Virus record (IMG/VR): IMGVR_UViG_3300025115_000004
Span: 14,045-78,044 of that record
Direction: 5' to 3' (one strand)
From: a virus
DNA: 64,000 nucleotides
Positions 1 to 64,000 of the stretch are shown here, one piece after another. Each line of letters opens with the position of its first letter. Positions within the stretch are counted from its first letter, which is position 1. The notes below the pieces were generated by a model. The model made no database searches, was not told the origin of the DNA, and was given only the letters and a program-made list of their open reading frames with translations. A program made the translations under genes and the position numbers.

Positions 1-2
1 CA

Positions 3-167
3 AAGTTTTAAAACATACTTCATCAATAGATGACCCGCGTAAGCAACTGTCGCGATACCGGCTACCCAAAGCTCACCCACTACATTGATCTGCTCAGCAG
101 CTGTAGCGAATAGTAAAAGCAGAAGAACCAGAACTGCAAAATCTACTATGACCTGACGTTTTTTCAT
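3..167 (-). CDS. Small two-TM membrane protein, runs to the window edge (not in ORF track)
   Basis: ATG at 167 just downstream of promoter 189-219; MKKRQVIVDFAVLVLLLLLFATAAEQINVVGELWVAGIATVAYAGHLLMKYVLKL. Confidence 0.6.
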   Translation of the reverse strand, partial: MKKRQVIVDFAVLVLLLLLFATAAEQINVVGELWVAGIATVAYAGHLLMKYVLKL

Positions 168-188
168 CGTATGAGTTGTTAAACGTTA

Positions 189-219
189 CAAAGGTAATAA
201 TAAAAATGATTCCACCAAA
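189..219 (-). promoter_or_regulatory. Bacteroidota sigma-A promoter (-33 TTTG, -7 TACCTTTG)
   Basis: Matches TTTG...TAnnTTTG on the minus strand upstream of ATG 167. Confidence 0.7.
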
Positions 220-233
220 CAAATCAGAGAAAA

Positions 234-678
234 TTATTCATCAAAAGGATACAAAATATAACAATAAACCCAGAAGGGGATCGTAGTAGTCTGTACGGTA
301 TGATAAACCGTGCCCGGGTTAGGAATAGGAGTAGCATACCACGAACCATTAGAGCCAATCGTTATTTGATCAATCCATGATGAAGCAGCTGCGCAGTAAG
401 GACAGGGGTAAGAATCCACCAAAAACATATCCACGATCTGATCAGAAAGATCATAATACTTGAAATAACCGCAGGAAGAACAACTAGTCATATGTACTTC
501 CACCTGTTCTCCCTCGCAGAATTCAGTCCCCGAAGTCCCCGGAGGTAGAGTTCTACATGCCCAACAATCACTTCCCACAGGAGGATCATCAGGAGCCGAT
601 ACATAATTCGATGAAGAAGCACCCATCAGGGCTATCATCACCAACATTCCGAAAAAATAAAATCATTCTGTTTTTCAT
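234..678 (-). CDS. Secreted Cys-rich protein (CWAC, CSSC, CPYC) with an apparent +1 frameshift in a T6 run in its signal peptide
   Basis: Track ORF 234..647; upstream ATG 678 is 31 nt away, and deleting one T restores MKNRMILFFGMLVMIALMGASS. Confidence 0.55.
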
Positions 679-729
679 AACTAATTGAATTTGAAGTTAA
701 TAATAAAATAGAGAAATAGTATTATGTTG

Positions 730-912
730 TTATCTCTTTCCTTTTTTAGGTTTTATGCAGGTCAACCAAGATGTTCCTGTAAAAATCATGAACGATTTTT
801 TATCTGCATGATGTTCAACGATTCCTGTCATGCCGAAATATGGACTTGTTCTGTCATCGTGGGTATAGATGCTTCCTTCAGGTGGTAACTCTATTTTTCT
901 TTTAAAACACAT
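730..912 (-). CDS. Hypothetical protein
   Basis: 60-aa ORF packed in the minus-strand operon. Confidence 0.55.
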   Translation of the reverse strand: MCFKRKIELPPEGSIYTHDDRTSPYFGMTGIVEHHADKKSFMIFTGTSWLTCIKPKKGKR

Positions 913-923
913 ATCTCTTTCCT

Positions 924-1835
924 TTAAGGGTTATTAAAGCCTCCATTGGGATACCACTTGTTCGTGTCTGATGTATCTTCTTTCTCCTCTTCCTGCAAGG
1001 CAGGGTTAAGTTTCATCTGTTCACGCATCCACATTGCGCCCATAGTGAAATACTCGGGAGCAACATTCCCAAGAAATCGCTTGTCGCACTCTTTTTTTAT
1101 CTCCTCATCTGTCGGGAGGGATGGGGAGGCAATCTCCCTGTATTTCTTCAATGCCTGACAGAATGCCCAGTGTTCACGTTGTAAGTCCTTGTCATTAAGA
1201 CAGGTTTCTATCATTCTTTCAAGATAATTTACGTAATCTCCTGTCATCTCCCCGCCTTTGTCTGGGAACAATGACGTTCCTGCAAATTTTGAAAATCTGT
1301 CTTCTGGCTCCTCCCATTTGTCTCTGGAGGAGAAGGAAGGGTAGTTGTTACCACAGCACCTACAATGTAATTCTTTTTTGCCTGTGTCTCCACACTGAGG
1401 GCATTCGAGTTTCATCTCCCCCCCTTGCGGCTTCTGGGAGGCGATTTGAGCATCATCTCCTAAGTAATGCAAGCACGCTGCTCTTACCATCTCTTTATCG
1501 GGATGCCGAAGCATATACGGATGCAAGTCTTTAATTGAGTTAAAAGAATGGATATTATCGCCAAACTGCTCTTTGATCTTCTGGGAGGCGTGTTCTTCCA
1601 TTGCTGCGAGTGCCTCTGATGCTCTTACAATAGCTTTTGGGTTGCCGATATCTGAACCGTAATTCTTGGAGTGTTTACCCAAGATTTCTTTCGCGGTCAT
1701 CGGCTTCTCAACCTCGGATGAGGGGGAGAGGGATGACATTAATTCTTTTGCTCTCCTTTTAACCCATGTCGGTTCTCCGTTGATATCATCCATTCTTGAG
1801 CAATCACTTAAAAATGCCATTAACTTGTTTTTCAT
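924..1835 (-). CDS. Hypothetical mosaic protein with Zn ribbon
   Basis: 303 aa; CPQC...CRCC; 4-nt overlap with the upstream gene. Confidence 0.65.
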   Translation of the reverse strand: MKNKLMAFLSDCSRMDDINGEPTWVKRRAKELMSSLSPSSEVEKPMTAKEILGKHSKNYGSDIGNPKAIVRASEALAAMEEHASQKIKEQFGDNIHSFNSIKDLHPYMLRHPDKEMVRAACLHYLGDDAQIASQKPQGGEMKLECPQCGDTGKKELHCRCCGNNYPSFSSRDKWEEPEDRFSKFAGTSLFPDKGGEMTGDYVNYLERMIETCLNDKDLQREHWAFCQALKKYREIASPSLPTDEEIKKECDKRFLGNVAPEYFTMGAMWMREQMKLNPALQEEEKEDTSDTNKWYPNGGFNNP

Positions 1836-2014
1836 GTCTCTGTTTTTAGAAGTTCAAAATGACAATCATGTGTCACACAATGAGGAAATCCGTACTCCTC
1901 GTGGTTGTCACACATGTACTTATATCTGTGAAACTCACACTGCTCACATCCCGGTTCAGTCACAGGATCAATCACTACTTTATACGTCTCTTTTCCCAGC
2001 CTAACATTTTCCAT
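1832..2014 (-). CDS. Small Cys-rich hypothetical protein
   Basis: CEQC..C..C; first gene after promoter 2034-2065. Confidence 0.6.
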   Translation of the reverse strand: MENVRLGKETYKVVIDPVTEPGCEQCEFHRYKYMCDNHEEYGFPHCVTHDCHFELLKTET

Positions 2015-2033
2015 ACTTAAACAATTAATAACG

Positions 2034-2065
2034 CAAATTTACTATTCATATCTGACAATACCAAA
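2034..2065 (-). promoter_or_regulatory. Bacteroidota promoter (TTTG ... TAAATTTG)
   Basis: Consensus match 20 nt upstream of ATG 2014. Confidence 0.7.
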
Positions 2066-2115
2066 TAAAAATGCCGGAAATTTCTCTCTGGCATAACAAT
2101 TTCAGAAAAATATAA

Positions 2116-2517
2116 TTACTCCAGCTTAGGTGGATTATAAGGTGAGGCATTCTTGAACCCGTCTCTAATCTCTGGTATCCAGTGCTGATACATTGAAGAG
2201 CCTGTCAAGGTAGTAGTAAAATCATCAACGCAATATATCAGAGCGTCTGTGTGAGGGGATATATCATCCGCGGCCGCCTGTGTGAAGGCAAGCACAATTA
2301 AACCCTCAGATACCGGGTATACAACCTCAGCATCATAACTCTGAACGCCAGTGAGTATTACCTCGAACTGGATGGCCGTTGCGTCAGCCTGAACGAATGA
2401 CGGTGCCTGAATGCAGGTAGTAAAAGACTCCTGATCAGGCGGTGAAACCCCCCTAGCCAATGGCGTAGCCAAAGTCACAAGGAGCATGATCGAAAACAGA
2501 ACTGTGATTTTTTTCAT
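2116..2517 (-). CDS. Signal-peptide-bearing hypothetical protein
   Basis: MKKITVLFSIMLLVTLATPLARG N-terminus; promoter-like TATATTGC at 2553-2560. Confidence 0.7.
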   Translation of the reverse strand: MKKITVLFSIMLLVTLATPLARGVSPPDQESFTTCIQAPSFVQADATAIQFEVILTGVQSYDAEVVYPVSEGLIVLAFTQAAADDISPHTDALIYCVDDFTTTLTGSSMYQHWIPEIRDGFKNASPYNPPKLE

Positions 2518-2588
2518 GTCTCTGTGTGTTTAAATGGTTAAAAATCTCGACTGCAATATAGTAAATAATTAATTTCCAAACAAATTTT

Positions 2589-2757
2589 TGGGCCGGGGAG
2601 TGGGAAGGATCTCAACCCTTCCCACGCCAGCCACTGGTGAACTCCGAACAGCTACGGACGGAATGTTTTCCCCCCGGAACTCCCAAGGGCTCTACAGGGG
2701 GACATCTTTCAGGTCGGTGAAAGATGGAGGTATTTTAAAGAACTTATATCAAATTAG
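2589..2757 (-). ncRNA. Candidate structured ncRNA (multi-stem, ends in CCA)
   Basis: Own promoter 2764-2792; boxA-like AGTTCTTT leader; GC-rich hairpins at 2703-2726 and 2600-2625; long-range pairing 2671-2677 with 2593-2599; no credible ORF on this strand. Confidence 0.5.
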
Positions 2758-2763
2758 ACACTA

Positions 2764-2792
2764 CAAATATAGTGATTATTTGATTCACCAAA
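2764..2792 (-). promoter_or_regulatory. Bacteroidota promoter (TTTG ... TATATTTG)
   Basis: Consensus match pointing into a non-coding structured region. Confidence 0.7.
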
Positions 2793-2802
2793 TAAAAATA
2801 AA

Positions 2803-3354
2803 TTATTTTTCAAGTTTACCCATTACTCCGCGATCAATCCTCTCCTTCACCCGGGCATTAAGCCATAGCAAGGCCTCTTCCATCTTGGTAATAGCAAGTG
2901 CACCTTCTCTTGATGGAAACGCATTATTGAGCTTCTTGTGCCTGTCAATAAGGGCAATAAGCAACTGCTCACTCTGAAGACCCGGTGTCATCGATCCGTC
3001 ACTTTCCTTCTTCACAAATTGAATCCTCTGGAAAGAATTGTGATAACCGGTCTCGCCATTGTTGAACCCGGTACAGTTCTGAAAGTGATACTCATGAGCA
3101 CCGCCATACTCATCACCGCCCCTTGCTGCAATAGTGATCTTATTGCTGGGAAACACAGGGGACTGAAGTTTTGCGTCAAGAGGAAACGGCTCTCCCTCTG
3201 TCAGCAACAGCTCATGATAAGCCTCTTCGAATACCTCTTTCGGGCTCCACGACTCATACCCATCAGGGTAAATAACACGATAACCTTCGCGGCCATCTTT
3301 AACAGCAGGCTCTGCCTGAATTGTTTTTGTTCCAATGTACTTTTTCATAATCAC
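2803..3354 (-). CDS. tad1: Tad1-family anti-Thoeris/anti-CBASS nucleotide sponge with an extra N-terminal YIGTK/SWSPK domain
   Basis: C-terminal GGAHEY..IQF..PGLQSEQLLIALIDR..FPSREGALAITKMEEALLWLNARVKERIDRGVMG matches the Tad1 pattern; N-terminal KKYIGTK..GYRVIYPDGYESWSPKEVFEEAY. Confidence 0.8.
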   Translation of the reverse strand: MIMKKYIGTKTIQAEPAVKDGREGYRVIYPDGYESWSPKEVFEEAYHELLLTEGEPFPLDAKLQSPVFPSNKITIAARGGDEYGGAHEYHFQNCTGFNNGETGYHNSFQRIQFVKKESDGSMTPGLQSEQLLIALIDRHKKLNNAFPSREGALAITKMEEALLWLNARVKERIDRGVMGKLEK

Positions 3355-3369
3355 TTAATTTTTAAATAG

Positions 3370-3729
3370 TTAAAACGGACAATCGTTATCTTGCTTTGAA
3401 GAATTGACACTATAGTTCATAATCTGGATATTATCGTAAGAATAGCCCCTAGAGGAGTCTATCCTGTCTATAGACATCCCGGTCTTATGACGAGCTTTAA
3501 GCTCCATGTAACCGGTCTCCTGACAAAACTGGGTAAACTCCTCTATAGTCAAGGTAAACTCTTTCCTACGCCTCCTAGCATTATTCCTGAGAGCATTGAA
3601 TGTATATGTGATAGGAATTCGTTCCTTGTCAATCCTAGAACGACACTTATAACAGTATTTACCTTTACTAGGAGCTCGATCATTACGACACCATTTGGTA
3701 ATACATTTCTGCTTATTCTTTTTGGTCAT
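3370..3729 (-). CDS. HNH-like (His-Me finger) endonuclease with N-terminal Zn finger
   Basis: SIDRIDSSRGYSYDNIQ..N..K motif; Cys pairs; likely start ATG 3729 rather than 3810. Confidence 0.65.
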   Translation of the reverse strand: MTKKNKQKCITKWCRNDRAPSKGKYCYKCRSRIDKERIPITYTFNALRNNARRRRKEFTLTIEEFTQFCQETGYMELKARHKTGMSIDRIDSSRGYSYDNIQIMNYSVNSSKQDNDCPF

Positions 3730-3830
3730 GTCAGAAATTATCCTTACATTTGCCACGGTTAGGTTCATCAAATCCATCTGTTCGCGCTGGTAACGAGGAG
3801 GGGGCTTCAAAGCCCCCTCTGAGTTTTTAC

Positions 3831-4517
3831 TTACTTCTTCTTACTCTTTTTCGGAGTTTTCTCTACCGGAGGTACTTCATCTACCAGAGGAGCCTGACTA
3901 GCGGACGCATCAGCTATAGGGTCTTCAGCAGGGGCCATTCCTACCTGAGGAGCCTCAGAGCCCTCTGTTGCAGGAGCTCCCTGAGCAGCACCCTCAATTA
4001 CTGTACCATTGGGAGGTACAGGTTCCCCACCATTAAGAGCTTCAGCAACCCTGACAGCTTCATCCAGATCGGTTTCAGGAGACTCACCAAGTTCTGATGC
4101 TGCAGGCTCTTTCGAAGCTATTAACCCCCATACTGCATTATCTGTATCCAGAGTAACTCCCACACAACCCGTGAACCACACCGCAAACCTTTTACGACCC
4201 TCTTCAGAGAGCTGGATAGCTGAGGTTATGAAAGGAGAAGTCTTGTGCTTCCAGCTGAACTGCTGATCATATTTCCATCCCTGTTCAAGATGTGTGGGAA
4301 GATAGATCGCATCGTATAGATGACCCAAGCTATTACTAATCGTATCTGAAAATATTAGCTTGTCAGTTAATTCCAAAAGAGCTTTTTGCTCATCGAATGA
4401 GAGGTCCTCCCATACAGGGAGTTTGAAGTTGTTACCCATGATGTCGTCATACTTACATAGAGTCTCATGAGCCATGATGGTAGCTATCTGTACCATTGAA
4501 ATCAGATCCTTTTTCAT
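3831..4517 (-). CDS. Divergent RyR-domain protein with acidic/Pro-Ala tail
   Basis: IA..AHE..Y....P.WE.L...Q, GWKY, KT(S)P and QLSEE resemble phage RyR-domain proteins. Confidence 0.55.
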   Translation of the reverse strand: MKKDLISMVQIATIMAHETLCKYDDIMGNNFKLPVWEDLSFDEQKALLELTDKLIFSDTISNSLGHLYDAIYLPTHLEQGWKYDQQFSWKHKTSPFITSAIQLSEEGRKRFAVWFTGCVGVTLDTDNAVWGLIASKEPAASELGESPETDLDEAVRVAEALNGGEPVPPNGTVIEGAAQGAPATEGSEAPQVGMAPAEDPIADASASQAPLVDEVPPVEKTPKKSKKK

Positions 4518-4546
4518 TTTTACAGTTTTTATGATGAGTGAATAGA

Positions 4547-5239
4547 TTACTCTACAGGGGTTTCTGTAGGCATCTCAGGAGTTGTCTCTACAGGTACTTT
4601 GATATCCTTTATTCCGGGAAGCTCCTCTCTCTTAAGCCTGTCATCTTCCTTCTCCAGCCATTTCATGGCTAGTAGTACATGAGTCATGGCAGAGTGATTA
4701 AGAGCATCGAACACATCTTTCTCCGAATAAACAGGATCACCTGCAGCAGAATTGAAGTAGTCATGTACAAATGACTCTAACTCGTAGTAAAGCTGAAGGA
4801 TCTGATCTTTGTATCCATTCTGATGAAAATACTTGGCCTTGATAACCTTAAACTTGGGAACAGTTTTATCCGGCATAGCTGAAGACAGGTCATCTATATA
4901 CTCCATAATCAGTAGAGCCTTCTCAAGCTCTCCTATGGATGAAGAGATATACAGACTATGTTTGGTAACATCCAAATAGTCTAATTCTCTTTGGAGTGTT
5001 AAGAAAGTCTCATGAAAGGTTTGTGCATTTCTGTACAGATTTCCTTTCTCCGGATTACTGAGAGTAGCCATGAAAGCTTTATCATGATACTGTTTATTGT
5101 AGTCACCCAGTTTACTGGAGACAATCTTCAGATTGGAGGTATGTACCTCAATAGCTTCCGAGTTAATGTTCACTGATTTCAAGAATGGAAGAATCATTCC
5201 TACAGTGCTCTTTCTGATTAAGAAGTTTTTTACGTTCAT
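4547..5239 (-). CDS. Hypothetical protein
   Basis: 230-aa ORF, first gene after promoter 5260-5291. Confidence 0.75.
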   Translation of the reverse strand: MNVKNFLIRKSTVGMILPFLKSVNINSEAIEVHTSNLKIVSSKLGDYNKQYHDKAFMATLSNPEKGNLYRNAQTFHETFLTLQRELDYLDVTKHSLYISSSIGELEKALLIMEYIDDLSSAMPDKTVPKFKVIKAKYFHQNGYKDQILQLYYELESFVHDYFNSAAGDPVYSEKDVFDALNHSAMTHVLLAMKWLEKEDDRLKREELPGIKDIKVPVETTPEMPTETPVE

Positions 5240-5259
5240 ATATTCATTATATTTTTATG

Positions 5260-5291
5260 CAAATGTAAATTGAATATTTTGATATTCCAAA
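5260..5291 (-). promoter_or_regulatory. Bacteroidota promoter (TTTG ... TACATTTG) for the leftward operon
   Basis: Consensus match. Confidence 0.7.
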
Positions 5292-5357
5292 TGTTTTTTC
5301 TTTTCTCTTTCACTAATTCTATAGGATGAGTTATATTATAGTTTACATATATAAGTT

Positions 5358-5417
5358 ATAAAATACTTTAGTATTTTATTCCTTATAGGCGCGCGCGTAA
5401 GCGCGTACACGCGCGCG
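5358..5417. repeat. Two inverted repeats: ATAAAATACT-TT-AGTATTTTAT and CGCGCGCGT-N10-ACGCGCGCG
   Basis: Read directly at 5358-5379 and 5390-5417. Confidence 0.8.
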
Positions 5418-5486
5418 ATTATATATTGTATATTGGGTAGTAGCGTCCCTTGGGCCATTGGTCGTCAGGGTTGGAATTTTCCCGAA

Positions 5487-5750
5487 ACATAAGCGGAACG
5501 CTTACATAACATAAGCGAAACGCTTATGTTACATTTATACTGATAATCAATTACTTACTATTTTCATTATGTCGATGTAAGCTAAACGCTTACATAATGT
5601 AAGCGAAACGCTTATGTACATAAGCTAAACGCTTACATTGACATAAGCGAAACGCTTATGTTCCATATGTATTGATAATCAATCAATTATATGTAACAAA
5701 ATAAAAATGTAAGCGAATCGCTTACATTTACATAAGCGAATCGCTTATGT
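5487..5750. repeat. Array of eight 21-bp palindromes (A(CA/TG)TAAGCG-N3-CGCTTA(TG/CA)T) with two IHF-consensus sites
   Basis: Units start at 5487, 5509, 5575, 5597, 5618, 5641, 5707, 5730; WATCAANNNNTTR at 5545-5557 and 5677-5689. Confidence 0.92.
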
Positions 5751-5764
5751 AATGAAATTTGTAT

Positions 5765-5772
5765 TATATTTG
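5765..5772 (+). promoter_or_regulatory. -7 promoter element TATATTTG of the RHH/terminase operon
   Basis: TAnnTTTG 18 nt upstream of ATG 5791; its -33 region lies under palindrome 8. Confidence 0.65.
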
Positions 5773-5790
5773 TCCCGTAAAACTTATGTT

Positions 5791-6126
5791 ATGAAGAAGA
5801 GTGTTACTTTTTATCTGGAGCAGGAGATCTTAGACGAACTCCTTATTATCGCCATCCAAAGAGGTACTACTCCCTCACAGGTTATCAGGGAGGCTGTAAG
5901 AACTATGGTGAAGTCTCAGACCAAACCTGATCCGATTGTATCCCTCAAATCTGATCCTATCTCCATACCGGGATCGGTGTTGACCGAGGGGGATATGTAC
6001 AAACATCGCCAATTCTTCAAGGAGAAGGGTATCAACATAGCTGATGTCCTCAGGGCTCACAGAAGTAAATCTCGTGGTAGGCCTTACGACACTTCTATGG
6101 AACCTTACTTCATTTATCTGACATGA
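5791..6126 (+). CDS. Ribbon-helix-helix (CopG/Arc-like) DNA-binding protein
   Basis: KKSVTFYLEQEILDELLIIAIQRGTTPSQVIREAV is an RHH pattern; start moved to ATG 5791, downstream of the promoter. Confidence 0.75.
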   Translation: MKKSVTFYLEQEILDELLIIAIQRGTTPSQVIREAVRTMVKSQTKPDPIVSLKSDPISIPGSVLTEGDMYKHRQFFKEKGINIADVLRAHRSKSRGRPYDTSMEPYFIYLT

Positions 6127-6413
6127 GTAAAAATAGTCAGGGGCGTAAGACCGGTCTAGATGCCGAGAAAGGCATGCTTGATGATTTGAACGTTATAGTC
6201 GATTTTGTTGTGGGTAATCAAAAATCAGAAGCTGTTGACATCAACAGTGAGACTCTAGCAGAGGCCTTAGCTTTTCTGGAGATTTACCCAAAGAACTGGG
6301 AGGCTCAGGCCGCTGCTATGAGGCAATTAAGGGTGTTAGATAAGATGGTAAAGGATCTGATTGAGAAGGTTAGAATACTGCAGAAACGACAAGAATTGCG
6401 TATAAAGAAATAA
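6123..6413 (+). CDS. Hypothetical coiled-coil protein
   Basis: 96 aa, ATGA overlap with the RHH gene. Confidence 0.65.
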   Translation: MSKNSQGRKTGLDAEKGMLDDLNVIVDFVVGNQKSEAVDINSETLAEALAFLEIYPKNWEAQAAAMRQLRVLDKMVKDLIEKVRILQKRQELRIKK

Positions 6414-6429
6414 TGATTACCTTTGCGTT

Positions 6430-7068
6430 ATGGATAAGGATTGTGTTATAGTACAAATCAATAAGGACCTTCTTACAATAGGTCCGGGTCCTGTGGCTTT
6501 TCCTCCTGAGGTCTTTGTTGAGGATACAACTGTAAGCGAATTTGGTGATCTGCCTAAGGGTGTGTATAAGTATAATGTCACCTCAGTGGGTGTTAATGGA
6601 GAGAGCTCTTCTTGTCAAGATATTATTGTTTACGCGCGATACGAGGATAATGCTATTGTCCTCCGATGGAAACCTATCCCATTTATTAATGAGTACAGAG
6701 TTTACAGATCAAGTCAGGAAGGTCCTGATGGTTATTTTACTGTCTTCTCTATGGATGGTTATTTCTGTGATGATGGAAGAGGGGTGCTGAATCAGGCCTC
6801 TATGTTGCCTCCTGCGCGAACCAAGGAGGTAAATTATCCCAGAAGTATCCACCGAGCAGCAGTTAAAGGGATTACCTCAGAGTATTTAGGGGGTATGGAT
6901 ATGGGACCTAATATGGCCTATGTCTATATCGAATTACATTCTGGGGAGATTATCTCTATTAACATAGGTAAGGTAGTGAATCAACCATGGATATCTACTT
7001 ACCAAGGTCTGTTGAGAGCTGTCAGAACTTTAGAAAAGTGGGTTGATGGCAACTACGAAGGCGCGTGA
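6430..7068 (+). CDS. Protein with FN3/Ig-like domain
   Basis: LPKGVYKYNVTSV..NGES...LRW......YRVYR...F.DDG pattern; TACCTTTG at 6418-6425. Confidence 0.6.
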   Translation: MDKDCVIVQINKDLLTIGPGPVAFPPEVFVEDTTVSEFGDLPKGVYKYNVTSVGVNGESSSCQDIIVYARYEDNAIVLRWKPIPFINEYRVYRSSQEGPDGYFTVFSMDGYFCDDGRGVLNQASMLPPARTKEVNYPRSIHRAAVKGITSEYLGGMDMGPNMAYVYIELHSGEIISINIGKVVNQPWISTYQGLLRAVRTLEKWVDGNYEGA

Positions 7069-9337
7069 GAAGTATTTAAACTATCTCTACAAACAATATC
7101 AGAAAGGCCTGATAGGGCAGGATAAGCTTGAAGAGCTTAGACGGGAGGGTTATATCAAAGATGATGAACCTAAGGATGATCCAATCTCTCCAGAATTAAA
7201 ACGAAGGGTACGTGAATTATCTTGGGACCAGTCCATGGACCCATTCTTGTCTTATGATACTACACATTTCAAGTATAAACAGGAGATACGTAAAGATGAT
7301 TGGTTGCCTGTAAGTGTTACCAGTCATGAGCAAGATTTTATAGACTGGATCAATTCTATGACTTATGGCTTCTTTCCTCACAGGATAGACTATAAGAAGT
7401 TCATTATGTATAAGGTTCAGGCTTATAGATGGTTACTGGATGATGACAACATAACAAGTTATCATACTGACGAGAGCCGCAGGGACTTTGTAAAGAGAGA
7501 GTATGACCGGTGTGCAGAGAATAGTCTTTATTTTGTGGATCGTTATGGGGAACTGAAAGAAGGTGATATCTCTTCAGGGTATGTGAAATATACGGCCAGA
7601 GAGCATCATGCTGTTATCTGTTATCTGTTTGATTGTGGTTACAATGTGATAGGTGGTAAAGGGAGGCAGATAGGATTTACTTCTATTATGGGGTTGTTGG
7701 CTGTTAAAAAGTTGATATTCCAATCCAATTACTATATAAAGTTTGTGACAGAGGATAAAGAGACTGGTATAGAGATATTTACAGATAAGATTAAGTACCC
7801 ATTCGGAGCTCTCCCCAGATGGATGCGCCCCAAGGTTAAGAGTGATAGTGGTACCCGGTTCTGGCTTTCTGACAAGATTCGTAAGGGGGAGAAAGGTTAC
7901 CCCAATTCAAGGATTGATGTTATAGCCCCTAAGAATACTGCAATAAACGGAGGATCTCCTCAGCTGGTTCTTATAGACGAGATTGGTAACATAGGTATTC
8001 TTGGAGCTATGCTAAATGAAGGCCGTCCTACCATGTTTTGGAATAACCCTAAGACAGGTAAATTTGAGTTGAAGCGTCAGGTATGGATGTGGGGAACTGG
8101 AGGTAAGATGGAGAAAGGTGGGGGAGAGTATGAGAAAGAGTGGTACAGGATCTTAGGTTTGTGGGAAGCTAAGTCTAACCATAGTGGTTTTGTTCCTCTG
8201 TTCTTTAGTTGGCATTGTCGATTTGATGTTACAGAGTATGAGAAGGAGAAATCATGGTATTATGGAGCACGAGCTCAGAAAGAAGATATAGATCTAGAGA
8301 CATCCAAGACACAATTTCACCAGCACTACCCATCTACATTTAATGATATGTTCCTTAAGACTGCCAGTACTTTGGTATCTCGGGAAATCATTGAAAGCGG
8401 TATAGACAGGTGTAGGAAGGTACCTGCCGATCTTCGTCCTGTATATGGCTACTTTGAGCCTGTATTTGATGAGAGTGATCCAATGCCTCCGGAGAGCGAT
8501 GTACCTTACAGGATAATAGGTGCTAGGTTTGTGCCTGTATCTGATGAGGATATTAAGAAAGCCTCTGTTATCATATTTCAGCGTCCGGAACCCGGATGGC
8601 GACACAGATATTGGAAAGGTAGTGACCCAATAGCTACAGAGACAGGGCATTCTAAGTTTGCTTCAGTAATCTGGGATGATCTATACAAGACTATATCGGC
8701 TCTAGTCTTTTACCGCGTACAGCATGATCATAAGTATACTTTTCTACAGGTACTATTGTTGGGGCTGTATTATGGTATGTCTTCTGACGGATCTGTGGAT
8801 ATAAAGGAGTTGGTAGAGGCAAACATCGGTACCAACTATATAGACTACACGGAGACCAAAGGATATTTTCATACTCTCGTTTTCAACTCTCAACTTCCTA
8901 CTAAGGTTGCGGGAGGTACCCGGCTTATAGGTATTGACAACAAGGGTACGAGGGCTGATGCTATTATCGATTACATGACGGAGGTGATAAGAGCTTACCA
9001 TGATAGGTTTTATATATCTCTGATATTCGAACAGTTACATACTTTTGTACAGAAGAAGACAACTTCTGGTAAGGAGGTATGGGGGGTGGTCAATAAGACC
9101 ATGCACTATGATGACGTGTTGTACGCCTTGGTTTATGCATACATATGCCGGTTATCTCACATGCATCTTTCTCCAACAAGGGAGGTGGCTTCTACCACGA
9201 GGTTTAAGGTTAGATATAAATTAGTTAGGAACGCTGCCAATGAGGTAGTAAGAGTTCCTGTCAAAGTACCTATATATGAGACTGTTACAGGTGCATCGCC
9301 ATTAAATATTGATATATATGAAAATACGTCTGTTTGA
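7046..9337 (+). CDS. terL: Terminase large subunit
   Basis: Walker A GKGRQIGFTS, Walker B LVLIDE, nuclease GSDP and HYDD; position before portal. Confidence 0.92.
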   Translation: MATTKAREKYLNYLYKQYQKGLIGQDKLEELRREGYIKDDEPKDDPISPELKRRVRELSWDQSMDPFLSYDTTHFKYKQEIRKDDWLPVSVTSHEQDFIDWINSMTYGFFPHRIDYKKFIMYKVQAYRWLLDDDNITSYHTDESRRDFVKREYDRCAENSLYFVDRYGELKEGDISSGYVKYTAREHHAVICYLFDCGYNVIGGKGRQIGFTSIMGLLAVKKLIFQSNYYIKFVTEDKETGIEIFTDKIKYPFGALPRWMRPKVKSDSGTRFWLSDKIRKGEKGYPNSRIDVIAPKNTAINGGSPQLVLIDEIGNIGILGAMLNEGRPTMFWNNPKTGKFELKRQVWMWGTGGKMEKGGGEYEKEWYRILGLWEAKSNHSGFVPLFFSWHCRFDVTEYEKEKSWYYGARAQKEDIDLETSKTQFHQHYPSTFNDMFLKTASTLVSREIIESGIDRCRKVPADLRPVYGYFEPVFDESDPMPPESDVPYRIIGARFVPVSDEDIKKASVIIFQRPEPGWRHRYWKGSDPIATETGHSKFASVIWDDLYKTISALVFYRVQHDHKYTFLQVLLLGLYYGMSSDGSVDIKELVEANIGTNYIDYTETKGYFHTLVFNSQLPTKVAGGTRLIGIDNKGTRADAIIDYMTEVIRAYHDRFYISLIFEQLHTFVQKKTTSGKEVWGVVNKTMHYDDVLYALVYAYICRLSHMHLSPTREVASTTRFKVRYKLVRNAANEVVRVPVKVPIYETVTGASPLNIDIYENTSV

Positions 9338-9914
9338 TCCTACCGTGGTTGCTCCTGAGGAGTATCGTCATAAGTATCCGGAGATAGATAGAATTCCGGA
9401 ATTCAATGATTTGTCTGCTAGGGCTCTAGTTTTTATATGGTGGTATGCTAACCCTACTTCTCCTCTTGTGTTATCGATCATAGATGATTATGAGCGGGTT
9501 GAGGCTGCTATGAAGATATCAAAATTTAATCCCGGTAAGGGGGAAAAGGAAAAAATATTATCTTTGCAATTTGAGAACAATATGGCAATAGCCATAGATA
9601 AGATGTCTCAATTTGACCCCGGTATCCGCTACAAGGGATATAAAATGATAAAAACATTATTTGAGCAGTACGAGGGGATCATTGCAAAGGGTACTGACGC
9701 TTTCAAGGTTGTTGAGGGTAAAGGAGATAATCAGGTATCTTATATTGACTATAAGAAATTTGTAGATACAAGCTCTAAGGTAGTTGAGGTTATGCCAGAT
9801 CTTATTCAGAAGTTAGAGGAAGGTTTTGGGGTAATTGAAGCTAAGGATGAGGATGAGGATGATGGTTCTGGCGGTGTTCTTAGGGATTGGCACCGTAGTC
9901 GTAGTGATGAATAA
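9318..9914 (+). CDS. Terminase-adjacent hypothetical protein (possible small subunit)
   Basis: Helical ~200-aa ORF between TerL and portal; function inferred from position only. Confidence 0.6.
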   Translation: MKIRLFDPTVVAPEEYRHKYPEIDRIPEFNDLSARALVFIWWYANPTSPLVLSIIDDYERVEAAMKISKFNPGKGEKEKILSLQFENNMAIAIDKMSQFDPGIRYKGYKMIKTLFEQYEGIIAKGTDAFKVVEGKGDNQVSYIDYKKFVDTSSKVVEVMPDLIQKLEEGFGVIEAKDEDEDDGSGGVLRDWHRSRSDE

Positions 9915-9928
9915 TAAAATACTTTGAT

Positions 9929-12118
9929 ATGATACAGTTACTTACAAGCCCGGCAGAGAGACCTAATAGGATCGAGACTCCGGAAGTGTTAAAGGGTGAA
10001 GAATATCACCTGAGGTATGCTAGGTGGGCCGTATGGACTGGTTCCTCCACGAAACATTCTAAATATGTTAATGATTATGACACTAACTTGAAGTTTTATA
10101 AAGACGATCAGTGGTGTATGGATGAGGATCTGGATGCTTTCTTCAAGGATGAGGCGGGTAATGATCGTAACCGATTAAAGGTTACCCGTAATTACGTTCA
10201 ACCTATGGTGGAGCAGTATAGAGGTAACGCAGAGCGTATGACTTTTGATATGAAGGCTATCAATATATCCCCATTAGCCAAAAGCCGAAGAGATAAGGCC
10301 TTAGCCAGAGCTTTGTCTTATAATCATATAGCTAGGACTTTACCGGGTTACGAGTCTCATCTTCAGGAGAGCAATGTCCCAATAGGTAATGACACTCAGG
10401 TTACTGATGTTTTTAATAATCTATATGTCGATAATTACACCATAGCACTTAACAGAATCCTTAAGCATGGTAAGGACGTTAATAGGTTTGATGAAGCTAA
10501 ATCATTATACGCTAGGGACTTAGCCTTAGCTGGTGTAGCTATAGCTAAACCTTATCCTCATGGTGGTGAGTGGATGTTTAAGAGGGTCTCTCCAGATCGA
10601 TTCGGGTGGGATCGTAATGCTCAGGACCCCACTTTGAGGGATGCTGAATATTTCTTTGAACAGGACATTATTCCTACTCCTTCTATATTCGAACTTTATC
10701 AACATATACCTCACAATGTAAGGAAGGCTATTGAACAGCAGGCTACTTCTGTTGTAGGATCTACGGCTTCTATAGGTAATAAGTTTTTCTCTTTAGGTAG
10801 GACCCCGGTTTATACATCTGTATGGAAAGATATCATATACGAGAAGTATGGGTATGTGATGGATGAGTACGGCCAGAGGATATTGGTAAGAATCGATTAT
10901 ATTGAACCTAATCAGACTGAGCCCAAGTATAAAGAGAAGGATCTTATACCTCTAGAGAAGCTTACTGAATATCAGAAGAAAGTATTGAAAGGAGGTAATA
11001 CGGCTTATCTTTATGTAGATCATTGGAGGTATTGTACATTCATCCCGGGAGAAGTTATACCGGTTAAAGACGCTAGGGGGCGTATCATGGATGTGGCTTT
11101 GGACTATGGCGTTATTCCTTATCAGGAGCCTGATCTTTATAAGCCTACTAATATGGTGCCACCGTATAAAGTGGGGATATGGTCGTATATTGACGGAGAG
11201 GTTTTGTCTCCTGTGTCTGTGGTCATTAACCCTCAAAGGATGATAAACCGGTTTCTCTCTGTTATGGAGAATCATATAAACAATTCGGGGGGTTCTGGTG
11301 TGGTTTATGATAAGGACCTGACAGGAACCTCGCAGGAGGACGATATAAAAGCTGCTGTAAGTAGGGGCGAGGCTATAGGAGTGCATGCTAAGGGTAGGGG
11401 GGTAAACAATGTATTTGGTAGGTACGACAGTACTGTGAAGGAATCTATAGTGGCTTTTTCATCTTTGATTGAGAATTTTAAGTTAGGGATAGAACAGGTC
11501 ACTGGGGTGAATGAGGGGGTTAAAGGGGAAACCAATAATCCTGATCAGTTGGTTGGGGTTATGCAGCTTATGATTCAACGCGGATTAATCATACAGGAAC
11601 CATTCTATAAAGCTTTATCTGATCTTTATCAGGGATGTTATCAGAGCATAGCCTCTTCGGGTAGGAGGTATTATATCGATAATGAGGTAGAACTTATGGA
11701 TATAGTGGGAGAGGATATGTCTTCAGTTATAAAGTTGTCTAAGGATATGCGTAATGAATCTATGCGCGTTACGGTTGTTCGTAATATGGATAGAGACAAT
11801 GAGCGTGTGATGGTTGACAGTAATGTGATGACATGGCTTCAGTTTGGTCTTGTGGATCAGGAGCTTGCTAGTAAACTTGTTGGTCGGGCTACCATGGAAG
11901 AAGCTTTATTCCATATGAGAGACTTCCAGAAGCAACTGGCAGTACTTAAGCGTAAACAGCAGCAGGCTGCTGGGCAGGTCGCTCAACAGCAGGCTAACGC
12001 TACTGAGCAGGCTGGAAGGGTTGCCTACGGAGAAAAATTACGAGAGGAAATGAGGGAAGACTTTAATAGAGCCGCTGATAGGGGGGTACAATTAGCCTCT
12101 ACTACTTCAGCGCAATAA
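9929..12118 (+). CDS. Portal protein
   Basis: 729 aa; FY..DQW, NYVQPMVEQYRG, QRMINR, EQVTGVNE; Gln-rich C-terminal coiled coil like P22-type portals. Confidence 0.88.
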   Translation: MIQLLTSPAERPNRIETPEVLKGEEYHLRYARWAVWTGSSTKHSKYVNDYDTNLKFYKDDQWCMDEDLDAFFKDEAGNDRNRLKVTRNYVQPMVEQYRGNAERMTFDMKAINISPLAKSRRDKALARALSYNHIARTLPGYESHLQESNVPIGNDTQVTDVFNNLYVDNYTIALNRILKHGKDVNRFDEAKSLYARDLALAGVAIAKPYPHGGEWMFKRVSPDRFGWDRNAQDPTLRDAEYFFEQDIIPTPSIFELYQHIPHNVRKAIEQQATSVVGSTASIGNKFFSLGRTPVYTSVWKDIIYEKYGYVMDEYGQRILVRIDYIEPNQTEPKYKEKDLIPLEKLTEYQKKVLKGGNTAYLYVDHWRYCTFIPGEVIPVKDARGRIMDVALDYGVIPYQEPDLYKPTNMVPPYKVGIWSYIDGEVLSPVSVVINPQRMINRFLSVMENHINNSGGSGVVYDKDLTGTSQEDDIKAAVSRGEAIGVHAKGRGVNNVFGRYDSTVKESIVAFSSLIENFKLGIEQVTGVNEGVKGETNNPDQLVGVMQLMIQRGLIIQEPFYKALSDLYQGCYQSIASSGRRYYIDNEVELMDIVGEDMSSVIKLSKDMRNESMRVTVVRNMDRDNERVMVDSNVMTWLQFGLVDQELASKLVGRATMEEALFHMRDFQKQLAVLKRKQQQAAGQVAQQQANATEQAGRVAYGEKLREEMREDFNRAADRGVQLASTTSAQ

Positions 12119-12143
12119 ACTTTTTTGTAAAAAGCAACAATAT

Positions 12144-12178
12144 TTTGCTTGTATAATGCAGAATAATAAGTATTTTTG
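12144..12178 (+). promoter_or_regulatory. Bacteroidota promoter for the scaffold/capsid genes
   Basis: TTTG at 12144 and TATTTTTG at 12171. Confidence 0.6.
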
Positions 12179-12247
12179 TCATTGATAATAAGTAGGTTAT
12201 ATAAAAAATTACCTAAAAAATTAAGTAACCAATTAAAGTAATTAGCT

Positions 12248-13372
12248 ATGCAAAATCAAGCACCAAGGACTGCAAGTCCATCAGACATGATTAATGCTAC
12301 GCAGGGGATAGTACCTGCGAGTAAGGCTCCGGCTGCTCCGGCTGCTCCGGCTGCTCCGGCTGCTCCGGCCAATCCACCTAATCCTCCGGCTAATCCTCCG
12401 GCTAATCCTCCGACCCCTCCGGCTAATCCAGCTAATCCAACTCCCGTGGTGGTTACAACTCCTTTTGGTTCAGATACTTTTGGTGTTCCCGGTGGTCCAA
12501 CGGCTCCTGTGAAGTTAGCTTCATTTGCTGATGTTCAGGCTTATGCCAAAGATGTTGCGGGAGTTGAGTTGAAGGATGTAACTGATCTTGCTCCGGTATT
12601 ACAGGAGTGGGTATCATTGAAGAGAACCAGTCAGGAGATACCTGTTATACAACAGAAGCTACAAGGGTATGAGAATGTATTCAAGAATCTTCCTGATGAC
12701 GTATCCCTTATAGTTACAGCGGCTATTCAGGGACAGGACTACATGCCTATAGTCAACAAACTCAGCCAGAAGGCTTCTTTAGATCTGGATAAGACTTTTG
12801 AGTCACACGATCCTATCCGTTTGGTAAATCACTATACAGGAAACAGTTATACAAGAGAGTCTTTCGAGGCTCTGGAGGGTAATGTTAAAAATGCTCTTAT
12901 AGATTCTGCTAAGATCAAATACTCTGCAGATAAGGACGACTATGTCAGGACAATAAATAATGCTAAGGCTACCAGCCAAGCTAAGAGTGCTGCCTTTACA
13001 TCGTCAATTGAAACGTCCATCGCTAATATGGTTACAGCTAATCCTAATATGGATAAGGCTGTCGTAGACAGGGTGAGACAGATCATGACCATGGGTTTCG
13101 CGGATGCTCTGTTTAGTTCGGACAAGTCAGGTTATCTGCCTGAGGCTGCTGAAAAGATCGCTATGATGGAGTTCGGTAAGCAGGCTATTCAGGTCCAGAG
13201 GAAGACCATAGGAGAACTCGTAGCTAAGGCTCAGAATGCTGGAGCTACAGCTGCTACAGAGCAGATATTCTTTAGAAGTGATAAACCCGGAATGCCTTCT
13301 GGGGGACCTGTAGATCCTAACATGGTTGCTACGGTCGTTAAGCAGGCTACTGGATTTTTGAATGCACGATAG
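12248..13372 (+). CDS. Putative capsid scaffold/assembly protein with Pro-Ala-Asn repeats
   Basis: Between portal and MCP; five GCTCCGGCT units at 12326-12370. Confidence 0.7.
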   Translation: MQNQAPRTASPSDMINATQGIVPASKAPAAPAAPAAPAAPANPPNPPANPPANPPTPPANPANPTPVVVTTPFGSDTFGVPGGPTAPVKLASFADVQAYAKDVAGVELKDVTDLAPVLQEWVSLKRTSQEIPVIQQKLQGYENVFKNLPDDVSLIVTAAIQGQDYMPIVNKLSQKASLDLDKTFESHDPIRLVNHYTGNSYTRESFEALEGNVKNALIDSAKIKYSADKDDYVRTINNAKATSQAKSAAFTSSIETSIANMVTANPNMDKAVVDRVRQIMTMGFADALFSSDKSGYLPEAAEKIAMMEFGKQAIQVQRKTIGELVAKAQNAGATAATEQIFFRSDKPGMPSGGPVDPNMVATVVKQATGFLNAR

Positions 13373-13399
13373 TTATTAACTTTTTTAATTTTTTAGGTA

Positions 13400-14716
13400 A
13401 TGCCCGATCCTTTTAACACACAGAATGCATACGTAGCAGTGCCGTCACCGGTACAGCCTACGAATGTACAGAGCCCCGCGCCTTGGAATCTTAATGCCGA
13501 TGGCTCTGAGTATGCTGCAGCGTATGGTTATGATACTACTTCGCTGATTAAGAGGGCTATTGCAGAAGCCATCTATGATGCTGTTCCTGCAAAATATAAA
13601 GCCCTTAGACTTCTCTTCGACAGGCCTATAGACTATGAGGCCAGTGATGTATTCACCTACATGGAAAAGACCTTTGGTCGTACCGCTCTTCGTGACTCTG
13701 GTGGAGGTGTTGCGGGTGGAGCAACTCAGACTATAACCCTGACTACGGGGGGAGGTAAGAACGTAACCATGAACAAAATCATTGTTTACCCAAACAACCG
13801 TAAGGGTATCGTTACCGGTGTTACAGGTGATCAGATAACAGTGAAGAGGTTTAATGGTGAGTCTAACCTTCCTACAGTTAACGCGGGAGACTATTTCTCT
13901 ATTCAGGGATCGGTTATAGCTGACGGTATGAACTTCCTTACTCACTATGACAGGATGTCTAAAATTGAGCGTTTCAATTACGTTCAGCTTATGCATCGTG
14001 ATAAGAGGTGGACGAGGAAAGAAATGCAGAAGTTTGCCAACCTTGGTACCACCAATTACTTTGAACTGGATAAGAAAGAACAGATGGATCTCCTGCTCGG
14101 GGATATGTTTGCCTCTTTCTGGAACGGTCAGAGGGGTGAGGTTGATGTAACTGTTCCGGGTACAGCTAACGTGTATAAGGCCATGACTATGGGTGGGCTA
14201 TTCCCTCTTATGGTTGCTGCTGGTTGCGCTAATGCTACCGGAGTTACAGAGGCTACCTTGCAGGCTGCTTTTGAGAATCTGGCTTTCCAGACTGACTACA
14301 AGTCAGAGGGTGGTGTACGGTTCATATTTGCCCAGAACTCCTTGCTTTATGCTCTGTCAAAGGCATGGAAAGAGACAGGTATCCGTTATACTCCTAATGA
14401 TAAGATAGGTGATCTCAACCTTATGGAGTACCGTATTGGTGATATGAGGTTTGTTCCGGTTGCTACAGAACTCTTCAAGGAGCTCTCTATGTTCCCGGCC
14501 GATTTCAAGAACAGGATACTTGTTCTGGACCTCGACACTATCAAACCGGTCTGTATGAGGGGTTATGAGCCTATCGAAATGGGTCAGACTAGTCCTAAGG
14601 GTGTGAATGGTAGCATCAATGACTACACCGAGTGGTGGATTCAGGGTATGCTGTCCCTTAAATTCAACAACCCTCTCAGTTCATTCTACATTGATACCGT
14701 AGGTATTGCCGCTTAA
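13400..14716 (+). CDS. Major capsid protein (HK97 fold)
   Basis: 438 aa; NYVQL..R, F..GQRGE, TMGGL; followed by a strong terminator. Confidence 0.85.
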   Translation: MPDPFNTQNAYVAVPSPVQPTNVQSPAPWNLNADGSEYAAAYGYDTTSLIKRAIAEAIYDAVPAKYKALRLLFDRPIDYEASDVFTYMEKTFGRTALRDSGGGVAGGATQTITLTTGGGKNVTMNKIIVYPNNRKGIVTGVTGDQITVKRFNGESNLPTVNAGDYFSIQGSVIADGMNFLTHYDRMSKIERFNYVQLMHRDKRWTRKEMQKFANLGTTNYFELDKKEQMDLLLGDMFASFWNGQRGEVDVTVPGTANVYKAMTMGGLFPLMVAAGCANATGVTEATLQAAFENLAFQTDYKSEGGVRFIFAQNSLLYALSKAWKETGIRYTPNDKIGDLNLMEYRIGDMRFVPVATELFKELSMFPADFKNRILVLDLDTIKPVCMRGYEPIEMGQTSPKGVNGSINDYTEWWIQGMLSLKFNNPLSSFYIDTVGIAA

Positions 14717-14723
14717 GCATAAC

Positions 14724-14754
14724 GGGGCCGGTAGGTACCGGCCCCATTTTTTTT
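14724..14754 (+). terminator. Rho-independent terminator
   Basis: GGGGCCGGT-AGGT-ACCGGCCCC followed by A and T8. Confidence 0.9.
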
Positions 14755-14784
14755 ATTTTACTAATTTTTCTAAAAACTTTTATC

Positions 14785-15657
14785 ATGCCACCAAAAGGTA
14801 ACAGACTATCAGACGAGCCTCAAAATGGGGTGCCCGGATCAGAAAATGAGAAAGAAAAATCAAATGAGATCGAGGGTAATGAAGTTGTTGCTTCTTTGCA
14901 GGAAGAGTTGAAGAATAAAGAAAAGGCTATTGAGGATCTTCAGGGCCTTATCTTTAAACTTCAGGAAGCCTCTCAGCAGCAAGCATCGGACAAACCTAAG
15001 AAGAGTGATATAGACATTGCTACTCTTCGTCAGCAGGTTGAGTCTTTAACAACACAACTAACAGCTTTATCACAACAGAGGGCTGTAACGACTCCGCAAG
15101 GTGCTCGTGTTCTCTTTCGCGAACCTGTAGCTTCTGATCTTCAGGAGGACAGTGTAACCTTTACCGCTAGGAGTGTTCTATATGTAGTAGGATCATATCG
15201 TGATCACAGGGGTTTGGAGGTTATACCTCCACACAGATTGATAACTTTCAGTTACGCGGCCAGTGATGTTAGGAAAGACGGTCGTGAGGAGGAGATACGT
15301 AACTACTCTCAGTACACTACCAAGCTGAAGACTGAAATTGACTTTTTGAGGAATCACCCTCATTACGGTATAACTTTCTCTGAGAATCTTCATAACATGA
15401 TGCAGGAGGATGTATTGGATATACGGTTCAAGGCTAATGCTGCTAGTCAGTTAGCTGCTCTTCCTCCGGAGGCTATCTTTGAGAGAGCTATGGAATATAA
15501 GATTCCTAATGCTAATCAGAAGTCCGCGGATCAACTTCGTCAGCTTCTTGTGGAGATTATGTCTTCCGAGTTTAAGCAGGCTGAGAAGGATATGCAGGCT
15601 GAGGCTACCAAGAGAAGGGTGATGGCTCTTGCGTCTATAACAGCTAAAGAAGAATAA
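14785..15657 (+). CDS. Hypothetical coiled-coil protein downstream of MCP
   Basis: 290-aa ORF. Confidence 0.75.
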   Translation: MPPKGNRLSDEPQNGVPGSENEKEKSNEIEGNEVVASLQEELKNKEKAIEDLQGLIFKLQEASQQQASDKPKKSDIDIATLRQQVESLTTQLTALSQQRAVTTPQGARVLFREPVASDLQEDSVTFTARSVLYVVGSYRDHRGLEVIPPHRLITFSYAASDVRKDGREEEIRNYSQYTTKLKTEIDFLRNHPHYGITFSENLHNMMQEDVLDIRFKANAASQLAALPPEAIFERAMEYKIPNANQKSADQLRQLLVEIMSSEFKQAEKDMQAEATKRRVMALASITAKEE

Positions 15658-15661
15658 TGCT

Positions 15662-16375
15662 ATGATAACAGCCTCTGAGATATTAAATAGGGTTAAGGCC
15701 CACTTGGATGATCATGATTCTGGGAGATATAATGAGGCTGACGATCTTATACCTGCTCTGAATTCAGCGGTAGAATACTTAACCACAGTATTCTCCGCTG
15801 GTTTCGAGAGGAAGAAAATTTATCCTGAAGTTCTTACCGAGTTGGTGAGGACTCTCATATTACCTGTTGTGGGGAATGGTCAGACTCGGAAGGTAGATAT
15901 TACTTCTGTTTATGCTAGTCTTTGGACTATCATAGGCGTAGATCCTAACCCGCTGGTGACCGGTTCTCCTACTCTTGATGAATCAAGGAACAGATGGGCT
16001 ACCAGACTTACCTTAGAGGAGTGGAACGATAAGGCCGAAGATCCTTTTGCAGCAGGTTCTTTGGTCTCCATACCTGATATGTTTGCTAGAGCTGCTTATA
16101 CTGGTCCCGGGAATTATTTCGGGGCTTATCAGCATATTATGATAAGGCCGGGAGCGATGTTTGATGTAGCTTCTCCGGTAATTGCTTTGTGGTATCTAAG
16201 TAAACCTAGTAAGGTTACTACTAATGCTTCAACTATTGAATTTTCGGTGTCTATGACCAACTGGTTGGTTATGAAGACATTAAATTATATATCTCTCCAA
16301 CATGGTCCTGAGAGTAAATTTGGGCCGGTTACGGAGAAAGAACTTATGTCTTTGATATCTCTGATAAACGCGTAG
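15662..16375 (+). CDS. Ring/adaptor (tail tubular-like) protein 1
   Basis: Helical N-terminus (EILNRVKAHLDD..LN.A) plus beta core; one of three ~240-aa neighbours. Confidence 0.6.
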   Translation: MITASEILNRVKAHLDDHDSGRYNEADDLIPALNSAVEYLTTVFSAGFERKKIYPEVLTELVRTLILPVVGNGQTRKVDITSVYASLWTIIGVDPNPLVTGSPTLDESRNRWATRLTLEEWNDKAEDPFAAGSLVSIPDMFARAAYTGPGNYFGAYQHIMIRPGAMFDVASPVIALWYLSKPSKVTTNASTIEFSVSMTNWLVMKTLNYISLQHGPESKFGPVTEKELMSLISLINA

Positions 16376-16376
16376 T

Positions 16377-17087
16377 ATGAACAATAATGCTACTCTCAGG
16401 TTTGTGGTGTATGATCTCTTAGGAGATTTTAAACAGCTTTATGACGATGCTGATATCAGTCCCTTTAAGATGACCTATTGGGTGCTGGTGCATGCGGATA
16501 GGTTGCGTAAACAGCATATAGAGAAGCACGATGCTAGTGCCTATCTTCAGAGGTTCGATGTACCTGTTAGAGTTAATCCTACTACCGGTCGTAATTATTT
16601 TGAACTGCCCGTGGGTATATATGATATGCCTAACGATGCTGCTATTAAATATATCACCTACGCTCCTGAAATAGACTTACATGTTCCTGTATTGGGTAGT
16701 GTGGTATTTACCCGAACTACCCCCACTAAGGCTAGGCGACTGTATTTCAGAGAAGATGAAAGACCATCTCCTAGTAATCCTTATTTCTATAGGGAGAATA
16801 AGTATGTCATTCTGTTAGGTATAGAACAACTCAACATAACTACCTTAGAGACCGGTCTGATAGGTAACTTGAATCCAGCCGATGTTGATATGGACATAGA
16901 CCAGCCATTTGACTTTCCTCAGGATCTTATACCTGTTCTTAAGAGGCAGGTACTTGATATGGGTAGATTTGTATTAATGCTGCCTAAGGATCTTACAAAT
17001 GATGGTACTGCGTCAGGTATTAAGGATGTACCATCTAACAAATTAATTAGTGTTAACGATATAAGCTCAGAACAAGATGCACGTTAA
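16377..17087 (+). CDS. Ring/adaptor protein 2
   Basis: ATLR..VYD.L, D.PFDFP.DLI motifs reminiscent of crAss-like ring proteins. Confidence 0.6.
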   Translation: MNNNATLRFVVYDLLGDFKQLYDDADISPFKMTYWVLVHADRLRKQHIEKHDASAYLQRFDVPVRVNPTTGRNYFELPVGIYDMPNDAAIKYITYAPEIDLHVPVLGSVVFTRTTPTKARRLYFREDERPSPSNPYFYRENKYVILLGIEQLNITTLETGLIGNLNPADVDMDIDQPFDFPQDLIPVLKRQVLDMGRFVLMLPKDLTNDGTASGIKDVPSNKLISVNDISSEQDAR

Positions 17088-17823
17088 TCCACATAATTTA
17101 TTAAGTATCAGTGAGATACTTGCTGATGTACTGGTAGCTATGAATGATGAGGATCAGGTCATACTGACTCCCGGGTTCTATCGTGCGCAGGTTAAATATG
17201 CGATGGATGAGTTAGGTTTCGATGTGGCGTTCTTACCTCAGGTTGTGGATGAGACTATGCCCATAGACCTGAAGGTAGATATACCTAAAGGTTGTTATAA
17301 TCTGACTGATATTCAAATATATACCGGGACACCTGATGATGTGGGGTATGTGGAGAATGTTTACTGGAAGAAAGGTAGAATGACTCGTGGTGCCGGTACA
17401 GGATATACTTCCTCCGTACATCATCACAACATTAGTGATCCTTTCTTCAGGGTGTCTGTGAGAGAATTTAGTAAGTACTATTTTACTATACAGAATGGTA
17501 TTATACACTTATCAGATTCTTGTGCTGGTTACCCCTATATAAGGATGAAATTTAATGGGTTGGCCTCTCAGCATCTTGATGAGGTTAAAATGGTTCCCCC
17601 CGAGGTCCGTAAGGCTGTTGTGTTGTGGGTTATAGAGAAGTGTGCAAGCTTTCTAAAATCTCGCGATAATAGGTATATGGGGGTACAGAGGGATGCAGCT
17701 ATGCAGTTGGATGAGTATGGTTTTAACGGTGCGTGGCACGAGGCTAAGAGCAGGTTAAGAACGATGGATAAGAAGATATTCAGGGATATGATTTTGTATA
17801 ATTCAAGTTTATTAAGTACATAA
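17077..17823 (+). CDS. Ring/adaptor protein 3
   Basis: SISEIL.D, YFTIQNGIIH; same size and architecture as its neighbours. Confidence 0.6.
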   Translation: MHVNPHNLLSISEILADVLVAMNDEDQVILTPGFYRAQVKYAMDELGFDVAFLPQVVDETMPIDLKVDIPKGCYNLTDIQIYTGTPDDVGYVENVYWKKGRMTRGAGTGYTSSVHHHNISDPFFRVSVREFSKYYFTIQNGIIHLSDSCAGYPYIRMKFNGLASQHLDEVKMVPPEVRKAVVLWVIEKCASFLKSRDNRYMGVQRDAAMQLDEYGFNGAWHEAKSRLRTMDKKIFRDMILYNSSLLST

Positions 17824-17824
17824 T

Positions 17825-18385
17825 ATGGAACCGATTTACAGTAAAACTGGATCAAGGCGTATAACGGTCGTAGATCGTTTCGCTGAAATAGATGCTGAAT
17901 GTATCGAAGTGCAGACAGCTGCAACCTTTACTTCTCTTTCTGAGGATGGATTTAATACAGGAGGTACTGGTACGCCTGTAGCACAGGTAGATACTATAGT
18001 GCTGTCAGGAACTAGTGGCACAGCTAATATTACTTATAGAGGTATTACCCGGCTGGCTACTTGGAATACTTCTCTTACTCAGACAGCTACAGATTTTGTG
18101 ACCGCTCATGCAGCTGCTTATAGGGCAGTAGGGGTTACTGTTACTTCGTCAGGAGGTAGTATACTATTTACTGCAGCTTTCCCGGGATTTCCTTTAATAG
18201 GTGCTCCTGAGATAGTGAACGTCACAACCAACTTGGCTGGGACGGTTTCTACCACTACAGCTAACGTTACCACTCCCTTAGGCATCCACGGTTTAAGTGG
18301 CTCGATACCTGTAGGTACTAGGATATTTGCAAAGACTCGTTTTAAGGGTGTGCAAATAAGTGCGGGTGTTCTGTTAGTATATTGA
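17825..18385 (+). CDS. Virion structural protein with an inserted Thr-rich beta module
   Basis: Shares an ~90-aa module with the next gene. Confidence 0.65.
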   Translation: MEPIYSKTGSRRITVVDRFAEIDAECIEVQTAATFTSLSEDGFNTGGTGTPVAQVDTIVLSGTSGTANITYRGITRLATWNTSLTQTATDFVTAHAAAYRAVGVTVTSSGGSILFTAAFPGFPLIGAPEIVNVTTNLAGTVSTTTANVTTPLGIHGLSGSIPVGTRIFAKTRFKGVQISAGVLLVY

Positions 18386-18422
18386 TTTTTTGTATATTTG
18401 TAACAATTTAATATTTAAGGAA

Positions 18423-19040
18423 ATGAAATTCTTCGATCTCATTAATGTGCCTAAAAAAGCCGTCCATAAGATGACTTTAGGGGCTAATCAGGTTACCCTG
18501 ACTGGAACTGGTGGTACAGCCAATATCACTGTAAACGGTGTTACCCGGCTGGCTACTTGGAATACTTCTCTTACTCAGACAGCCACAGATTTTGTGGCAG
18601 CTCATTTTGCTACTTTTCTTAATGCTGGATTGAGGGTCTCATCTGCGGCTGCTGTTCTTACTTTTACCCCGGTAGCTGGGTGGAAAACATCTAATGATGT
18701 TACAGCGACTATAGCTAACGTTACGACTAACCTTAACGGTACCCTTGCGGCTACTCTTGTGGTTGACTTCAACAAGGCTAGGATATGGCAGGTTACAGTT
18801 GGTTGTCCTTATACGATAGCTAAACCGGTGAATATGAGGGATGGAGATGTTATATCTCTCGAATTAAAGGTTACTGGTTCTTTTGCTCGTACATGGGATA
18901 CCTCGTGGCAGTTTGCGGGTGGTACAGAGATGGTTCAGACAGCTAGTGGTCTGGACATCTGTAATGGTCGTTACAATGCTACAGCTGATAAGGTTTATAT
19001 CTTTAATACAGCTGCTGACGTTAAAGCGAAGATCACGTAA
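18423..19040 (+). CDS. Virion structural/decoration protein
   Basis: Start moved to ATG 18423, after TATATTTG at 18393-18400; shared module plus fibre-tip-like C-terminus. Confidence 0.65.
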   Translation: MKFFDLINVPKKAVHKMTLGANQVTLTGTGGTANITVNGVTRLATWNTSLTQTATDFVAAHFATFLNAGLRVSSAAAVLTFTPVAGWKTSNDVTATIANVTTNLNGTLAATLVVDFNKARIWQVTVGCPYTIAKPVNMRDGDVISLELKVTGSFARTWDTSWQFAGGTEMVQTASGLDICNGRYNATADKVYIFNTAADVKAKIT

Positions 19041-19042
19041 TC

Positions 19043-19228
19043 ATGAGACGTAAAGAGAGGCCAATATACGAGGTAGAAATCGAGAAAGTTCTCAAGGATA
19101 CCGGGGCACCCAATAAACCATTCTACGCTAAAGTAGCTGAGTATAAGAGGTACAGATTATTCGGTATCTTACTCAAGAAAGTGTCGGTTAAAGGTGATTT
19201 TCCGGACCCTGAGGATAGGGATAAGTGA
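19043..19228 (+). CDS. Small hypothetical protein
   Basis: 61-aa ORF in the operon. Confidence 0.55.
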   Translation: MRRKERPIYEVEIEKVLKDTGAPNKPFYAKVAEYKRYRLFGILLKKVSVKGDFPDPEDRDK

Positions 19229-19254
19229 TAAACCCCGTTACTCTATAACATATC

Positions 19255-19294
19255 GATGAAATCCTATTTTGGCTAGACCGGATAGGATTTCATC
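19255..19294 (+). terminator. Long hairpin, probable terminator or processing site
   Basis: GATGAAATCCTAT ... ATAGGATTTCATC 13-bp stem extended by G-U pairs; weak U-tract. Confidence 0.55.
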
Positions 19295-19311
19295 ACTTTA
19301 TCTTCGAACTA

Positions 19312-22300
19312 ATGCGTAGTACTGAAGGACAGAAATATACAGCCTCCTTATTCTTTGGTGGTTTGGCTAGGGATATAGATCCCGAAATGTTAGATCCTAA
19401 AACAGGAGCCTTTCTTGAGGCTCATGGTATGAGGATCTCTAATATGGTTAAGAATATATTGACCAAGTTACCCGGAGATAAGGAGTTTATCACTGCTACG
19501 GCTGTAGAGGCTAACATACTCACAGGATTGGTGTGGTTAAATGGTTATGTGGTAGAGTTTTGGCATGACACCTTAACAGGTTACGGTACTATAAGGGCTA
19601 ATGGGGTTGTTGTAGCCTCTTCCTTAGATATCCCCGGGGACGACTCCCACTGGTTGGATATAGATACTAATAGTGATACCGGGGAGTTATTCATCACGGA
19701 TAACAAGCAGTGTCCTGTGGTATATGAGTTGCCGGATTTATTAGCTAATGTTGCTACCCAAAAATACTTCACTAACTACGACAGGACGTTATACGAGATT
19801 AATAAACCGGTTCAGTTGAATCAACCTATGTTCGTGTCTCTGGAGGATCTTGGAGCTGCTGGAGGTTTAAGAACAGGCAGCTATGCTTACTCCATGTGTT
19901 ACTCTACTCTTAGTGGTGAGGATACCGCGTGGAGTCCTGTGTCGCCTTATATACCTGTACCTGTGGAGAATGTTACTCAGAGGAGTCTCCCTATTAGCGG
20001 TTATTACTCAGGTCTTGAAACCTATGGCTCTGAGCCATCTTTATCTCCTACTAGGTATGGAATTAGGTTGCGTTTGCGTGTGGTCAACAAGGCTGGGTTT
20101 GATTACATTAAGCTTAGGAGGGTTGAAAACGTTACTGGACAACCTCCAAGTTATACTCCTGCAGCTCAGTTTTTGATTCTTACAGTAGATGCTGGAGGTA
20201 CACCTATTGACATTAAACAGAACCCTTTCACTATAATAGATTTTGTGGATAGCAGTGCTCAGCAGTGGGCTGCTTTAGATACTTCTATAATAAATACTTT
20301 GAGTACCGTTAAGAGGGCTAGGACAATTAGATATTACGATAGAAGGATTATTCTAGGGGGTGTGGAGTATATGCCTAAGACCTTGTCATCCGAGGATATA
20401 TTTATACAACATTCTGGTGTGGCTAAGGTACTATTTCCGGTTGTTGAGAGGTTAAATGCTGATGGTTTTGCAGATATCCAGAATCAGGTATTTAAGAAAT
20501 CACACAGGCTAGGTGAGAGGTATGGTTTTGGTCTAAAGCTTAGGGACGAACAGGGGAATGATCTATACACAATACCTTTAAAGAAGGGGGCAGAGGATTA
20601 CACAAACTATTTATTTCCTCAACGAAGAGACGCTATTCCAGCAAGTGAATTATCCTTTTCTTCGAATCCTTTGATTGATTCTACAGTAGAAAGTAACTCC
20701 GCGGGGACTAAGACACAATATTCTTATCCTATCCTTATTCATAATAGTAACTGTGTGATGACTCCTTTGAGTCAGAATTCGGTATCTTTCAGTATACCGA
20801 ATTTCAAATCTATTATGAACATACCTTCTAACGCCTCTATAAGTAGCACATTTGTAGGTAAATGTAACACATTATCAGGTATTTATGAGGCTATAGATAA
20901 TGATTACCCGTTCAGTATTGAAGGTAGTTTATTGGATAACGGTTCTTCCGTGGTATATACCTCCGGGACAGATACTTTGACTTTTACTATTATATACTCC
21001 AGCGGGGATATCTTTGACGAGAGTCCTATCCAGATTTTGTCAGGGACAGCTACTTTTCTACAGTTAATGTGCCAATATACTGTACAGTCGTCATATGACT
21101 ATGTATATGACCCAGTTACTGCTATTAGGACTGCGAAGACAGGGACTCCGTCTAGTGATGTCAACATTATCGAAGACAGTAATAACTATCCTTATAATCC
21201 TCTAACTCCCACCGGTGTCGGTGGTGGTTCTGGGGGTAGAGGCAACAATTATGAGGGGCATAGGATTGAGGTGATGGATACCATTGAGTCTACTAATAAT
21301 GTGGTAGGTAAGTATGGGGTACATAAATCTACTGTGGGGGTAAGTATAGGGGGTTTAGATCTATCTAAACTACCTGACTATGTTAAGTCTTTCAGCGTGG
21401 TAAGGACTCCTCCTGCTGGGCGTGTGGTGTGTCAGGGTATAGGTATGTACGCTTTGGTCCCTCAGAATTATGGGGATACTTCTCCCGGGCTTGTTAAACA
21501 TTTAAACAGGTTGTGGTTTTATTCTCCTGAGCTTGATCAGGTAATAGGGGATAAGGCTCATCTATTCGATGATATTGCTAATAATCCGAGTAACTATCAA
21601 ATTCAATTAGTGTCCCCTTGCGGCTTTTTCACTGATGTCTATTCTTCGGAATATATACTACCACCAATACCATCACCTCCTATAGATAGATACACCCACA
21701 TGGATATGGTTTCTATGCCTATATCTGGGGCTGACACTAATGTGGCTGATATGAGTCCTATGGATAGCTCTGATCAGATAGGGGTAGCTGGTAGGATCAC
21801 TTTCGGTAAATGGAGGAATCAATCAAATCAAGGTAGCGGGATTACTTCTAGTACAGATAAATACATATACGATATAACAAGTGCATCTACTGCTATACAT
21901 GGTAAGTTCAGGTTACCTTACTTAGAACTAGCTCTTGGGGCTAATATCTATTATACCGCTAACGTTGGTACGGTGGCAGGTACTAATTCTGGGGCGAGAG
22001 ACTTTCATGAGCCTTGGTATATTGTGAACATCATACAGACAGGTAAGAATATTATTTCCGGGAATATAGACACTTACAATGAGATAGGTCATAATATACA
22101 TATAAGCAGTGTGTTGGGAGTAAGTAACGGACTGTTTTCACAATCCTTTGAACTGCTCGAGGAACGTCCTGAAGATGTGACAGGTCTAGGTACCTCTGCT
22201 TCACAATATAGGTACATCTATGTGGACGGGGAGCCTTGGCTTAGCGGTAATAATATACCTGTAGGGAACATCAACACATATAGAGCTGATCTTTTGAATA

Positions 22301-24069
22301 ATGGATCGTTCACTCCTTCAGGTGGTTTGACCTGTTATGGTTTATATCAAGTTACGGGTCGAACTATAACTTTTCCTTACCTAATGCCCGGATCAGGTAC
22401 GCCTATTGTACCGGTAATCGGTACAGAGATTGTTGTCAGATATAATCCTAATTCTCCTATTAAGGTTTTCTTAGGGGATACTGTGGTGGGGGAGGCTTCT
22501 TTCCTTGCTGTTGATGGTGAAGGTGGAGGTAAGGGAGTGTCTAATTATACTACACACTTTAGGATGGCCGCTCCTATGCCTCAATTAAACTTTACCTTGC
22601 ATGCCAATTATCGTCAGCCTTATGATCCGGCTAATACTCTGGGAGGTACTTTAAAGGCTATAGAGACAGTTACTTCCTTCCAGTTGGGGTGGATAAGACA
22701 ATGGTTGGTTATGTTCACCTGCGAAAGTACAGTGAACTTACCTATGGTGTATAAGGATATGTTCCCCAGACGTAATTATGTTATGCGTCCTAAGTTCTTT
22801 GCCGCTAAATTAGACTCTGAATCGATCAATGATTACCTTGAAAGACATCTCACTTACCTTGATTATAATGTAGACTATCCTGATGAGATATATAATTGGG
22901 CCTACGGAGGGTTTCATACCCCTTCTGGATCTAATTTTGATTACCAGAAGAATCTTCCTTATAAAGGGTTCACAAAGCCTAAGATAGGTTCTATAGATCT
23001 GTTGAGTATGATGAAGAGGCTCCATTGGTCTACTGAGACGAGAGTGGGTTTCAGATTTAGCAGGGTATTTATTCCTTTGAATGTCTATGACCTCCGTAAT
23101 GATAAAGCCTCTCAGATAAGTATTTTATATGACGAATTCTCGGAGAAGGGGTCGAATCTTTATGTGATTACTGATAGGGGTGTTGGTATGCTTCTAGTGG
23201 GTAAGAAGATGCTATCTGATGCTGGTGGTAACGCTTTAACTATCAGAGCTTCTGATGCTACCTTTATCGGTGGAGAGGTATGGTTAAGTAATGGTATTAG
23301 TTGCCCGGACGATTATTGGAGAGGTAAGTCAGAGGGGATTATCAAAGCCCCTAATAATATTAAGATGCCTGTACTGATCTTCCCCACAACTAGGGAGATT
23401 ATCATGTTGACTAACAATACCTTCATGGATATCTCAACAAATAATCGACAGGTTATCTCGGACGCTCTGAAGGGTATAGGTAGCAACAACATGTTTAGTG
23501 TTATTGACGAAGAGTTAAATGCTATGCATATACACCTAAATGGTTATATGTATAGTTTTAATATGGATATCAATAATTGGGATTTCTCTTTACATAATCC
23601 TTTATATGTGAAATCTGTATACACCCCTTATCTGAATGGTGTCAACGATAAGTCTGTGGTTGCTTCTGTGGTTGTAGATGATTTAGTGGAGGAGAGATCT
23701 GTAGTGATTTCCAGCTCATTACCTGCGAGGGTCACGTTATCTGACTCTATACCTTATGTTTCTTTCTCGGTAACTCCGGGATTAGCCTCCTCTTATGAGT
23801 TTGTTGATATATTTATAGGGGCTAGTTATAAACCGGCTAAAATTGTTCTATCCTTGGAGAGTGATTTTTCAGTGGTATCAGAAGTATTACAGGCAAAAAT
23901 TAATCAGTATGCTCCCGGGTTATGGGAGGCTAAGTTACCTAGGTTAAGTAATAGTAAGAGATTGGTTGGCAAGACTTTATATGTCTCGGTTGTTTTACCG
24001 GACGATCATGCTTTTGTCTATGATCTTAAATGGGTAAAAATAGGTTATAAAGATATCATTGGGGGTTAG
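19312..24069 (+). CDS. Tail stabilisation/muzzle-like protein
   Basis: 1585 aa, beta-rich; N-terminal F.GGL..D.DP..L.P..G.F.EA..MR typical of P22 gp10/crAss muzzle-type proteins; adjacent to IHF. Confidence 0.7.
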   Translation: MRSTEGQKYTASLFFGGLARDIDPEMLDPKTGAFLEAHGMRISNMVKNILTKLPGDKEFITATAVEANILTGLVWLNGYVVEFWHDTLTGYGTIRANGVVVASSLDIPGDDSHWLDIDTNSDTGELFITDNKQCPVVYELPDLLANVATQKYFTNYDRTLYEINKPVQLNQPMFVSLEDLGAAGGLRTGSYAYSMCYSTLSGEDTAWSPVSPYIPVPVENVTQRSLPISGYYSGLETYGSEPSLSPTRYGIRLRLRVVNKAGFDYIKLRRVENVTGQPPSYTPAAQFLILTVDAGGTPIDIKQNPFTIIDFVDSSAQQWAALDTSIINTLSTVKRARTIRYYDRRIILGGVEYMPKTLSSEDIFIQHSGVAKVLFPVVERLNADGFADIQNQVFKKSHRLGERYGFGLKLRDEQGNDLYTIPLKKGAEDYTNYLFPQRRDAIPASELSFSSNPLIDSTVESNSAGTKTQYSYPILIHNSNCVMTPLSQNSVSFSIPNFKSIMNIPSNASISSTFVGKCNTLSGIYEAIDNDYPFSIEGSLLDNGSSVVYTSGTDTLTFTIIYSSGDIFDESPIQILSGTATFLQLMCQYTVQSSYDYVYDPVTAIRTAKTGTPSSDVNIIEDSNNYPYNPLTPTGVGGGSGGRGNNYEGHRIEVMDTIESTNNVVGKYGVHKSTVGVSIGGLDLSKLPDYVKSFSVVRTPPAGRVVCQGIGMYALVPQNYGDTSPGLVKHLNRLWFYSPELDQVIGDKAHLFDDIANNPSNYQIQLVSPCGFFTDVYSSEYILPPIPSPPIDRYTHMDMVSMPISGADTNVADMSPMDSSDQIGVAGRITFGKWRNQSNQGSGITSSTDKYIYDITSASTAIHGKFRLPYLELALGANIYYTANVGTVAGTNSGARDFHEPWYIVNIIQTGKNIISGNIDTYNEIGHNIHISSVLGVSNGLFSQSFELLEERPEDVTGLGTSASQYRYIYVDGEPWLSGNNIPVGNINTYRADLLNNGSFTPSGGLTCYGLYQVTGRTITFPYLMPGSGTPIVPVIGTEIVVRYNPNSPIKVFLGDTVVGEASFLAVDGEGGGKGVSNYTTHFRMAAPMPQLNFTLHANYRQPYDPANTLGGTLKAIETVTSFQLGWIRQWLVMFTCESTVNLPMVYKDMFPRRNYVMRPKFFAAKLDSESINDYLERHLTYLDYNVDYPDEIYNWAYGGFHTPSGSNFDYQKNLPYKGFTKPKIGSIDLLSMMKRLHWSTETRVGFRFSRVFIPLNVYDLRNDKASQISILYDEFSEKGSNLYVITDRGVGMLLVGKKMLSDAGGNALTIRASDATFIGGEVWLSNGISCPDDYWRGKSEGIIKAPNNIKMPVLIFPTTREIIMLTNNTFMDISTNNRQVISDALKGIGSNNMFSVIDEELNAMHIHLNGYMYSFNMDINNWDFSLHNPLYVKSVYTPYLNGVNDKSVVASVVVDDLVEERSVVISSSLPARVTLSDSIPYVSFSVTPGLASSYEFVDIFIGASYKPAKIVLSLESDFSVVSEVLQAKINQYAPGLWEAKLPRLSNSKRLVGKTLYVSVVLPDDHAFVYDLKWVKIGYKDIIGG

Positions 24070-24132
24070 GAAATTAGCATTATAATATGTAAATTTGTGC
24101 GTCAAAAACTAATTAATAAAAACTAAAAAGTT

Positions 24133-24471
24133 ATGCCACGAAAATGTAAAGTGTCAAAAATCATGGGTAAGGTCGGTAAGAAAGCAGTAGTTAAGTATGT
24201 AGCAAAGGATACAGGAATTTCTCAGGAGACTGTCTCTTTTGTTTATGACAGCATTATGGATTGCATACTGAAGAGTGTGTTGGACATTAAGGCTGTTACT
24301 CTTCCGGGGATCGGCATCATATATCATAATCCTGTTAAAAGCAGGTTGTCGAATATGACCAATAGTATCGTACCTCCCCATAAGCATTTGTCCTTTAAGC
24401 CTCAGGAGGTTCTGGCTAGGACTATTCGGGTTAAGACCCGGGAATATCCGATAACATCGAAAACGAAGTAA
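24133..24471 (+). CDS. IHF/HU-like DNA-binding protein
   Basis: KKAVVKYVAKDTGISQ..V..V, VTLPGIG, VPPHKHLSFKP; promoter TAAATTTG at 24090. Confidence 0.85.
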   Translation: MPRKCKVSKIMGKVGKKAVVKYVAKDTGISQETVSFVYDSIMDCILKSVLDIKAVTLPGIGIIYHNPVKSRLSNMTNSIVPPHKHLSFKPQEVLARTIRVKTREYPITSKTK

Positions 24472-24472
24472 T

Positions 24473-25240
24473 ATGAGTAATGTAGGATTATCAACAGCAC
24501 AAGGAGCTCTAGGTGGTGCCGGTACAGGTGCAGCCATTGGTACAGCTCTATTACCCGGTGTGGGTACAGTATTAGGCACTATAGGTGGAGGTATAATAGG
24601 GGCCTTATCTGGGAGTGACAAAGCTTCAGAGCTGGAGAAGGTCCTCAAGAATATTAATAGTATCCCCTTAGTAGATCCTAAGATGGTGGAGCTACGCGAT
24701 TCTTTGTCCGCTGAAAAGAAAGCGATAGAGTCGGGTTTCTCCACAGATTTTCAGGTTGCTAGGGACATGATTGCCGAGTCCGAGGCGGGTGGTATGTCGG
24801 TAGCAGCAGAGATAGCTGCTACCAACCCGGCCTTAGGGCTTATGGCTATGAATCAGGTATCTAGTCAGGCAGATGCCTCTGTCAACAAGGCTTTAGGTAC
24901 CATAGGTACTAGATCTACCGCTTTCACACAGATGTTGGCAGATTTGATGGGGAAGATGAGTCAAAGAGAGTTGGATATAACGATGTTTAAAAACTCACAG
25001 AACTTGGCTATCGCTTTCAAGAATATGAAGGACTTTAATGAGAATTCTATGGCAGGTATGATGCAGCTTTTAGATCCGGAAGTTATTTCTGGTTTTAAAA
25101 GTGTTATAGGTTCTGGGGGTGTTGACGGTGGTAAGGTAGCTGGATTATTACCTTTCGGTTGGGGCACTAATCCAGCTGATTTTAGGGGTTCTTCTATGGG
25201 AGATTATTTTAGTAATATGGGGATAGGTATACCTCAATAA
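24473..25240 (+). CDS. Ejection/cargo protein 1 with glycine-zipper membrane segment
   Basis: GALGGAGTGAAIGTALLPGVGTVLGTIGGGIIGALSG. Confidence 0.65.
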   Translation: MSNVGLSTAQGALGGAGTGAAIGTALLPGVGTVLGTIGGGIIGALSGSDKASELEKVLKNINSIPLVDPKMVELRDSLSAEKKAIESGFSTDFQVARDMIAESEAGGMSVAAEIAATNPALGLMAMNQVSSQADASVNKALGTIGTRSTAFTQMLADLMGKMSQRELDITMFKNSQNLAIAFKNMKDFNENSMAGMMQLLDPEVISGFKSVIGSGGVDGGKVAGLLPFGWGTNPADFRGSSMGDYFSNMGIGIPQ

Positions 25241-25254
25241 ATTTTGATAAAGTC

Positions 25255-26979
25255 ATGGCAGATAATCCCAGTGTTGTAAGTGATGCCTCAGGAGGTAACT
25301 ACAGCGGTATATTAGACCAAACTAATTTAGCTAGTGCAGCTAATATGTCTTATCTGGAGAATCTGTGGGAACTTGCTCAGAAGGCTGCTCCAAACACTCC
25401 TGCCAGTAACCCTTATAGACCATCTGCTGGTGAGGGGGTTAAAGTGGGGGGTATATCGAACCAAACTTTAGGTAGTGTGGATTTGTTTGCTTCCGGTTTG
25501 GCTAAGATTCCTTTTGAGGTTCTGGATCAGATGGAGAAGGCCAAACAGGATGCTGAAGCTAAATATTATAAAGAGGTAAAGACCTATCTGGATAAGCCTA
25601 TTGCTGATATTACAGCCAAGTTGAATAATCCGTTTGCTCAGAAAGATTTTGTTGAGAAGATACAGGGGACCATGGATGCTTATCTGGATTCCTATGCGAA
25701 TAGATTTGGGGGTGATTACATGAAGGCCTATGCAGCTGCTGTTAGTGACCCTAACTTGAAGAGGACCATGGCTCTTTACCAGAATTATGCGGATGCTTAT
25801 AACATGGTATTTACGGATGTGGTAGACCTATTAAAAAAGTCTGCTAATCCTACTGAGTACTATGTACCTGACGAGATGAAACAAAGAGCTAATAGGTTCT
25901 TACAGAACCACGGGGATATGAAGAATCTTTCCATCGATAAACTGGCTCAGAACATTGATCAATTCAAAGAGGATTTATCAATATATAAGATTGTTCAGAC
26001 CGCGATGAAGGACTTTAAAGATTCTGTGTATGAGAGTTATCCATATAAAGACACTAACATCTCTACAGATGAGGAGGATGTTTATATTCAAAAGACAGTA
26101 ACAGGTAAAGAAGGTGGGGCTCAATCATTTATCAATTCTATAGTAGAGGCTCATCCGTGGATTAAGAGTGATCCGATTCAAATGTCTTTATTAACCTCCT
26201 TGGTTACCAACTCTATGAAGCATGATGTTAAATATGCTATTAGTAAGGTCAAAAAGGATAGTGCTGAGCGTACATTGGATCTGAAGAAGTATGGGATTAT
26301 GAACGATAAGGGAGAGATTCAGTTCAATACCAAACCAGCCGCGTTGGTTAATACTTTAGCTTATGATGCTGTGAATTATCCGAAACAGGATAAACCTATA
26401 CCAACTACTGTAGGGGCCTATGCTTACTTCATTAACAACGGGAAGTTGTGTTACGGTAAGTTACCTGAATCGTACCAGATGATCCCTGTATCTGAATATG
26501 ATATAAGGCAGGATGATAAGATTGTGAGGGGTAGGTATGTAGAGGGTAAGATAGCTTTTCAGAGTTCTCAACCATTCAAACCAGAACAGATTAGAACGGC
26601 TTCTTCACAAGGGGTGTTAACTGATGCTAGGAAGATTGGAGAGGGTAGAGGTACTACTGAAGTGGTGCCTACTAAGATATTTGATGAATTAAGCGGGTCT
26701 GAGATATCAGTGTTTGGTGAAACTACTGTTCTTATGCCTTTTGAACAGATGAAGGGACAGATAGCTGGTGCCATACCTCATATGAGTTATGTGCATGAGA
26801 AACTGGATGAAAAGAGGGGTGGTGTACATATGAAAGCAGGAACACCTGAAGTGCCTATAGGTGTGACAGAGGACACTGACCTATCAGATATAAATAACAG
26901 TCCGTTGGTTTATTATAGGCTATGGAATGGTAACGTAATGACTGGGCAGGCTATTCATAATATGTATACGAAGAAATGA
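25255..26979 (+). CDS. Ejection/cargo protein 2
   Basis: 574 aa, helical; middle of a small-medium-giant cargo trio. Confidence 0.6.
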   Translation: MADNPSVVSDASGGNYSGILDQTNLASAANMSYLENLWELAQKAAPNTPASNPYRPSAGEGVKVGGISNQTLGSVDLFASGLAKIPFEVLDQMEKAKQDAEAKYYKEVKTYLDKPIADITAKLNNPFAQKDFVEKIQGTMDAYLDSYANRFGGDYMKAYAAAVSDPNLKRTMALYQNYADAYNMVFTDVVDLLKKSANPTEYYVPDEMKQRANRFLQNHGDMKNLSIDKLAQNIDQFKEDLSIYKIVQTAMKDFKDSVYESYPYKDTNISTDEEDVYIQKTVTGKEGGAQSFINSIVEAHPWIKSDPIQMSLLTSLVTNSMKHDVKYAISKVKKDSAERTLDLKKYGIMNDKGEIQFNTKPAALVNTLAYDAVNYPKQDKPIPTTVGAYAYFINNGKLCYGKLPESYQMIPVSEYDIRQDDKIVRGRYVEGKIAFQSSQPFKPEQIRTASSQGVLTDARKIGEGRGTTEVVPTKIFDELSGSEISVFGETTVLMPFEQMKGQIAGAIPHMSYVHEKLDEKRGGVHMKAGTPEVPIGVTEDTDLSDINNSPLVYYRLWNGNVMTGQAIHNMYTKK

Positions 26980-29900
26980 AATTAAAGGATATTTTCACCG
27001 AAGATCCCAAGAACCCGGGAGTAAAAGATTATTGGAAGGTTCCTCAGGAATCTGTCACTATTCCTATGGCTCCAGCTACCACAACTCCGGCTGCTACTCC
27101 ATCACCTAAGTTGAAGGATTTCCTCTCCGAGGATTTGAATGCTCCTAAGGTTCAACCTACTGATAGATTTGTATCTAATCATATAACAAGTCCTGTTGTG
27201 GATGAGATGTTTAGATTGGTGGATGCTGGGGTAGAACCTATGCAAGCTATCAAACAGCTACAGGATGCTCCGGATACTCGTGTGGCTTATATCGAACAGG
27301 TTGCTTCTGAGATGGTGGGGAGGGATATGATAAAGTTACTAACCTTACCTGATGATTATCGTAGTTTTCGGGGACCATCATGGAAGAAGGTTAAGGACAA
27401 TATAACTGAATCGGGGGGTATATACAGGGATGATGAGAAAGATTTATATAAGGAAGCTGTACGTAAGCACGCTAGGAATAGCCTTTCGGTAGGGTGGATA
27501 AATAGGGCTTTTGATACATCTTATCATAGGGTGGGGGAAGCTTTCGATCCTGAGGATAGTACATTTGATAAGATGACAGATAGTGCTTATGAATATGTGA
27601 CTCCGATGCTTTCGCCTGAGATGCAGAAGAGGTTCCAGATTCAGGATCAGATAGATGCAGAAAATGCAAAGTCTGTTGAGGACGGTAAGGATTATAATAA
27701 GATAAAGGCCTTGACTCAGCAGTTAAACTCTACAGGTAAGACGTATACCGATATGGACGGGAACGTCATAGAGACTGCCGATATGTCCAAGGTCTCCGCG
27801 GAGGATAAGGACTTCCTCAAGATGATTCAGGATAAAGAGTCTGAACTAGAGCCTATAAGGACTGATAGGGAGAGGTTACGGGATGTGTTTATGGAGCATT
27901 ATGCTTATACCCGAGCTCTAGAGGAGATATATCAGGTGGAGGTTGCCCCAAAATTAGGGGCTGCTACAACCTTTATGCATGCTGGTATGAGTCCGGCCGA
28001 GCTTCCTAGAGATCAGATAATGACCAAAGAGAATTGGGATTTGATGGATAAGTACAGGGAGGCTAGAGCTCATCTACAGGCTATTGGATCTATGTATATG
28101 GCTAATCGGTCTCCTTTGGATGTTAAGAGAGATTTTGGCTTCTTCTTAGGTGATGCTGTGGAAAGTGCTGGTAGAGGATTGTTTGGGGACCGTATTATGA
28201 ATTCCATATACGATTCTCTGGAGAAGGATGGTGATACTAGGTCGACAACAGAGTTAAGGGCCCTCTCTGCGGTGATAAGTTCTAACGAACTTCCTACTTC
28301 TGAGGAGATGTCTAAGCATCTTGAACCTACGTTCTTTGAGATGGCTAATCAGACAGTCTTTGGGGTTTTAGGTATTCTTCCAAAGTTATATATAGCTAAT
28401 GTGGCCGGAGCAGGCCTTGCAGGTCAAATAGGTCTTATGAGGTATATTGACCCGGTTAAAGGTTTGTGGACTACGGGTACCAGATTTCAGCAGGCTAATG
28501 CTGCAATCGCGCGTATAATGTTTGAGGAGGCAAAAATGAGGATGGTAGGTCTTCATGCTGGTTCGGGGGCTGGTTTTGGTCTTGCACACGAAGCTCAGAT
28601 GCGTATTAATATGCCCGGAGTTCCGGCTTATCTCAACACTTTCATGAATTTTATGAAGAAACCTTTTCTCATGACCTCGTCTATGTATGTAGCTAAAATG
28701 ACAGAGGCTACCTTTGAGTATATTATGTCTGATGAGGAGATGAGTACTATTCTTGATAGGTACTATGGAGGAGGTTTCAAGGAGTTAGGGGCAACATTCG
28801 CGGCCAATATGGTATTGGGTATAGGTAGTTATGGTACTCCTAAGAACAGATATCCGGAACTTCTTAAGATGGCTGAACAGTTGGAGAAGGACGGTAACAA
28901 GGCAGAGTCTATGCAGATAAGGTCTACTATCCAACTTATGCAGAAGATGGATAAGGCAGAGGAAGCTGTAAAATCAGAAGCTAAGTGGAGGGGGTGGAAC
29001 GAGAAAGAGACTCAGGCTAAGCTTGTTGAAACTCAGCGTAAGGTGACTAGTGAACATAGTGCTTCTACCACGGCCATGATGGAAAGACATAATATTTTGG
29101 AGAGGACTATTCCTGAAGCTGATTTAGCTAAAGCATTGAGTAAGACTAAGATGGTTGATACTGAAGGTAAACCTCAGGTATGGATATATGATACTGATGC
29201 AGTATTTAATCTATTCGATACGCGGGTGGCTCAGAAGAACAGTAAGACAAAGAAGAGTGCTCCCGGACGTGCGCAGGGTATGGTATGGTTTACTTTGGAG
29301 CCTGAGTTTAGGATGGGGGCTAATAGACATTACAGGTATCTTAACTTTGAGAAACCTAAGGATGTGGGTAATGTTAGATCTTTCAAATTTTCTGCGGACA
29401 ATATTGAGGCCCTTAAGAGACAGGGTTATGACGGTATAACCGGTTATGAATGGTACACTAACTCTAAGGGTGAGAGGGTTAAAGCTAAAGTAGCTGCATC
29501 TTTTGGTACTCAGGGGATAGTAAAGACGAGAGAAGGGTCTGCATCCGCGGGGGCTCCTGAGGTTCTGCGTGAGTGGGCCACGAAGATCAGGGAACATAAA
29601 GGATTTAACGATCCTAAACCGGGTGAAATTTATCTGAGATTGCCGTATCAGGAGAAGGTAATTAACGGGGCTATGGAGGCTGCTGCCAAGACTCTAGAGG
29701 CTACTGCTAGTATTGTGGAGGCGGTTAATAAGGCTATTGAGCATGTTAAGTCGACAGACTGGTATAAGTCTATGGCACCGGAGGTACAGGCTAAGTATGA
29801 TGCAGAGATGGCGGTTAGATTTAAGCAACTACTAGAGCAACAGAAACCAGCAGAGATTGCTAAGTCTGAGATGGCTAAGGCTGAGGCTATGGTTAAGCAA

Positions 29901-32900
29901 GCTGAGTCTGAGGTAATGCCTGCTTTTAAGAGTACAGGGGAGGAAGTCGCGTCTAAACATAGGGGGGAGTTTGTTACTGATATTAAGAAACCGGAGAGTA
30001 TCGTAGAGAAGAGATCGAGAACAGGTGCTTGGGATGTATTAGACATCGAAGATGTTGTACGCGGAGCTCTGATTCTTAGGGACATGAAGGATTTTAAGGA
30101 GGCTTCTAAAGATCTTAAGAAAATGGGTTATACTATTCATAATAAGAGGGTAGGGAATAGTGAAACCGGATTTAAGGGTGTATGGGCTACGAAACGTGAA
30201 GGTGAGTTAGGCACTGAGATACAGATCCATACAAAAGAGACTTGGGAGGCACATCAGAAGGCTAATGCCCTTACCAAGGAGTTTAGAGGTAAACAAAAAG
30301 GGGCTGATATCAAAGCCGAAGAGTCTACTGTCAAGATTCAAGAGAAGAAAGAAGTAGAGAAAGAATTCGAGGCGGCTACTCCTGAGAGTTTTATTAATAT
30401 GGATACCACCCCTTTAAAGGGTACCCAATATGCTGTTCTTACCGCGGAGAATCCGGGTAATCAACAGGCTTCGGCAAAAGAGAATGCCAAGAAGAACAAG
30501 GAGCTCATGGAGGAGTTGAAGAAAGCTGGTTATAAACCTATACCTGTGAAAGGTAACTACAATGGTAAATCAGAGAGTTCTTTCATTATACCCGGGATGA
30601 CTGAAGCTGAGGCGTTAGCTATAGGTAAGAAGTACGGACAGGAGAGTGTGATCACTACGAAGGGTATGATCTTTCAGGACGGCACTATGCATAAGGCTGA
30701 GCCTACCATTAATTTTGATCCTAATAAGGAGGCTGACTATAGCATTATCAATCTGGGGGGTAAAGAGGTAAAATTCTCTTTAGAGTTTGATTGGATTAAC
30801 AAGATACCTACAGAGTCATATTCTTCTAGGTATACGGCTGCTATGTCGGAATCTAGATCTCTGTACGATAAAGCTTATGAAGGGTTAGAGTTGATTAATC
30901 TGGAGGGTAGTCCGGCTAAGACAGCTCTAGAGCGTAAGATGAAGGAGTTAGAGCTTCCGGTATCTACTCAGAGGGAGATAAAGACTTCTTGGAATGAGAC
31001 CAAGAAGAAGCTTCTTACAGATCTGAGGGAAGATAATGCAGCTATAAAAGGTGCTTTTAACGAGTTCATTAAGACTCTTCCATTAACCGAGGTTCATGGG
31101 TTGAACATCAAGCTTAAACCGACTATGCTTCGTAGGGTTAATGCTATAGATCCTATGAAGCCTAAATCACTGGAACGCGCTATAGAGTATTTTGATAATA
31201 TAGTCAACAATGCTGCTGCCCGTCTTAATGAAATAGAGATACAGAAGTCATGGGATTATCTTGATAAGAAGACCAGTGATATGGCTATTAAGCAAGATAA
31301 TCTGATTAGAGGTAAGTTTAGTTCGGAGGGGGCACCTCTGATAGATGTTTTGACAGGTATAAGGAAGAGTATGATAGAGGGTAACTATTATGACGCACAA
31401 CAGAAGATTGGTGAGATACTTCTCTCAGCTGATAGAGAAGGGAGACCCTTATCTATAGGTGAGTATAATCAGATATCAGAGTTAAAGTTTCACGGTCTTC
31501 TTAACGAGACAGGAGGTCTAACCGCTACTGCAGAGTACTATAAGGCAGCTGTAGCTGATCTGAAGTCTATAAGGACTAAGGGACAACATATGATTGCTGC
31601 TAAGAGGATGGTTAAACAGGCTCAAATGAATGAACTGTTCTCAGAGGTTAAAAATATTCTGGATGGTAAACCCGGGAAGCCCGTTTCGTATGATCAGAGG
31701 GTAGCTTCTAATAGGACTCTCTCTGTAGGGGAGAAGATGAGTCGTATGACAGATATTACATATTTTGACAGTTGGTTTACTATATTAGATAAGTTATCTA
31801 AGTTTGACAAATCTAGTCAACCCTATCAATCTACTTTAAACAAGGTTTATGGAGGGGCCGTGGTTGAATCGAATATGGGTTATCACATTGATTCTAAAGC
31901 TTTCCATAATGAAACTATTACTACGGCTAAGAATATATTTAACACAAAGAGTACAACGGCACTTAATCGTAAGCTTAAGGAACACTCTATCAAACTATAT
32001 GATATATCTAAGGAGTTTCAGGAGGTTACAGGAAGTAAGGAGAATCTATCTATTACTATGAATCAGGCTTATAAAGTTTGGATGGATATGCAGGACCGTA
32101 CAAATATGAGAGCTTTGGAGAATAGTGGTTATTTCAAGAACGGGGAAATGACTTCATTAGGACATAAGATAGAATCTATATTAACTCCTGAAGTTAAACA
32201 ATGGGCTGAGTGGCAGTTAAATGTCTTCTATCCTAAGATGTATGAATACCTTAATCCTTCTTATAGGGAGTTTTACGGTATTGATATGCCGTTCAATGAG
32301 AAATACTCACCCAGATTTGTACAGAATCCTGCTACAAAAGGTATTCCGGAGCATGAGTTATTAGCTTCCCAGACTCTGATGACCTCGATTAAGAATAATC
32401 ATCTTCTTACTAGGACTAATCATGGTCATAAACTGAGCTTCATGGACGGGGATAAAGTTCTTACACAATATATTGATAAGATGTCTTACTGGAAGAACTG
32501 GACCCCTACTATACAGTTGTTAAATGAGTCTTTTATCAGGAATGGTGAGATTAGGATGGCTATTGAGCAGAATTTTGGTCCCAGATATTTAAAGAATATT
32601 GAAGGTTTTATGTATGATTACAGTAAGAAACCTAAACAGGATTATACTAAATTCTTAGCCCCTTTTGTAAATAATATGGCGGTAGCTACCTTATCTTTAA
32701 AGATACCTGTAATGTTAAAACAGTTAACGTCAGCCCCAGCGTATCTAGAAAATATGCCTGTGCTTGAGTATGGTAGGTATTTCTCCGAGATATTCTCTCA
32801 CCCTGTAGAGACTGTAAAGACTATGAAGAGATTATTAGATAGCGATTATATGCAGCAGAGGTATAAGACAGGGTGGGATCAGACTGTTACGGCTGTCATG

Positions 32901-34019
32901 GCGAGAGATTTAAATAGTCTCTCGGGGCAGAGTAATTGGCGTAATTGGCAGAATACTATGATGTTCACTGTTAAGTATGGTGATGCTGGTGCTATATTAC
33001 TTGGGGGTTTCCCTTTATATCGTTATGAGTATGAACAGGCTATGAAGAGGTTAGGACCCGGGAGTGAGCGAATGGCCGAGATGATCGCTATTAATAAGTT
33101 TGCAGACGCTACTAGGAATGCTCAACAGGCTGGGGAGGTTTATGACTTATCTAACTTTCAAAGAGATAACACCCTTACAAGGGCTTTGAGTATGTATCGG
33201 ACAGCTCCTATGCAGTACCACAGGAAAGTTATTGGTGCTTATAGGAATTCTCTTCATGGTAGGATGTCTTGGCAAGATGCAACTAAAACAATAGCTTTGT
33301 ACCATGTAGTCCTCCCTTCTTTATTCCAATTAGCTTCTAACGGGTTTAGGTGGGATAATGATGATCAGCTGTGGGCAGCTGTCTTAGGTAACTTTAATAA
33401 CGTCTTGGTATATGGTGATATAGTCGCAGGCGTAACAAATGCTATTAGAGGGCTTCCATGGAATTATCAGATGACTCCTATGCAAGAGATAGGACTTACT
33501 GCTCAGGATGCTACTAGATATTTTAAAAAGTTGAATAGTCCTAGCGGTATAGATAATTATCAGATGACTCCTATGCAAGAGATAGGACTTACTGCTCAGG
33601 ATGCTACTAGATATTTTAAAAAGTTGAATAGTCCTAGCGGTATAGATGATTTATCTAAAGATGTCTTTGAGGAGGCAAAAAACATAGATCAAGTTAATCT
33701 TACAAAGGGGTTAATTGAAGTAAGTAAGTTGTTTGGTTATCTTACTGGTACACCTGTTCCGGCTATAATGTCTACAGGAAAAGGAATAAACGATTGGTTA
33801 GACAATAATACAGAATATCCTCTTCTCCGTATAATGGGTTGGTCAGAGAGTGCTTTGAAGGGAGATCCCTCAAAATTTGATACTACGGAGGATCTTGAGG
33901 TGGTGAGGAATTTACTAGATCCATCTAAACCTTCGATGGATCAGCTACAAAAGATAGCTCCGGTTACTCCAGCTTTATCTCCTCAACAGAGTGTGAAACT
34001 GAAGGATATAATCAAATAA
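26976..34019 (+). CDS. Giant polyvalent cargo protein with ART-PolyVal-like, RelA/SpoT-like and DUF3293-like domains
   Basis: SK.VD.EGKP..GYDGI (~29140-29525); KKPESIVEK..DVVRG..EIQIHT (~29940-30290); AVLTAENP..EN...N..L..GKKYGQESV (~30420-30700). Confidence 0.8.
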   Translation: MKLKDIFTEDPKNPGVKDYWKVPQESVTIPMAPATTTPAATPSPKLKDFLSEDLNAPKVQPTDRFVSNHITSPVVDEMFRLVDAGVEPMQAIKQLQDAPDTRVAYIEQVASEMVGRDMIKLLTLPDDYRSFRGPSWKKVKDNITESGGIYRDDEKDLYKEAVRKHARNSLSVGWINRAFDTSYHRVGEAFDPEDSTFDKMTDSAYEYVTPMLSPEMQKRFQIQDQIDAENAKSVEDGKDYNKIKALTQQLNSTGKTYTDMDGNVIETADMSKVSAEDKDFLKMIQDKESELEPIRTDRERLRDVFMEHYAYTRALEEIYQVEVAPKLGAATTFMHAGMSPAELPRDQIMTKENWDLMDKYREARAHLQAIGSMYMANRSPLDVKRDFGFFLGDAVESAGRGLFGDRIMNSIYDSLEKDGDTRSTTELRALSAVISSNELPTSEEMSKHLEPTFFEMANQTVFGVLGILPKLYIANVAGAGLAGQIGLMRYIDPVKGLWTTGTRFQQANAAIARIMFEEAKMRMVGLHAGSGAGFGLAHEAQMRINMPGVPAYLNTFMNFMKKPFLMTSSMYVAKMTEATFEYIMSDEEMSTILDRYYGGGFKELGATFAANMVLGIGSYGTPKNRYPELLKMAEQLEKDGNKAESMQIRSTIQLMQKMDKAEEAVKSEAKWRGWNEKETQAKLVETQRKVTSEHSASTTAMMERHNILERTIPEADLAKALSKTKMVDTEGKPQVWIYDTDAVFNLFDTRVAQKNSKTKKSAPGRAQGMVWFTLEPEFRMGANRHYRYLNFEKPKDVGNVRSFKFSADNIEALKRQGYDGITGYEWYTNSKGERVKAKVAASFGTQGIVKTREGSASAGAPEVLREWATKIREHKGFNDPKPGEIYLRLPYQEKVINGAMEAAAKTLEATASIVEAVNKAIEHVKSTDWYKSMAPEVQAKYDAEMAVRFKQLLEQQKPAEIAKSEMAKAEAMVKQAESEVMPAFKSTGEEVASKHRGEFVTDIKKPESIVEKRSRTGAWDVLDIEDVVRGALILRDMKDFKEASKDLKKMGYTIHNKRVGNSETGFKGVWATKREGELGTEIQIHTKETWEAHQKANALTKEFRGKQKGADIKAEESTVKIQEKKEVEKEFEAATPESFINMDTTPLKGTQYAVLTAENPGNQQASAKENAKKNKELMEELKKAGYKPIPVKGNYNGKSESSFIIPGMTEAEALAIGKKYGQESVITTKGMIFQDGTMHKAEPTINFDPNKEADYSIINLGGKEVKFSLEFDWINKIPTESYSSRYTAAMSESRSLYDKAYEGLELINLEGSPAKTALERKMKELELPVSTQREIKTSWNETKKKLLTDLREDNAAIKGAFNEFIKTLPLTEVHGLNIKLKPTMLRRVNAIDPMKPKSLERAIEYFDNIVNNAAARLNEIEIQKSWDYLDKKTSDMAIKQDNLIRGKFSSEGAPLIDVLTGIRKSMIEGNYYDAQQKIGEILLSADREGRPLSIGEYNQISELKFHGLLNETGGLTATAEYYKAAVADLKSIRTKGQHMIAAKRMVKQAQMNELFSEVKNILDGKPGKPVSYDQRVASNRTLSVGEKMSRMTDITYFDSWFTILDKLSKFDKSSQPYQSTLNKVYGGAVVESNMGYHIDSKAFHNETITTAKNIFNTKSTTALNRKLKEHSIKLYDISKEFQEVTGSKENLSITMNQAYKVWMDMQDRTNMRALENSGYFKNGEMTSLGHKIESILTPEVKQWAEWQLNVFYPKMYEYLNPSYREFYGIDMPFNEKYSPRFVQNPATKGIPEHELLASQTLMTSIKNNHLLTRTNHGHKLSFMDGDKVLTQYIDKMSYWKNWTPTIQLLNESFIRNGEIRMAIEQNFGPRYLKNIEGFMYDYSKKPKQDYTKFLAPFVNNMAVATLSLKIPVMLKQLTSAPAYLENMPVLEYGRYFSEIFSHPVETVKTMKRLLDSDYMQQRYKTGWDQTVTAVMARDLNSLSGQSNWRNWQNTMMFTVKYGDAGAILLGGFPLYRYEYEQAMKRLGPGSERMAEMIAINKFADATRNAQQAGEVYDLSNFQRDNTLTRALSMYRTAPMQYHRKVIGAYRNSLHGRMSWQDATKTIALYHVVLPSLFQLASNGFRWDNDDQLWAAVLGNFNNVLVYGDIVAGVTNAIRGLPWNYQMTPMQEIGLTAQDATRYFKKLNSPSGIDNYQMTPMQEIGLTAQDATRYFKKLNSPSGIDDLSKDVFEEAKNIDQVNLTKGLIEVSKLFGYLTGTPVPAIMSTGKGINDWLDNNTEYPLLRIMGWSESALKGDPSKFDTTEDLEVVRNLLDPSKPSMDQLQKIAPVTPALSPQQSVKLKDIIK
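33462..33647 (+). repeat. Exact in-frame 93-bp tandem duplication
   Basis: 33462-33554 is identical to 33555-33647 (NYQMTPMQEIGLTAQDATRYFKKLNSPSGID twice). Confidence 0.95.
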
Positions 34020-34046
34020 TTGTTAACTTTGTAAAAATGAAATGAT

Positions 34047-34769
34047 ATGGCTAATTTTCAGATATCGCTAGTAGATCCTAACACAGGGCAACCTGATATT
34101 ACTGTTGCTAATGACATATTGGCGATACAGGATCATTCTAATTATGATGAATCTGTTCCGGAAGCCGGTCATGCGCGAGCTGATTTTAAAGACTTCTATA
34201 AGCTGATTATAGGTTTACCTAACGGGGACGAACACAGATTCTCTTCTCTTGGTGACGGTGATGAGATAATAGATACCCCGGATGCCGGAGATCCTCAGGT
34301 AGATTACTCATATCCTTCTGGTGATGGTATCTACTGGGTGTATGTATATTCGGTGCCTACCTATAACCCTGCGGCTTCGTATGACATCGCCACTAATCCT
34401 TATATTTACTATGGGGGTAAGCTATGGCGTGTTTTGATCAATTCTACCGGGGTTACACCTGTTGAAGGGGCTAACTATACTGAGGTAACTCTCAATCAGT
34501 TATCATCAAAGTACAGGATAGCTCAGAGATTGGTTATATACAATGACGGGAAGCGCACATGGGCTCGCAGGTTATATAATGCCAATGCTGTTAACAATCG
34601 GGTAGGAGATAACTGGGAGAAGCTGTTGGCAGATCCCGAGTTCAGAGATTCTGTAAGGCTCTTCATCTCTATCACTTCTATCCCTGTTTTGATGGCTGCG
34701 GATGACTGGGCCGGAGTAGATAAAAATATCAATCAATTGAAACAGATATCCTCTAAATACGAAGTCTAA
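34047..34769 (+). CDS. Virion protein with a small CBM5/12-like module
   Basis: YNPAASY...YYGGKLWRV...GVTP.EGANYTEV; TAACTTTG at 34024. Confidence 0.6.
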   Translation: MANFQISLVDPNTGQPDITVANDILAIQDHSNYDESVPEAGHARADFKDFYKLIIGLPNGDEHRFSSLGDGDEIIDTPDAGDPQVDYSYPSGDGIYWVYVYSVPTYNPAASYDIATNPYIYYGGKLWRVLINSTGVTPVEGANYTEVTLNQLSSKYRIAQRLVIYNDGKRTWARRLYNANAVNNRVGDNWEKLLADPEFRDSVRLFISITSIPVLMAADDWAGVDKNINQLKQISSKYEV

Positions 34770-34981
34770 TGTCAGTCGATTTAAGATTTGCTCAGGAGGT
34801 TACCAAGTATGCTGCAAGGCATACTTATGGGATACGCAGGCCGGAAACGGATCAGGAGGAGTTACTGAAGCTTTTAAATAAGCAGATGATGCTTGTAGTA
34901 CTGAGTGATCCGACATGTTTGGAGGAATTATCTGTAGATGAGGTCTCTACCTTAGAAGGTGTTTTAATACTCAAGTCATGA
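34769..34981 (+). CDS. Small hypothetical (structural) protein
   Basis: Translationally coupled to both neighbours. Confidence 0.6.
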   Translation: MSVDLRFAQEVTKYAARHTYGIRRPETDQEELLKLLNKQMMLVVLSDPTCLEELSVDEVSTLEGVLILKS

Positions 34982-36372
34982 ACGATATATTAGGTAGTGG
35001 TGGTATATATTTTGATCCGGCTCCTTCACTACCTCCTTCACAGAATTTAGATCTTGGGGAGGAGTTCAGGAGAGATTTTCTCTCCCAGAATTTCTGGAGC
35101 AGATACAATGGTTATATTTATCCTACCTTACCGGGGGATAAAGTTGTTATTGGGGGGACAACACCTGAAGCTGATGAGCATCTTACCATTTATGGTAAGC
35201 TTTACGCTTCGGGTGGTTATACTTTTGGTAATGGTGTATCGGTTACTAAGGATGGTTCGAATAACTTAGTATTTACTGATCCGGTTACAGGTACTAGGAC
35301 TCTGGCTCAGTTGGCGGGACTATCTGGAGGTAATGTAATGAATTCAGGAACACCTACTGTAGGTCAGTTAGCTAGGTGGGTTAATGCTACTACTATTGAG
35401 GGGTTCAGTATATCTTCTCTAACTTTGGCTCAATCTCAGATTACGAATCTTGTAGGTGATCTTGCAGGTAAAGCTAGTACCATCCATAATCTGGTGGACA
35501 CTACTAACCATCCGGTTTCTGGATTGACTACAGGTCATTTTTTGAAGGCTTTATCCGCGACTACTTATGGGTTTGCTGTGCACGGGTTAACCAAAACAGA
35601 TATAGGTCTATCTAACGTCACTAACGATGCTCAGATTAAAAAGATAACATCATCTACTGATAATCAAATAGTTAGGTGGGATGGAATAACAGGTGATCAG
35701 GTTCAGGGGTCTGTGGTTACTATCTCCGATGGGGGTACCGTTAATTTACCTTCAGGGCAGACGTATAACATAAACGGCTCTCCTCATAACCATGCGGGTG
35801 TATATCAGCCAGCTGATGGAACCCTTACTGCTTTGGCTGGGTTAGATGGTACAACCGGTTTTCTGTATCAGACAGGTGTTGACACATTTGTGAAATACGG
35901 TTTTGCGGGGACCGGGTCAGCTAATACAGTGGCTCGTAGTGATCACAATCATACAGGTACTTATCTCACAGCTAATCAAACTATAGTGTTGTCGGGGGAT
36001 ATTACCGGAACAGGTACCACTGCTATTACAACCACTTTAAGAACTTTAATTGAAGCAGATATACCTACACTATCTCAATCTAAGATAACTAATCTAACCA
36101 CAGATTTAGGTAATAAGCAACCATTAGATGCTGATCTTACCTCTATTGCTGGGCTAGGTTTTACTGCTTTAGCTTATCTTAAGAAGACAGCCGCTAATAC
36201 GTGGGCTTTAGATACTGAGGTTATTGTATCGGTAGGAGCTAAAGCTACCGGGGTGGATGCTGGTACTCTAGGGCAGATTTGTATTGACGATGATTATATT
36301 TATGTCTGCACCACAGGTGGTGGTGTTGGTGTAGCGGTGTGGAAGAGGGTAGCTATTACAACAGTTTGGTAG
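34978..36372 (+). CDS. Fibre protein 1
   Basis: Thr/Gly-rich; DIGLSNVTND, HNH, QPLDADLTSIAGL; C-terminal G..GQ...DDDYIYVC..WKRVA. Confidence 0.8.
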   Translation: MNDILGSGGIYFDPAPSLPPSQNLDLGEEFRRDFLSQNFWSRYNGYIYPTLPGDKVVIGGTTPEADEHLTIYGKLYASGGYTFGNGVSVTKDGSNNLVFTDPVTGTRTLAQLAGLSGGNVMNSGTPTVGQLARWVNATTIEGFSISSLTLAQSQITNLVGDLAGKASTIHNLVDTTNHPVSGLTTGHFLKALSATTYGFAVHGLTKTDIGLSNVTNDAQIKKITSSTDNQIVRWDGITGDQVQGSVVTISDGGTVNLPSGQTYNINGSPHNHAGVYQPADGTLTALAGLDGTTGFLYQTGVDTFVKYGFAGTGSANTVARSDHNHTGTYLTANQTIVLSGDITGTGTTAITTTLRTLIEADIPTLSQSKITNLTTDLGNKQPLDADLTSIAGLGFTALAYLKKTAANTWALDTEVIVSVGAKATGVDAGTLGQICIDDDYIYVCTTGGGVGVAVWKRVAITTVW

Positions 36373-36375
36373 TTC

Positions 36376-38595
36376 ATGGCTCAGTACGATATTATATTGA
36401 TTCAGAATGTTGCCGGTTCCGGGATAGAGTTCACGGATAGGATCGTTAATCTTGCTAAAGGTTCTTTAATATCCGCGAATGGTTCACAGGTACCTACGGT
36501 GCTTGCTGCCGGGACTAATGGTTATGTTCTTACATTAGACAGTGCAGAGACTACAGGATTAAAGTGGGCTCCTGCAGGTGCTTCAGACACTTTTAAGACT
36601 TTGACTTTTCCTGCGGATTCCGGGTATACTTGGGGATCTTCTAATGTAGTGGCTTCCGGAACTGATACTCTTGATTTTGTGGCTGGTTATGGTATAGCCA
36701 TAGATTCAGATTCTACCAATAAGGCTATTAGGATCAGAGCTACAGGATCTGGAGGGTTGTCTAATGCCTACGGTACCATGACAGATGGTACTAATAATGC
36801 CACTGCTTCCGGGGCTGACACTTTCAAATTCAGATCCACGGATAATAAGTTATCGGTTCTAGTTACTAACAATGACGGTACTCACGGGGACAACTTGTTG
36901 CTTACAATTAATCAGGGTAATATTGATCATAACTCTCTCAGTAATTACGCGGCTAATAGACATTTTCTTCAAACAGATATAGCTAACATCTCCACTGCCT
37001 TATCAACCGGTCTGGTTAAGGTTACTACAGGTACAGGGGCTCTGTCGGTGGTGACAGACAACTCAGGTAACTGGGATACCGCCTATGGTTGGGGTAACCA
37101 TGCTTCTGCGGGTTATCTTACGGTATATCCCGGAACGGGTATTGCGGTATCCACTGGTTCTGCTTGGGGAACTTCATTGGCCATAAACAATAATACAGAC
37201 AATTATGTTGTCACTATGACTGGTACCGGTTTTAATGGTGAGGCTAATTTAATTTTTAATGGTACCCAACTTACTGTTACTGGTAATGTTAAGCTTTCCA
37301 CTATCGGCAACAGACTTGTATTTGGCGATGATGATTCATATTTCTATGAGAGCTCTGATGATCAGATAATGGTTTATCTTGCAGCTGCTGACAGATGGAG
37401 ATTCACGACCGGACAATTCAGGATGAATTCAAACGGAGGTCCTTCGCTTCAGGCAGAAAACTCTTCAGCGACAAACCCGGTATTCTGTCCTATAAATTCG
37501 GATGCTAATACTGGATTAGGTGGTGCAGCTTCTCAATTATCTTTAATAATATCGAGTACTGAGATGATGAGGGTTACTTCGTCTCTTATTACTATCAATA
37601 CAAGTGTTACAGGACCGGGAGGTGAATCAACCCTCAATAATTTTAAGAATATCACAGGAAGAACTTCGGATTCATTACTTCATGTAGCTGGGAATACATC
37701 CTTAACAGGTAATCTCCATTTGAATTATAACGGTGGTGCTGTTACTATGTTCTCTGGGACGGCAGGTAGTCTTCATGTTACTGGTTATCAAGAAATTATG
37801 GATACAAGGAGTGGAACTGCTATTTACGCCGGACTTCAGGCAAGGGGTTATAATGGTAATGCTGCCGGAGGCTTTATTGGATTAAGAGCCACACAACATA
37901 ATGGTGAACTTGGGGTTTATGCAGGAGCAGCAATCGCAGTCCAAGCAGATGCTGGAGCTTCTGCACAACCTGATAATTATGCCTTTTATGCTCGAGCCTA
38001 TGGAGCATCTGGGACAGCAAACTATTATGGGCTATACGTTAATGTCAATACGGGAGGTTCCGGGAATGCCTATGCTATTTATGTTAATGCCGGAAAGGTT
38101 AGACTCGGACTATCATCTGGTACATCAGTAAGTTCCGTTGGGGTGGATTCTTCTGGCAACCTTATAACCTTTACAGCCGGAGGTAGTGATAGTATAACCC
38201 TAACCCCATCCCCCTCAACCGACCACTCAGCTACCGGTATAAAAGTATCACTTACCGCAGGAGAGACTCTTGTAATTGGTGATGTGGTGTATATGAAGTC
38301 TGATGGTAAGGTATGGAAAGCTGATGCTGATGCTACTGGTCTTTATCCGGCTATAGCTATTGCACTTGCTGGAGCTTCTGCTGATGCTTCTGTTGAAGTT
38401 CTCATGAAAGGTATAATGAGGGATGATACATGGAACTGGACAGTAGGAGGGGTTATTTATCTTAGTACTACAGCTGGTGCGTTAACTCAGACAGCTCCAA
38501 CAGGTTCAGGGCATGTTGTGCAGGTCATAGGAGTAGCTACCCATGCAGATAGGATGTTATTTGATCCTTCACTTGACTTAATAACTTTAGTGTGA
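36376..38595 (+). CDS. Fibre protein 2 with a C-terminal capsid-cement-like domain
   Basis: NWDTAYGWGNHA; C-terminal AGETL..GDVVY....G...KADA...G..IYLSTTAG.LT.TAP..SG..VQ.IG.A. Confidence 0.75.
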   Translation: MAQYDIILIQNVAGSGIEFTDRIVNLAKGSLISANGSQVPTVLAAGTNGYVLTLDSAETTGLKWAPAGASDTFKTLTFPADSGYTWGSSNVVASGTDTLDFVAGYGIAIDSDSTNKAIRIRATGSGGLSNAYGTMTDGTNNATASGADTFKFRSTDNKLSVLVTNNDGTHGDNLLLTINQGNIDHNSLSNYAANRHFLQTDIANISTALSTGLVKVTTGTGALSVVTDNSGNWDTAYGWGNHASAGYLTVYPGTGIAVSTGSAWGTSLAINNNTDNYVVTMTGTGFNGEANLIFNGTQLTVTGNVKLSTIGNRLVFGDDDSYFYESSDDQIMVYLAAADRWRFTTGQFRMNSNGGPSLQAENSSATNPVFCPINSDANTGLGGAASQLSLIISSTEMMRVTSSLITINTSVTGPGGESTLNNFKNITGRTSDSLLHVAGNTSLTGNLHLNYNGGAVTMFSGTAGSLHVTGYQEIMDTRSGTAIYAGLQARGYNGNAAGGFIGLRATQHNGELGVYAGAAIAVQADAGASAQPDNYAFYARAYGASGTANYYGLYVNVNTGGSGNAYAIYVNAGKVRLGLSSGTSVSSVGVDSSGNLITFTAGGSDSITLTPSPSTDHSATGIKVSLTAGETLVIGDVVYMKSDGKVWKADADATGLYPAIAIALAGASADASVEVLMKGIMRDDTWNWTVGGVIYLSTTAGALTQTAPTGSGHVVQVIGVATHADRMLFDPSLDLITLV

Positions 38596-38596
38596 T

Positions 38597-39010
38597 ATGG
38601 CATATTTAAGTAAATTAAACAGTGTAACACGAGCCGATATTGCTTCTCTTAATGAGATTAGTGATATTGATATTGATACTCTTAATGAAGTTACCTTTAC
38701 CGAACCAGTTCCTCCAACGGTATCCTGTGTGGTTGCTTCTGGTGCTGGGTTTACAATTAACGATCTTGGTGGATCAATTGATATTGATGACGATCAATTA
38801 AATTTCCAATTTGATGATATTAATGGATTTGCTGATCCTGACGCCGCTGATGAAGAAATGCCGATTGTAATTGAAGATGATGATTCTAATGTTGTATATT
38901 CTGGATCAATATGGACCAGAGATGGGCAAACTGAAAATGAAATAGTAACAATAAATAGAACCGCTGTGTCAGGAGATGTATTTACTGTAATATGTGGAGG
39001 AGGAGTATAA
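38597..39010 (+). CDS. Acidic small virion-associated protein
   Basis: SKLNSV..ADIASLNE short repeats then an Ig-like segment. Confidence 0.6.
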   Translation: MAYLSKLNSVTRADIASLNEISDIDIDTLNEVTFTEPVPPTVSCVVASGAGFTINDLGGSIDIDDDQLNFQFDDINGFADPDAADEEMPIVIEDDDSNVVYSGSIWTRDGQTENEIVTINRTAVSGDVFTVICGGGV

Positions 39011-39028
39011 ATCTTAAATAAATATATT

Positions 39029-39292
39029 ATGGAAATACTAAGGACAATTCTGGCAAAAGAAGATCATCCTCACAGGGTGAATTTCATTACATTTAACATA
39101 GACGAGAAAAAGGCCTATGTTATTATCGAACCGAGTTCTGAAAGTTCAAAGACTGTAGTTGTAGATGTTATGTCTTTGCTTAGCATGGCAACTACCACAC
39201 AGAAAAATACTATTAAAGGCTTTTTAAAGTCGGTGATAGGTGCTGCAATTGAAATAGATTCAGTAAATTTGCCTGATATATTTAATGAGTAA
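39029..39292 (+). CDS. Hypothetical protein (possible fibre chaperone)
   Basis: 87 aa, between fibre genes. Confidence 0.6.
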   Translation: MEILRTILAKEDHPHRVNFITFNIDEKKAYVIIEPSSESSKTVVVDVMSLLSMATTTQKNTIKGFLKSVIGAAIEIDSVNLPDIFNE

Positions 39293-39295
39293 GCC

Positions 39296-41536
39296 ATGCC
39301 TGATCTAATGTCAAAAGGAGGAGTAGTATTGGACACACCCCAGAACAGGGATGTGATACCTGTTTTCTCTGTTCCTACCAATGATTTAGATCTAGGTGAG
39401 GATAGACCTACCAGATACTATGAGGATTATTGGTTTCGTGAGCATATAAATGGGGTATTGTCCCCAACTAAGCCTCAGGATAAGGTAGCTATAGGAGCTC
39501 TTAACACTGTATATGATGAGCTCTTGTATGTTAACGGAAAGATCCATAGTACAGGTATAATACTTGGTCCTGCTGTCAGTATATATGTTGACAGTAATGG
39601 TAATCTGGTACTTAACGATTCTATATCTGGTCCTCAGAAACTATCGGATTTATTAGGATCTATTTCTTATCCTTCTGCGGGTATTGTAGTTTCTACAGGA
39701 TCAGCTTGGGGAACCTCTATAGTAGACAATTCAAGTAACTGGAATACTGCTTATGGTTGGGGCAATCATGCGGGGTTATATGAACCAGTCATCTCAAAAT
39801 CAACTGGTTATGCTAGGTGGAATGGATCAGCATGGTCATTCTTGAACGAGACCTACTCCCTATCTTCTCACAATCACTCAGGGGTTTACCAACCTAGCAA
39901 CTCTAATCTTAACTCTTTGGCTGGTTTATCCTATGTATCCACCTCATTTGTTAAGATGACGGGAGCTAATACCTTCGCATTGGATACTAACACATACTCT
40001 CTATCTACCCATAATCATAGTGGGGTGTACCAACCGGCTGCTACTAACCTGAGCTCTCTGGCAGGATTAAGTTATACGGCTCTTGCTTTTGTTAAGATGA
40101 GTGCGGCAGGTACCTTTACCTTAGATACCACAACCTACTTATCTTCTATCCCAGCTGATGTGGTTCGTACTGGTCAAGTAAATACTTACGGAGATTTTGC
40201 TCAGACATTTAAGGATAACATTATTAGGATAAATAATCCGGCCGATACTTTCTATTACACATTAACAGCCGGGGCTATTGCAGCTAACAGGGAATTAAAT
40301 TTACCGGTTATAACCGGCAGTGATACTATCGCAGTTTTAGGACTGGCGCAGACTTTTACAACAGCTCAGACGTTTAGGGCTGCTAACTCTGTTAGGGTTG
40401 AGGCGGCTACAACTCAAGATGCTATAGTTTTGGCTGGTAGGGCTGGAGGTTCGAGCAGTTATGCTGTTACTCTAATCCCCTCTACTTTAGGGGGTAACAG
40501 AACTATAACACTTCCTGATAACACTACTACCATGTGTGGTACTGATATCACTCAAACTCTTACCAACAAAACCATTAATGCTACTAATAATACGATTACT
40601 GACACCTCTCAGGCTGCTGGAGATCTCTTAAAGAATAACGGTACCAAGTTCGTTAGGATGGCTAGGGGCAGTGCTCTACAAGTGTTAAGAGTAAACTCTG
40701 GAGGTACGGATCTTGAATGGGCCGCAGCATCTTCGGGCACTACACCTGTCAGTTCTCCTATACTATTCTGGGATTCTGGAAATACTTATTATAATGCTTA
40801 TGCTTCTGGAGATAAAGCAGCCGGTAGATTCTATTATGGTACTACAGATCCTACCAATAGTACCAGATTGAATTATGATGGATTCATTTATGCCACAGGC
40901 TTTAGAGCTGGTGGGACTAGTAATACATATTCAGACCTTACTACGAATTTTATGCAAATAGTAGTAGGTGGAAATGCGCGTGTTTTGTTTGACCCAACTG
41001 TTGCTGATGGGGGGTCTGCTATAGCACACATTCTTAATACTTCAAATACACTTACTACCACAGCTAAGTTATTATCTGTTAGAAATAATGGTTTAGAGAG
41101 ATTCAGTGTTGATCAGGCTGGTAATATAAATATTCCAACAGGCGCAGAATATAGGATAAATGGGGTTCCTATTAGTGGTGGATCAGATACTAATAATATT
41201 ACTTTTGTGTTAGCCGCGGGTGTAGATGCGACTACAGGCACTAACAAGACCAATGTTATTACCATGCCTAGGGCCGGTACAATAACAAGGTGTACTATAT
41301 ATGCTAAAACTGGACCTACCGGAGCGGCTCTTATCTGCGATATAAATGTCAACGGAACAACAATATGGAGCACTCAGGGTAATAGGATTCAGATTGCAGC
41401 AGGTTCTCAATCAGGGGTTCAAACTTCTTTTAACACAACTTCTTTGGTTCAGGGTGATCTTATCACGATAGATATTGATCAAATAGGATCATCAGTAGCA
41501 GGAAAAGATATAACAGTAATTCTAACAATTTCATAA
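39296..41536 (+). CDS. Fibre protein 3
   Basis: N-terminus paralogous to fibre 1; two 47-aa HNHSGVYQP repeats; C-terminal GD.ITIDIDQIGS..AG.D.TV jelly-roll-type end. Confidence 0.8.
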   Translation: MPDLMSKGGVVLDTPQNRDVIPVFSVPTNDLDLGEDRPTRYYEDYWFREHINGVLSPTKPQDKVAIGALNTVYDELLYVNGKIHSTGIILGPAVSIYVDSNGNLVLNDSISGPQKLSDLLGSISYPSAGIVVSTGSAWGTSIVDNSSNWNTAYGWGNHAGLYEPVISKSTGYARWNGSAWSFLNETYSLSSHNHSGVYQPSNSNLNSLAGLSYVSTSFVKMTGANTFALDTNTYSLSTHNHSGVYQPAATNLSSLAGLSYTALAFVKMSAAGTFTLDTTTYLSSIPADVVRTGQVNTYGDFAQTFKDNIIRINNPADTFYYTLTAGAIAANRELNLPVITGSDTIAVLGLAQTFTTAQTFRAANSVRVEAATTQDAIVLAGRAGGSSSYAVTLIPSTLGGNRTITLPDNTTTMCGTDITQTLTNKTINATNNTITDTSQAAGDLLKNNGTKFVRMARGSALQVLRVNSGGTDLEWAAASSGTTPVSSPILFWDSGNTYYNAYASGDKAAGRFYYGTTDPTNSTRLNYDGFIYATGFRAGGTSNTYSDLTTNFMQIVVGGNARVLFDPTVADGGSAIAHILNTSNTLTTTAKLLSVRNNGLERFSVDQAGNINIPTGAEYRINGVPISGGSDTNNITFVLAAGVDATTGTNKTNVITMPRAGTITRCTIYAKTGPTGAALICDINVNGTTIWSTQGNRIQIAAGSQSGVQTSFNTTSLVQGDLITIDIDQIGSSVAGKDITVILTIS

Positions 41537-41537
41537 T

Positions 41538-43937
41538 ATGGCACAGTTAGCAGTATTAGAGAGAGTAAGCTCAAAGGGACGTACCTCTCATGCTCAGTAT
41601 GATAAAGACAAGTGGGGAACAGGATCTCTTATTAAGAGAGTAACAAATCTCGGAACTCCATTCATAGGTCCAATAATTAATGCTGTAGGCAGGCCTGTTG
41701 AAACTGTTGCGGCTATTCCCGGGATATACCCCCATGCGATTCCTTGGTGCGATAAGGACGAGAGATATTCTACAGGAACCGTAGGAGTGTCTAGTACTGC
41801 TGTAACTGGTGCAGGTGGTGCCGCATGGATAACAGCCGGTATAGCTATTGGTACAAGGATAGGATTCGGATCAACCGATGCCGATCAAATAACTACATGG
41901 TACAATATTGATAGTGTAAACTCTAATACTTCTATAACACTGTCATCCTCAGCCGGTACGATATCATCAGGAACTCCTTATGTAATAGAAAATTTTAAGC
42001 AGATAGACTGGATATTTCTTGTTGACAATGCTGCTGCTGCTGCAACACGAAGGGTCCAGTTGTATGAATTTGATCGCAATACCAGTCAGATGTCATGGAA
42101 AGGTTTTGTGACTATGACAATGAATGCCGGAGGAAACCAGACAGCAAGAGGATTAAGGGTTTTGTATCAAAAATATTCAACCGGAACCGTGGCTGTTGCT
42201 ACTGCTACTGTAACAGGTACAGGTACTCTTTGGCAGACAAATAAGATCTGTGCAGGGAATTCCCTTATGTCAAGCAGGATAGGATTCGGCTCTACTGATC
42301 CTTCTCAAATAAAGACATGGTACTACATCAATACCATTACGGCAGAAGGAACGATGACTATTTCCACTTCTGCTTTGACTAACGTAGCTGCCAATATAAC
42401 CATAAGTGCTGGAACTGCTTATGTTATTGAGGATCTGAAAATCTTAATGGTTACTACCTGTGCTACCGTAACCAACGGTGGTATCTTTATGGTAAAAGGT
42501 GCCAGTTATGCTCATTTTCTTCCTGCCGGAACAACCTATGCTTATGCTGCTACTACTGATAACATAGTTGAAGTAATCTGGTTAAAAGATGCTGCAACAC
42601 AAACAAATACGAATGCTTGTGGTATAGCTCTTGGACCTTTTACTGATATGAGCAATCAGTTTGTCTATGTGCTTGACGTTGCTACTGTCAAGATATTTAA
42701 GTATAATGTCAGAGCAGGGCTAACAATAGCTTCCGGTAACTCAGTGAGTGCTTTCGTTCTCGCGACAGGAAACCAAGCTGTTACAGGAACTATTGCTCAG
42801 AACAATAATGGAAGATTTTATACTGCCGGACATGGACCAGCATCTGGGCTACCAGCATTATATTTTGTAACCACCACGAGAATCTATGCTTGTCTTGACT
42901 CTGCAATACTCTCAGGGGCCACGAACTTCTTAACATATCAGATGACAGAAAACCCCCCGGGAGGAACAGTCACATTCCCTCTTACTGGACAAATGGCGTG
43001 TATCGAGACTTATGATGCAATAGACCGGTTAATAATAATATCAACCGGTGCTAACTGTGCTAGGTCTTATGTGACTAGTTTCCGCACCGATGGTGGACAA
43101 ATGGATCATATATTTCTTGTTGATGATAAACAGATAGATCAATCTACTGTTGATGCTAATACAACTCCGCATCCCTCAATCAGAGTCGTTACTCAATCTC
43201 CTTCGTGTGAAAAAGGAGTTCTGTACCTTGCAGGAGTAGGTACTGGGTGGGGAAGCAACATCATTAACACTGCATGTATAGGAGCTGATTGGACTTACTC
43301 GAATATAACAGGGGAGTATGCAACGTCTCCTAAACTTTCAACTCCGAATTGTGTTAAATTTATTACTCCATTTGCTATCAGAGACACTATAATAGGCGGC
43401 AATGATGTGCTTGGTAAGAGAGCTGATGCAATGAGGTTTTCTTATCGCACAACAGGTATTGATGATAATTCAGGATCGTGGACGGTTTTATCTGAGCCTT
43501 ATGACATGAGTGGCGTTGCTGGCGCAGAGGCAATACAATTCAAGATAGAGTTTAAGGGTATATCAGATTTCTGTGTTCCGGGAAGGCTCTATGGAATAGG
43601 TATCGTCTATGAGGATGCTTCTACAGATTCTCATTACAGATTCTCAGGTGGTTTGTCAAGTGCGGCAAATAAACGATTTGCCTTCCGCTTTGCTAATTCG
43701 TTTGGTAGTACAGTGCCAAGACTTCGAATCAGGTTATATAACGATGTAACCAATTCTTTATTGCTTGATGATGATTCGGTTACACAGGCAGCTACATGGG
43801 AAAAATCAACTAACGATGGGGGTTCATGGGGTGCATACGATACTACTGACAAAGCCAACGACACTACTTACATCAGGGTTACGTATGCAACCCTCGGAGA
43901 TAATATTAAGGTTCGCGCGGTACTAACACTTTATTAA
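41538..43937 (+). CDS. Large beta-rich virion/receptor-binding protein
   Basis: 799 aa; two YSTGTV...RIGFGSTD..QI.TWY...GT.YVIE repeats. Confidence 0.7.
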   Translation: MAQLAVLERVSSKGRTSHAQYDKDKWGTGSLIKRVTNLGTPFIGPIINAVGRPVETVAAIPGIYPHAIPWCDKDERYSTGTVGVSSTAVTGAGGAAWITAGIAIGTRIGFGSTDADQITTWYNIDSVNSNTSITLSSSAGTISSGTPYVIENFKQIDWIFLVDNAAAAATRRVQLYEFDRNTSQMSWKGFVTMTMNAGGNQTARGLRVLYQKYSTGTVAVATATVTGTGTLWQTNKICAGNSLMSSRIGFGSTDPSQIKTWYYINTITAEGTMTISTSALTNVAANITISAGTAYVIEDLKILMVTTCATVTNGGIFMVKGASYAHFLPAGTTYAYAATTDNIVEVIWLKDAATQTNTNACGIALGPFTDMSNQFVYVLDVATVKIFKYNVRAGLTIASGNSVSAFVLATGNQAVTGTIAQNNNGRFYTAGHGPASGLPALYFVTTTRIYACLDSAILSGATNFLTYQMTENPPGGTVTFPLTGQMACIETYDAIDRLIIISTGANCARSYVTSFRTDGGQMDHIFLVDDKQIDQSTVDANTTPHPSIRVVTQSPSCEKGVLYLAGVGTGWGSNIINTACIGADWTYSNITGEYATSPKLSTPNCVKFITPFAIRDTIIGGNDVLGKRADAMRFSYRTTGIDDNSGSWTVLSEPYDMSGVAGAEAIQFKIEFKGISDFCVPGRLYGIGIVYEDASTDSHYRFSGGLSSAANKRFAFRFANSFGSTVPRLRIRLYNDVTNSLLLDDDSVTQAATWEKSTNDGGSWGAYDTTDKANDTTYIRVTYATLGDNIKVRAVLTLY

Positions 43938-43940
43938 CAT

Positions 43941-44114
43941 ATGATAACAATTGAAAAAGGTCATAAGGTTCATACGACAGATATGATTGTCGTTACCGGT
44001 GGAGATTTTAATGAAGAAGATAATGTACTTGTAGTTAACGGAGAGGGAGTCGAGTCTTATCTTCAGGCTTATTACATTCAGAACGGTGTTGTATATGATC
44101 AAAGGAATGAATAA
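43941..44114 (+). CDS. 57-aa hypothetical protein (not in ORF track)
   Basis: MITIEKGHKVHTTDMIVV...YDQRNE*; fills the gap, TAATG-coupled to the next ORF. Confidence 0.6.
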   Translation: MITIEKGHKVHTTDMIVVTGGDFNEEDNVLVVNGEGVESYLQAYYIQNGVVYDQRNE

Positions 44115-44290
44115 TGGCCCTAACAGACATACTCATACCTGAAGCTGATCCACAGTGTGGCATAATGGAAATACCTTATGATCCAGAAGGAGTTCCTTTT
44201 GATGCTCTCAATGACAAGAGTGGGATCGAAGAGTTGGTATTGGCTCCGGGGCCGGGAGGAGGAGCAACAGATTATGCCTTCATAGGATAG
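44114..44290 (+). CDS. 58-aa acidic protein (not in ORF track)
   Basis: MALTDILIPE...GGGATDYAFIG*. Confidence 0.6.
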   Translation: MALTDILIPEADPQCGIMEIPYDPEGVPFDALNDKSGIEELVLAPGPGGGATDYAFIG

Positions 44291-44360
44291 ATTTCTCTTG
44301 GAAGATTCATTTTTTATATTTAAATTTGCATAAAATTATCAACTAAAAAATTAATGATGT

Positions 44361-44681
44361 ATGGCAAAGTTTAATTTCAAAGATCAGGAACTCAAGGATT
44401 TAGCTGGTGTTTCCTTCAGGAAGGTAGAAAAAACCGACAATGGTGAGGTTGAGACTCCGGTAACAGTAGCGGATGCTATTCAGGCTAATTTGTTAGCTGA
44501 AAATCAGGAGGCTACCTCCTCAGAGAGGTACCAGTGCTTTCAGCTTGCAGAGAGGTTGAAGAGAGCTGAAGGGGAAGTGGAATTCAGTGCTGAGGAAATA
44601 GTATTGATCAAGAAGATCACAGGGAGAAATCCTAATCCGCTCATTATAGGGCGTATATGGGATGCCCTCGAAGGTAAGTAA
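44361..44681 (+). CDS. Conserved phage protein, putative fibre assembly chaperone
   Basis: RYQ..QLAERL....E.SAEEIVLIK...IGRIWD.LE; promoter TAAATTTG at 44321. Confidence 0.6.
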   Translation: MAKFNFKDQELKDLAGVSFRKVEKTDNGEVETPVTVADAIQANLLAENQEATSSERYQCFQLAERLKRAEGEVEFSAEEIVLIKKITGRNPNPLIIGRIWDALEGK

Positions 44682-44704
44682 TATTTTTAATTAGGTGTGT
44701 GGTT

Positions 44705-45046
44705 ATGTCTGATGTTAAAAACGAATTTTGTCTCCCCAATAGTTCTGAGGATTGTTATCATCTTTTCGGTACTATACTGAAGAATCAGAAAGAGATGTTG
44801 GACAGTCAACGTATTCAGGGCGAGGATATAAAAATGATCCGTGAATCTTTGCTCGGCAATGAGTTTCATAAGGGGCATCTTGACGAATTTAAAGATCTAC
44901 AGGAAGAAGTAGACACCTTAAGAGAGGATACGGATAGGAGACTTAAGATCATCGAGACAGCTTATATTCGTGTTGGAGCCATTATAGCCGTAGCCGCATT
45001 CCTAATTATGAACCTACCTAAGATAATCACAGCCCTCAAGACTTAA
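44705..45046 (+). CDS. Coiled-coil protein with C-terminal TM (holin/antiholin-like)
   Basis: VGAIIAVAAFLIMNL TM segment. Confidence 0.55.
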   Translation: MSDVKNEFCLPNSSEDCYHLFGTILKNQKEMLDSQRIQGEDIKMIRESLLGNEFHKGHLDEFKDLQEEVDTLREDTDRRLKIIETAYIRVGAIIAVAAFLIMNLPKIITALKT

Positions 45047-45048
45047 TT

Positions 45049-45303
45049 ATGTCACAGGATATAAAGAATCTATTTTCAGAGAATCAGGGAAGGTTATCCT
45101 TTATGAGGGTGGCTTCCGGTCTTATGTGGATCGTATCTACGATCTATTTATTTATGAAGGTAGATATTAATCAGTTGACATGGCCGGGATTTGCTCTTAT
45201 TGCTTTACTTTATGGGTTAGCCTTCTTCCCTAAGGTTATCCAAAAGAAGTATGAGCAGTTTAATTTACATACGCGTAAGGATTCACAGGAACCTGTAGGC
45301 TAA
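45049..45303 (+). CDS. Putative holin
   Basis: 84 aa, two TMs; GRLS.MR and KVIQK motifs. Confidence 0.65.
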   Translation: MSQDIKNLFSENQGRLSFMRVASGLMWIVSTIYLFMKVDINQLTWPGFALIALLYGLAFFPKVIQKKYEQFNLHTRKDSQEPVG

Positions 45304-45325
45304 CCATTTAATTTCCTTTTCTTTT

Positions 45326-46657
45326 ATGACGACCGACTACCAACTTGGTTTGTTGTGTTATCTCGTCCAATCTCCGGAAGGATCTACCTACATTGATCAT
45401 ATAGAGGATGATCTATTCGATTTGGTTGAGTATCAACTTACTTTACAAGTACTCAAGAAATATCATAAGAAATACAATACATTACCCGGTAGAGTTGCCG
45501 GTTTACAGTTTTTAGAAGAACAGATATCTTTAACCAAAGGGTTAAACGCAAATATAGCCAATGATCTTCGGGAGGTTATGGAGGATATATTTGTTCCTTT
45601 GTCAAAGTCAGATAGTGTCAAACTTAAGGATACCATTATTGTTGAGGTTCAGTCTAAGAATCTCGACAAGTTATTTATGGACTTCGCAGCTGGTTCCCTA
45701 ACCACTGATCAGGTCTTCAGTAAGATGAACAAGATATCGTCTTTTGTGGGACTGAATCATGATGATCATAAGAATGCTGGTTTCTTGGTAGAAGATAGAG
45801 GAAAGCATTACGATGAACAAGTGGAAGGGAATCCAACATTCCTTCATGATCTGAATAAGTTAACAGCTGCCAGAGGTTTCTACTCTCCGCAGCTGATCGT
45901 TTTTATGTCTGGTCCAAAGCACTTCAAGACCGGTTTGATTATTAATATCGCGGTGGAATATGCCCGGGATGGGTACAATGTTTACTACGCTGACGGAGAG
46001 AACGGTGCTCGGAGTATTCGGAATAGGGTGAAACAGAAGATCATGGACTGTACCTTAGAGGATCTATTTGATAGTTCTATTTATGAGGAACTAGATGATA
46101 CACTCTATCGATTTGGGAAGTATATGGGGGGTGATCTGTATATTGATGAATTCCCAGCGAACCAAAAGAGTATAAAAGATATCGAGGCTAGACTGGAATT
46201 TCTCAGAGAGGAGTATGGGTGGGTGCCTGATATTATTGTCTACGACTCTATAGATCACTTCATCCCGTCAAAAATAGAAGATCAGAAGAGGGATGTTAGG
46301 ATAAAGATTCAGTTGGTTTATCATGAAGCTATATCCTTGAACAAGAGATGGGAAACATTTGCAATAGTACCATCACAGGTTAACAGAGAGGCTATTCTCA
46401 GAAAGAAGACATTTGATATCACTGATCTATCAGAGGATTTCGGTAAAGCTATGAATGCTCACGCTATTTTTGCTATATGCGCTACACCTGAGGAGGAGGA
46501 GAAAGGAGTTCGAAGGATAGTTCCTATCGCCCAGAGAGAAGGGGTAGCTTATAGAGGTAAATCTTCCAATATGTGTATTATTCAGATAAAGGAGGATACT
46601 ATGCAGGTTTATGAGGTGGACAAGGATAAATATCTGGAAGGGTTGGTAGATGATTAA
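45326..46657 (+). CDS. Replicative DnaB/gp41-like helicase
   Basis: P-loop SGPKHFKT, ADGE, DIIVYDSID, SQVNRE, DLSED. Confidence 0.85.
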   Translation: MTTDYQLGLLCYLVQSPEGSTYIDHIEDDLFDLVEYQLTLQVLKKYHKKYNTLPGRVAGLQFLEEQISLTKGLNANIANDLREVMEDIFVPLSKSDSVKLKDTIIVEVQSKNLDKLFMDFAAGSLTTDQVFSKMNKISSFVGLNHDDHKNAGFLVEDRGKHYDEQVEGNPTFLHDLNKLTAARGFYSPQLIVFMSGPKHFKTGLIINIAVEYARDGYNVYYADGENGARSIRNRVKQKIMDCTLEDLFDSSIYEELDDTLYRFGKYMGGDLYIDEFPANQKSIKDIEARLEFLREEYGWVPDIIVYDSIDHFIPSKIEDQKRDVRIKIQLVYHEAISLNKRWETFAIVPSQVNREAILRKKTFDITDLSEDFGKAMNAHAIFAICATPEEEEKGVRRIVPIAQREGVAYRGKSSNMCIIQIKEDTMQVYEVDKDKYLEGLVDD

Positions 46658-47615
46658 CGCAACAAAATATTACGCTTACTTCGATAAATTCCACGGACCG
46701 GTTGAACAGTCCTCTAATGGTTGGTACGTAACCAACTGTCCTTTCTGTGGTAAGAGGAAGTTTGCTATCAATCTGGATTATGGTACGGGAAAGTGCTGGA
46801 GAGGTTGTCAATCGACTACCTTATTGACTGAGATCATTATGAGGTCCCACGGAATTACGTACTATGATGCCCGGGAACTGGTAGAGTCTATGCATGATGG
46901 CCTTCAGTATATTCCGGAATCTGTATCTAAGTATGTTAAGGTAGATATGCAATTACCTGCCGGATATACTCCTATACTGTCTGGTACCGGGGTTATGGGT
47001 AATCGTGCTAGAGCTTATTTAGAGGGTCGGGGCTTTGATCTGAACTATATGGATATGATAGGAGTTGGGTACTGTCAGGATGAAGGACCAACTCTAGAGA
47101 CTAATTTCTTCGGGTACATAATAATACCTTTCAAGAAGCAGGGCATGTTAGTGTATTATATTGGCCGGGATTACATAGGGAACTATATCCGGTATAAAAA
47201 CCCTCCTAAGGAGATGTTTGGTATTGGTAAGGCAGAATTAATATTTAACGAAGAAGCTCTTCAGTTATGTGAGAAGGTATATGTCACAGAGGGATGGGCC
47301 GATGCTTCTACTATAAAAAGAGCTGGGACATCAATACAAGGAGCTATCTCCAGTCCTTATCAGAATAATTTACTTATTAAGAGTCCTGTTAAGCAACTTG
47401 TTATCATTCCGGACGCTGGATATTACCTAAATGGTCTTGTTATGGCCAAGGCCTTAATTCCTTATAAAGAGGTCAAGGTATTGAATATGGATAGTGTAAA
47501 AGAGTTCGGTAAGGATGTAAATGAAGTGGGGGTAGAGAGGGTGTATGCTTTGGAAGCTGAGACACCATTAGCATCCAGACCTTGGATTTATAAAGAGATG
47601 AGAGCGCATGCGTGA
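46650..47615 (+). CDS. DNA primase (Zn finger + TOPRIM)
   Basis: CPFC..CWRGC; TEGWADA; PDAG; KDVNE. Confidence 0.88.
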   Translation: MINATKYYAYFDKFHGPVEQSSNGWYVTNCPFCGKRKFAINLDYGTGKCWRGCQSTTLLTEIIMRSHGITYYDARELVESMHDGLQYIPESVSKYVKVDMQLPAGYTPILSGTGVMGNRARAYLEGRGFDLNYMDMIGVGYCQDEGPTLETNFFGYIIIPFKKQGMLVYYIGRDYIGNYIRYKNPPKEMFGIGKAELIFNEEALQLCEKVYVTEGWADASTIKRAGTSIQGAISSPYQNNLLIKSPVKQLVIIPDAGYYLNGLVMAKALIPYKEVKVLNMDSVKEFGKDVNEVGVERVYALEAETPLASRPWIYKEMRAHA

Positions 47616-48513
47616 TCCTAGTATCCATATCAGAAAGTCAGACCTTACCCGGTTACTGGAACCTTATGGCATAGGAGAGCGGGATGTTTATGATATTATG
47701 AGGAAGGCCAAAGAACATTCTATAAGGGATAGGGTATTTATCTCTACTAAGGCAAAGCAGGCTCGTAAGATGAAAAGAACTGTTGAGGCTGAATCTGATA
47801 CCTTTGAGGTCTTTCACAAGATATATTCAGCTATAATGCTGGAACAGAGTATTATGTCTACCAGTATTAAGAAGGATTCTCCTATGTATTTGAGTTATAA
47901 GGAAGTAGCTGATCAGGCTAGGACTTTCTGTGATTCTATGGGTTTGTCTTATGAAACTGGTTTTCGTTTTTATATCGAAAGTGCTATCAAGGTTATAGGT
48001 AAGAGAAGATATTCTTTATACAGATTAAAGGCTGCTCATGCTAGACTCCTTGATTACTACAAAGCTTATAAAGTGTGGAAAGAGGATAGTAAGCCGATAG
48101 AGACCATTAGGATGTATCAGGCATGGCAGAAGACAGTTCTTAAGAACTTTGCAACTACCCTAGATGTAATGGATGATGTGACCAAGATGGTTCATTTTAT
48201 CTATTGTAGGGAAGATGCCGATGCCCTTGGAGCTAATTATGATGACTGGATGGGGGCACAGTTTGATAAGTGGTCCTATCTGAATATTATCCCGGAATTC
48301 AGTGTACTCTATGGGGATAATGCTAAGCTTGTCTATAAAATGTACATGGCGAAACAACATAAAACTGATAGTAAAGATGAAAGAAACTACTTCAACAAAG
48401 TTCGATCGATCGAAACAGTACCGCTTAAAGCCTTACAGCAGCAAGAGGAAGCTCGCGCGAGACGCGTACAAAAGGGCTTACGAGAAGCAGGATCGGGAGA
48501 TAATGGAGTCTGA
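47608..48513 (+). CDS. Hypothetical replication-module protein
   Basis: 301 aa, coupled to primase. Confidence 0.7.
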   Translation: MRDPSIHIRKSDLTRLLEPYGIGERDVYDIMRKAKEHSIRDRVFISTKAKQARKMKRTVEAESDTFEVFHKIYSAIMLEQSIMSTSIKKDSPMYLSYKEVADQARTFCDSMGLSYETGFRFYIESAIKVIGKRRYSLYRLKAAHARLLDYYKAYKVWKEDSKPIETIRMYQAWQKTVLKNFATTLDVMDDVTKMVHFIYCREDADALGANYDDWMGAQFDKWSYLNIIPEFSVLYGDNAKLVYKMYMAKQHKTDSKDERNYFNKVRSIETVPLKALQQQEEARARRVQKGLREAGSGDNGV

Positions 48514-48853
48514 GGGGCAGATAGTATGTCGTAGCTGTGAAATACTATTGATATCTCCTTCAGGCAGAGGACTAAGACCTTGGGGTCATAGTCACAATCT
48601 TCCGGTTAAACATTTTCCTCTTCTAGAGGCTGATCCTAAGAACTTTGGCCCACGGTGTCAGAACTGGGGAGGGAGAAAGGGATGTCATGAGAAATTGGAT
48701 GAACCAGACTTCAGGGAGATAGTTAAGTTCAAGGATTTTGACGATTTGATGCGTTATCGCTATGAGAAGAATGAACTAGCTTATAATAAGTGGGTTACAC
48801 AATTAAACGATTTAGGTATTAATCCGGGATGGCCTTATGCGGATAACTATTGA
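48377..48853 (+). CDS. HNH/NinG-like nuclease
   Basis: CRSC...HSH..P...N...C......CH; likely start ATG 48377. Confidence 0.65.
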   Translation: MKETTSTKFDRSKQYRLKPYSSKRKLARDAYKRAYEKQDREIMESEGQIVCRSCEILLISPSGRGLRPWGHSHNLPVKHFPLLEADPKNFGPRCQNWGGRKGCHEKLDEPDFREIVKFKDFDDLMRYRYEKNELAYNKWVTQLNDLGINPGWPYADNY

Positions 48854-50348
48854 TAATATCAAATGTAAGATAGATATCGGTGGGACCGATTATCTTATCG
48901 ATCCTGATCTGATGAAGAGGTTTAGGGAATATATGTCTGTTGATGTTCCGGGGGCTCATTTCATCAATCAGAGGCTTCCTTTTCACTATGACGGGAAGAA
49001 ATATTTCATTACCCCTAAAGGAACAATGGCTACAGGGTTCCTACCAGTATTTCTACGTTATATTGATCAGGAGTATCCGGATTTATCTGTAGAGCTTGTA
49101 GATGCTAGGGGCTATATCCCAGAGCTGCGGGAAGAGCCTATCACTAAGGTTAGTGATGATTGGGATATGATCGAGCAGTATTCTTATCAGAAAGATTTGA
49201 TAATGAAGTATAGCCATCATATATCCTTTAGGGGACAGGTATTGAAGTTTCCTCGCGGGGTAATTGATGCTGCCACCAATGCTGGTAAAACAACTATTCT
49301 GGCAGGTCTGTATAAGAATCTGAAGAGAGAAGAGAGAATGCTAGTGATCATCCATAGTACTACCATATTCAAACAGTTAGTTAAGGATTTCAAAAAGGTT
49401 TTCCCAGAGGTGGGGGAGATTAATGCTTCTAAGTATTCAGTTAAGCCTTTTACTGTGGCTATGATTCAGACTCTATATTCTCGTAGGGATGATCTTAATA
49501 TCAGAAAGGATCTGGCTTCTTTCACGGTATTAGCTGTAGATGAGTGTCATAGAGCTGGTAGTGCTCAATATGCTAAGGTTCTGGTTCATTGCCCTGCGGC
49601 TATGAGAGTGTTTCTATCAGGTACCGCTTTTGACACCTCTGATGTGGTCAACTCATTAGTGATTACCGGGTTGTCAGGAGACAAATTAGGAGGGGTTGAA
49701 AAGAGGGAGCTAATGGATAAGAGAATAAGTACCCCGGTTAATGTAGAAGTGTTACTATGTAATACTTCTTTGAAACAACCGGTTCTGGATTATACAGAGT
49801 GTATGGATGAACTTGTCTATTACTCCGAACAAAGAGTGAAGTTGATAGTGGAGGTTATTAATAAGAGATTTATATTAGGCCCCGTCCTTATCGCAGTCAA
49901 TTTTATTCATCACGGTGAGTTCCTTTTGGAAAGGTTGAACAGGTATTTGTGTCCTGATAAGAATGACCTAGACGTTATTGTGTGTAAACTTACTCACAGT
50001 GAGGATGAGAGGCAGACGGAGACAATAGAAGCTTTTCGAAGAGGTGATTTTGATGTGTTAATAAGTACAGGTGTTCTTCGAGAAGGAATCAACCTACCTC
50101 TTATACACACTCTGATATATGCCGAGGGGGGTCTATCCATGGTCCACATAAAGCAATGGATGGGGAGGATAGAAAGGCTTCATGAGTCCAAAGATGTAGC
50201 TGTGATGTATGACTTTTATGATATAGGTAGATATGTTCAGAAACATTCAGAGAAAAGATTATCGGTGTATCATAAAGAGAATCTTCCAGTTAACCTTCAT
50301 TTCGATTTAAAGGAAGCTAAGAAACTGCGATCTAAGATTGCTAGATAG
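48837..50348 (+). CDS. Superfamily 2 (UvsW-like) helicase
   Basis: ATNAGKT, DECH, SGT, EGINLP, QWMGRIER. Confidence 0.88.
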   Translation: MRITIDNIKCKIDIGGTDYLIDPDLMKRFREYMSVDVPGAHFINQRLPFHYDGKKYFITPKGTMATGFLPVFLRYIDQEYPDLSVELVDARGYIPELREEPITKVSDDWDMIEQYSYQKDLIMKYSHHISFRGQVLKFPRGVIDAATNAGKTTILAGLYKNLKREERMLVIIHSTTIFKQLVKDFKKVFPEVGEINASKYSVKPFTVAMIQTLYSRRDDLNIRKDLASFTVLAVDECHRAGSAQYAKVLVHCPAAMRVFLSGTAFDTSDVVNSLVITGLSGDKLGGVEKRELMDKRISTPVNVEVLLCNTSLKQPVLDYTECMDELVYYSEQRVKLIVEVINKRFILGPVLIAVNFIHHGEFLLERLNRYLCPDKNDLDVIVCKLTHSEDERQTETIEAFRRGDFDVLISTGVLREGINLPLIHTLIYAEGGLSMVHIKQWMGRIERLHESKDVAVMYDFYDIGRYVQKHSEKRLSVYHKENLPVNLHFDLKEAKKLRSKIAR

Positions 50349-50388
50349 CATAAAATTTACTATATTTGTAGGGTAAATTATAGAAGAT

Positions 50389-50760
50389 ATGGCTATAGGT
50401 GACGAGAATAAAACTATTAATATTTTAAGTGCAGAACTCTTTGATAAGATCAGGGGGGCTACCTATGAGCATGATATATACAGTGCTGTTCATACAGCTA
50501 TCTCCCGGGCACTTACAATAGGTAAGGATTTCTACGGGAATCCTAATACTATTTACATATACTCGGGGGATAGACAGTTAATGACCATGCCCTCCATAGA
50601 TGCAGCTGCTTATTGTTTGGAGGTGACTCACAAGCAGATAAAATCAGTATTGAATAAGGATGAGGATATTAACGGATTAATTTTAAAAACGAAAAATTAT
50701 GTCAACACAGAACTCAAAGCTAAAATCAAGGAGAGTGAGAAGAGCGCAGAGACGGCTTGA
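50389..50760 (+). CDS. NUMOD1-like HTH protein
   Basis: IYIY.......PSI.AAA..LEV....IKSVL; TATATTTG at 50361. Confidence 0.55.
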   Translation: MAIGDENKTINILSAELFDKIRGATYEHDIYSAVHTAISRALTIGKDFYGNPNTIYIYSGDRQLMTMPSIDAAAYCLEVTHKQIKSVLNKDEDINGLILKTKNYVNTELKAKIKESEKSAETA

Positions 50761-50854
50761 CTCTGCTACAGCTATTTACCAACTTGCTAAGAGAGTAGAC
50801 AAGGGAGGTAAAGGTAAAGGTTTCACAGCCCCCGGATCAAAAAAACATTGGTAG
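50699..50854 (+). CDS. 51-aa highly basic protein (not in ORF track)
   Basis: A-rich start context; MSTQNSKLKSRRVRRAQRRL...GKGFTAPGSKKHW*; stop one base before ATG 50856. Confidence 0.55.
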   Translation: MSTQNSKLKSRRVRRAQRRLDSATAIYQLAKRVDKGGKGKGFTAPGSKKHW

Positions 50855-50855
50855 T

Positions 50856-51293
50856 ATGAGAGTACCCAGAAAGAAGGCTTCACAGGTTGATCTACTGAAG
50901 CCTGTGGAGGTCATAACCGATCAGACTGATTGTTTTGGTACCGAGGAGTATAATCCACGTTCAGGGGATTGTGCTTTATGTGCGGATATTGAGCTATGTG
51001 GACTTAAGTATCAGGAAGTTGTGGAGAGGAAAGTAAAGAGTGTAACCGAAGCTAAAGGTCCTTTCGTAGATTCTATAAACACAGCTGCTATTGATTGGAG
51101 AAAGATAAAGGATAATATTGTCAAGTATCAGGATTCAGATCCTATAACCATCGAGGAGCTTGTTGAGACTATAACGAAAGCTGCGGGTATCAAGGATGCT
51201 AACATGGCTCTTCAGTACGCTAGGGCTCAGATGATGAACTTAAATATTGTTGAGGATGACGGAAAGCTCAGTTCAGAAGATACTAGTAATTAG
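50856..51293 (+). CDS. Cys-cluster hypothetical protein upstream of the polymerase
   Basis: DCFG..Y.....C..C.....C. Confidence 0.65.
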   Translation: MRVPRKKASQVDLLKPVEVITDQTDCFGTEEYNPRSGDCALCADIELCGLKYQEVVERKVKSVTEAKGPFVDSINTAAIDWRKIKDNIVKYQDSDPITIEELVETITKAAGIKDANMALQYARAQMMNLNIVEDDGKLSSEDTSN

Positions 51294-53745
51294 GGAACAA
51301 TCTCTCCCGGTCTCTTCAGATAGTTATAGACTATTTGAGAGGGTCTTATATGATGTGGTTAAAGTTCCGAGAGATAACGTAGTAGAGCTGACTCTTACAG
51401 CTTCTCTGGCACCTATCAAGGCTATTAACCCTACCGTTATTATAGCTATAGGGGAAAAATGTCTTAACTTTCTCTGTAACTTAAAAGGAATTACCAGATA
51501 TGCTGGTACTGTACAGAGGGTTGGTGATTATCAGGTTGTTCCTATAGTTTCCCCCGGTTATATTACCCACAACCCTAATTATCTCAGGAAGTTTTCCGAG
51601 GACGTACTTCTTGCCTATCAGTTATCTATAGGGATGGATCAGATAGAGGTCAAGAATGCTTACAAGATAGTAACTTCTTATCAGGATATCTTTGAGCTAG
51701 TGGGACATATCAAGAAGACTAAAATATGTTGTTTTGACTTTGAGACCACAAAGCTTACTGATATGGGGACATTTGATCCTAACTTTTACTGCACACTACT
51801 TTCCATATCCTTTCAGCAGGGGTCGAGTTATATTATACCCCTATGGCATCCTGAAGCTAATATGTCGGAGACTCTGATAAGTCAGATCATTGATCTTCTT
51901 AATAAAGAAGTATTTGGGGATCATTCTATTGTGAAGATAGGACATAACCTCAAATTTGATATGCATTGTGCGGTCTGGTGTGGTATTAACCGGTTTAAGG
52001 GACCCTTCCATGATACAATGGCTATGCACTATCTATTGAGTGAGGATACATCACACAAGCTTAAGGACCTTGTACGAGAGTATTACCCTAGATTCTCTAA
52101 CTATGAGGAAGATGTTAAGGGGAATTGGAGTACAGTACCATTGACTGTACTAGCCAAGTATGCTGCGTTGGACTCTGATCTTACATTAAGACTTTATTGG
52201 GAGTTTACCAGAGAGTTATTGGAGACTGATGAGAGATTATACGTCTTGTTTCGAAACATGATTGCTCCAGCTACTGTGGCTCTTTTCTATATGGAGGAGC
52301 GGGGTATGTTGATAGATAAGGCATATCTAACTAGGGCTATATCATTGGTAGATACATATATAGATGACACTATAGCCCGTATGCGTAATTATCCTGAAGT
52401 GGTTAGGTTTGAAGCTCATAGGAGAGAACACTATAAAGAGGTTCAGATAGGCCTCTTGCAGGAGCGTATAGAGAAGTTATCAGCTACAGAGTTTAAATCT
52501 AAAGTAGCTCAAAATAACCAAGTGGTCAGGTTAGCTAACCTAAAGGACGAACAGGCTAAGTTGAAGAGTGGTGAGATAGTACCTCAGTATGATAACTTAA
52601 ACTTTGATAGCCATCTACAGCTTCAACAGTTATTATTCTCCCCTGATGGATTTGCTTTTAAGGTACCTAAGTCGCTAAATAACTCTGAGGGCACTTCTAC
52701 AGCTAAAGAGCATCTGGACCTGATTAAAGATAAGACCGGTTTTATAGATGATTTACAGGCATACAGGCAGCTCCAGAAAGTGAGGTCGACTTATCTCGTT
52801 AGTATCTTGAATAAACTGGATGATCGTCATAGGATACACACCACTTTTAACCAGCCGGGGACTAAGACTGGTCGATTATCTTCTAAGAATCCCAATCTAC
52901 AGAACGTGATAACAAGGACTAAGTATAAGAGTGTGGAAGATGCTGTAGCCTTTGTTAAGGGTTCTTTTAGTGTCCCAGAAGGGTATACCATGGTACAGGC
53001 CGACTATTCTCAGGCTGAGCTCCGTATTATAGCTCACTACGCTGATGAACACACCATGATTGAGGCGTACAATAATGGTATAGATATGCACGAACTTACC
53101 GCGGCTAACTCAAGAGGTTATACCTTAGAAGCTTACAGAGCTCTTGATCCTAAGGAGTATAAACAATATCGATTCGAGGCTAAAGCAGAGAATTTTGGGT
53201 TTATATATGGTATATCCCCGGAGGGGTTTAAGGATTATGCAAGAACACAGTACGGCATCACCATCACTCTGAAGGAGGCTGAGAAACGTAGAGAAGCTTT
53301 CTTTAAAAAGTACCCGGCCTTATTAAAGTATCATTCGGATTATGTAAATAAGGCTCGAAAATTTGGTTATGTTCGGACCTTCTTTGGTCAGAGAGTAAGA
53401 CTACCCGAAATTCATAGTATTAATGGAGGTAAGAGAGGACATGCTGAGCGTAATGCTATTAACTCTCCAATCCAAGGAACGGCAGGACAGATGACAATAT
53501 TTGCTGTTGCATTACTTCATATAATATTACCCTCTAACATACATATTGTCAATACTATACATGACTCTATTATATTCTACATCCCAGATTCCATGTTAAG
53601 TAAGGTGATTCCTGTTATACAGCACGTAATGGAGAATCTACCTATACTAACCTATTTCGAGAAATCCTTCGATAAGGTTAAGATGGTATCTGATATTGAG
53701 GGAAGTAAGAAATCATGGAAAGATTTAGGTAAATTATCTTTGTAG
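51256..53745 (+). CDS. polA: Family A DNA polymerase with 3'-5' exonuclease and a degenerate N-terminal UDG-like domain
   Basis: Exo DFETT, HNLKFD, YAALD; motif A DYSQAELR; motif B R..AK..NFG..YG; motif C IHDS. Confidence 0.95.
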   Translation: MTESSVQKILVIREQSLPVSSDSYRLFERVLYDVVKVPRDNVVELTLTASLAPIKAINPTVIIAIGEKCLNFLCNLKGITRYAGTVQRVGDYQVVPIVSPGYITHNPNYLRKFSEDVLLAYQLSIGMDQIEVKNAYKIVTSYQDIFELVGHIKKTKICCFDFETTKLTDMGTFDPNFYCTLLSISFQQGSSYIIPLWHPEANMSETLISQIIDLLNKEVFGDHSIVKIGHNLKFDMHCAVWCGINRFKGPFHDTMAMHYLLSEDTSHKLKDLVREYYPRFSNYEEDVKGNWSTVPLTVLAKYAALDSDLTLRLYWEFTRELLETDERLYVLFRNMIAPATVALFYMEERGMLIDKAYLTRAISLVDTYIDDTIARMRNYPEVVRFEAHRREHYKEVQIGLLQERIEKLSATEFKSKVAQNNQVVRLANLKDEQAKLKSGEIVPQYDNLNFDSHLQLQQLLFSPDGFAFKVPKSLNNSEGTSTAKEHLDLIKDKTGFIDDLQAYRQLQKVRSTYLVSILNKLDDRHRIHTTFNQPGTKTGRLSSKNPNLQNVITRTKYKSVEDAVAFVKGSFSVPEGYTMVQADYSQAELRIIAHYADEHTMIEAYNNGIDMHELTAANSRGYTLEAYRALDPKEYKQYRFEAKAENFGFIYGISPEGFKDYARTQYGITITLKEAEKRREAFFKKYPALLKYHSDYVNKARKFGYVRTFFGQRVRLPEIHSINGGKRGHAERNAINSPIQGTAGQMTIFAVALLHIILPSNIHIVNTIHDSIIFYIPDSMLSKVIPVIQHVMENLPILTYFEKSFDKVKMVSDIEGSKKSWKDLGKLSL

Positions 53746-53822
53746 GTTATAAATATTTCATTATATTTGTAGGCTTGTATTTAGGCAATATTGCCACATA
53801 AACAACTTTAAATTACTGAAAA

Positions 53823-54887
53823 ATGGCAGGTTTAGATGTCGAAAAATTGAGAGCAGCTCAGGAAGAGCTAGAGAAACGAACAAGTTCATCCAGTAAGGGA
53901 TGGCTACAATTGGGTAAAATGGAGGAGGGGTCTGTAGATATCCGTATCCTTGATCCTCTCCCGGAAATGGATGGCCTCTATTATTTGGAGGTGCCTGTAT
54001 GGTGGGTCGATGGTACAAGAGTGGTATCTCCTCAGCTTCTGGGTGAGAATGATGTCATTCAGGAGGCTATAGATGCCGCCAAGAGCAGCAGAGATGCAGG
54101 TCTTCTTAAACTTATCGAAGCTAAAGGTGAAAAGGGGAAGAAGATCCAGAAAATCTTTGAGTATTGGGTTCCGGTACTTCAGTTCCAGTGGGATGTGAAC
54201 CGTAATGAGGAGATAATCAACATCTATGATCCTTCAGGTAACCCTGATGTGAACCTCATCCAGAAGTACATTGTGGACAACCGGGTAAAGATTCTGGTGG
54301 CCAAGATTTCTGCTCTGAAGGATATTAATAAGATCGCTACCTCCAGAGGTGGTGGTGTTATGACTGATCCTGAGAAAGGTTTCAACGTGATGATCACCAA
54401 GAGTGGTAAAGGTAAGGACACCAAGTACGGAGTGGTGAAGATGGATTCTCTGCCTATGCCGGTTGAATTCTATGCTCCTCCGAAGATGACGAACCCGATG
54501 CTTATTGCTCAGGCTCTGATGTACACAGATGAGTATATGGATGCGGTAATTGGTAAGTATCTGTACAATGAGCCTCTCCCGGAACTGGGTGACGAACATT
54601 ACAGGTATCCTGAGGTGAGAGAACAGTTGAAGTCTCAGTTAGCTGAGAACGATACGGAAGAGCAGGCTGCGCCTCGTCCGAGGCCGGGCAGACCAGCTCC
54701 CGCAACTTCTCAGGAACCTGCCCCGGCAGCCACAAATACTCGACAGGCTCCCGCAAATCAGTCAGCTCCTGCAGCTTCAGCGACTCCGGCTCGTCATCAG
54801 AGACCAGCAGCTACCGGAGGTGCACAGGCTCCTGCTCCTGCAGCTACAAGGGGTCGCAGGAACCTTCTGGATGATATGCAGCAGTAG
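53823..54887 (+). CDS. Single-stranded DNA-binding protein (gp32-like)
   Basis: IRILDP, TDPEKGF...ITKSGKG.DTKY; disordered C-tail; TATATTTG at 53762. Confidence 0.7.
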   Translation: MAGLDVEKLRAAQEELEKRTSSSSKGWLQLGKMEEGSVDIRILDPLPEMDGLYYLEVPVWWVDGTRVVSPQLLGENDVIQEAIDAAKSSRDAGLLKLIEAKGEKGKKIQKIFEYWVPVLQFQWDVNRNEEIINIYDPSGNPDVNLIQKYIVDNRVKILVAKISALKDINKIATSRGGGVMTDPEKGFNVMITKSGKGKDTKYGVVKMDSLPMPVEFYAPPKMTNPMLIAQALMYTDEYMDAVIGKYLYNEPLPELGDEHYRYPEVREQLKSQLAENDTEEQAAPRPRPGRPAPATSQEPAPAATNTRQAPANQSAPAASATPARHQRPAATGGAQAPAPAATRGRRNLLDDMQQ

Positions 54888-54890
54888 AGC

Positions 54891-55382
54891 ATGAATTCGA
54901 AGGATTATAGCTACACCTTCACAGGCAATCTATCTCCAGACTGTCATCGTCTGGAGATAGACCATGCCTCCGGTTTATCTAGGGTTCTCAAAAGCCTTAT
55001 TAACGATAAGCTAGAGATCACGATCAAGAAGTTTTATCGTAAAAGGAGTCTAGCCCAGAATAACTGGATATGGGGTCCGTGTATTATTACTATAAGGGCA
55101 TGGATGAAAGAGACTACAGGAGTAACTCCACCTCCTCCGGAGGCTATATATGCTTATATTCGACAGCATCCGGAGATGGGGGCACAAGAGATTGAACTCT
55201 TCGCTATAGATGGTATGGAGGTCTTTACTTTTAAAGGTAAAGCGATCTCAGAGATGACTACCGTAGAGTTCTCAGAACTGGTGGAGAGGATTGTATTATT
55301 TTACGGGGAGAAAGGGTTAGAAATTCCTCTCCCTAAACCTAAATCAAACAATCTTATAACAGATTTTCTTGATGACAACTAG
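54891..55382 (+). CDS. NinB/Orf-like recombination protein
   Basis: KRSLAQNNWIWG ... SEMTTVEFSELVERI. Confidence 0.7.
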   Translation: MNSKDYSYTFTGNLSPDCHRLEIDHASGLSRVLKSLINDKLEITIKKFYRKRSLAQNNWIWGPCIITIRAWMKETTGVTPPPPEAIYAYIRQHPEMGAQEIELFAIDGMEVFTFKGKAISEMTTVEFSELVERIVLFYGEKGLEIPLPKPKSNNLITDFLDDN

Positions 55383-56349
55383 TTCAGAATTAGCTATCGT
55401 CTTCTCAGATGCTCATGTCCATAAACATAAGCAATTTAACGAGAATAACAGGAGATTGACCAACGGTATAGCCTTGATAGATAAGGTATTTGCCTTTGCT
55501 CACCGGAATAACATAAAGTACATTCTCTTTGCCGGGGATATGTACGACCAGATGAATATAGTAGCAACAGAAGCTAGTACAGCTATACTAAGCTGCTTTA
55601 AGACAAACTTTGAAAGGTATTCGGATATCCACTTCATTGCTATTAGTGGTAACCATGATCAGGCTTTCAAGAACCTCTATGATACCCCCGCTGAAACAGC
55701 TCTGAGGCATCTCACCATATTTGACAACTTCCATTTGTTGGATAATGAGGGTAGATTTAAGACCTCTCTAGGTGCCTGTATAGAAGGCATTCCTTATTAT
55801 GAGTATCCAGAGGACTTTAAGAAAAGGTTACAAGAAATAGGTGATGATCTACCTTGTAGGCGTATACTATTGACGCATCAGGTAATAGCTTCCGGGCTTC
55901 CTATCGAGGATCATATTGAGCCTGTTGATCCTTTATTTTCTCCTTTTGATATGATATTCAATGGACATCTTCATACACCTCAGGAGGTTACCGACAAATT
56001 TGTTAACGTGGGTAGCCCAATGCATCGCGATGCCAGTGATACAGGGCAGAGGAAAGGCATATGGGTCGTAGACCTGTTGGACCCGGTAAGTGGTCTAAAT
56101 TTCATTGATATTACTTCTTGGTTTCCTCAATTTATATACAAGATTCAGGGATCAGTTCTTACAGACTGGGACAAGGAACAATACGTTGTATGGGTCCCCG
56201 AGCCTATTATTACCAAAGAGGACGATAGGAAGATCGTGGAAGAATTCTCTACAACGGTGGCCCCGGTAGATATTATAAAATCTTACTGTGAGGCTGTTTG
56301 TAGTAAGAAAGAGCTCCAAGCTAAGCTATCTTATGGACTGAGTCTATGA
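55369..56349 (+). CDS. SbcD/Mre11-like nuclease
   Basis: SDAH, AGD, GNHD, TH, GHLH, GSP. Confidence 0.9.
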   Translation: MMTTSSELAIVFSDAHVHKHKQFNENNRRLTNGIALIDKVFAFAHRNNIKYILFAGDMYDQMNIVATEASTAILSCFKTNFERYSDIHFIAISGNHDQAFKNLYDTPAETALRHLTIFDNFHLLDNEGRFKTSLGACIEGIPYYEYPEDFKKRLQEIGDDLPCRRILLTHQVIASGLPIEDHIEPVDPLFSPFDMIFNGHLHTPQEVTDKFVNVGSPMHRDASDTGQRKGIWVVDLLDPVSGLNFIDITSWFPQFIYKIQGSVLTDWDKEQYVVWVPEPIITKEDDRKIVEEFSTTVAPVDIIKSYCEAVCSKKELQAKLSYGLSL

Positions 56350-56573
56350 CGAAGAAAATTCCTTGCATATGTCCCGAAAGCACTAAACCTGTTCAGAACC
56401 GGTGTTGGGTTATTGTGGCGTACAGACAGAGATATGTAGGTCATATGAGTGGTGTGCTTGGTAGCAAATGGGTACCTTCTGAAGACTCTACTCTTAGCTG
56501 TCCTAAATGTGGGGCTATATGGCGCACGGATGATGAATGTGTTGAACAATTAAAAAATAGAAAAGATGCATAA
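56346..56573 (+). CDS. Small Zn-finger protein
   Basis: CIC ... CPKCG. Confidence 0.6.
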   Translation: MTKKIPCICPESTKPVQNRCWVIVAYRQRYVGHMSGVLGSKWVPSEDSTLSCPKCGAIWRTDDECVEQLKNRKDA

Positions 56574-58947
56574 GATAACTTTTAAAACCATCAGTATAGA
56601 AGGGTTCAGAAGTTTTGTAATCCCACAGGAATTTAATTTCAATGTCCCGGGATTACATTTGATCAAAGGGACTAACGGGGCAGGTAAGACCACTTTATTC
56701 GAGGCCCTTATATGGTGTATCTACGGAACAAATCTGAAGGATACAGTACAGGACAAAATACCCTCATGGCCGGAGACTCGAACTAATTCATGGAGAGGTA
56801 CACGGGTGATGCTCACATTTGAACTTGATAAAGGAGAAGGACCTGTAACCTATCAAATTTGTAGGCATATAAATTTTCAGGGAGATACCCAAGGTTATAA
56901 GCCTATTGATAGGCTGATGATATTTTTAGGTAATGAACTTGTAGGTGGTGACTTAAATAAAGACGAAATTCAGGAACATATAGACCGGCTGATAGGAGTG
57001 GATAACCGAACCTTTCTCAACTCTGTTCTATTTGGTCAGAGAATGGCCAAACTGATTTCTCAGGATAATAAAGACAAGAGAGAGCTGTTTGAGGAACTCT
57101 TTGATATGGAGTGGGTCAAGGAGTTAAAGATTAAAGCAGATGCCCGGTTAGGTGCCTTACAAGAAGAACTGGTGTCTCTAGAGGTTAAACTTAAGGCAGA
57201 GCAGGTAAGACACAGAGCCCTTCAGGAGCATATCCTCACTAATCAGAATCTCTTGGATACTTATGAGAAGAGTAAGAATGAGAGGTTAGAGTCTGAGAGT
57301 AAAAGGCTTTCTGATTTGACCACTCTTAAAGGGGAAAATCAGAAGCAACTGCAGGTTCTACAGAAAGATTACGAGAGCGTAGACTACCCGAAGATACGTA
57401 CACAACATGAGACAATTAATAAAGCTCTTCAGAATCTTATAGAACAGGAAGCCAATCTAAGCAGGGAGATAGTTAGCGTAGAGAACGAAATTATGCGTAT
57501 GGATGCTACTATTGAACATCTAACGAATACTTTGGAGGAGAAAAAGGCCATCTTACAAGGTCTTAACACAGCCTCTCTTGTCGCTGATCTGAAGAATAAG
57601 ATCGCAGAAATACAACATAAATTTAAGGTAGAGCAGGCTCTTCAGAATGATTTGAAAATAAAGCTTCAAACTATCCCTACTAACGAGATGTATGTAGGCA
57701 AAAGTTTAGGATTGAAAGCTTTAGATACTAGGATATTCTCCCTCAAAGCTAGTATAGAAAGGAATAAGACGGAACTTGCAAAGCTTACATCCAGCACGTT
57801 TGAGATAGGTAACCATTGTTATACCTGTGGACAGGAATTAAAAGAAGGTAATAGGTTAACTGCAGAGGTTAACCAGAAGATAAGCGATCTCAGCAGATCA
57901 CTGCCTGTACAGGAGACAGAATTGGCCGAATTAGAGGGGGATAAGACAGGCTTAGGGCTTGTGCTTAATGCTATGGAGGCTTATTTCAACTCCATGGCTG
58001 AGTGTGATAAAAGGTATAGTCTCTTAACCGGGTACAAAGAACAGTTAACAGAAATTGAATCAGGGGCAACTGCTAGTATTCTCAATAAAGATATAAAAGA
58101 ACTTACGGCCCAGATAAACGATCTCATAATTCGGTCAAACGCTACCGTAGATAAGAAGGAGTCATTAGAGAATGACCTGAACGATTTACAGCTCCGTGTA
58201 GGAGATGAGGCTATGGAGGTAGACAATCTTGAGGCTATTATTGCTAAAGGAACCAAGATCGAGGGAGATATGGAGGTTTTGTCCAGAGATATAAAGGCAT
58301 CTGACTTACTTATCAGCGAAGTAGCCCGTATTATTGAACAGAAACAGAACGAAGAACCCCCACAGCTACGTATTGTAGAAATGAAAGAGGAGGAGCAGGT
58401 TCTGTCTAAGGATATTGAAGGCCTGACATTACTGATGTCCGAGAAAGAATCACAGGTAGAGATAGCTAAATGGTGGTCATCTAAAGCTCTGGGGGCTTCA
58501 GGCATCAAGGCGTATATCTTCAAGGCTATGCTCTCCCAGCTGAACCATAACATTAAGAAATACGGAGACCGGTTAGGGGTATCTATGGAGTTCTCTATTG
58601 ATCTGAGTAAAGCAAGTAAGCCCTTTACCACCACTTGTTCTTTAGGTGACAAAATTAACAAAGATTATAAAGAATTTTCGGGGGGACAGAAGCAGCGTCT
58701 CGATATTGTTCTTATATTTGCAATGTACGACCTGATTGCATCTAATTTTATATGTAACGTCCTATTGATGGATGAGATATTTGAGGGATTAGATGAGGAG
58801 GGTGAAGCAGTGGTCTTTGACCTTATAAGAACCAAGATGGAAGACGGTAAAGCAGTATTTATCATTGATCATTCAGTAACCATTGATTCCTTATACAGCA
58901 CCAAGATCGAATTTGAGTGTGTAGGAGGGATCACTAAAATAAAGTAA
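56566..58947 (+). CDS. SbcC/Rad50-like SMC ATPase
   Basis: GTNGAGKT, Q-loop FGQ, zinc hook CYTCGQ, FSGGQ, LMDE, IIDH. Confidence 0.92.
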   Translation: MHKITFKTISIEGFRSFVIPQEFNFNVPGLHLIKGTNGAGKTTLFEALIWCIYGTNLKDTVQDKIPSWPETRTNSWRGTRVMLTFELDKGEGPVTYQICRHINFQGDTQGYKPIDRLMIFLGNELVGGDLNKDEIQEHIDRLIGVDNRTFLNSVLFGQRMAKLISQDNKDKRELFEELFDMEWVKELKIKADARLGALQEELVSLEVKLKAEQVRHRALQEHILTNQNLLDTYEKSKNERLESESKRLSDLTTLKGENQKQLQVLQKDYESVDYPKIRTQHETINKALQNLIEQEANLSREIVSVENEIMRMDATIEHLTNTLEEKKAILQGLNTASLVADLKNKIAEIQHKFKVEQALQNDLKIKLQTIPTNEMYVGKSLGLKALDTRIFSLKASIERNKTELAKLTSSTFEIGNHCYTCGQELKEGNRLTAEVNQKISDLSRSLPVQETELAELEGDKTGLGLVLNAMEAYFNSMAECDKRYSLLTGYKEQLTEIESGATASILNKDIKELTAQINDLIIRSNATVDKKESLENDLNDLQLRVGDEAMEVDNLEAIIAKGTKIEGDMEVLSRDIKASDLLISEVARIIEQKQNEEPPQLRIVEMKEEEQVLSKDIEGLTLLMSEKESQVEIAKWWSSKALGASGIKAYIFKAMLSQLNHNIKKYGDRLGVSMEFSIDLSKASKPFTTTCSLGDKINKDYKEFSGGQKQRLDIVLIFAMYDLIASNFICNVLLMDEIFEGLDEEGEAVVFDLIRTKMEDGKAVFIIDHSVTIDSLYSTKIEFECVGGITKIK

Positions 58948-58948
58948 T

Positions 58949-59425
58949 ATGGAGGAGAAAACATTAGCAGCGAAAGAAGAAAGGCGTGAGACACGTTTCG
59001 AGCGCAGACTGAAAGATCGTAAGATTGACATCCTGAACAACATTGTCAATAGGTATTTAGCAGACCGAACTTACGTTACCTCACCTGAGGAGGGTGACGA
59101 GCTGTTTCGGAGGTATCGTGATGAATGGTATTACCAGTGCAGATTATTCAACAAAGGTAAGAAACCTTTCACACTCAAGCATGAAGCTTTCAAAGAGAGG
59201 GTTGATTATTTTGATCAGCAGCAGGCGTTAAAGGCAGCTAAGAAAGCTGAAGAGAAGCTCCAGAGGGATATCGACAGAGCTGTCAGGAATATAAGAAAAT
59301 GGAGTAAGAGCCAGTGGGTCCGCAATATTAAGTTCTGGATCATAGCCCGGGGGAACAAGCAGAAGATGGACCAATTATGGAGGGTCTACTGCACCACACA
59401 GATCATGCATGAGCAATCTAGCTGA
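58949..59425 (+). CDS. Basic hypothetical protein
   Basis: 158-aa ORF in the operon. Confidence 0.65.
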   Translation: MEEKTLAAKEERRETRFERRLKDRKIDILNNIVNRYLADRTYVTSPEEGDELFRRYRDEWYYQCRLFNKGKKPFTLKHEAFKERVDYFDQQQALKAAKKAEEKLQRDIDRAVRNIRKWSKSQWVRNIKFWIIARGNKQKMDQLWRVYCTTQIMHEQSS

Positions 59426-59972
59426 AGATTTATTCGGCCTAAAAGGGTCCCAGTCCATCAACTCGAAGCGTAAAGGGGATAAGAATGAACTTAACCTTGC
59501 TAAGCTTCTGGCTGAGTGGACTGGGAAAACCTTTCACAGGGTTCCCAAATCAGGGGGTCTTCGATGGAAGGATAATGCTAACGTTGTGGGTGACTTGTGT
59601 TGTGAGGATAACTCCTTCGATTTTGCTTTCAGTGTAGAGACCAAGCACGTAGCTTCACTAGGACTTAACGGCCCTATCCTCAGAAAAAATGCCAAGATAT
59701 TCACATACTTCGCTCAGTGTGAGCGGGATGCCAGCAGATTAGGTAGAGGCAAACTTCCTATTCTGATTATAAGGGAGAATGGGATGCCTAAGAATGAGTA
59801 TTGGGTATTTCTCCGTGTGGGTTCTACAATGTTTAACACCTTTAAGAACAAACTGGTTGTCAATTACGTTTCCAAGGATACAGACTTGATTGGGTTCAAA
59901 TTATCTCAGTTGATGAAGTATCCCTATGCACAGTTTATAACTTTTTATCATGAACAATCATATAATAGATAG
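59409..59972 (+). CDS. Holliday junction resolvase-like PD-(D/E)XK nuclease
   Basis: NSKRKG...E, RVP.SGG, GDL, VETK. Confidence 0.8.
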   Translation: MSNLAEDLFGLKGSQSINSKRKGDKNELNLAKLLAEWTGKTFHRVPKSGGLRWKDNANVVGDLCCEDNSFDFAFSVETKHVASLGLNGPILRKNAKIFTYFAQCERDASRLGRGKLPILIIRENGMPKNEYWVFLRVGSTMFNTFKNKLVVNYVSKDTDLIGFKLSQLMKYPYAQFITFYHEQSYNR

Positions 59973-60642
59973 GCTGACTTACCTTAAGAAGGTGGTGCCT
60001 GTAAGACAGATTCTACAGGACAATGAACCTGTAGTGGTTCTCCTTGATCCCGGACACGGAGGTCTGATTGACAGTAAATATGTTACCGCCCCCAATAAGA
60101 TGGCTAAACATCCTTTTGGTGAATTCTATGAGGGTCTGTGGAACAGAGTGGTAGTTTGGGCACACGCCCAAAAGCTGTTCCTCAGCAAGCACAATTACCA
60201 CATTATCGTTCCGGAAGATAAGGATGTGACAGTGTACGAGAGAGTCCGCAGAGCTGAGGCTATCGCCAGAGAGTTGAAGGGTAAGTATAAGTGTTATTAC
60301 CACTCGGTTCATGGTAACGCCTTTGGACTTGCAGATGTTAACGGTGTTGAGGTGTATACCAGTCCGGGATGGACCAAATCAGATGCTATTGCCACACTTT
60401 ACTATCAACAGCTTTTTAAACTTGGGTGGAAGATGCGGCCGGACTGGTCTGATGGTGATCCTGATAAAGAGGAGAGGTTTTATGTTCTAATGAACACTAC
60501 CATGCCTTCTATACTCTCCGAGACAGGTTTTTACACGAACCCTCAGGAGGTACAGAAAATGATCCAGCTGGGGACCATAAACAACATTTCAGATTTATTC
60601 CTACATGCTCATAATGAACTCTTAAAACTAAAATTGCTATGA
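59950..60642 (+). CDS. N-acetylmuramoyl-L-alanine amidase (Amidase_3 endolysin)
   Basis: LDPGHGG, E..WN, SVHGNA, GVEVY, PSILSETGF. Confidence 0.92.
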   Translation: MNNHIIDRLTYLKKVVPVRQILQDNEPVVVLLDPGHGGLIDSKYVTAPNKMAKHPFGEFYEGLWNRVVVWAHAQKLFLSKHNYHIIVPEDKDVTVYERVRRAEAIARELKGKYKCYYHSVHGNAFGLADVNGVEVYTSPGWTKSDAIATLYYQQLFKLGWKMRPDWSDGDPDKEERFYVLMNTTMPSILSETGFYTNPQEVQKMIQLGTINNISDLFLHAHNELLKLKLL

Positions 60643-61361
60643 AGAAACTTATAAACAGGGTGCTTATAGCCCTAGCCTTCTCTGCTCTTACCTTCGGTAC
60701 CATAGTTTTAATTAACCATGTACTCAAAGCACAAATAGAGGCAGAGAAAGAAATCCTCAGTCTTAAAGGCCTTAACGAGACCATGAGTACTTTGATTACC
60801 TCACAGGGTAGGAAGATAGCTCAGCAGGATCAGCATATTTTCACCTTGGATGAGGCTAGAAAGGCTGGCCTTATCACGATAGAGGAGCTGAAGATGAATA
60901 ATCTGAAGTCAGCTACCACCATCATCAGGCTGGAGAATAAGATTAAAAGACTTGAACTAGAGTTATCCTACACCACCAAACCGGAGGTGATATATGACAC
61001 TATTTATGTGAAAGATACTTCCTATGTAGCCAGTTACCTCAGAGTCCCTCTAGGGTTTAAATTTAATGATCCTTGGACGGATATATCAGGTGTGGTTAAG
61101 ACAACCGGTGTCACTATTGACTCAATTTCTATGTTGAGTAAAGGCACCATTATGATGGGATATTCCCGGGGTTATTTCCGTAAGAGTAAACCTATTATAA
61201 GTTACGCAGACGAGAATCCCTACGTTACCACGACATCTATGCAGAATGTGGTTATCGTGCAGCAGCCTCCTTTTTATAAACGGCCGATGTGGTATCGGAT
61301 GGAGGGTGCGCTGGCTTCCTATTTAGTGATAAGGGGGGCGCAGCGAGTTATTAACCAATAA
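60639..61361 (+). CDS. Membrane-anchored coiled-coil protein, spanin-like
   Basis: N-terminal TM, coiled coil, F.DPW..ISG, NPY; follows the amidase. Confidence 0.55.
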   Translation: MKKLINRVLIALAFSALTFGTIVLINHVLKAQIEAEKEILSLKGLNETMSTLITSQGRKIAQQDQHIFTLDEARKAGLITIEELKMNNLKSATTIIRLENKIKRLELELSYTTKPEVIYDTIYVKDTSYVASYLRVPLGFKFNDPWTDISGVVKTTGVTIDSISMLSKGTIMMGYSRGYFRKSKPIISYADENPYVTTTSMQNVVIVQQPPFYKRPMWYRMEGALASYLVIRGAQRVINQ

Positions 61362-61369
61362 ATAAAATC

Positions 61370-61939
61370 ATGAAAAGATTGATGTTATCTGGTATGTTGT
61401 CTCTTATTTGTGTGATTCTTATGGCTCCTTCCCTTCCCTTTGAGTGGCGAGAGTCCACATCTGTCAACCTCTATGAAAGGTATATGAGAGATGTGGCTGA
61501 CATGAAAAGGAAAGAAGCATTTGATGCGTTTAAGCATCGTCTGGGCTTCAGGGAGAGTGGCAATAACCCACACGCAGTTAATCCCCTCGGGTATATAGGG
61601 GAGTGGCAGTTTGGTGCCGCAGCTCTTAAAGATGTAGGCAGGTCCGTATCTATTAGGGCCTTCCATCGTGATCCCAGTATATGGACCAGAGAGCAGCAGG
61701 AAGAAGACCTAGAAACCCTCATTAATCTTAATGCCATCAGGCTTCAGTGGTATATCAACCATTTTGATGGCAAGATTGTGAGAGGGGTCTTGGTCACTAA
61801 AAGCGGTATATTAGCTGCAGCGCACCTAGCCGGGGCTAAGGGGGTGATGAACTGGTTTAATACCGGTTATAACCCTAAGGATTATTTTGGAACCAAACTA
61901 ACAGATTACATGATCCAATTCATTGGATATGAATTCTAA
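61370..61939 (+). CDS. Lysozyme/lytic transglycosylase-like protein with N-terminal signal/anchor
   Basis: FRESGNN..AVN.LGYIG.WQFG; SGILAAAHLAG. Confidence 0.78.
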   Translation: MKRLMLSGMLSLICVILMAPSLPFEWRESTSVNLYERYMRDVADMKRKEAFDAFKHRLGFRESGNNPHAVNPLGYIGEWQFGAAALKDVGRSVSIRAFHRDPSIWTREQQEEDLETLINLNAIRLQWYINHFDGKIVRGVLVTKSGILAAAHLAGAKGVMNWFNTGYNPKDYFGTKLTDYMIQFIGYEF

Positions 61940-62405
61940 ACCAGTGTTGAATGTTCATTGTGATGGTTCGTGCTATCACAAGGATGGCAGGATGGGGATG
62001 GGCTTTGCCGGATTTATTGGAGACGACAAAAAACCAACCTTTAAACGGGTGATTTCCTCAGGGGATCAAACCGGTAGCAGTAACGAGGCTGAGTATAGAG
62101 CGGTAATAGCCGCTCTTACTTACCTTGTTAACCAGTTAGACAGGCTAAGCATCTACTCTGAAATCATTATTTATGGTGATAGTGAACTTACGATGAGACA
62201 ATTGAGTTTCATTTACAAGGTAAATAAACCTGAGCTTAAGGTGCTTCATCGTCAGGCTATAGAACTTACCGAAAAGATTGAACAGAAGATACCCCTACAC
62301 TTTGCATGGGTGTCTCGTGAGAACTACAGGCAACGGAAAGTAGATGTGTTATCAAAACAAGGAAATAACTATTTTAAAGATAAATATGAGAGAACTGAGA
62401 GGTGA
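61929..62405 (+). CDS. Ribonuclease HI
   Basis: DGS, NEAEY, GDSEL, W..RE...VD.LS. Confidence 0.88.
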   Translation: MNSKPVLNVHCDGSCYHKDGRMGMGFAGFIGDDKKPTFKRVISSGDQTGSSNEAEYRAVIAALTYLVNQLDRLSIYSEIIIYGDSELTMRQLSFIYKVNKPELKVLHRQAIELTEKIEQKIPLHFAWVSRENYRQRKVDVLSKQGNNYFKDKYERTER

Positions 62406-63744
62406 CCAGCCGAGGGCATTTGAGGCCCTAAAAACATTTCTGGATAGAGAGAAGGGGGGAATGTTCCTATTATCAGGGCATGCAGGTACGGGTAAAACCT
62501 ATTTAATGTTCGATATCTACTGGTATATCAGCACATTGTGTACGGCCAGTAAGTCTGTAATATTCACAGCACCTACTAACAAAGCTGTTCGGGTGATGAA
62601 GACAAACATCAACAATGAACAGGTATCGGTGGTCACTACACATCGTGCCTTGGGTATGAAAGAGAATATCACAGACGCAGGGGCATTAACTTTTGTGCCT
62701 GACACTACACAGGAGGCCCTAGCAGCTCGTTACAATGCTGTAGTTGTAGATGAGGCCTCCATGATCGATGACTCGCTCTTTTGGCCTCTTTTAAGCCTTT
62801 CTGAGGCAGGTAAGAAAATTATATTCGTGGGGGATGCTTACCAGATACCTCCAGTGAACTATGAATACGCCTTACCCTTTGAGGTCGATATCCAAAAGGA
62901 GCATAATATTGAAGTGTTCACAATGGAGGAAATTATCAGGCAGAAACAAGGTAACCCGATAATAGAGTTAGCTCAACATATAAGGAACAATATATACAGC
63001 CGTAAGCTTGAGATCAGTAGGGAAGAACATAACTGCGAAGAGGGAAGCATAGCTTATATACCTGCTAGACAGGTTAGTGCTTTCTTGAAAGAGACTATTC
63101 TTCCTATGTACAAGTCAGAGGCATATAAGAACAGTCTGGACTATGTTAAAGTGATTGCTTGGACTAATGACACCGTGAATAGGTATAATAGAGCTATCCG
63201 TAATTATATTTTCGGGGAAAAGTTGGGTATGATTATTCCCGGGGATAATCTAATAGCGGACTCTCCTATATTCGAAAGAGATAAGAAGACTATTGCAATC
63301 ATCACCAACAGTGAGATGACCGTGACTGGAGTGGAATTGGATGTGGAAAAGATAGGAGATGACTGCTTAATTAAGTACTATAAAGCACATGTACGGGTAT
63401 TTGATAACCCTAGGTATAATCAGTACGTGCTTCGAATCGTTCATGAGGAGTCGCTTAAGAACTATGGAGAGCTGCTGAAGCTACAGGCTAATATGGCTAG
63501 GTCTTATCCTAAAGGTAGTCATATAGCTAAAACTGCTTGGAGGGACTATTATGACTTCATAAAGAGCTGGGCTCAGGTAAAGTATTCTTACTGTATCACA
63601 GCTCATAAAGCTCAGGGCAGTACCTATAACACAGCCTGTGTTCTTGAATACGATATACGAAAAAACCCCTTAGAGTACGAGAGAAACAGAATCATGTACA
63701 CAAGTTTTACCAGACCATCTAAAAGGCTATATGTAATACATTAA
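62386..63744 (+). CDS. Dda/RecD-like SF1B helicase
   Basis: GHAGTGKT, APTNKA, DEASM, GD..QIPPV, TAHKAQGSTY, YT..TR. Confidence 0.92.
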   Translation: MRELRGDQPRAFEALKTFLDREKGGMFLLSGHAGTGKTYLMFDIYWYISTLCTASKSVIFTAPTNKAVRVMKTNINNEQVSVVTTHRALGMKENITDAGALTFVPDTTQEALAARYNAVVVDEASMIDDSLFWPLLSLSEAGKKIIFVGDAYQIPPVNYEYALPFEVDIQKEHNIEVFTMEEIIRQKQGNPIIELAQHIRNNIYSRKLEISREEHNCEEGSIAYIPARQVSAFLKETILPMYKSEAYKNSLDYVKVIAWTNDTVNRYNRAIRNYIFGEKLGMIIPGDNLIADSPIFERDKKTIAIITNSEMTVTGVELDVEKIGDDCLIKYYKAHVRVFDNPRYNQYVLRIVHEESLKNYGELLKLQANMARSYPKGSHIAKTAWRDYYDFIKSWAQVKYSYCITAHKAQGSTYNTACVLEYDIRKNPLEYERNRIMYTSFTRPSKRLYVIH

Positions 63745-63868
63745 ACAACTTATATGATACACAATTTTTGCAAAAAAATGTCAGTGGCATCAAATTAGAA
63801 AAGGATCATCAACAAATATTAGGCGCAGAACTTATTAGGATTTAATCACGAAATAAAAATTAATAGCG

Positions 63869-64000
63869 ATGAAGCAGAAAAGTTTATTTGAAAATGCAGA
63901 GTTTGATTTACCACAGAACCCCGCATTGCGTATATGCGATGTTGTGTGCAGTTGCGGCTTTTCAGACGAAAGCCCCAAAGCTCTTTTTTTTATTGAGCAA
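63869..64000 (+). CDS. Partial ORF running off the window end
   Basis: MKQKSLFENAEFDLPQNPALRICDVVCS..., open to base 64000. Confidence 0.45.
   Translation, partial: MKQKSLFENAEFDLPQNPALRICDVVCSCGFSDESPKALFFIEQ

What the first reader, a model, noticed from the sequence alone, without database searches (positions are those of the whole stretch)
2803..3354. Tad1-type immune-signal sponge fused to a second candidate sponge domain
Seen: the C-terminal ~115 aa carry the Tad1 signature (GGAHEY, IQF, LL..L.DR, F.SRE.A.A.TK.EEAL.WL..R...RI.RGV.G). The N-terminal ~50 aa are a separate YIGTK...GY.V.Y.DGY.SWSPK.VFEEAY module. Known: Tad1 sequesters gcADPR (Thoeris) and several CBASS cyclic nucleotides, and I recall the YIGTK/SWSPK module commonly fused to DUF2829/Tad2 proteins. 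Inference: a two-domain multi-sponge in which the N-terminal module binds a different signal, widening anti-defence range.
Basis: partly seen in the sequence, partly recalled or inferred. Interest (0 to 1): 0.8.

Follow-up and report, generated by a model that had tools for sequence, protein, structure and literature searches.

The report
Tad1 sponge with sponge-associated N-module
A phage gene joins a genuine Tad1 immune-signal sponge to a tiny, extremely conserved domain of unknown function that, across thousands of phages, is fused almost only to signal sponges, which makes that domain a good candidate for a further anti-defence activity.

Summary
The minus-strand ORF 2803-3354 (likely start ATG 3348, 181 aa) has two domains.

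**Tad1 domain (residues ~65-181).** It is a real Tad1:
- Solved Tad1 chains match at E ~8e-12 over nearly their full length.
- The AlphaFold model (pLDDT 93.6) matches the CbTad1 fold.
- Both cyclic-trinucleotide-site residues are kept. Two of the four gcADPR-pocket residues are kept.

**N-module (residues 1-47).** It is a separate module with no Pfam family.
- A profile of it finds 6,334 protein clusters.
- It is also the N-domain of RyR Tad (gp68) and of N4 gp49. It also occurs alone and in tandem.

**What the literature says.** A 2026 preprint crystallised this domain in gp68 as a strand-swapped dimer. It reports an unknown function and no anti-type I Thoeris activity for the domain alone. 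A 2025 preprint excluded sponge homologs carrying a PDB 6E3C-like domain, probably this one.

**Verdict.** "Multi-sponge" is plausible but unproven. My odds:
- about 0.4 that the module binds a second small signal;
- 0.25 that it is a pure scaffold;
- 0.2 that it binds a protein.

The gene is a new variant of a known kind. Interest is moderate to high.

The parts
2803..3348 (-). Coding sequence of the two-domain protein (181 aa plus stop codon 2803-2805). An alternative GTG start lies at 3354.
   Evidence: ORF list and translation. Homologs start MKxYIG. 100% self-match in the 78-kb viral record.
3208..3348 (-). N-terminal sponge-associated beta-module, residues 1-47 (YIGTK ... GYxVxYPDGYESWSPKxVFEEAY), short form.
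   Evidence: Profile of stand-alone modules matches at E 7e-23. The family has 6,334 representative clusters. AF2 gives strands 2-5, 9-17, 20-26 and 32-36 and helix 37-43, with pLDDT 95-98. Homologous to the gp68 N-domain.
3157..3207 (-). Linker, residues 48-64. Its length and sequence vary among fused homologs.
   Evidence: Alignment A1 shows 12-30 variable residues here. This stretch has the lowest pLDDT block of the model, 74.
2806..3156 (-). Tad1 domain, residues 65-181 (beta-sheet followed by a two-helix hairpin).
   Evidence: phmmer against PDB Tad1 chains 7uav, 8kbh and 8kbe gives E ~8e-12, covering 12-122 of 125. Foldseek top hits are 8kbf and 7uaw, E 4e-6 to 9e-6, TM by target about 0.7. 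Stand-alone Tad1 proteins of 123-130 aa are 65-75% identical to it.
2848..2961 (-). Acb2/Tad1 helical hairpin, residues 130-167. It carries R147 and T154 (cyclic-trinucleotide site) and R166. R170 of the gcADPR/CDN pocket lies just C-terminal of it.
   Evidence: Pfam PF24729 scores 28.6 bits against a cut-off of 27. Residues were mapped from the HMMER alignment to CbTad1 and the residue list in bioRxiv 10.1101/2023.11.15.567273.

Best explanation
The gene encodes a two-domain anti-defence protein of an uncultured 78-kb phage.

Shown: the C-terminal 115 residues are a genuine Tad1 domain. The N-terminal 47 residues are a separate, widespread module, joined by a variable linker.

Inferred for the Tad1 domain: by homology it should assemble as a trimer of dimers. 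It should sequester cyclic trinucleotides, because both site residues are kept. It probably also sequesters gcADPR-type or dinucleotide signals, through a partly altered pocket.

Inferred for the N-module: it is an autonomous unit that forms a strand-swapped dimer, as in RyR Tad. It carries a second binding activity of its own. The most likely target is an immune signalling small molecule other than 3'cADPR, which would widen the range of defences neutralised by one protein. The ligand is unknown.
For: **Tad1 domain**
- Solved Tad1 chains match at E ~8e-12 over nearly the whole chain.
- Pfam hairpin PF24729 matches.
- The AF2 model has pLDDT 93.6 and its top Foldseek hits are all Tad1.
- R90, T97, R109 and R113 of CbTad1 align to R147, T154, R166 and R170.

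**N-module: autonomy and link to sponges**
- Among 91 representative module proteins of 105 aa or more, the only Pfam families found are Tad2 (27), Acb4 (13), Sequestin (7) and the Tad1/Acb2 hairpin (1).
- Among 80 IMG/VR loci there are 21 module+Acb4, 20 module+Tad2, about 20 module+Sequestin and 1 module+Acb4+Tad2. About 11 are stand-alone ORFs of 57-71 aa with no sponge gene within 3 kb.
- Across all module proteins collected, 112 are stand-alone and 4 are tandem.
- Nearly identical modules (76-82% identity) sit on four different sponge domains.
- Stand-alone Tad1 proteins 73-75% identical to the window's C-domain exist, so Tad1 does not need the module.
- The same fusion logic led to the discovery of Sequestin (bioRxiv 10.1101/2025.07.12.664507).

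**N-module: conservation**
- In 150 clusters that are under 50% identical to one another, G22, W34 and F40 are 100% conserved. Y23, Y27, Y31, S33, S35, P36, G6 and Y44 are 99% conserved. K8 and A12 are 98% conserved.
- The module is 62% identical between a Clostridium phage and a metagenomic phage. It occurs in phages of Enterobacteria, Vibrio, Pseudomonas and Bacteroides and in crAssphage. This pattern fits an invariant small ligand better than a fast-evolving host protein.
Against: - gp68 residues 1-86, which carry a divergent copy of the module, had no activity against type I Thoeris. The authors call the domain a fold of unknown function.
- The module is acidic on average: net charge -2.1 in the family and -2 in the window copy. 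Known nucleotide sponges have positively charged pockets.
- No ligand, pocket or oligomer could be computed here.
- No solved sponge resembles the module by sequence or fold.
- In the Tad1 domain, two of four gcADPR/CDN-pocket residues are replaced (F82 to L140, N92 to G149), so its own ligand range is uncertain.
Confidence: 0.4

Rival explanations
1. The N-module is only a structural add-on. It is a strand-swapping dimerisation domain that cross-links or stabilises sponge oligomers, raising avidity, solubility or half-life. It has no ligand of its own.
For: In the RyR Tad crystal the N-domain swaps strand beta1 into the partner protomer, and both domains contribute to the dimer. The C-domain alone gives full anti-Thoeris activity. 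The module is almost always N-terminal: 221 N-terminal against 14 C-terminal. Modelled alone, residues 1-10 leave the sheet, as expected for a swapped strand (one search compared). The module is acidic.
Against: Stand-alone 57-71 aa ORFs lie inside long contigs without a nearby sponge gene, and tandem modules exist. Tad1, Tad2, Acb4 and Sequestin oligomerise on their own. Polar residues K8, S33, S35, K37 and E41 are nearly invariant, which is more than a fold needs.
Confidence: 0.25
2. The N-module binds a protein rather than a small molecule. The partner could be a host immune component such as a TIR or cyclase sensor, an effector, or the Panoptes machinery that punishes sponges. It could also be RNA polymerase, as for Tudor-like domains. 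The module would then deliver or guard the attached sponge.
For: The weak best structural neighbours are protein-binding small beta domains: the Mfd RNAP-interacting domain (Z 3.7-3.9), CarD/CdnL (Z about 3) and chromo or Tudor domains. Tad3 to Tad8 show that phages also block Thoeris by direct protein binding. An activity needed by every sponge would explain the exclusive link to five unrelated sponge families.
Against: All structural matches are below Z 4, which is within the range of chance. Sequence conservation is very high across phages of distant host phyla, which is unusual for inhibitors that co-evolve with host proteins. No partner is known.
Confidence: 0.2
3. The module has little biochemical role. 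Its conserved coding sequence serves mainly as a recombination handle for swapping the downstream sponge cassette between phages, as in polymorphic toxin loci.
For: Modules 76-82% identical at the protein level are joined to four different sponge domains, always at the 5' end of the gene.
Against: Protein-level invariance of specific residues, a confidently predicted fold, and stand-alone and tandem forms all indicate selection on the protein. DNA-level conservation was not tested.
Confidence: 0.05

Closest known systems
Tad1 (Thoeris anti-defense 1; CbTad1 PDB 7UAV/7UAW/8KBF, CmTad1 8KBB)
   Same: Full-domain sequence homology and the same predicted fold: a beta-sheet plus a two-helix hairpin. 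Residues R90 and T97 (cyclic-trinucleotide and hexamer site) and R109 and R113 are conserved, and so is the interface Trp (W162).
   Different: It carries an extra 47-residue N-terminal module and a linker. Two pocket residues differ (F82 to L, N92 to G). Identity to solved Tad1 chains is only 30-36%.
RyR Tad (gp68 of Pectobacterium phage vB_PatP_CB1), bioRxiv 10.64898/2026.06.04.730250
   Same: It has the same N-terminal module. BLASTP of P0003 residues 1-65 against gp68 residues 4-71 gives 32% identity and E 7e-7. The window's residues 19-49 match at 46% and E 3e-6. The architecture is also the same: module, then linker, then a gcADPR sponge.
   Different: Its C-domain is a RyR Repeat12-like helical sponge (PF02026), not Tad1. 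Its module is a divergent long form (G6S, K37Q, Y44N).
Phage N4 gp49 and p-crAssphage QIN93284
   Same: Both are model-phage proteins with the same module at the N-terminus of a sponge domain.
   Different: Their partners are Tad2 (PF11195) in N4 gp49 and Acb4 (PF13876) in crAssphage LMMB, not Tad1.
Sponge-sponge fusions (Acb4-Tad2 of phage Pm86, Tad2-Sequestin, Acb4-Sequestin of Ab09 gp59)
   Same: Two small oligomerising anti-signalling domains on one chain, joined by a flexible linker, which broadens the range of signals blocked.
   Different: In those fusions both halves are proven sponges. Here the N-terminal half has no known ligand.
Phage L decoration protein Dec (PDB 6E3C, OB-fold)
   Same: Hadary et al. 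excluded sponge homologs carrying a '6E3C' domain, and 6E3C is Dec. Some annotations and an Atlas cluster name call the module 'Dec protein'. There is local similarity: GYLVxYPDGYESWSPKxVFEEAY against GYLFRSQYGELLYMSKTAFEANY.
   Different: The similarity measured here is weak: hhalign E 0.039 over 32 columns. Dec did not appear in the fold searches. There is no evidence that the module binds capsids.

Membership tests
Tad1 | Sequence homology to experimentally defined Tad1 over the whole domain | tested here: met
   phmmer against PDB gives 7uav, 8kbh, 8kbg and 8kbe at E ~8e-12, query residues 69-178 against chain residues 12-122 of 125. CmTad1 8kbb scores 5e-6.
Tad1 | Fold: antiparallel beta-sheet followed by a two-helix hairpin | tested here: met
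   The AF2 model has strands 86-96 and 99-111 and helices 126-143 and 147-173, with pLDDT above 90. The Foldseek top 20 are all Tad1, with TM by target 0.60-0.73. Pfam PF24729 scores above its cut-off.
Tad1 | Cyclic-trinucleotide and hexamer-interface residues (CbTad1 R90, T97) | tested here: met
   They align to R147 and T154 in the HMMER alignment. The residue roles come from bioRxiv 10.1101/2023.11.15.567273.
Tad1 | gcADPR/CDN pocket residues (CbTad1 F82, N92, R109, R113) | tested here: inconclusive
   R109 and R113 align to R166 and R170 and are kept. F82 aligns to L140 and N92 to G149, so both are replaced. The result depends on the alignment, which has a one-residue indel nearby.
Tad1 | Hexamer assembly and sequestration of gcADPR or cyclic oligonucleotides | not testable with these tools
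   This needs SEC-MALS and ligand binding or phage rescue assays.
Sponge-associated N-module (N-domain of RyR Tad gp68 and of N4 gp49) | Conserved core YIGxK..A.P ... GYxVxYxDGYxSWSPKxxFExAY | tested here: met
   The profile of 35 stand-alone modules matches the window at E 7e-23. All 16 invariant columns of alignment A4 are present in the window copy.
Sponge-associated N-module (N-domain of RyR Tad gp68 and of N4 gp49) | Homology to the crystallised gp68 N-domain | tested here: met
   BLASTP gives E 3e-6 for the window and 7e-7 for its close relative P0003 over the whole module. tblastn places the match at gp68 residues 4-68.
Sponge-associated N-module (N-domain of RyR Tad gp68 and of N4 gp49) | Strand-swapped homodimer | not testable with these tools
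   This is known only from the gp68 crystal described in the preprint. No coordinates are in the PDB copy.
Nucleotide-signal sponge (as a functional class), applied to the N-module | Small homo-oligomer with a deep, positively charged pocket that binds an immune signal | tested here: inconclusive
   The module is small, and gp68 is a dimer. However, net charge is -2 in the window copy and -2.1 on average in the family. Pocket and ligand could not be computed.
Tad2 / DUF2829 (PF11195), applied to the N-module | Match to the Tad2-like profile | tested here: not met
   The window protein has no PF11195 match at E up to 1. In fused proteins PF11195 covers only the part after residue ~66, not the module.
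Acb4 (PF13876), applied to the N-module | Match to the Phage_gp49_66 profile | tested here: not met
   None of the 27 fused or stand-alone relatives matches it. In module+Acb4 proteins PF13876 covers residues 75-150 only.
Phage L Dec OB-fold (PDB 6E3C), applied to the N-module | Profile or fold similarity to Dec | tested here: inconclusive
   hhalign of A3 against Dec gives E 0.039 over 32 columns, probability 1.3%. The A3 profile finds nothing in PDB sequences at E up to 10.

The most novel reading that the evidence does not exclude
The YIGTK/SWSPK module is an unrecognised, very widespread family of phage anti-signalling proteins, with more than 6,000 clusters and members in N4 and crAssphage. 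It would be either a new sponge for a signal not yet tested (for example His-ADPR, N7-cADPR, cyclic pyrimidines or a still unknown messenger) or a guard that shields sponges from sponge-sensing defences such as Panoptes. The Tad1 fusion in this window would then be a true dual-activity inhibitor.
Probability: 0.35. Interest if true: 0.8.

Novelty: new variant of a known kind. Interest (0 to 1): 0.58.

Why it matters
Sponge proteins are the main way phages silence nucleotide-based immunity, and new sponge families have been found through their fusion partners.

This gene shows that Tad1 also joins that fusion network. It points to one small domain that links five unrelated sponge families: Tad1, Tad2, Acb4, Sequestin and RyR Tad. 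The domain is present in model phages, has been crystallised once, and still has no function.

If the domain binds a signal, it could reveal a new immune messenger or a new counter-defence layer. If it is only a scaffold, it shows how sponge assemblies are built. Both outcomes can be tested with standard assays, for instance in phage N4.

Tried and rejected
- **Contig look-up.** A4 was used instead.
- **Is the module Acb4?** I first suspected this. It was rejected: no relative matches PF13876, and in module+Acb4 proteins PF13876 lies after the module.
- **Family libraries.** NCBIfam and PADLOC gave nothing for the protein.
- **PDB by sequence.** The module profile found nothing in the PDB at E up to 10. 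So there is no sequence-level link to Lockin, Tad3 to Tad8, TadIV-1, Acb2 or other solved inhibitors.
- **Fold searches with the N-domain model alone.** None was significant. Foldseek's best hits were E about 1 (chromodomains). VIA-align reached Z 3.7 in the wide search and Z 3.9 in the re-scored search (Mfd RID, DUF1653 3be3, CarD, Tudor).
- **Homodimer prediction.** Complex prediction on the N-module gave no verdict (score 0.09, mark 0.42). It is not used as evidence either way.
- **Similarity to Dec (6E3C).** hhalign against phage L Dec was weak.
- **Tad1 tree.** The tree of 120 proteins did not finish its careful search. The quick tree is poorly resolved and cannot say how often the fusion arose.
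- **Close relatives of the phage.** tblastn of the terminase found none among cultured phages.
- **Earlier findings.** The search of earlier findings returned only this same stretch.

Full report
**What is there.** The window is part of a 78-kb linear viral record, estimated 94% complete. The ORF at 2803..3354 on the minus strand is real. Relatives start MKxYIG, so the likely start is ATG 3348, giving 181 aa (P0001).

**The C-terminal domain is Tad1.**
- phmmer against all PDB chains returns only Tad1 entries. 7uav, 8kbh, 8kbg and 8kbe score E ~8e-12, with query residues 69-178 aligned to chain residues 12-122 of 125. CmTad1 8kbb scores 5e-6.
- Pfam finds the Acb2/Tad1 hairpin PF24729 above its cut-off.
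- An AlphaFold2 model built on 97 sequences has mean pLDDT 93.6. Its top Foldseek matches are all Tad1, with TM by target 0.6-0.73.
- I mapped the residues named in bioRxiv 10.1101/2023.11.15.567273 onto the window through the HMMER alignment. The chain numbering is offset by +1 from the paper's numbering.
  - The cyclic-trinucleotide and hexamer residues R90 and T97 correspond to R147 and T154.
  - The pocket arginines R109 and R113 correspond to R166 and R170.
  - F82 and N92 are replaced by L140 and G149.
- Cyclic-trinucleotide binding is therefore the safest inference. gcADPR and dinucleotide binding is likely, but through a modified pocket.
- Hundreds of stand-alone Tad1 proteins of 123-130 aa are 65-75% identical to this domain.

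**The N-terminal module is a separate, very common unit.**
- About 45 of the 120 best homologs share the two-domain layout. The linker between the domains varies in length.
- Pfam, NCBIfam and PADLOC do not know the module. PHROGs matches it only within families of unknown function.
- A profile of 35 stand-alone modules finds 6,334 clusters at E up to 1e-3, and 2,469 at 1e-10, among 1.84 billion representatives.
- In 150 representatives that are under 50% identical to one another, G22, W34 and F40 are invariant. Y23, Y27, Y31, S33, S35, P36, G6 and Y44 are 99% conserved, and K8 and A12 98% conserved. Mean net charge is -2.1.
- The window copy lacks a ~20-residue loop. The same short form is common in stand-alone proteins, so the loop is not part of the conserved core.

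**Its partners are sponges, and so far only sponges.**
- A search with the module of the close relative P0003 found it N-terminal to Tad2 (PF11195, the majority), Sequestin (PF21825), Acb4 (PF13876) and Tad1. Module identity was 76-82% across all four contexts. Pfam coordinates confirm that the sponge domain lies after the module.
- Among 91 representative proteins of 105 aa or more, only four Pfam families were hit, all sponge families: Tad2 27, Acb4 13, Sequestin 7, Tad1/Acb2 hairpin 1. Several of the rest look like diverged Tad2 or Sequestin. Others are unexplained.
- Among 80 IMG/VR loci I found 21 module+Acb4, 20 module+Tad2, about 20 module+Sequestin (four of four checked by Pfam) and one module+Acb4+Tad2. 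About 11 were true stand-alone ORFs of 57-71 aa without a recognisable sponge gene within 3 kb.
- Over all collected proteins the module is N-terminal in 221, alone in 112, C-terminal in 14, internal in 10 and tandem in 4.
- The ESM Atlas structure search independently aligns residues 1-50 (TM by query 0.86-0.94) to clusters carrying Acb4, Sequestin, Tad2, Tad2+Sequestin and a 193-aa Tad1-hairpin cluster of 121 members.
- Named examples:
  - N4 gp49 is module+Tad2.
  - crAssphage LMMB QIN93284 is module+Acb4.
  - Clostridium phage vB_CpeS-1181 gene 10 is module+Acb4, and the next gene is a Tad1.
  - vB_PatP_CB1 gp68 is module+RyR domain.

**What the literature already says.**
- bioRxiv 10.64898/2026.06.04.730250 (June 2026) names gp68 "RyR Tad". 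Its C-domain binds 3'cADPR. [quoted passage not shown]
- bioRxiv 10.1101/2025.08.24.671296 removed sponge homologs that also contain "PF21825 or PDB 6E3C". 6E3C is phage L Dec. Some annotations and an Atlas cluster name call the module "Dec protein". So that filter most likely refers to this module. My own hhalign to Dec is only weak.
- bioRxiv 10.1101/2025.07.12.664507 found Sequestin through its Pfam fusions to Tad2 and Acb4. A domain without a Pfam entry would escape that screen.
- I found no paper that assigns a function to the module or describes its link to all these sponge families.

**Structure.** The module is predicted as a small beta-sheet (strands 9-17, 20-26 and 32-36, plus 2-5 in the full-length model) followed by a short helix at 37-43. 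Searches of solved structures give nothing significant. The best matches are chromo or Tudor-like domains and RNAP-interacting domains at Z 3-3.9.

**Mechanism.**
- The Tad1 half is shown by homology.
- For the module I favour an autonomous second binding activity, most likely for a small immune signal other than 3'cADPR (0.4). The reasons:
  - it exists alone and in tandem;
  - Tad1 and the other partners do not need it;
  - it behaves like the other interchangeable sponge cassettes;
  - its polar and aromatic core is almost invariant across phages of distant hosts.
- Against this reading stand the negative gp68 test, which covered one system and a divergent copy, and the module's acidic charge.
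- The rivals are a pure dimerising scaffold (0.25), a protein-binding module (0.2) and a recombination handle (0.05).

**Context.**
- The gene lies in a leftward cluster of unknown genes. It sits 21 nt downstream of an HNH/EndoVII-like gene.
- The cluster faces a divergent region packed with 21-bp palindromes, next to an RHH-type regulator gene.
- The phage has no other Tad2, Acb4, Sequestin or module copy.
- It has no close cultured relative.

**Verdict.** The Tad1 call and the Tad2-fusion recollection are correct. The "second sponge" idea is reasonable but unproven, and it is partly anticipated by two preprints. The gene is a new variant of a known kind.

Noticed in passing
window 5485-5752: About eight copies of a 21-bp palindrome (ACATAAGCGAAACGCTTATGT, i.e. 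ATAAGCG-N3-CGCTTAT) fill the divergent intergenic region. On one side is the leftward cluster holding the Tad1-fusion gene. On the other is the rightward operon, which starts with an RHH/CopG-like ORF (5752-6126). This is probably an operator array controlling both operons.
   Followed up: partly
window 3370-3810 (-): An HNH/endonuclease VII-like ORF (phrog_3322, E 5e-18) ends 21 nt upstream of the fusion gene. Homing endonucleases next to anti-defence loci have been linked to their amplification (PMC13096335).
   Followed up: no
L086:1201-2039 (Clostridium phage vB_CpeS-1181): Gene 00010 is N-module+Acb4. The adjacent gene 00011, annotated 'ABC transporter ATPase', is a Tad1. Together they form a compact anti-signalling island in a Gram-positive phage.
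   Followed up: yes
proteins P0302, P0342, P0360, P0391, P0435, P0377, P0396, P0362, P0381: These N-module proteins have 60-160-residue partner regions that match no Pfam family and none of my sponge profiles. By the fusion logic they are candidates for further unknown anti-defence domains.
   Followed up: partly
proteins P0298, P0299, P0312, P0407; P0008, P0009: The first four carry two or three N-modules in tandem on one chain. P0008 and P0009 are three-part proteins with an extra ~85-residue N-terminal region before the module and Tad1.
   Followed up: no
alignment A1: P0017, P0019-P0022, P0028, P0034, P0045, P0049, P0064, P0091, P0119: In this sub-group of module-Tad1 fusions the SREGALAITKMEEAL helix is replaced by unrelated sequence. 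They have lost the Arg and Thr of the cyclic-trinucleotide site and no longer match PF24729. Their ligand range may differ.
   Followed up: no
window 19312-24069 and 26976-34019 (+): Two giant ORFs of 1,585 and 2,347 aa lie in a phage whose terminase has only remote matches (15% coverage) in the phage collection. This is an unclassified lineage. There is no Shine-Dalgarno sequence before the fusion gene.
   Followed up: no

Follow-up and report, generated by a model that had tools for sequence, protein, structure and literature searches.

An array of eight palindromes upstream of the packaging operon of a freshwater phage is probably an operator, bound cooperatively by the product of the adjacent gene, a ribbon-helix-helix (RHH) protein with an additional C-terminal domain (RHH-CTD protein), as judged from comparison with related phages. 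A sequence-only reading of this DNA had proposed a complex of an RHH protein with a phage-encoded IHF. From the co-variation of repeats with RHH domains and the overlap with a promoter, binding by the adjacent RHH protein is most likely; the IHF part was not supported. The window, by which we mean the whole stretch of 64,000 nt that was analysed, belongs to a genome record of 78,044 bp that is 94% complete. Its features are collected in Table 1.

Table 1. Features of the array region, the packaging operon and the HU/IHF-family gene, in coordinates of the window
Feature	Position	Strand	Remarks
Leftward promoter	5260..5291	-	Bacteroidota type, TTTG-N20-TAcaTTTG; serves the divergent minus-strand gene block; from pattern scan
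Conserved non-coding element	5350..5475	.	Seen in alignment with relatives
Palindromes 1 and 2	5487..5529	.	21 bp each; cores start at 5490 and 5512
Spacer 1, conserved part	5539..5557	.	Near-palindrome ACTGAT-A-ATCAAT (13 bp, 5539-5551) overlapping IHF-consensus match 5545-5557
Palindromes 3 to 6	5575..5661	.	Cores start at 5578, 5600, 5621 and 5644
Spacer 2, conserved part	5671..5689	.	Perfect palindrome ATTGAT-A-ATCAAT (13 bp, 5671-5683) overlapping IHF-consensus match 5677-5689
Palindromes 7 and 8	5707..5750	.	Cores start at 5710 and 5733
Predicted -7 box, promoter of RHH-terminase operon	5765..5772	+	TAtaTTTG; without TTTG -33 box
RHH-CTD protein	5791..6126	+	111 aa; first gene of operon
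Conserved helical protein	6123..6413	+	96 aa; long C-terminal helix; 4-nt overlap with RHH stop
Beta-rich protein	6430..7068	+	212 aa (about 110 aa in most relatives); overlaps TerL start
Large terminase subunit (TerL)	7046..9337	+	
Portal gene	9929-12118		Follows TerL
HU/IHF-family gene	24133..24471	+	PF00216, 30.1 bits against a cut-off of 22.4

A pattern scan recovered all eight palindromes at the positions given in the earlier reading, each with the core TAAGC(G/T)-N3-CGCTTA; in the cores at 5578 and 5621, one arm is TAAGCT, not TAAGCG. The scan returned 17 strand-matches against 0.62 expected, a number equalled by none of 100 shuffles, and no further array-type palindrome was found elsewhere in the whole 78,044-bp genome. 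The spacings measured 22, 66, 22, 21, 23, 66 and 23 bp, the same values as claimed before. The array consists of a 132-bp unit of two sites, a spacer and two sites, tandemly duplicated with the unit junction at about 5618, so that the duplication described earlier is present as well. The gaps had further been described as multiples of two helical turns. Their phasing is indeed regular, but the palindrome centres follow a period of 11.0 bp (resultant length R = 0.96), measurably off B-DNA turns, and a period of 10.5 bp gave only R = 0.15. With randomly placed sites, about 1e-4 of Monte Carlo trials matched the 11.0-bp phasing value of the array. The two half-sites of each 21-bp palindrome are spaced 9 bp apart.

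An exact scan of IMG/VR for the double-palindrome pattern and a megablast of positions 4500-9500 against GenBank phages gave no match, and literature searches found no account of such an array element. Regarding an array of RNA hairpins or a known RNA family, Rfam returned only sub-threshold miRNA-like matches. The arrays of the relatives are direct repeats, which are unable to form hairpins, and this reading was rejected.

The start of the RHH gene at 5791 agrees with its homologues and with the promoter, whereas a start at 5752 does not. In the encoded protein, an RHH domain at the N-terminus (residues 1-45) is joined by a disordered linker (47-66) to a conserved C-terminal domain of three helices (66-111), which contains the motif A-x-R...G-R-x-Y-D-x-S-[LM]-E-x-Y-F. 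Residues 1-45 of the AF2 model had pLDDT values of 81-95. CopG was their best Foldseek match (probability 0.99, rmsd 1.6 Å, 43 residues, 32% identity), and target-normalised TM values were 0.79-0.83. In VIA-align, the protein aligned to the RHH domain of PutA with Z 6.6 and an rmsd of 0.8 Å over 44 residues and to omega with Z 4.8, and all 50 among the 50 matches listed were RHH proteins. RHH antitoxins also ranked high among the structural matches. When solved structures were searched with a profile, AvtR (E = 2e-4), ORF56 and CopG were found, with E values from 2e-4 to 4e-3. The Pfam RHH_1 score was 18.9 bits (E = 1.4e-3), just below the curated cut-off of 20.5, and four of the 10 family members match RHH_1 at E <= 0.1. 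As modelled, the N-terminal domain is of the ribbon-helix-helix superfamily fold, and the RHH gene called from the letters alone is borne out by the AF2 model, Foldseek, VIA-align and the structure-profile search.

The C-terminal domain gave no assignable sequence or structure match. Used alone against IMG/VR, the RHH-CTD protein found no relative, and a word-indexed search of 5.8 billion proteins returned only itself; the family accounts for about 60-70 of the 50%-identity clusters in a set of 1.84 billion proteins. The closest RHH protein, P0032, has the same KSVTF beta-strand as the window protein, and IMG/VR contained no DNA for it.

Nine related phages were found through TerL (62-76% identical), and co-variation was followed over 10 loci including that of the window phage (W). 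Because the relatives were found through TerL, the linkage of RHH gene and TerL is partly a retrieval effect; two RHH-based scans of IMG/VR yielded the same contigs again and no others, and further family scans there gave either no match or contigs already known. All nine relatives keep the layout of a leftward gene, an intergenic region, the RHH gene, genes for proteins of about 90 aa and about 110 aa, and TerL. Upstream of the operon, each carries repeats of its own type, which are significantly enriched, apart from the L004 type, which was read by eye instead. L008 has 10 GTATA units exactly 11 bp apart, and L014 has nine TGTATAA units mostly 11 bp apart, where a variant TGTATTA fills a 22-bp gap. 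Five AGGATAT units lie 10-11 bp apart in L020, three units lie 22 bp apart in L003, and L028 has four TTGCAC. The 12 TGTTTA hexamers of L023 include five perfect GTTTAAAC palindromes. Co-conservation in relatives, named earlier as a check, was found for the layout and the array position but not for the type of palindrome, which differs by phage.

The type of repeat tracks the RHH domain. The four phages L002, L003, L008 and L014, with N-domain identities of 38-66%, all have a GTATA core. L004 and L028, whose N-domains are 41% identical, both have TGCA(C) repeats, those of L004 being absent from the list of enriched hexamers. W, L005, L020 and L023 show N-domain identities below 30%, and each has a unique motif. 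On average, identity is 23% in the RHH N-domain, 40% in the C-terminal domain and about 70% in TerL. An N-domain less conserved than the C-domain and TerL is the pattern expected if a specificity module co-evolves with its sites. Among the proteins and loci examined, no match to a described family was found beyond the RHH domain.

The position of the arrays relative to promoters also points to an operator. Palindrome 8 (5730-5750) lies over the -33 region because the predicted -7 box of the RHH-terminase operon is at 5765-5772, and, counted from the predicted transcription start, palindromes 7 and 8 have their centres near -62 and -39. The claim that the last palindrome covers the -33 region of the RHH promoter thus holds for a predicted promoter without the TTTG -33 box. 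In the relatives, the arrays overlap promoter boxes and extend to the start codon, and in L002 and L020 a TAtcTTTG box lies between repeat units. Full Bacteroidota-type promoter matches number 9 in the genome against 1.5 in shuffles, whereas a sigma-70 promoter scan gave matches at chance level. The leftward promoter lies about 200 bp from palindrome 1 without array cover. Its motif recurs at the same place in L002, L003, L008 and L014, and it is free of the array in the relatives except L002, where it is partly covered.

Taking these observations into account, we propose that, like the Arc and CopG operators, each 21-bp palindrome probably takes a dimer of RHH dimers. With two half-sites per palindrome, a dimer of dimers would therefore correspond to one RHH dimer per 11 bp, a predicted density that matches the relatives with plain 11-bp direct repeats. 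Up to 16 dimers may polymerise along a single face of the DNA to form a filament, superhelical or ring-like, comparable to ParR on parC or omega on its heptads. The 66-bp spacers (6 x 11 bp) would hold the blocks in register and might loop out or bind another factor. The end of the filament would cover the -33 region of a promoter without a -33 box and would therefore set the expression of its own operon, by either repression or activation; in a lytic phage, self-repression by the leading gene of a packaging operon would be odd. The clustered conserved C-terminal domains may contact a conserved partner. Arc, CopG and RHH antitoxins involve 2-4 dimers. Sixteen half-sites are far beyond what simple autoregulation needs, which argues for an added structural role.

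We compared this putative operator with known RHH systems. The parC site of R1 has ten 11-bp repeats, and the arrays of L008 and L014 are alike in carrying about ten 11-bp repeats. The phage system further resembles ParR/parC of R1, pSK41 and pB171 in its N-terminal RHH, its conserved C-part and an array upstream over the promoter of its own operon. ParR combines an N-terminal RHH with a C-terminal part that contacts the partner, and the 10 iterons it binds flank its own promoter; parC arrays run without interruption or are divided by a looped-out spacer, and take one dimer per repeat in a superhelical filament (PMC5016525). Unlike these systems, the phage has no ParM gene next to the array, and its operon runs into terminase and portal. 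Its repeats in the window are palindromic pairs, not direct repeats, its C-part folds as a three-helix domain instead of forming a short tail, and similarity is at the level of the RHH superfamily only. Omega (pSM19035) and CopG (pMV158) are likewise small RHH proteins whose dimers polymerise cooperatively over promoters, on 4-10 short contiguous repeats in direct or inverted orientation, and 7-10 heptads overlapping promoters are bound by omega (PMC5016525). Omega differs in that its heptads are 7 bp long and lie at several promoters, and in that its N-terminal tail acts on a ParA; CopG differs in its 45 residues and single 13-bp element. In the phage system there is a single site in each genome, the register is 11 bp and the protein carries an additional C-terminal domain. 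RHH antitoxins (TacA, ParD, CopA-SO, MazE) share an N-terminal RHH with a partner-binding C-part, the first place in the operon and palindromic operators upstream. They have, however, 1-2 operators against 8-12 here, and in the phage the downstream 96-aa protein has no toxin-family match and the synteny with TerL is conserved.

The two IHF sites claimed earlier exist as exact matches to the consensus WATCAANNNNTTR (Table 1), but a role for IHF did not follow from them. This is the E. coli consensus, which may not apply to a Bacteroidota phage HU protein, and the whole window contains 9 matches against 4.3 expected, so that the consensus alone is weak evidence. Each of the two matches belongs to a 13-bp palindrome, A(C/T)TGAT-A-ATCAAT, of which it is the right half. 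Between the two 132-bp units, the spacer segment with this palindrome is identical at 23 of 28 positions, and the remaining spacer has diverged. The palindrome in the spacer is written as ATTGATAATCAAT. Within 560 nt upstream of the RHH gene, no IHF match was found in five of the nine relatives; L004 and L023 have one apiece outside the repeat clusters, and the one in L028, at the left edge of the repeats, has no counterpart elsewhere. At the equivalent place within the array, a match was found in none of the nine; conservation of IHF spacing in relatives, named earlier as a check, was not found. The spacers themselves are not kept, as the L008 array is continuous and that of L014 nearly so, with one variant unit. 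That the phage encodes its own IHF/HU is confirmed by a PF00216 match above the cut-off; this protein could be an architectural partner, and nothing ties it to the array.

To the left of the array, the conserved non-coding element at 5350-5475 begins with an AT-rich palindrome of 18+18 nt (5350-5387), followed by an alternating G/C palindrome (5388-5418) with one TAAGCG half-site at 5398. It also contains a TATATTGTATA box and a GGCCATTGGTC stretch, in place of which the relatives have 3 x TGAYCA. This element is a better candidate than the array for a site read by the conserved terminase proteins. The switch between leftward and rightward transcription claimed for this region was recovered, as gene orientation and GC skew both turn at about 5,000-6,000. 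The cumulative GC skew is lowest at about 5,000, with the gene blocks on both sides pointing outward. The skew inflection sought at the array region is thus present but inseparable from the switch in gene orientation, and since the two coincide exactly, it carries no independent information.

The operon itself is tight, with overlapping reading frames and the order RHH, two small conserved proteins, TerL and portal. No small-terminase match (Pfam, PHROG) was found among its three small proteins, and a Terminase_2 search found none in the genome. The 96-aa protein matched no Pfam or PHROG family, no toxin family and nothing small-terminase-like; it resembles coiled-coil or helical-hairpin proteins only, and the hairpin fold predicted for it is non-specific. 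A search of 50,697 GenBank phage records found no relative of TerL, and scans of GTDB genomes, run with TerL and again with the RHH family, gave no match. Membership in the crAss-like phages was considered and is unproven: TerL has no GenBank phage relative, the giant proteins of 2347 aa and 1585 aa lack a DFDxD motif, and the capsid protein is of SU10 type. The replication genes are at 45-64 kb of the window, with helicase, primase, polymerase and SSB 40-48 kb from the array.

The sequence-only reading had listed a packaging-initiation site, origin, centromere or early/late switch as functions, a list that proved too broad: an operator or switch is favoured, and no observation locates a genome end or an origin at this site. 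A packaging-initiation complex, in which the RHH-CTD protein is a small-terminase analogue or adaptor, the array is a pac or cos site and the C-domains recruit TerL or the 96-aa protein, seems unlikely to us, although several observations suit it. The array and RHH gene head an operon with TerL and portal in a genome with no recognisable small-terminase gene, the site is unique in the genome and far larger than a simple operator, and a conserved C-domain beside a diversifying DNA-binding domain and sites fits an adaptor that links variable sites to conserved machinery. Such an array might double as operator, as parC does. In lambda, cosB carries the gpNu1 sites R3-I1-R2-R1 together with IHF, and SPP1 and P1 have pac regions; for both cosB and SPP1 pacL, the small-terminase gene follows directly downstream. 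The phage array is similar in being a multi-site region directly upstream of the first gene of a terminase operon, with a putative bend site between protein sites, and different in that the phage protein is RHH and the IHF-like site is not conserved in relatives. To our knowledge, known small terminases have helix-turn-helix or winged-helix domains. An HTH example is given through reference 90 of PMC13595956. The RHH-CTD protein has no homology to any small-terminase family, and our literature search found no RHH small terminase, the two terms co-occurring only in passing. The better candidate site in the neighbouring element also weighs against the array. Moreover, the array is internal to the contigs of W, L002, L008, L014 and L023, and one of two near-complete contigs is a permutation of the other, which disfavours fixed ends at the array and is still compatible with headful packaging. 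In L004 and L005, the contigs end close to the region. A physical terminus was considered on this ground and dropped, as the L004 end is low-complexity and the contigs of L028, W, L002, L008, L014 and L023 run through the region. One 10.6-kb contig from the sole run spans the array unbroken and without variant, which is uninformative on genome ends. It is also doubtful, though conceivable, that the RHH filament serves as a ParR/parC-like 'handle' with terminase as the motor, a new, non-HTH type of small-terminase function that would mark the phage's own DNA for packaging and whose rapidly diversifying specificity would bar cross-packaging by co-infecting relatives.

An early/late switch of the phi29 p4/p6 type, in which the filament and HU in the 66-bp spacers fold the region to turn the leftward promoter off and the rightward promoter on, appears improbable, and would be a sub-case of the operator rather than a true alternative. 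The array does lie between divergent gene blocks, the rightward promoter lacks a -33 box with palindromes 7 and 8 at typical activator positions, an HU-family protein is phage-encoded and the spacer segment with the 13-bp palindrome is kept between the units. The leftward promoter, however, is distant and nearly always array-free, the IHF-like matches and spacers are not conserved, and the E. coli consensus may not fit the phage protein. The phi29 system has several dimer sites in a divergent early/late region and a histone-like protein, but p4 is not RHH, and here the early promoter is outside the array. A replication origin, with the palindromes as iterons and the AT-/GC-rich left element as unwinding region, is very improbable. 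The sites are strictly phased at about 22 bp, reminiscent of lambda ori with its four palindromic O-binding sites, an AT-rich palindrome and unique GC-rich element lie 100 bp to the left, and the skew minimum has gene blocks pointing away; but that skew is the gene-orientation switch, no initiator-like gene is adjacent, the replication genes are at least 40 kb off, and the arrays of relatives are operator-like in overlapping promoter boxes and reaching the start codon. We know of no RHH protein that acts as a replication initiator. We give equally little credence to a plasmid-type centromere, analogous to ParR/parC or omega/ParG, for a carrier or phage-plasmid state. The ParR/parC-like layout, with N-terminal RHH, conserved C-part and about 10 phased repeats upstream of its own operon, fits it, yet the downstream genes are not ParM, ParA or TubZ motors. 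PF01656 (CbiA/ParA) had no match in the 78-kb record (94% complete) while all control genomes matched; a genome-wide StbA_N (ParM) search gave no match, either in the phage or in the control genomes. No integrase or plasmid replication gene was noticed.

Taken together, the array and the RHH-CTD protein are most likely a control element of a well-known type; the phage lineage is undescribed, and each relative in it has its own version of the site. A fast-evolving RHH domain with its site arrays, a fixed 11-bp register and a conserved C-domain form a natural data set for the RHH recognition code, and the same family is useful to study how cooperative protein-DNA filaments are built up. For annotation, 'RHH regulator of the packaging operon' would replace 'hypothetical protein'. 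If the C-domain does not engage terminase, this would be another phage operator, of value mainly in annotation; if it does, the phage would be recognising its own DNA by a new mechanism.

A pattern scan for the core TAAGC(G/T)-N3-CGCTTA recovered eight 21-bp palindromes in 5487-5750, with the positions and spacings described by the sequence-only reading (start-to-start distances of 22, 66, 22, 21, 23, 66 and 23 bp). The window contains 17 strand-matches to the core pattern against 0.62 expected, a number reached by none of 100 shuffles; the sole other match carries a mismatch, and no further palindrome copies exist in the full 78,044-bp genome. The array is a 132-bp unit (site, site, spacer, site, site), tandemly duplicated. 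The helical phasing proposed earlier is indeed regular, but the best period of the palindrome centres is 11.00 bp (resultant length 0.96), and the fit to 10.5 bp is poor (0.15). Random non-overlapping placement equals this phasing in about 1 of 10,000 trials. The two exact IHF consensus matches previously pointed out in the array are present, but each forms the right-hand part of a longer 13-bp palindrome, A(C/T)TGAT-A-ATCAAT, and neither is kept in relatives; the window total is nine against 4.3 expected, about twofold enriched. The spacer half with the 13-bp palindrome is the same at 23 of 28 positions between the two 132-bp units, and the other half has diverged. Some factor, not necessarily an IHF, probably binds this conserved half.

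The proposed switch between leftward and rightward transcription at the array was borne out: every gene to the left of 5239 lies on the minus strand and every gene from 5791 to 64000 on the plus strand, with GC skew changing sign where gene orientation flips. The genome has nine Bacteroidota-type promoters (TTTG-N18-21-TAnnTTTG), where shuffled sequence has 1.5. Upstream of the plus-strand -7 box predicted for the operon, the -33 TTTG is absent, so that the -33 position of the predicted RHH-gene promoter falls within palindrome 8, in agreement with the initial reading. The centres of palindromes 7 and 8 lie near -62 and -39 of this promoter. The plus-strand genes begin as a tight operon. Directly 5' of TerL, the large terminase gene, the 212-aa protein has 219 aa in L023 and about 110 aa in other relatives; the portion common to all is beta-rich and carries a repeated-tyrosine motif, G.YYY..T.V.

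Features of the window and of related loci (L numbers; W, the window's own locus)
Feature	Position or locus	Strand	Basis or remark
Conserved non-coding element	W 5350-5475; L002 3822-3920; L003 2415-2515; L008 3660-3765; L014 2795-2905		alignment
Predicted Bacteroidota-type promoter of leftward block	5260-5291	minus	pattern scan
Palindrome cores (starts)	5490, 5512, 5578, 5600, 5621, 5644, 5710, 5733		pattern scan
Predicted -7 box, operon promoter	5765-5772	plus	pattern scan
RHH gene	5791-6126	plus	first in operon
96-aa gene	start overlaps RHH stop by 4 nt	plus	second in operon
212-aa gene	6430-7068	plus	third in operon
TerL	7046-9337	plus	overlaps end of 212-aa gene
201-aa ORF	9309-9914	plus	after TerL
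Portal gene	after 201-aa ORF	plus	
Capsid protein, SU10 type	13400-14716		right of operon
Two giant proteins	19312-24069 and 26976-34019		right of operon
HU-family protein	24133-24471		PF00216, 30.1 bits
Helicases, primase, DNA polymerase, SSB, SbcC-like protein	45-64 kb		
Repeat TAAGCG	W		14/16 half-sites exact; p 2e-26
Repeat GTATA	L008		10 copies at exactly 11 bp
Repeat TGTATAA	L014		9 copies, mostly 11 bp apart, variant in one gap; p 2e-13
Repeat (A)GTATAT	L002		8-10 copies, both orientations; p 2e-13
Repeat unit TGTATTC	L003		3 copies at 22 bp
Repeat AGGATAT	L020		5 copies at 10-11 bp, up to start codon
Repeat TGTTTA / GTTTAAAC	L023		12 hexamers, five perfect palindromes, two clusters; p 1e-24
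Repeat TTGCAC	L028		4 copies; p 4e-7

The window takes up positions 14045-78044 of a single virus contig (78,044 bp, freshwater metagenome), classified as a linear, 94%-complete sequence. TerL has no relatives beyond 15% coverage among 50,697 GenBank phage records, and the lineage is therefore undescribed; most structural proteins of the genome lack PHROG matches. The phage looks like a member of such a lineage infecting freshwater Bacteroidota. The DFDxD motif is absent from both giant proteins, and we do not file the lineage under crAss-like phages. The contig's final 127 nt (window 63874-64000) exactly repeat genome positions 737-863, a copy 13.2 kb ahead of the window start, with different left flanks. 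That the repeat is exactly 127 nt long suggests a k-mer junction made by the assembler at a real repeated element; the genome may be circular, about 77.2 kb in size, with a variant branch. A 183-aa protein of the leftward early block (2803-3354, minus) carries an Acb2/Tad1 hairpin domain (PF24729, scoring 28.6 bits where the cut-off is 27) and is likely an anti-CBASS or anti-Thoeris nucleotide sponge; a 146-aa product from a TTG start (3370-3810, minus) matches PHROG endonuclease VII/HNH families (phrog_3322, E = 5e-18).

The 111-aa product of the RHH gene, the RHH-CTD protein, falls just below the Pfam RHH_1 cut-off and matches PHROG repressor families. Its AlphaFold2 model, built with 10 homologues, is confident for the RHH domain (residues 1-45) and a three-helix C-terminal domain (66-111), with a disordered linker (47-66). 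The modeled N-domain superposes on CopG, Arc, NikR, PutA, omega, ParG and many RHH antitoxins, and the family profile matches AvtR, ORF56 and CopG among solved structures. Sequence and structure searches assigned no family or fold to the C-domain. Searching 1.84 billion representative proteins with a profile gave 124 matches, of which about 60-70 are full-length members of 105-190 aa. We place the protein in the RHH superfamily only.

Searches with TerL yielded L001-L010 from IMG/VR and L014-L031 from JGI metagenomes (TerL 62-76% identical). Ten distinct loci contain the RHH gene with upstream DNA: W, L002, L003, L004, L005, L008, L014, L020, L023 and L028. The order of leftward 230-aa gene, intergenic region, RHH-CTD, ~90-aa gene, ~110-aa gene and TerL is kept with small variations. 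Unbiased hexamer enrichment detected a locus-specific repeat directly 5' of the operon wherever upstream DNA sufficed; in L004, about three TGCA(C) were read by eye and lie outside that locus's enriched hexamers. Autocorrelation gave 11- or 22-bp periods in L008, L014, L020 and L003. Around TerL, mobile-looking insertions were seen in L028 (2117-5572), L004 (1763-2242), L022 (447-626) and L024 (357-1238). The 1151-aa TerL of L028, against about 760 aa elsewhere, suggests an intein or inserted domain, and extra small ORFs in relatives, upstream of TerL or between the ~110-aa gene and TerL, look like homing endonucleases.

L002, L003, L008 and L014, with N-domain identities of 38-66%, all have a GTATA core, and L004 and L028 (41%) share TGCA(C), by eye in L004. 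Each of the four N-domain singletons (<30% to all others) has one unique motif. Mean identity across the ten proteins is 23% for the N-domain and 40% for the C-domain; that of TerL is about 70%. By these alignments, repeat type tracks the RHH domain, with co-diversification of site sequence and reading head within a conserved architecture of directly upstream array, 11-bp register and overlapping promoter boxes. Such co-diversification is the strongest evidence available, short of experiment, that the RHH protein binds the array.

We propose that RHH dimers would polymerise along the DNA, one every 11 bp; a window palindrome would then carry two dimers, and a direct repeat of the relatives one. 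Given an 11.0-bp register on ~10.5-bp DNA, the proteins would make one turn round the helix along the array's 243 bp, or else the DNA would be untwisted or writhed to fit. The same geometry is known from ParR on parC and omega on its heptads, and the promoter-bearing gap between the two blocks of R1 parC loops out of the complex (PMC5016525). Each 66-bp spacer is a whole multiple of 11 bp, so the 2 + 4 + 2 blocks hold register. The filament would end over the promoter without a -33 box, where it could act as a repressor by occlusion or as an activator from -39/-62. Since the site is unique in the genome, the RHH-CTD protein would be a local, not global, regulator.

Packaging recognition by the array and RHH-CTD protein would be compatible with an operator role. 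The array heads the terminase operon and is bigger than simple operators require, the C-domain is conserved beside a variable DNA-binding head, and no small terminase is recognisable by Pfam and PHROG on the small proteins or by Terminase_2 genome-wide. Yet the array is internal in five contigs, two near-complete contigs are mutually permuted, and the literature searched describes no RHH small terminase. We regard this role as rather unlikely. Less probable still is a phi29-like switch using the HU protein, a sub-case of the operator reading, as the early promoter lies 200 bp outside the array and the IHF-like sites are not kept in relatives.

There is very little to recommend a replication origin at the array: the GC-skew switch is confounded by gene orientation, an adjacent initiator gene is absent and the replication genes are 40 kb off. 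A plasmid-type centromere is just as improbable, since a profile search of the 94%-complete genome found no ParA and the operon has no motor gene; ParMRC has one, which sets the window's locus apart from that system. The layout resembles a toxin-antitoxin module, but array size and TerL synteny do not fit. A reading as RNA hairpins was rejected: the arrays of the relatives are direct repeats, and Rfam gave no match above threshold.

The non-coding element left of the arrays is conserved among W, L002, L003, L008 and L014, unlike the variable arrays beside it. It comprises an AT-rich palindrome of about 36 nt, an alternating G/C run with no second example anywhere in the 78-kb genome, a box similar to TATATTGTATA and three TGAYCA repeats, GATC-rich and degenerate in the window. 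As judged from this conservation, it should be read by a conserved factor, and as a candidate terminase, replication or polymerase site it outranks the array. The element is reminiscent of the hexamer clusters (TGATCA/G) at the pac site of P1.

In the working mode proposed for the array as operator of the RHH-CTD protein, ParR/parC and omega/CopG are closest. The type of element, an RHH protein with an iterated operator before phage late/packaging genes, is familiar. New are the protein family pairing RHH with this C-domain, its conserved place heading the terminase operon in phages of an undescribed lineage, a strict register of 11.0 bp across unrelated site sequences, and the fast co-diversification of array sites and RHH reading head.

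What the first reader, a model, noticed from the sequence alone, without database searches (positions are those of the whole stretch)
29937..30290. RelA/SpoT-like nucleotidyltransferase domain inside a giant virion cargo protein
Seen: KKPESIVEK, DIEDVVRG, GFKGVW and EIQIHT appear in the order of the four alarmone-synthetase motifs (K..S...K, D...R, GY...H, E.Q.RT), with Y>F and H>W changes in the acceptor-binding motif. The gene sits at the ejected-protein position. Known: phage polyvalent proteins carry RelA-like domains, and toxSAS enzymes make (p)ppApp or pyrophosphorylate tRNA. Inference: an injected enzyme that alters host nucleotide signalling or translation before phage gene expression, possibly with a new substrate.
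Basis: partly seen in the sequence, partly recalled or inferred. Interest (0 to 1): 0.78.

Follow-up and report, generated by a model that had tools for sequence, protein, structure and literature searches.

The report
RelA/SpoT-like enzyme in giant phage protein
A 2,347-residue protein in the particle-building gene block of an uncultured 78-kb phage contains a genuine but very divergent RelA/SpoT-type pyrophosphokinase domain, probably delivered into the host with the DNA; such domains are already known in phage "polyvalent" proteins, so this is a new example, not a new principle.

Summary
The four motifs lie in the stated order at aa 1004-1086 of one 2,347-aa ORF (26976-34019, +).

Pfam, PHROGs, NCBIfam and PADLOC do not recognise the domain directly. 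Four other lines of evidence do:
- A phmmer search links it to small proteins that pass the PF04607 threshold.
- A family profile hits Tas1 (E 4e-15) and then RelP, RelQ, Rel and CapRel.
- hhalign between its own clade and the PF04607-positive proteins gives 99.6%.
- The AlphaFold model matches only RelA/SpoT synthetase domains at the top (RelQ Z 14.6, Tas1 14.2).

The donor-ATP and Mg residues (K1004, K1012, D1026, E1081, Q1083) are invariant in its clade. The acceptor-stacking Tyr is not: it is F here and R, E or W in relatives.

The domain sits between an apparently inactivated ART-PolyVal domain and a DUF3293 domain whose model has the T3 SAM-lyase fold. Relatives swap these modules for Zeta-toxin, GNAT or radical-SAM domains and carry polyvalent-protein hallmark domains.

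Virion packaging and injection are inferred from context only. The product ((p)ppApp, (p)ppGpp or pyrophosphorylated tRNA) is not determined. RelA/SpoT domains in polyvalent proteins (Iyer 2017) and phage MuF-Apk2 (p)ppApp synthetases are published. Verdict: new member of a known kind. Other first-stage notes on this same genome flagged the same three domains.

The parts
26976..34019 (+). Giant ORF of 2,347 aa (P0001), a polyvalent-type multi-effector protein. Its ATG overlaps the stop codon of the upstream 574-aa gene (ATGA).
   Evidence: a full-length collinear homologue, P0008, at 33% identity; a syntenic homologue in L001
29913..30380 (+). RelA/SpoT-homologue synthetase-fold domain (aa ~980-1135), of the Tas1/Apk-like toxSAS type
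   Evidence: phmmer; PF04607 in distant relatives; profile against PDB: Tas1 4e-15; AF2 pLDDT 82; Foldseek; VIA Z 14.6/14.2; hhalign 99.6%
29985..30011 (+). syn1-like motif KKPESIVEK (K1004, S1008, K1012: binding of the donor ATP phosphates, by homology)
30042..30065 (+). syn2-like motif DIEDVVRG (D1026 is the Mg ligand by homology; R1029 sits at +3, as in Tas1/Apk2, rather than at +5 as in RSH)
30168..30185 (+). syn3-like acceptor motif GFKGVW (canonical form GYxSxH; Apk form GYxGxN)
30216..30233 (+). syn4-like catalytic strand EIQIHT (E1081 and Q1083 are invariant; the His is as in Apk2)
29148..29555 (+). ART-PolyVal-like domain (aa ~725-860), apparently inactivated: the YH(G/K)T His is Asp here (VWIYDTD, nt 29178-29198). 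Pfam does not detect the domain.
   Evidence: It aligns with the PF18760 stretch of P0008; no PF18760 hit in P0001 at E<=1
30423..30785 (+). DUF3293 domain (aa ~1150-1270) with a T3 SAM-lyase-like fold
   Evidence: PF11697 4e-13; AF2 pLDDT 83; Foldseek: T3 SAM lyase 8bb1_E E 5e-5, TM 0.58/0.63, and 7ock, 6zm9; the same stretch in P0034 weakly hits PF23780
31041..33935 (+). Conserved C-terminal scaffold of about 1,000 aa with no known family, shared with the L001 and P0008 homologues
   Evidence: 36% identity over 989 aa with the L001 protein; ESM Atlas neighbours are viral hypothetical proteins, and one cluster has LPD39 in 28% of its members
33462..33647 (+). Exact 93-bp tandem duplication (2 x 31 aa) inside the C-terminal scaffold
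   Evidence: 93/93 identical; the L001 homologue has a single copy
25255..26979 (+). Upstream 574-aa gene, translationally coupled; a syntenic 580-aa gene precedes the homologue in L001
34047..34769 (+). Downstream 240-aa gene of unknown family; a gene of similar size (242 aa) sits at the same position in L001 (their sequences were not compared)

Best explanation
Shown: aa ~980-1135 of the 2,347-aa protein is a real RelA/SpoT-homologue (RSH) synthetase-fold domain, and its nearest characterised relatives are the toxic small alarmone synthetases of the Tas1/Apk1-SaEAS branch. It is the middle one of three adjacent effector modules: an ART-PolyVal remnant, the RSH-like pyrophosphokinase, and a SAM-lyase-like DUF3293. 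These sit between large conserved N- and C-terminal scaffolds of a phage polyvalent protein. Inferred: the protein is made late, packaged into the particle and ejected with the DNA. Once inside the host, the domain uses ATP as pyrophosphate donor (K1004, K1012, D1026-Mg, E1081, Q1083) and 3'-pyrophosphorylates a purine nucleotide, giving (p)ppApp and/or (p)ppGpp. The expected effects are loss of ATP and blocked purine and macromolecular synthesis before any phage gene is expressed. Together with SAM destruction by the neighbouring domain, this would blunt host defence and metabolism in the first minutes of infection. The acceptor cannot be called from sequence.
For: Fold and family:
- phmmer found 30 relatives, and the distant small ones pass or approach the PF04607 threshold.
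- The family profile against the PDB gives Tas1 4e-15, RelP 8e-10, then RelQ, Rel, RelA and CapRel.
- hhalign between the giant-protein clade and the PF04607-positive set gives 99.6%.
- The AF2 model (pLDDT 82) matches only RSH synthetase domains at the top in Foldseek. In VIA it gives RelQ Z 14.6, Tas1 14.2, SaEAS 13.2 and CapRel 12.4, against about 7 for generic Pol-beta NTases.

Catalytic competence:
- K45, K53, D67, E122 and Q124 of the segment are invariant across alignment A1.
- The same residues are conserved in the nearest representatives, apart from the partial match P0011 (N at the first Lys), at 32-64% identity.

Apk-type signatures as described in PMC12226406:
- Arg at +3 of syn2.
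- Gly in syn3.
- His in syn4.

Polyvalent class:
- Relatives carry ART-PolyVal, LPD22, LPD38, InPase, Zeta toxin, GNAT or radical SAM around the same DUF3293 or RSH-like modules.
- RelA/SpoT domains in polyvalent proteins are described, and such proteins encoded next to virion genes are predicted to be packaged and injected (PMC5512222).

Context:
- The gene is on the same strand as, and downstream of, terminase, portal and an SU10-like capsid gene, and upstream of tail-fibre-like genes. It is coupled to its upstream gene.
- The layout is the same in the related 76-kb contig L001.
- The neighbouring domain has the fold of T3 SAM lyase, an early-acting anti-restriction activity. A function of that kind is useful only if it is present at entry.
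Against: - There is no direct evidence that the protein is in virions or is ejected. No isolate or proteome is related.
- PF04607 does not hit the window's protein directly.
- The acceptor-stacking Tyr is Phe here, and R, E or W in most close relatives. The last syn3 position is unconserved. The acceptor site may therefore be altered or decaying.
- The neighbouring ART domain seems dead, so module decay does occur in this protein.
- No immunity or alarmone-hydrolase gene (HD, HD_4, MazG, NUDIX) is detectable in the 78-kb genome. This raises the question of how a fast ATP-consuming enzyme is tolerated during particle assembly.
- Relatives in the Tas1/SaEAS branch make ppApp only, ppGpp only, or both (PMC12691689), so the product is not predictable.
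Confidence: 0.6

Rival explanations
1. The domain is a tRNA 3'-CCA pyrophosphokinase like CapRel, FaRel2 or PhRel2. After delivery it would block aminoacylation and translation rather than make free alarmones.
For: CapRel structures match the model nearly as well as the alarmone synthetases (Z 12.4/12.1; Foldseek). These enzymes also pyrophosphorylate an adenosine 3'-OH. The loss of the conserved acceptor Tyr in the clade would fit an acceptor other than a free nucleotide.
Against: In the profile search Tas1 (59.7 bits) and RelP (42 bits) score well above CapRel (26 bits). FaRel2 scores only Z 8.2. The PADLOC scan gave the domain no hit to any family at E<=1; whether that library holds a CapRel model was not checked. 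A general translation block at entry would also stop the phage's own early protein synthesis.
Confidence: 0.17
2. The domain is a catalytically dead relic, like the neighbouring ART remnant. It would be kept only as a folded spacer or binding module in a large ejection/scaffold protein.
For: The ART-PolyVal His is lost in the same protein. The syn3 Tyr and the final syn3 position are unconserved in the clade. The R241-equivalent of syn1 is Asp here. No immunity gene is present.
Against: Both Lys residues, both Mg/catalytic acids and the Gln are conserved in the nearest cluster representatives, apart from the partial match P0011, at 32-64% identity. Tas1, a very active enzyme, also lacks the syn1 Arg and the syn3 His.
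Confidence: 0.15
3. The protein is not delivered into the host. It would act inside the infected cell late in infection, or be released at lysis as an antibacterial toxin against neighbouring cells, as proposed for prophage MuF polymorphic toxins.
For: Delivery is only inferred. The experimentally studied phage-borne relatives (Apk2, Bxa) are discussed as polymorphic toxins or fitness factors (PMC12226406; PMC11699363).
Against: There is no MuF domain and no adjacent immunity genes. The gene is embedded in, and coupled to, the structural operon. A SAM-lyase-like anti-restriction module is useful mainly at entry. A free 2,347-aa protein has no evident route into a neighbouring cell.
Confidence: 0.08

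Closest known systems
RelA/SpoT domains in phage polyvalent proteins (Iyer, Burroughs, Anand, de Souza, Aravind 2017, PMC5512222)
   Same: An RSH-type NTase domain embedded in a very large multi-effector protein that is encoded next to virion genes. Relatives carry ART-PolyVal, LPD22, LPD38 and InPase.
   Different: The published cases were in spirochaete and epsilonproteobacterial (pro)phages and in MuF fusions. Here the carrier is an uncultured 78-kb phage with no related isolate. The domain is too divergent for PF04607, and it is paired with a SAM-lyase-like DUF3293. A term search of that paper (SAMase, SAM hydrolase, adenosylmethionine, AdoMet, DUF3293) found no mention of such a domain.
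Tas1/Apk1 (T6SS (p)ppApp synthetase, PDB 6OX6) and SaEAS (PDB 8VX3)
   Same: These are the best sequence-profile and fold matches. They share the syn2 Arg at +3 and the GYxGx-type syn3, and they lack the syn1 Arg and the syn3 His.
   Different: Tas1 is a C-terminal toxin on a PAAR protein with an immunity partner, and SaEAS is a secreted protein. Here the domain is internal to a phage protein, has Phe for the stacking Tyr and Trp for Asn, and has no immunity gene.
Apk2, the MuF polymorphic toxins of temperate phages (PMC12226406)
   Same: A phage-encoded RSH-like pyrophosphokinase in the head-gene neighbourhood. It shares the syn4 His and the syn2 Arg signatures.
   Different: Apk2 has an N-terminal MuF domain and a C-terminal toxin, followed by the immunity genes iapK and aph1. 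None of these is present here.
CapRel / FaRel2 / PhRel2 tRNA pyrophosphokinases
   Same: The same fold (Z 12.4 for CapRel, 8.2 for FaRel2).
   Different: Those are toxin-antitoxin or fused defence proteins of bacteria and prophages. Their profile scores are much weaker, and the PADLOC scan gave the domain no hit.
T4 Alt and P1 Dar proteins (virion-packaged host-modifying or anti-restriction proteins)
   Same: The functional analogy: enzymes carried in the particle that act before phage gene expression (PMC5512222).
   Different: No homology was tested or claimed, and packaging of the present protein is not shown.

Membership tests
RelA/SpoT homologue synthetase domain (PF04607 superfamily) | Significant match to the family's sequence model | tested here: inconclusive
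   There is no direct PF04607 hit in P0001 or in the genome. Indirect links are significant: phmmer to proteins that pass the PF04607 threshold, hhalign 99.6%, and the profile against PDB RSH enzymes down to 4e-15.
RelA/SpoT homologue synthetase domain (PF04607 superfamily) | RSH synthetase fold (a mixed beta-sheet with flanking helices, Pol-beta-like NTase) | tested here: met
   The AF2 model has pLDDT 82. The top 30 VIA rows are all RSH synthetase domains, at Z 14.6 down to 7.7, above generic NTases at about 7. Foldseek agrees.
RelA/SpoT homologue synthetase domain (PF04607 superfamily) | Conserved donor-ATP and Mg residues of syn1, syn2 and syn4 (two Lys, an Asp, and the Glu-x-Gln strand) | tested here: met
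   K1004, K1012, D1026, E1081 and Q1083 are present and invariant in alignment A1. They are conserved in the nearest relatives apart from the partial match P0011.
RelA/SpoT homologue synthetase domain (PF04607 superfamily) | Acceptor-stacking Tyr of syn3 (GY) | tested here: not met
   It is Phe in the window. Among the 12 nearest sequences (the window plus 11 representatives) it is Y in 3, R in 6, and F, E and W once each. Phe could still stack, so this is a departure from the motif and not proof of inactivity.
RelA/SpoT homologue synthetase domain (PF04607 superfamily) | ATP-dependent 3'-pyrophosphotransfer activity | not testable with these tools
   This needs an enzyme assay.
Adenosine 3'-pyrophosphokinases (Apk1/Tas1, Apk2) | Apk-type signatures at syn2 (R-x-T), syn3 (G-x-N) and syn4 (Y-H), as described in PMC12226406 | tested here: inconclusive
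   The window has syn2 R-G-A (Arg yes), syn3 G-V-W (Gly yes, Asn no) and syn4 I-H (His yes). The cited paper shows that these motifs alone do not set specificity.
Apk2 / MuF polymorphic toxins | [quoted passage not shown] | tested here: not met
   The Pfam scan of P0001 at E<=1 lists only DUF3293 and two chance-level hits. The domain is internal (aa ~980-1135 of 2,347).
Apk2 / MuF polymorphic toxins and toxSAS toxin-antitoxin modules | An adjacent immunity or antitoxin gene (IapK-like binder, or Aph1/SAH hydrolase) | tested here: not met
   There is no HD_4, HD, MazG or NUDIX match anywhere in the 78-kb record. The downstream 240-aa gene has no family and sits at the same position as a 242-aa gene in L001. 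A binder of a novel type cannot be excluded.
Polyvalent proteins (Iyer et al. 2017) | Two or more effector domains in one large polypeptide of a phage or conjugative element | tested here: met
   An ART-PolyVal-like remnant, an RSH-like domain and a SAM-lyase-like DUF3293 lie in one ORF.
Polyvalent proteins (Iyer et al. 2017) | Hallmark polyvalent-associated domains (LPD families, ART-PolyVal) | tested here: inconclusive
   None reaches significance in P0001 itself. Homologues found through the same region carry PF18760, PF18834 (LPD22), PF18857 (LPD38) and PF18823. The ART region of P0001 aligns collinearly with that of P0008.
Polyvalent proteins (Iyer et al. 2017) | Packaged in the virion and delivered with the DNA | not testable with these tools
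   There is only contextual evidence.
crAss-like virion RNA polymerase (giant cargo protein) | Double-psi beta-barrel catalytic DxDxD motif | tested here: not met
   P0001 contains no DxDxD anywhere. This was a motif-level test only.

The most novel reading that the evidence does not exclude
This clade of giant-protein RSH domains keeps the ATP-donor and Mg machinery. It has let go of the acceptor-stacking Tyr (F, R, E or W in its place). In several members the syn2 Arg is lost while an Arg appears in syn3. The clade may therefore have been retargeted to a non-canonical acceptor, for example a defence-system signalling nucleotide, NAD/ADP-ribose-derived molecules or another 3'-OH-bearing metabolite. 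In that case the injected enzyme would be a counter-defence modifier and not an alarmone synthetase.
Probability: 0.1. Interest if true: 0.8.

Novelty: new member of a known kind. Interest (0 to 1): 0.42.

Why it matters
The finding extends RelA/SpoT-type effectors in phage polyvalent proteins to an uncultured phage lineage, possibly one that infects Bacteroidota, and to a subfamily that standard domain models miss. It also shows the domain as one slot in a swappable three-module payload of ART, pyrophosphokinase and SAM-lyase-like domains. If delivery and activity were demonstrated, this would be a case of a lytic-type phage carrying a Tas1-like nucleotide pyrophosphokinase without any immunity gene. 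That would raise a testable question: how is such an enzyme kept silent during assembly? The variable acceptor pocket offers a natural series for studying substrate choice in toxic alarmone synthetases.

Tried and rejected
- Direct family scans of the domain or the whole protein gave no RelA/SpoT hit: Pfam, PHROGs (only a weak hit under DUF3293), NCBIfam, PADLOC, and single-sequence phmmer against the PDB.
- Searches of GenBank phages found nothing for the gene (megablast), the domain, the capsid, the portal or the 1,585-aa neighbour. There was one weak hit for the C-terminal scaffold and only distant T4-type terminase hits. The phage therefore could not be placed, and no proteome of a relative could be used.
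- crAss-type virion RNA polymerase: rejected at motif level (no DxDxD). The weak CrAss_Ring_2 hit and the HU-like gene in the structural block are only hints of a crAss-like particle.
Small homologues end about 45 aa after the EIQ strand without any insert. The L001 homologue has about 240 aa between the two regions. Each part also folds confidently on its own.
- Search for an alarmone hydrolase or immunity gene: HD_4, HD, MazG and NUDIX are absent from the 78-kb record.
- T7-type RNA polymerase: no match, but the control genomes also gave none, so the test is uninformative.
- A search for stand-alone DUF3293 relatives of similar length found none. A scan of viral contigs with the C-terminal scaffold found none.
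- No complex prediction was run, because no specific binding partner is claimed.
Full report
**1. Where it lies**

The window is bases 14045-78044 of a 78,044-bp IMG/VR virus record that CheckV estimates to be 94% complete. The finding lies inside one uninterrupted ORF, 26976-34019 on the + strand, of 2,347 aa (P0001).
- KKPESIVEK, aa 1004-1012
- DIEDVVRG, aa 1023-1030
- GFKGVW, aa 1065-1070
- EIQIHT, aa 1081-1086

They span nt 29985-30233.

**2. Is it a RelA/SpoT domain?**

Direct library scans fail. Pfam reports only DUF3293 at aa 1155-1225. PHROGs, NCBIfam and PADLOC give nothing relevant. PF04607 finds nothing in the whole record. Four other lines of evidence settle the question.

(a) phmmer of aa 960-1140 against 1.84 billion cluster representatives finds 30 relatives. 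The closest (32-64% identity) are domains inside proteins of 1,900-2,700 aa. The more distant ones include small proteins of 176-383 aa, of which P0019, P0027, P0029 and P0031 pass the PF04607 gathering score and four more fall just below it.

(b) A profile of the window segment plus 11 relatives (A1) hits Tas1 (6OX6) at E 4e-15. It then hits RelP, RelQ, Rel, RelA and CapRel.

(c) hhalign of the giant-protein clade alone against the PF04607-positive small proteins gives probability 99.6%, E 8e-24.

(d) The AlphaFold2 model (pLDDT 82.4, pTM 0.74) matches only RSH synthetase domains at the top:
- Foldseek ranks SaEAS 8VX3, Tas1, RelP, RelQ and CapRel first.
- VIA-align gives RelQ Z 14.6, Tas1 14.2, SaEAS 13.2, CapRel 12.4 and FaRel2 8.2.
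- Generic Pol-beta nucleotidyltransferases appear only at Z about 7.

**3. Active-site reading**

By alignment to RelP and Tas1, K1004 and K1012 correspond to the donor-phosphate lysines of syn1. D1026 and E1081 correspond to the Mg ligands, and Q1083 to the conserved Gln. These residues are invariant in A1. They are also conserved in the nearest cluster representatives, with the partial match P0011 as the only exception at the first Lys. This argues for a retained ATP-dependent activity.

The domain carries features that the Apk2 literature lists as typical of adenosine 3'-pyrophosphokinases as opposed to RSH (PMC12226406):
- Arg at +3 after the syn2 Asp, as in Tas1 (DLARNT).
- Gly in the fourth position of syn3.
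- His in syn4.

'H>W' is therefore not in itself unusual for this branch.

What is unusual is the stacking Tyr. It is Phe in the window. Among the 11 nearest representatives it is Tyr in three, Arg in six, and Glu and Trp once each. Nearly all the more distant relatives keep Tyr. In several members the syn2 Arg is lost while an Arg appears in syn3. The acceptor pocket of this clade therefore evolves freely while the donor side is fixed.

Characterised members of the Tas1/SaEAS branch make (p)ppApp only, (p)ppGpp only, or both (PMC12691689). The same Apk2 paper showed that swapping the syn motifs did not convert specificity. For both reasons I do not call the product.

**4. The carrier protein**

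P0008 (2,283 aa) is collinear with P0001 over its whole length at 33% identity. The 2,093-aa protein of the related 76-kb viral contig L001 shares the RSH-like domain (41% identity) and about 1,000 aa of C-terminal scaffold (36%).

Two further modules flank the RSH-like domain.

Upstream, aa ~725-860 aligns with the ART-PolyVal (PF18760) stretch of P0008, P0033 and P0002. The YH(G/K)T histidine reads Asp here (VWIYDTD), and Pfam no longer detects the domain. It is probably an inactivated ADP-ribosyltransferase.

Downstream lies DUF3293. Modelled on its own with 17 homologues (A2; pLDDT 83.3), it matches the T3 SAM lyase (8BB1_E, E 5e-5, TM 0.58/0.63; also 7OCK and 6ZM9) and nothing else significantly. 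In P0034 the same stretch weakly hits the Pfam S-AdoMet_lyase family.

Relatives found through this region are modular:
- Some have the RSH-like domain plus DUF3293 (P0008, P0032).
- One has the RSH-like domain plus radical SAM (P0002).
- Many have DUF3293 without the RSH-like domain, together with ART-PolyVal, LPD22, LPD38, InPase, Zeta toxin or GNAT.

This is the architecture that Iyer et al. 2017 defined as polyvalent proteins. That paper already records RelA/SpoT domains in such proteins and in MuF fusions. It proposes alarmone-like host shut-off as their role (PMC5512222).

**5. Is it a virion cargo?**

This is inference, based on the following points.
- The gene lies on the same strand as, and downstream of, the large terminase (7043-9337), the portal (9929-12118) and an SU10-type capsid protein (13400-14716). 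It lies upstream of tail-fibre-like genes.
- Its ATG overlaps the stop of the upstream 574-aa gene.
- L001 has a matching run of gene sizes: 248, 580, giant and 242 aa.
- A SAM-lyase-type module is an early anti-restriction function in T3 (structure titles; reference list). Placing it in a late structural-operon protein makes sense only if the protein enters with the DNA.
- Iyer et al. make the same prediction for polyvalent proteins encoded next to virion genes.

No proteomic or structural data exist, and no isolate is related.

The protein is not a crAss-type virion RNA polymerase by motif. A weak CrAss_Ring_2 hit and an HU-like gene in the block hint at a crAss-like particle plan. A modest excess of the Bacteroidota -7 motif TAnnTTTG (68 against 49.8 +/- 7.5) hints at a Bacteroidota host.

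**6. Differences from the experimentally studied phage cases**

Apk2 toxins have an N-terminal MuF domain and a C-terminal toxin, followed by the immunity genes iapK and aph1 (PMC12226406). Bacteroidales MuF toxins follow the same rule (PMC11699363). Here there is no MuF domain and the RSH-like domain is internal. The 78-kb record has no HD_4, HD, MazG or NUDIX gene. How a Tas1-like ATP consumer would be tolerated during assembly is unexplained. Possible answers are auto-inhibition within the full-length protein, low activity, or an unrecognised binder.

**7. Verdict**

Delivery with the DNA and nucleotide pyrophosphorylation are the most likely mechanism (about 0.6). The rivals are:
- tRNA pyrophosphorylation (about 0.17)
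- a dead relic domain (about 0.15)
- a protein that is not delivered into the host (about 0.08)

The kind of system is published, so this is a new member of a known kind in an unexplored phage lineage. Its clade has an atypically variable acceptor pocket, which is worth an enzymologist's look.

Other first-stage notes on this same genome had flagged the ART remnant, the SAM-lyase-like DUF3293 and a 'nested domain' idea. I tested the first two and they hold. The third is not supported.

Noticed in passing
window 30423-30785 (aa ~1150-1270 of P0001): The model of the DUF3293 domain (PF11697) has the fold of the phage T3 SAM lyase (8BB1_E, E 5e-5, TM 0.58/0.63; also 7OCK and 6ZM9). DUF3293 is widespread in giant polyvalent-type proteins. 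No paper in the searched library mentions DUF3293.
   Followed up: yes
window 29148-29555 (aa ~725-860): An ART-PolyVal-like domain aligns collinearly with PF18760 of P0008, P0033 and P0002. The conserved His of YH(G/K)T is replaced by Asp (VWIYDTD), so it is probably an inactivated ADP-ribosyltransferase.
   Followed up: partly
window 33462-33647: A perfect 93-bp tandem duplication (93/93) produces two identical 31-aa repeats in the C-terminal scaffold. The L001 homologue has one copy. This is either a recent duplication or an assembly artefact.
   Followed up: partly
window 24133-24471 and 16377-17087: An HU/IHF-like DNA-binding protein gene (PF00216, 5.9e-7) lies inside the structural block. 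There is also a weak CrAss_Ring_2 hit (5e-4, below the cut-off). Together they hint at a crAss-like virion plan.
   Followed up: no
window, whole: The Bacteroidota -7 promoter motif TAnnTTTG occurs 68 times against 49.8 +/- 7.5 expected (1 of 100 shuffles reach this). Several copies sit just upstream of gene starts, for example 24090, 34024, 39264, 44321 and 53762.
   Followed up: partly
P0002 aa 1412-1572; P0034 aa 1049-1404: In relatives, the payload slot next to the RSH-like or DUF3293 modules holds other enzymes: a radical SAM domain (P0002), or GNAT plus Zeta toxin (P0034). This shows module swapping on the same kind of giant protein.
   Followed up: partly
L002 9743-10600 and L003 9833-10486: Stand-alone RelA/SpoT-like proteins of 285 aa and 217 aa occur in larger viral contigs (90 kb and 220 kb). 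They are distant relatives of the window's domain, at 27% and 25% identity.
   Followed up: no
window 27340-28840 (aa ~455-620 of P0001): The N-terminal scaffold contains a Gly/Ala-rich hydrophobic stretch, with one segment of Kyte-Doolittle mean above 1.4 starting at aa 460-464. This is compatible with a membrane-interacting part of an ejection protein.
   Followed up: no
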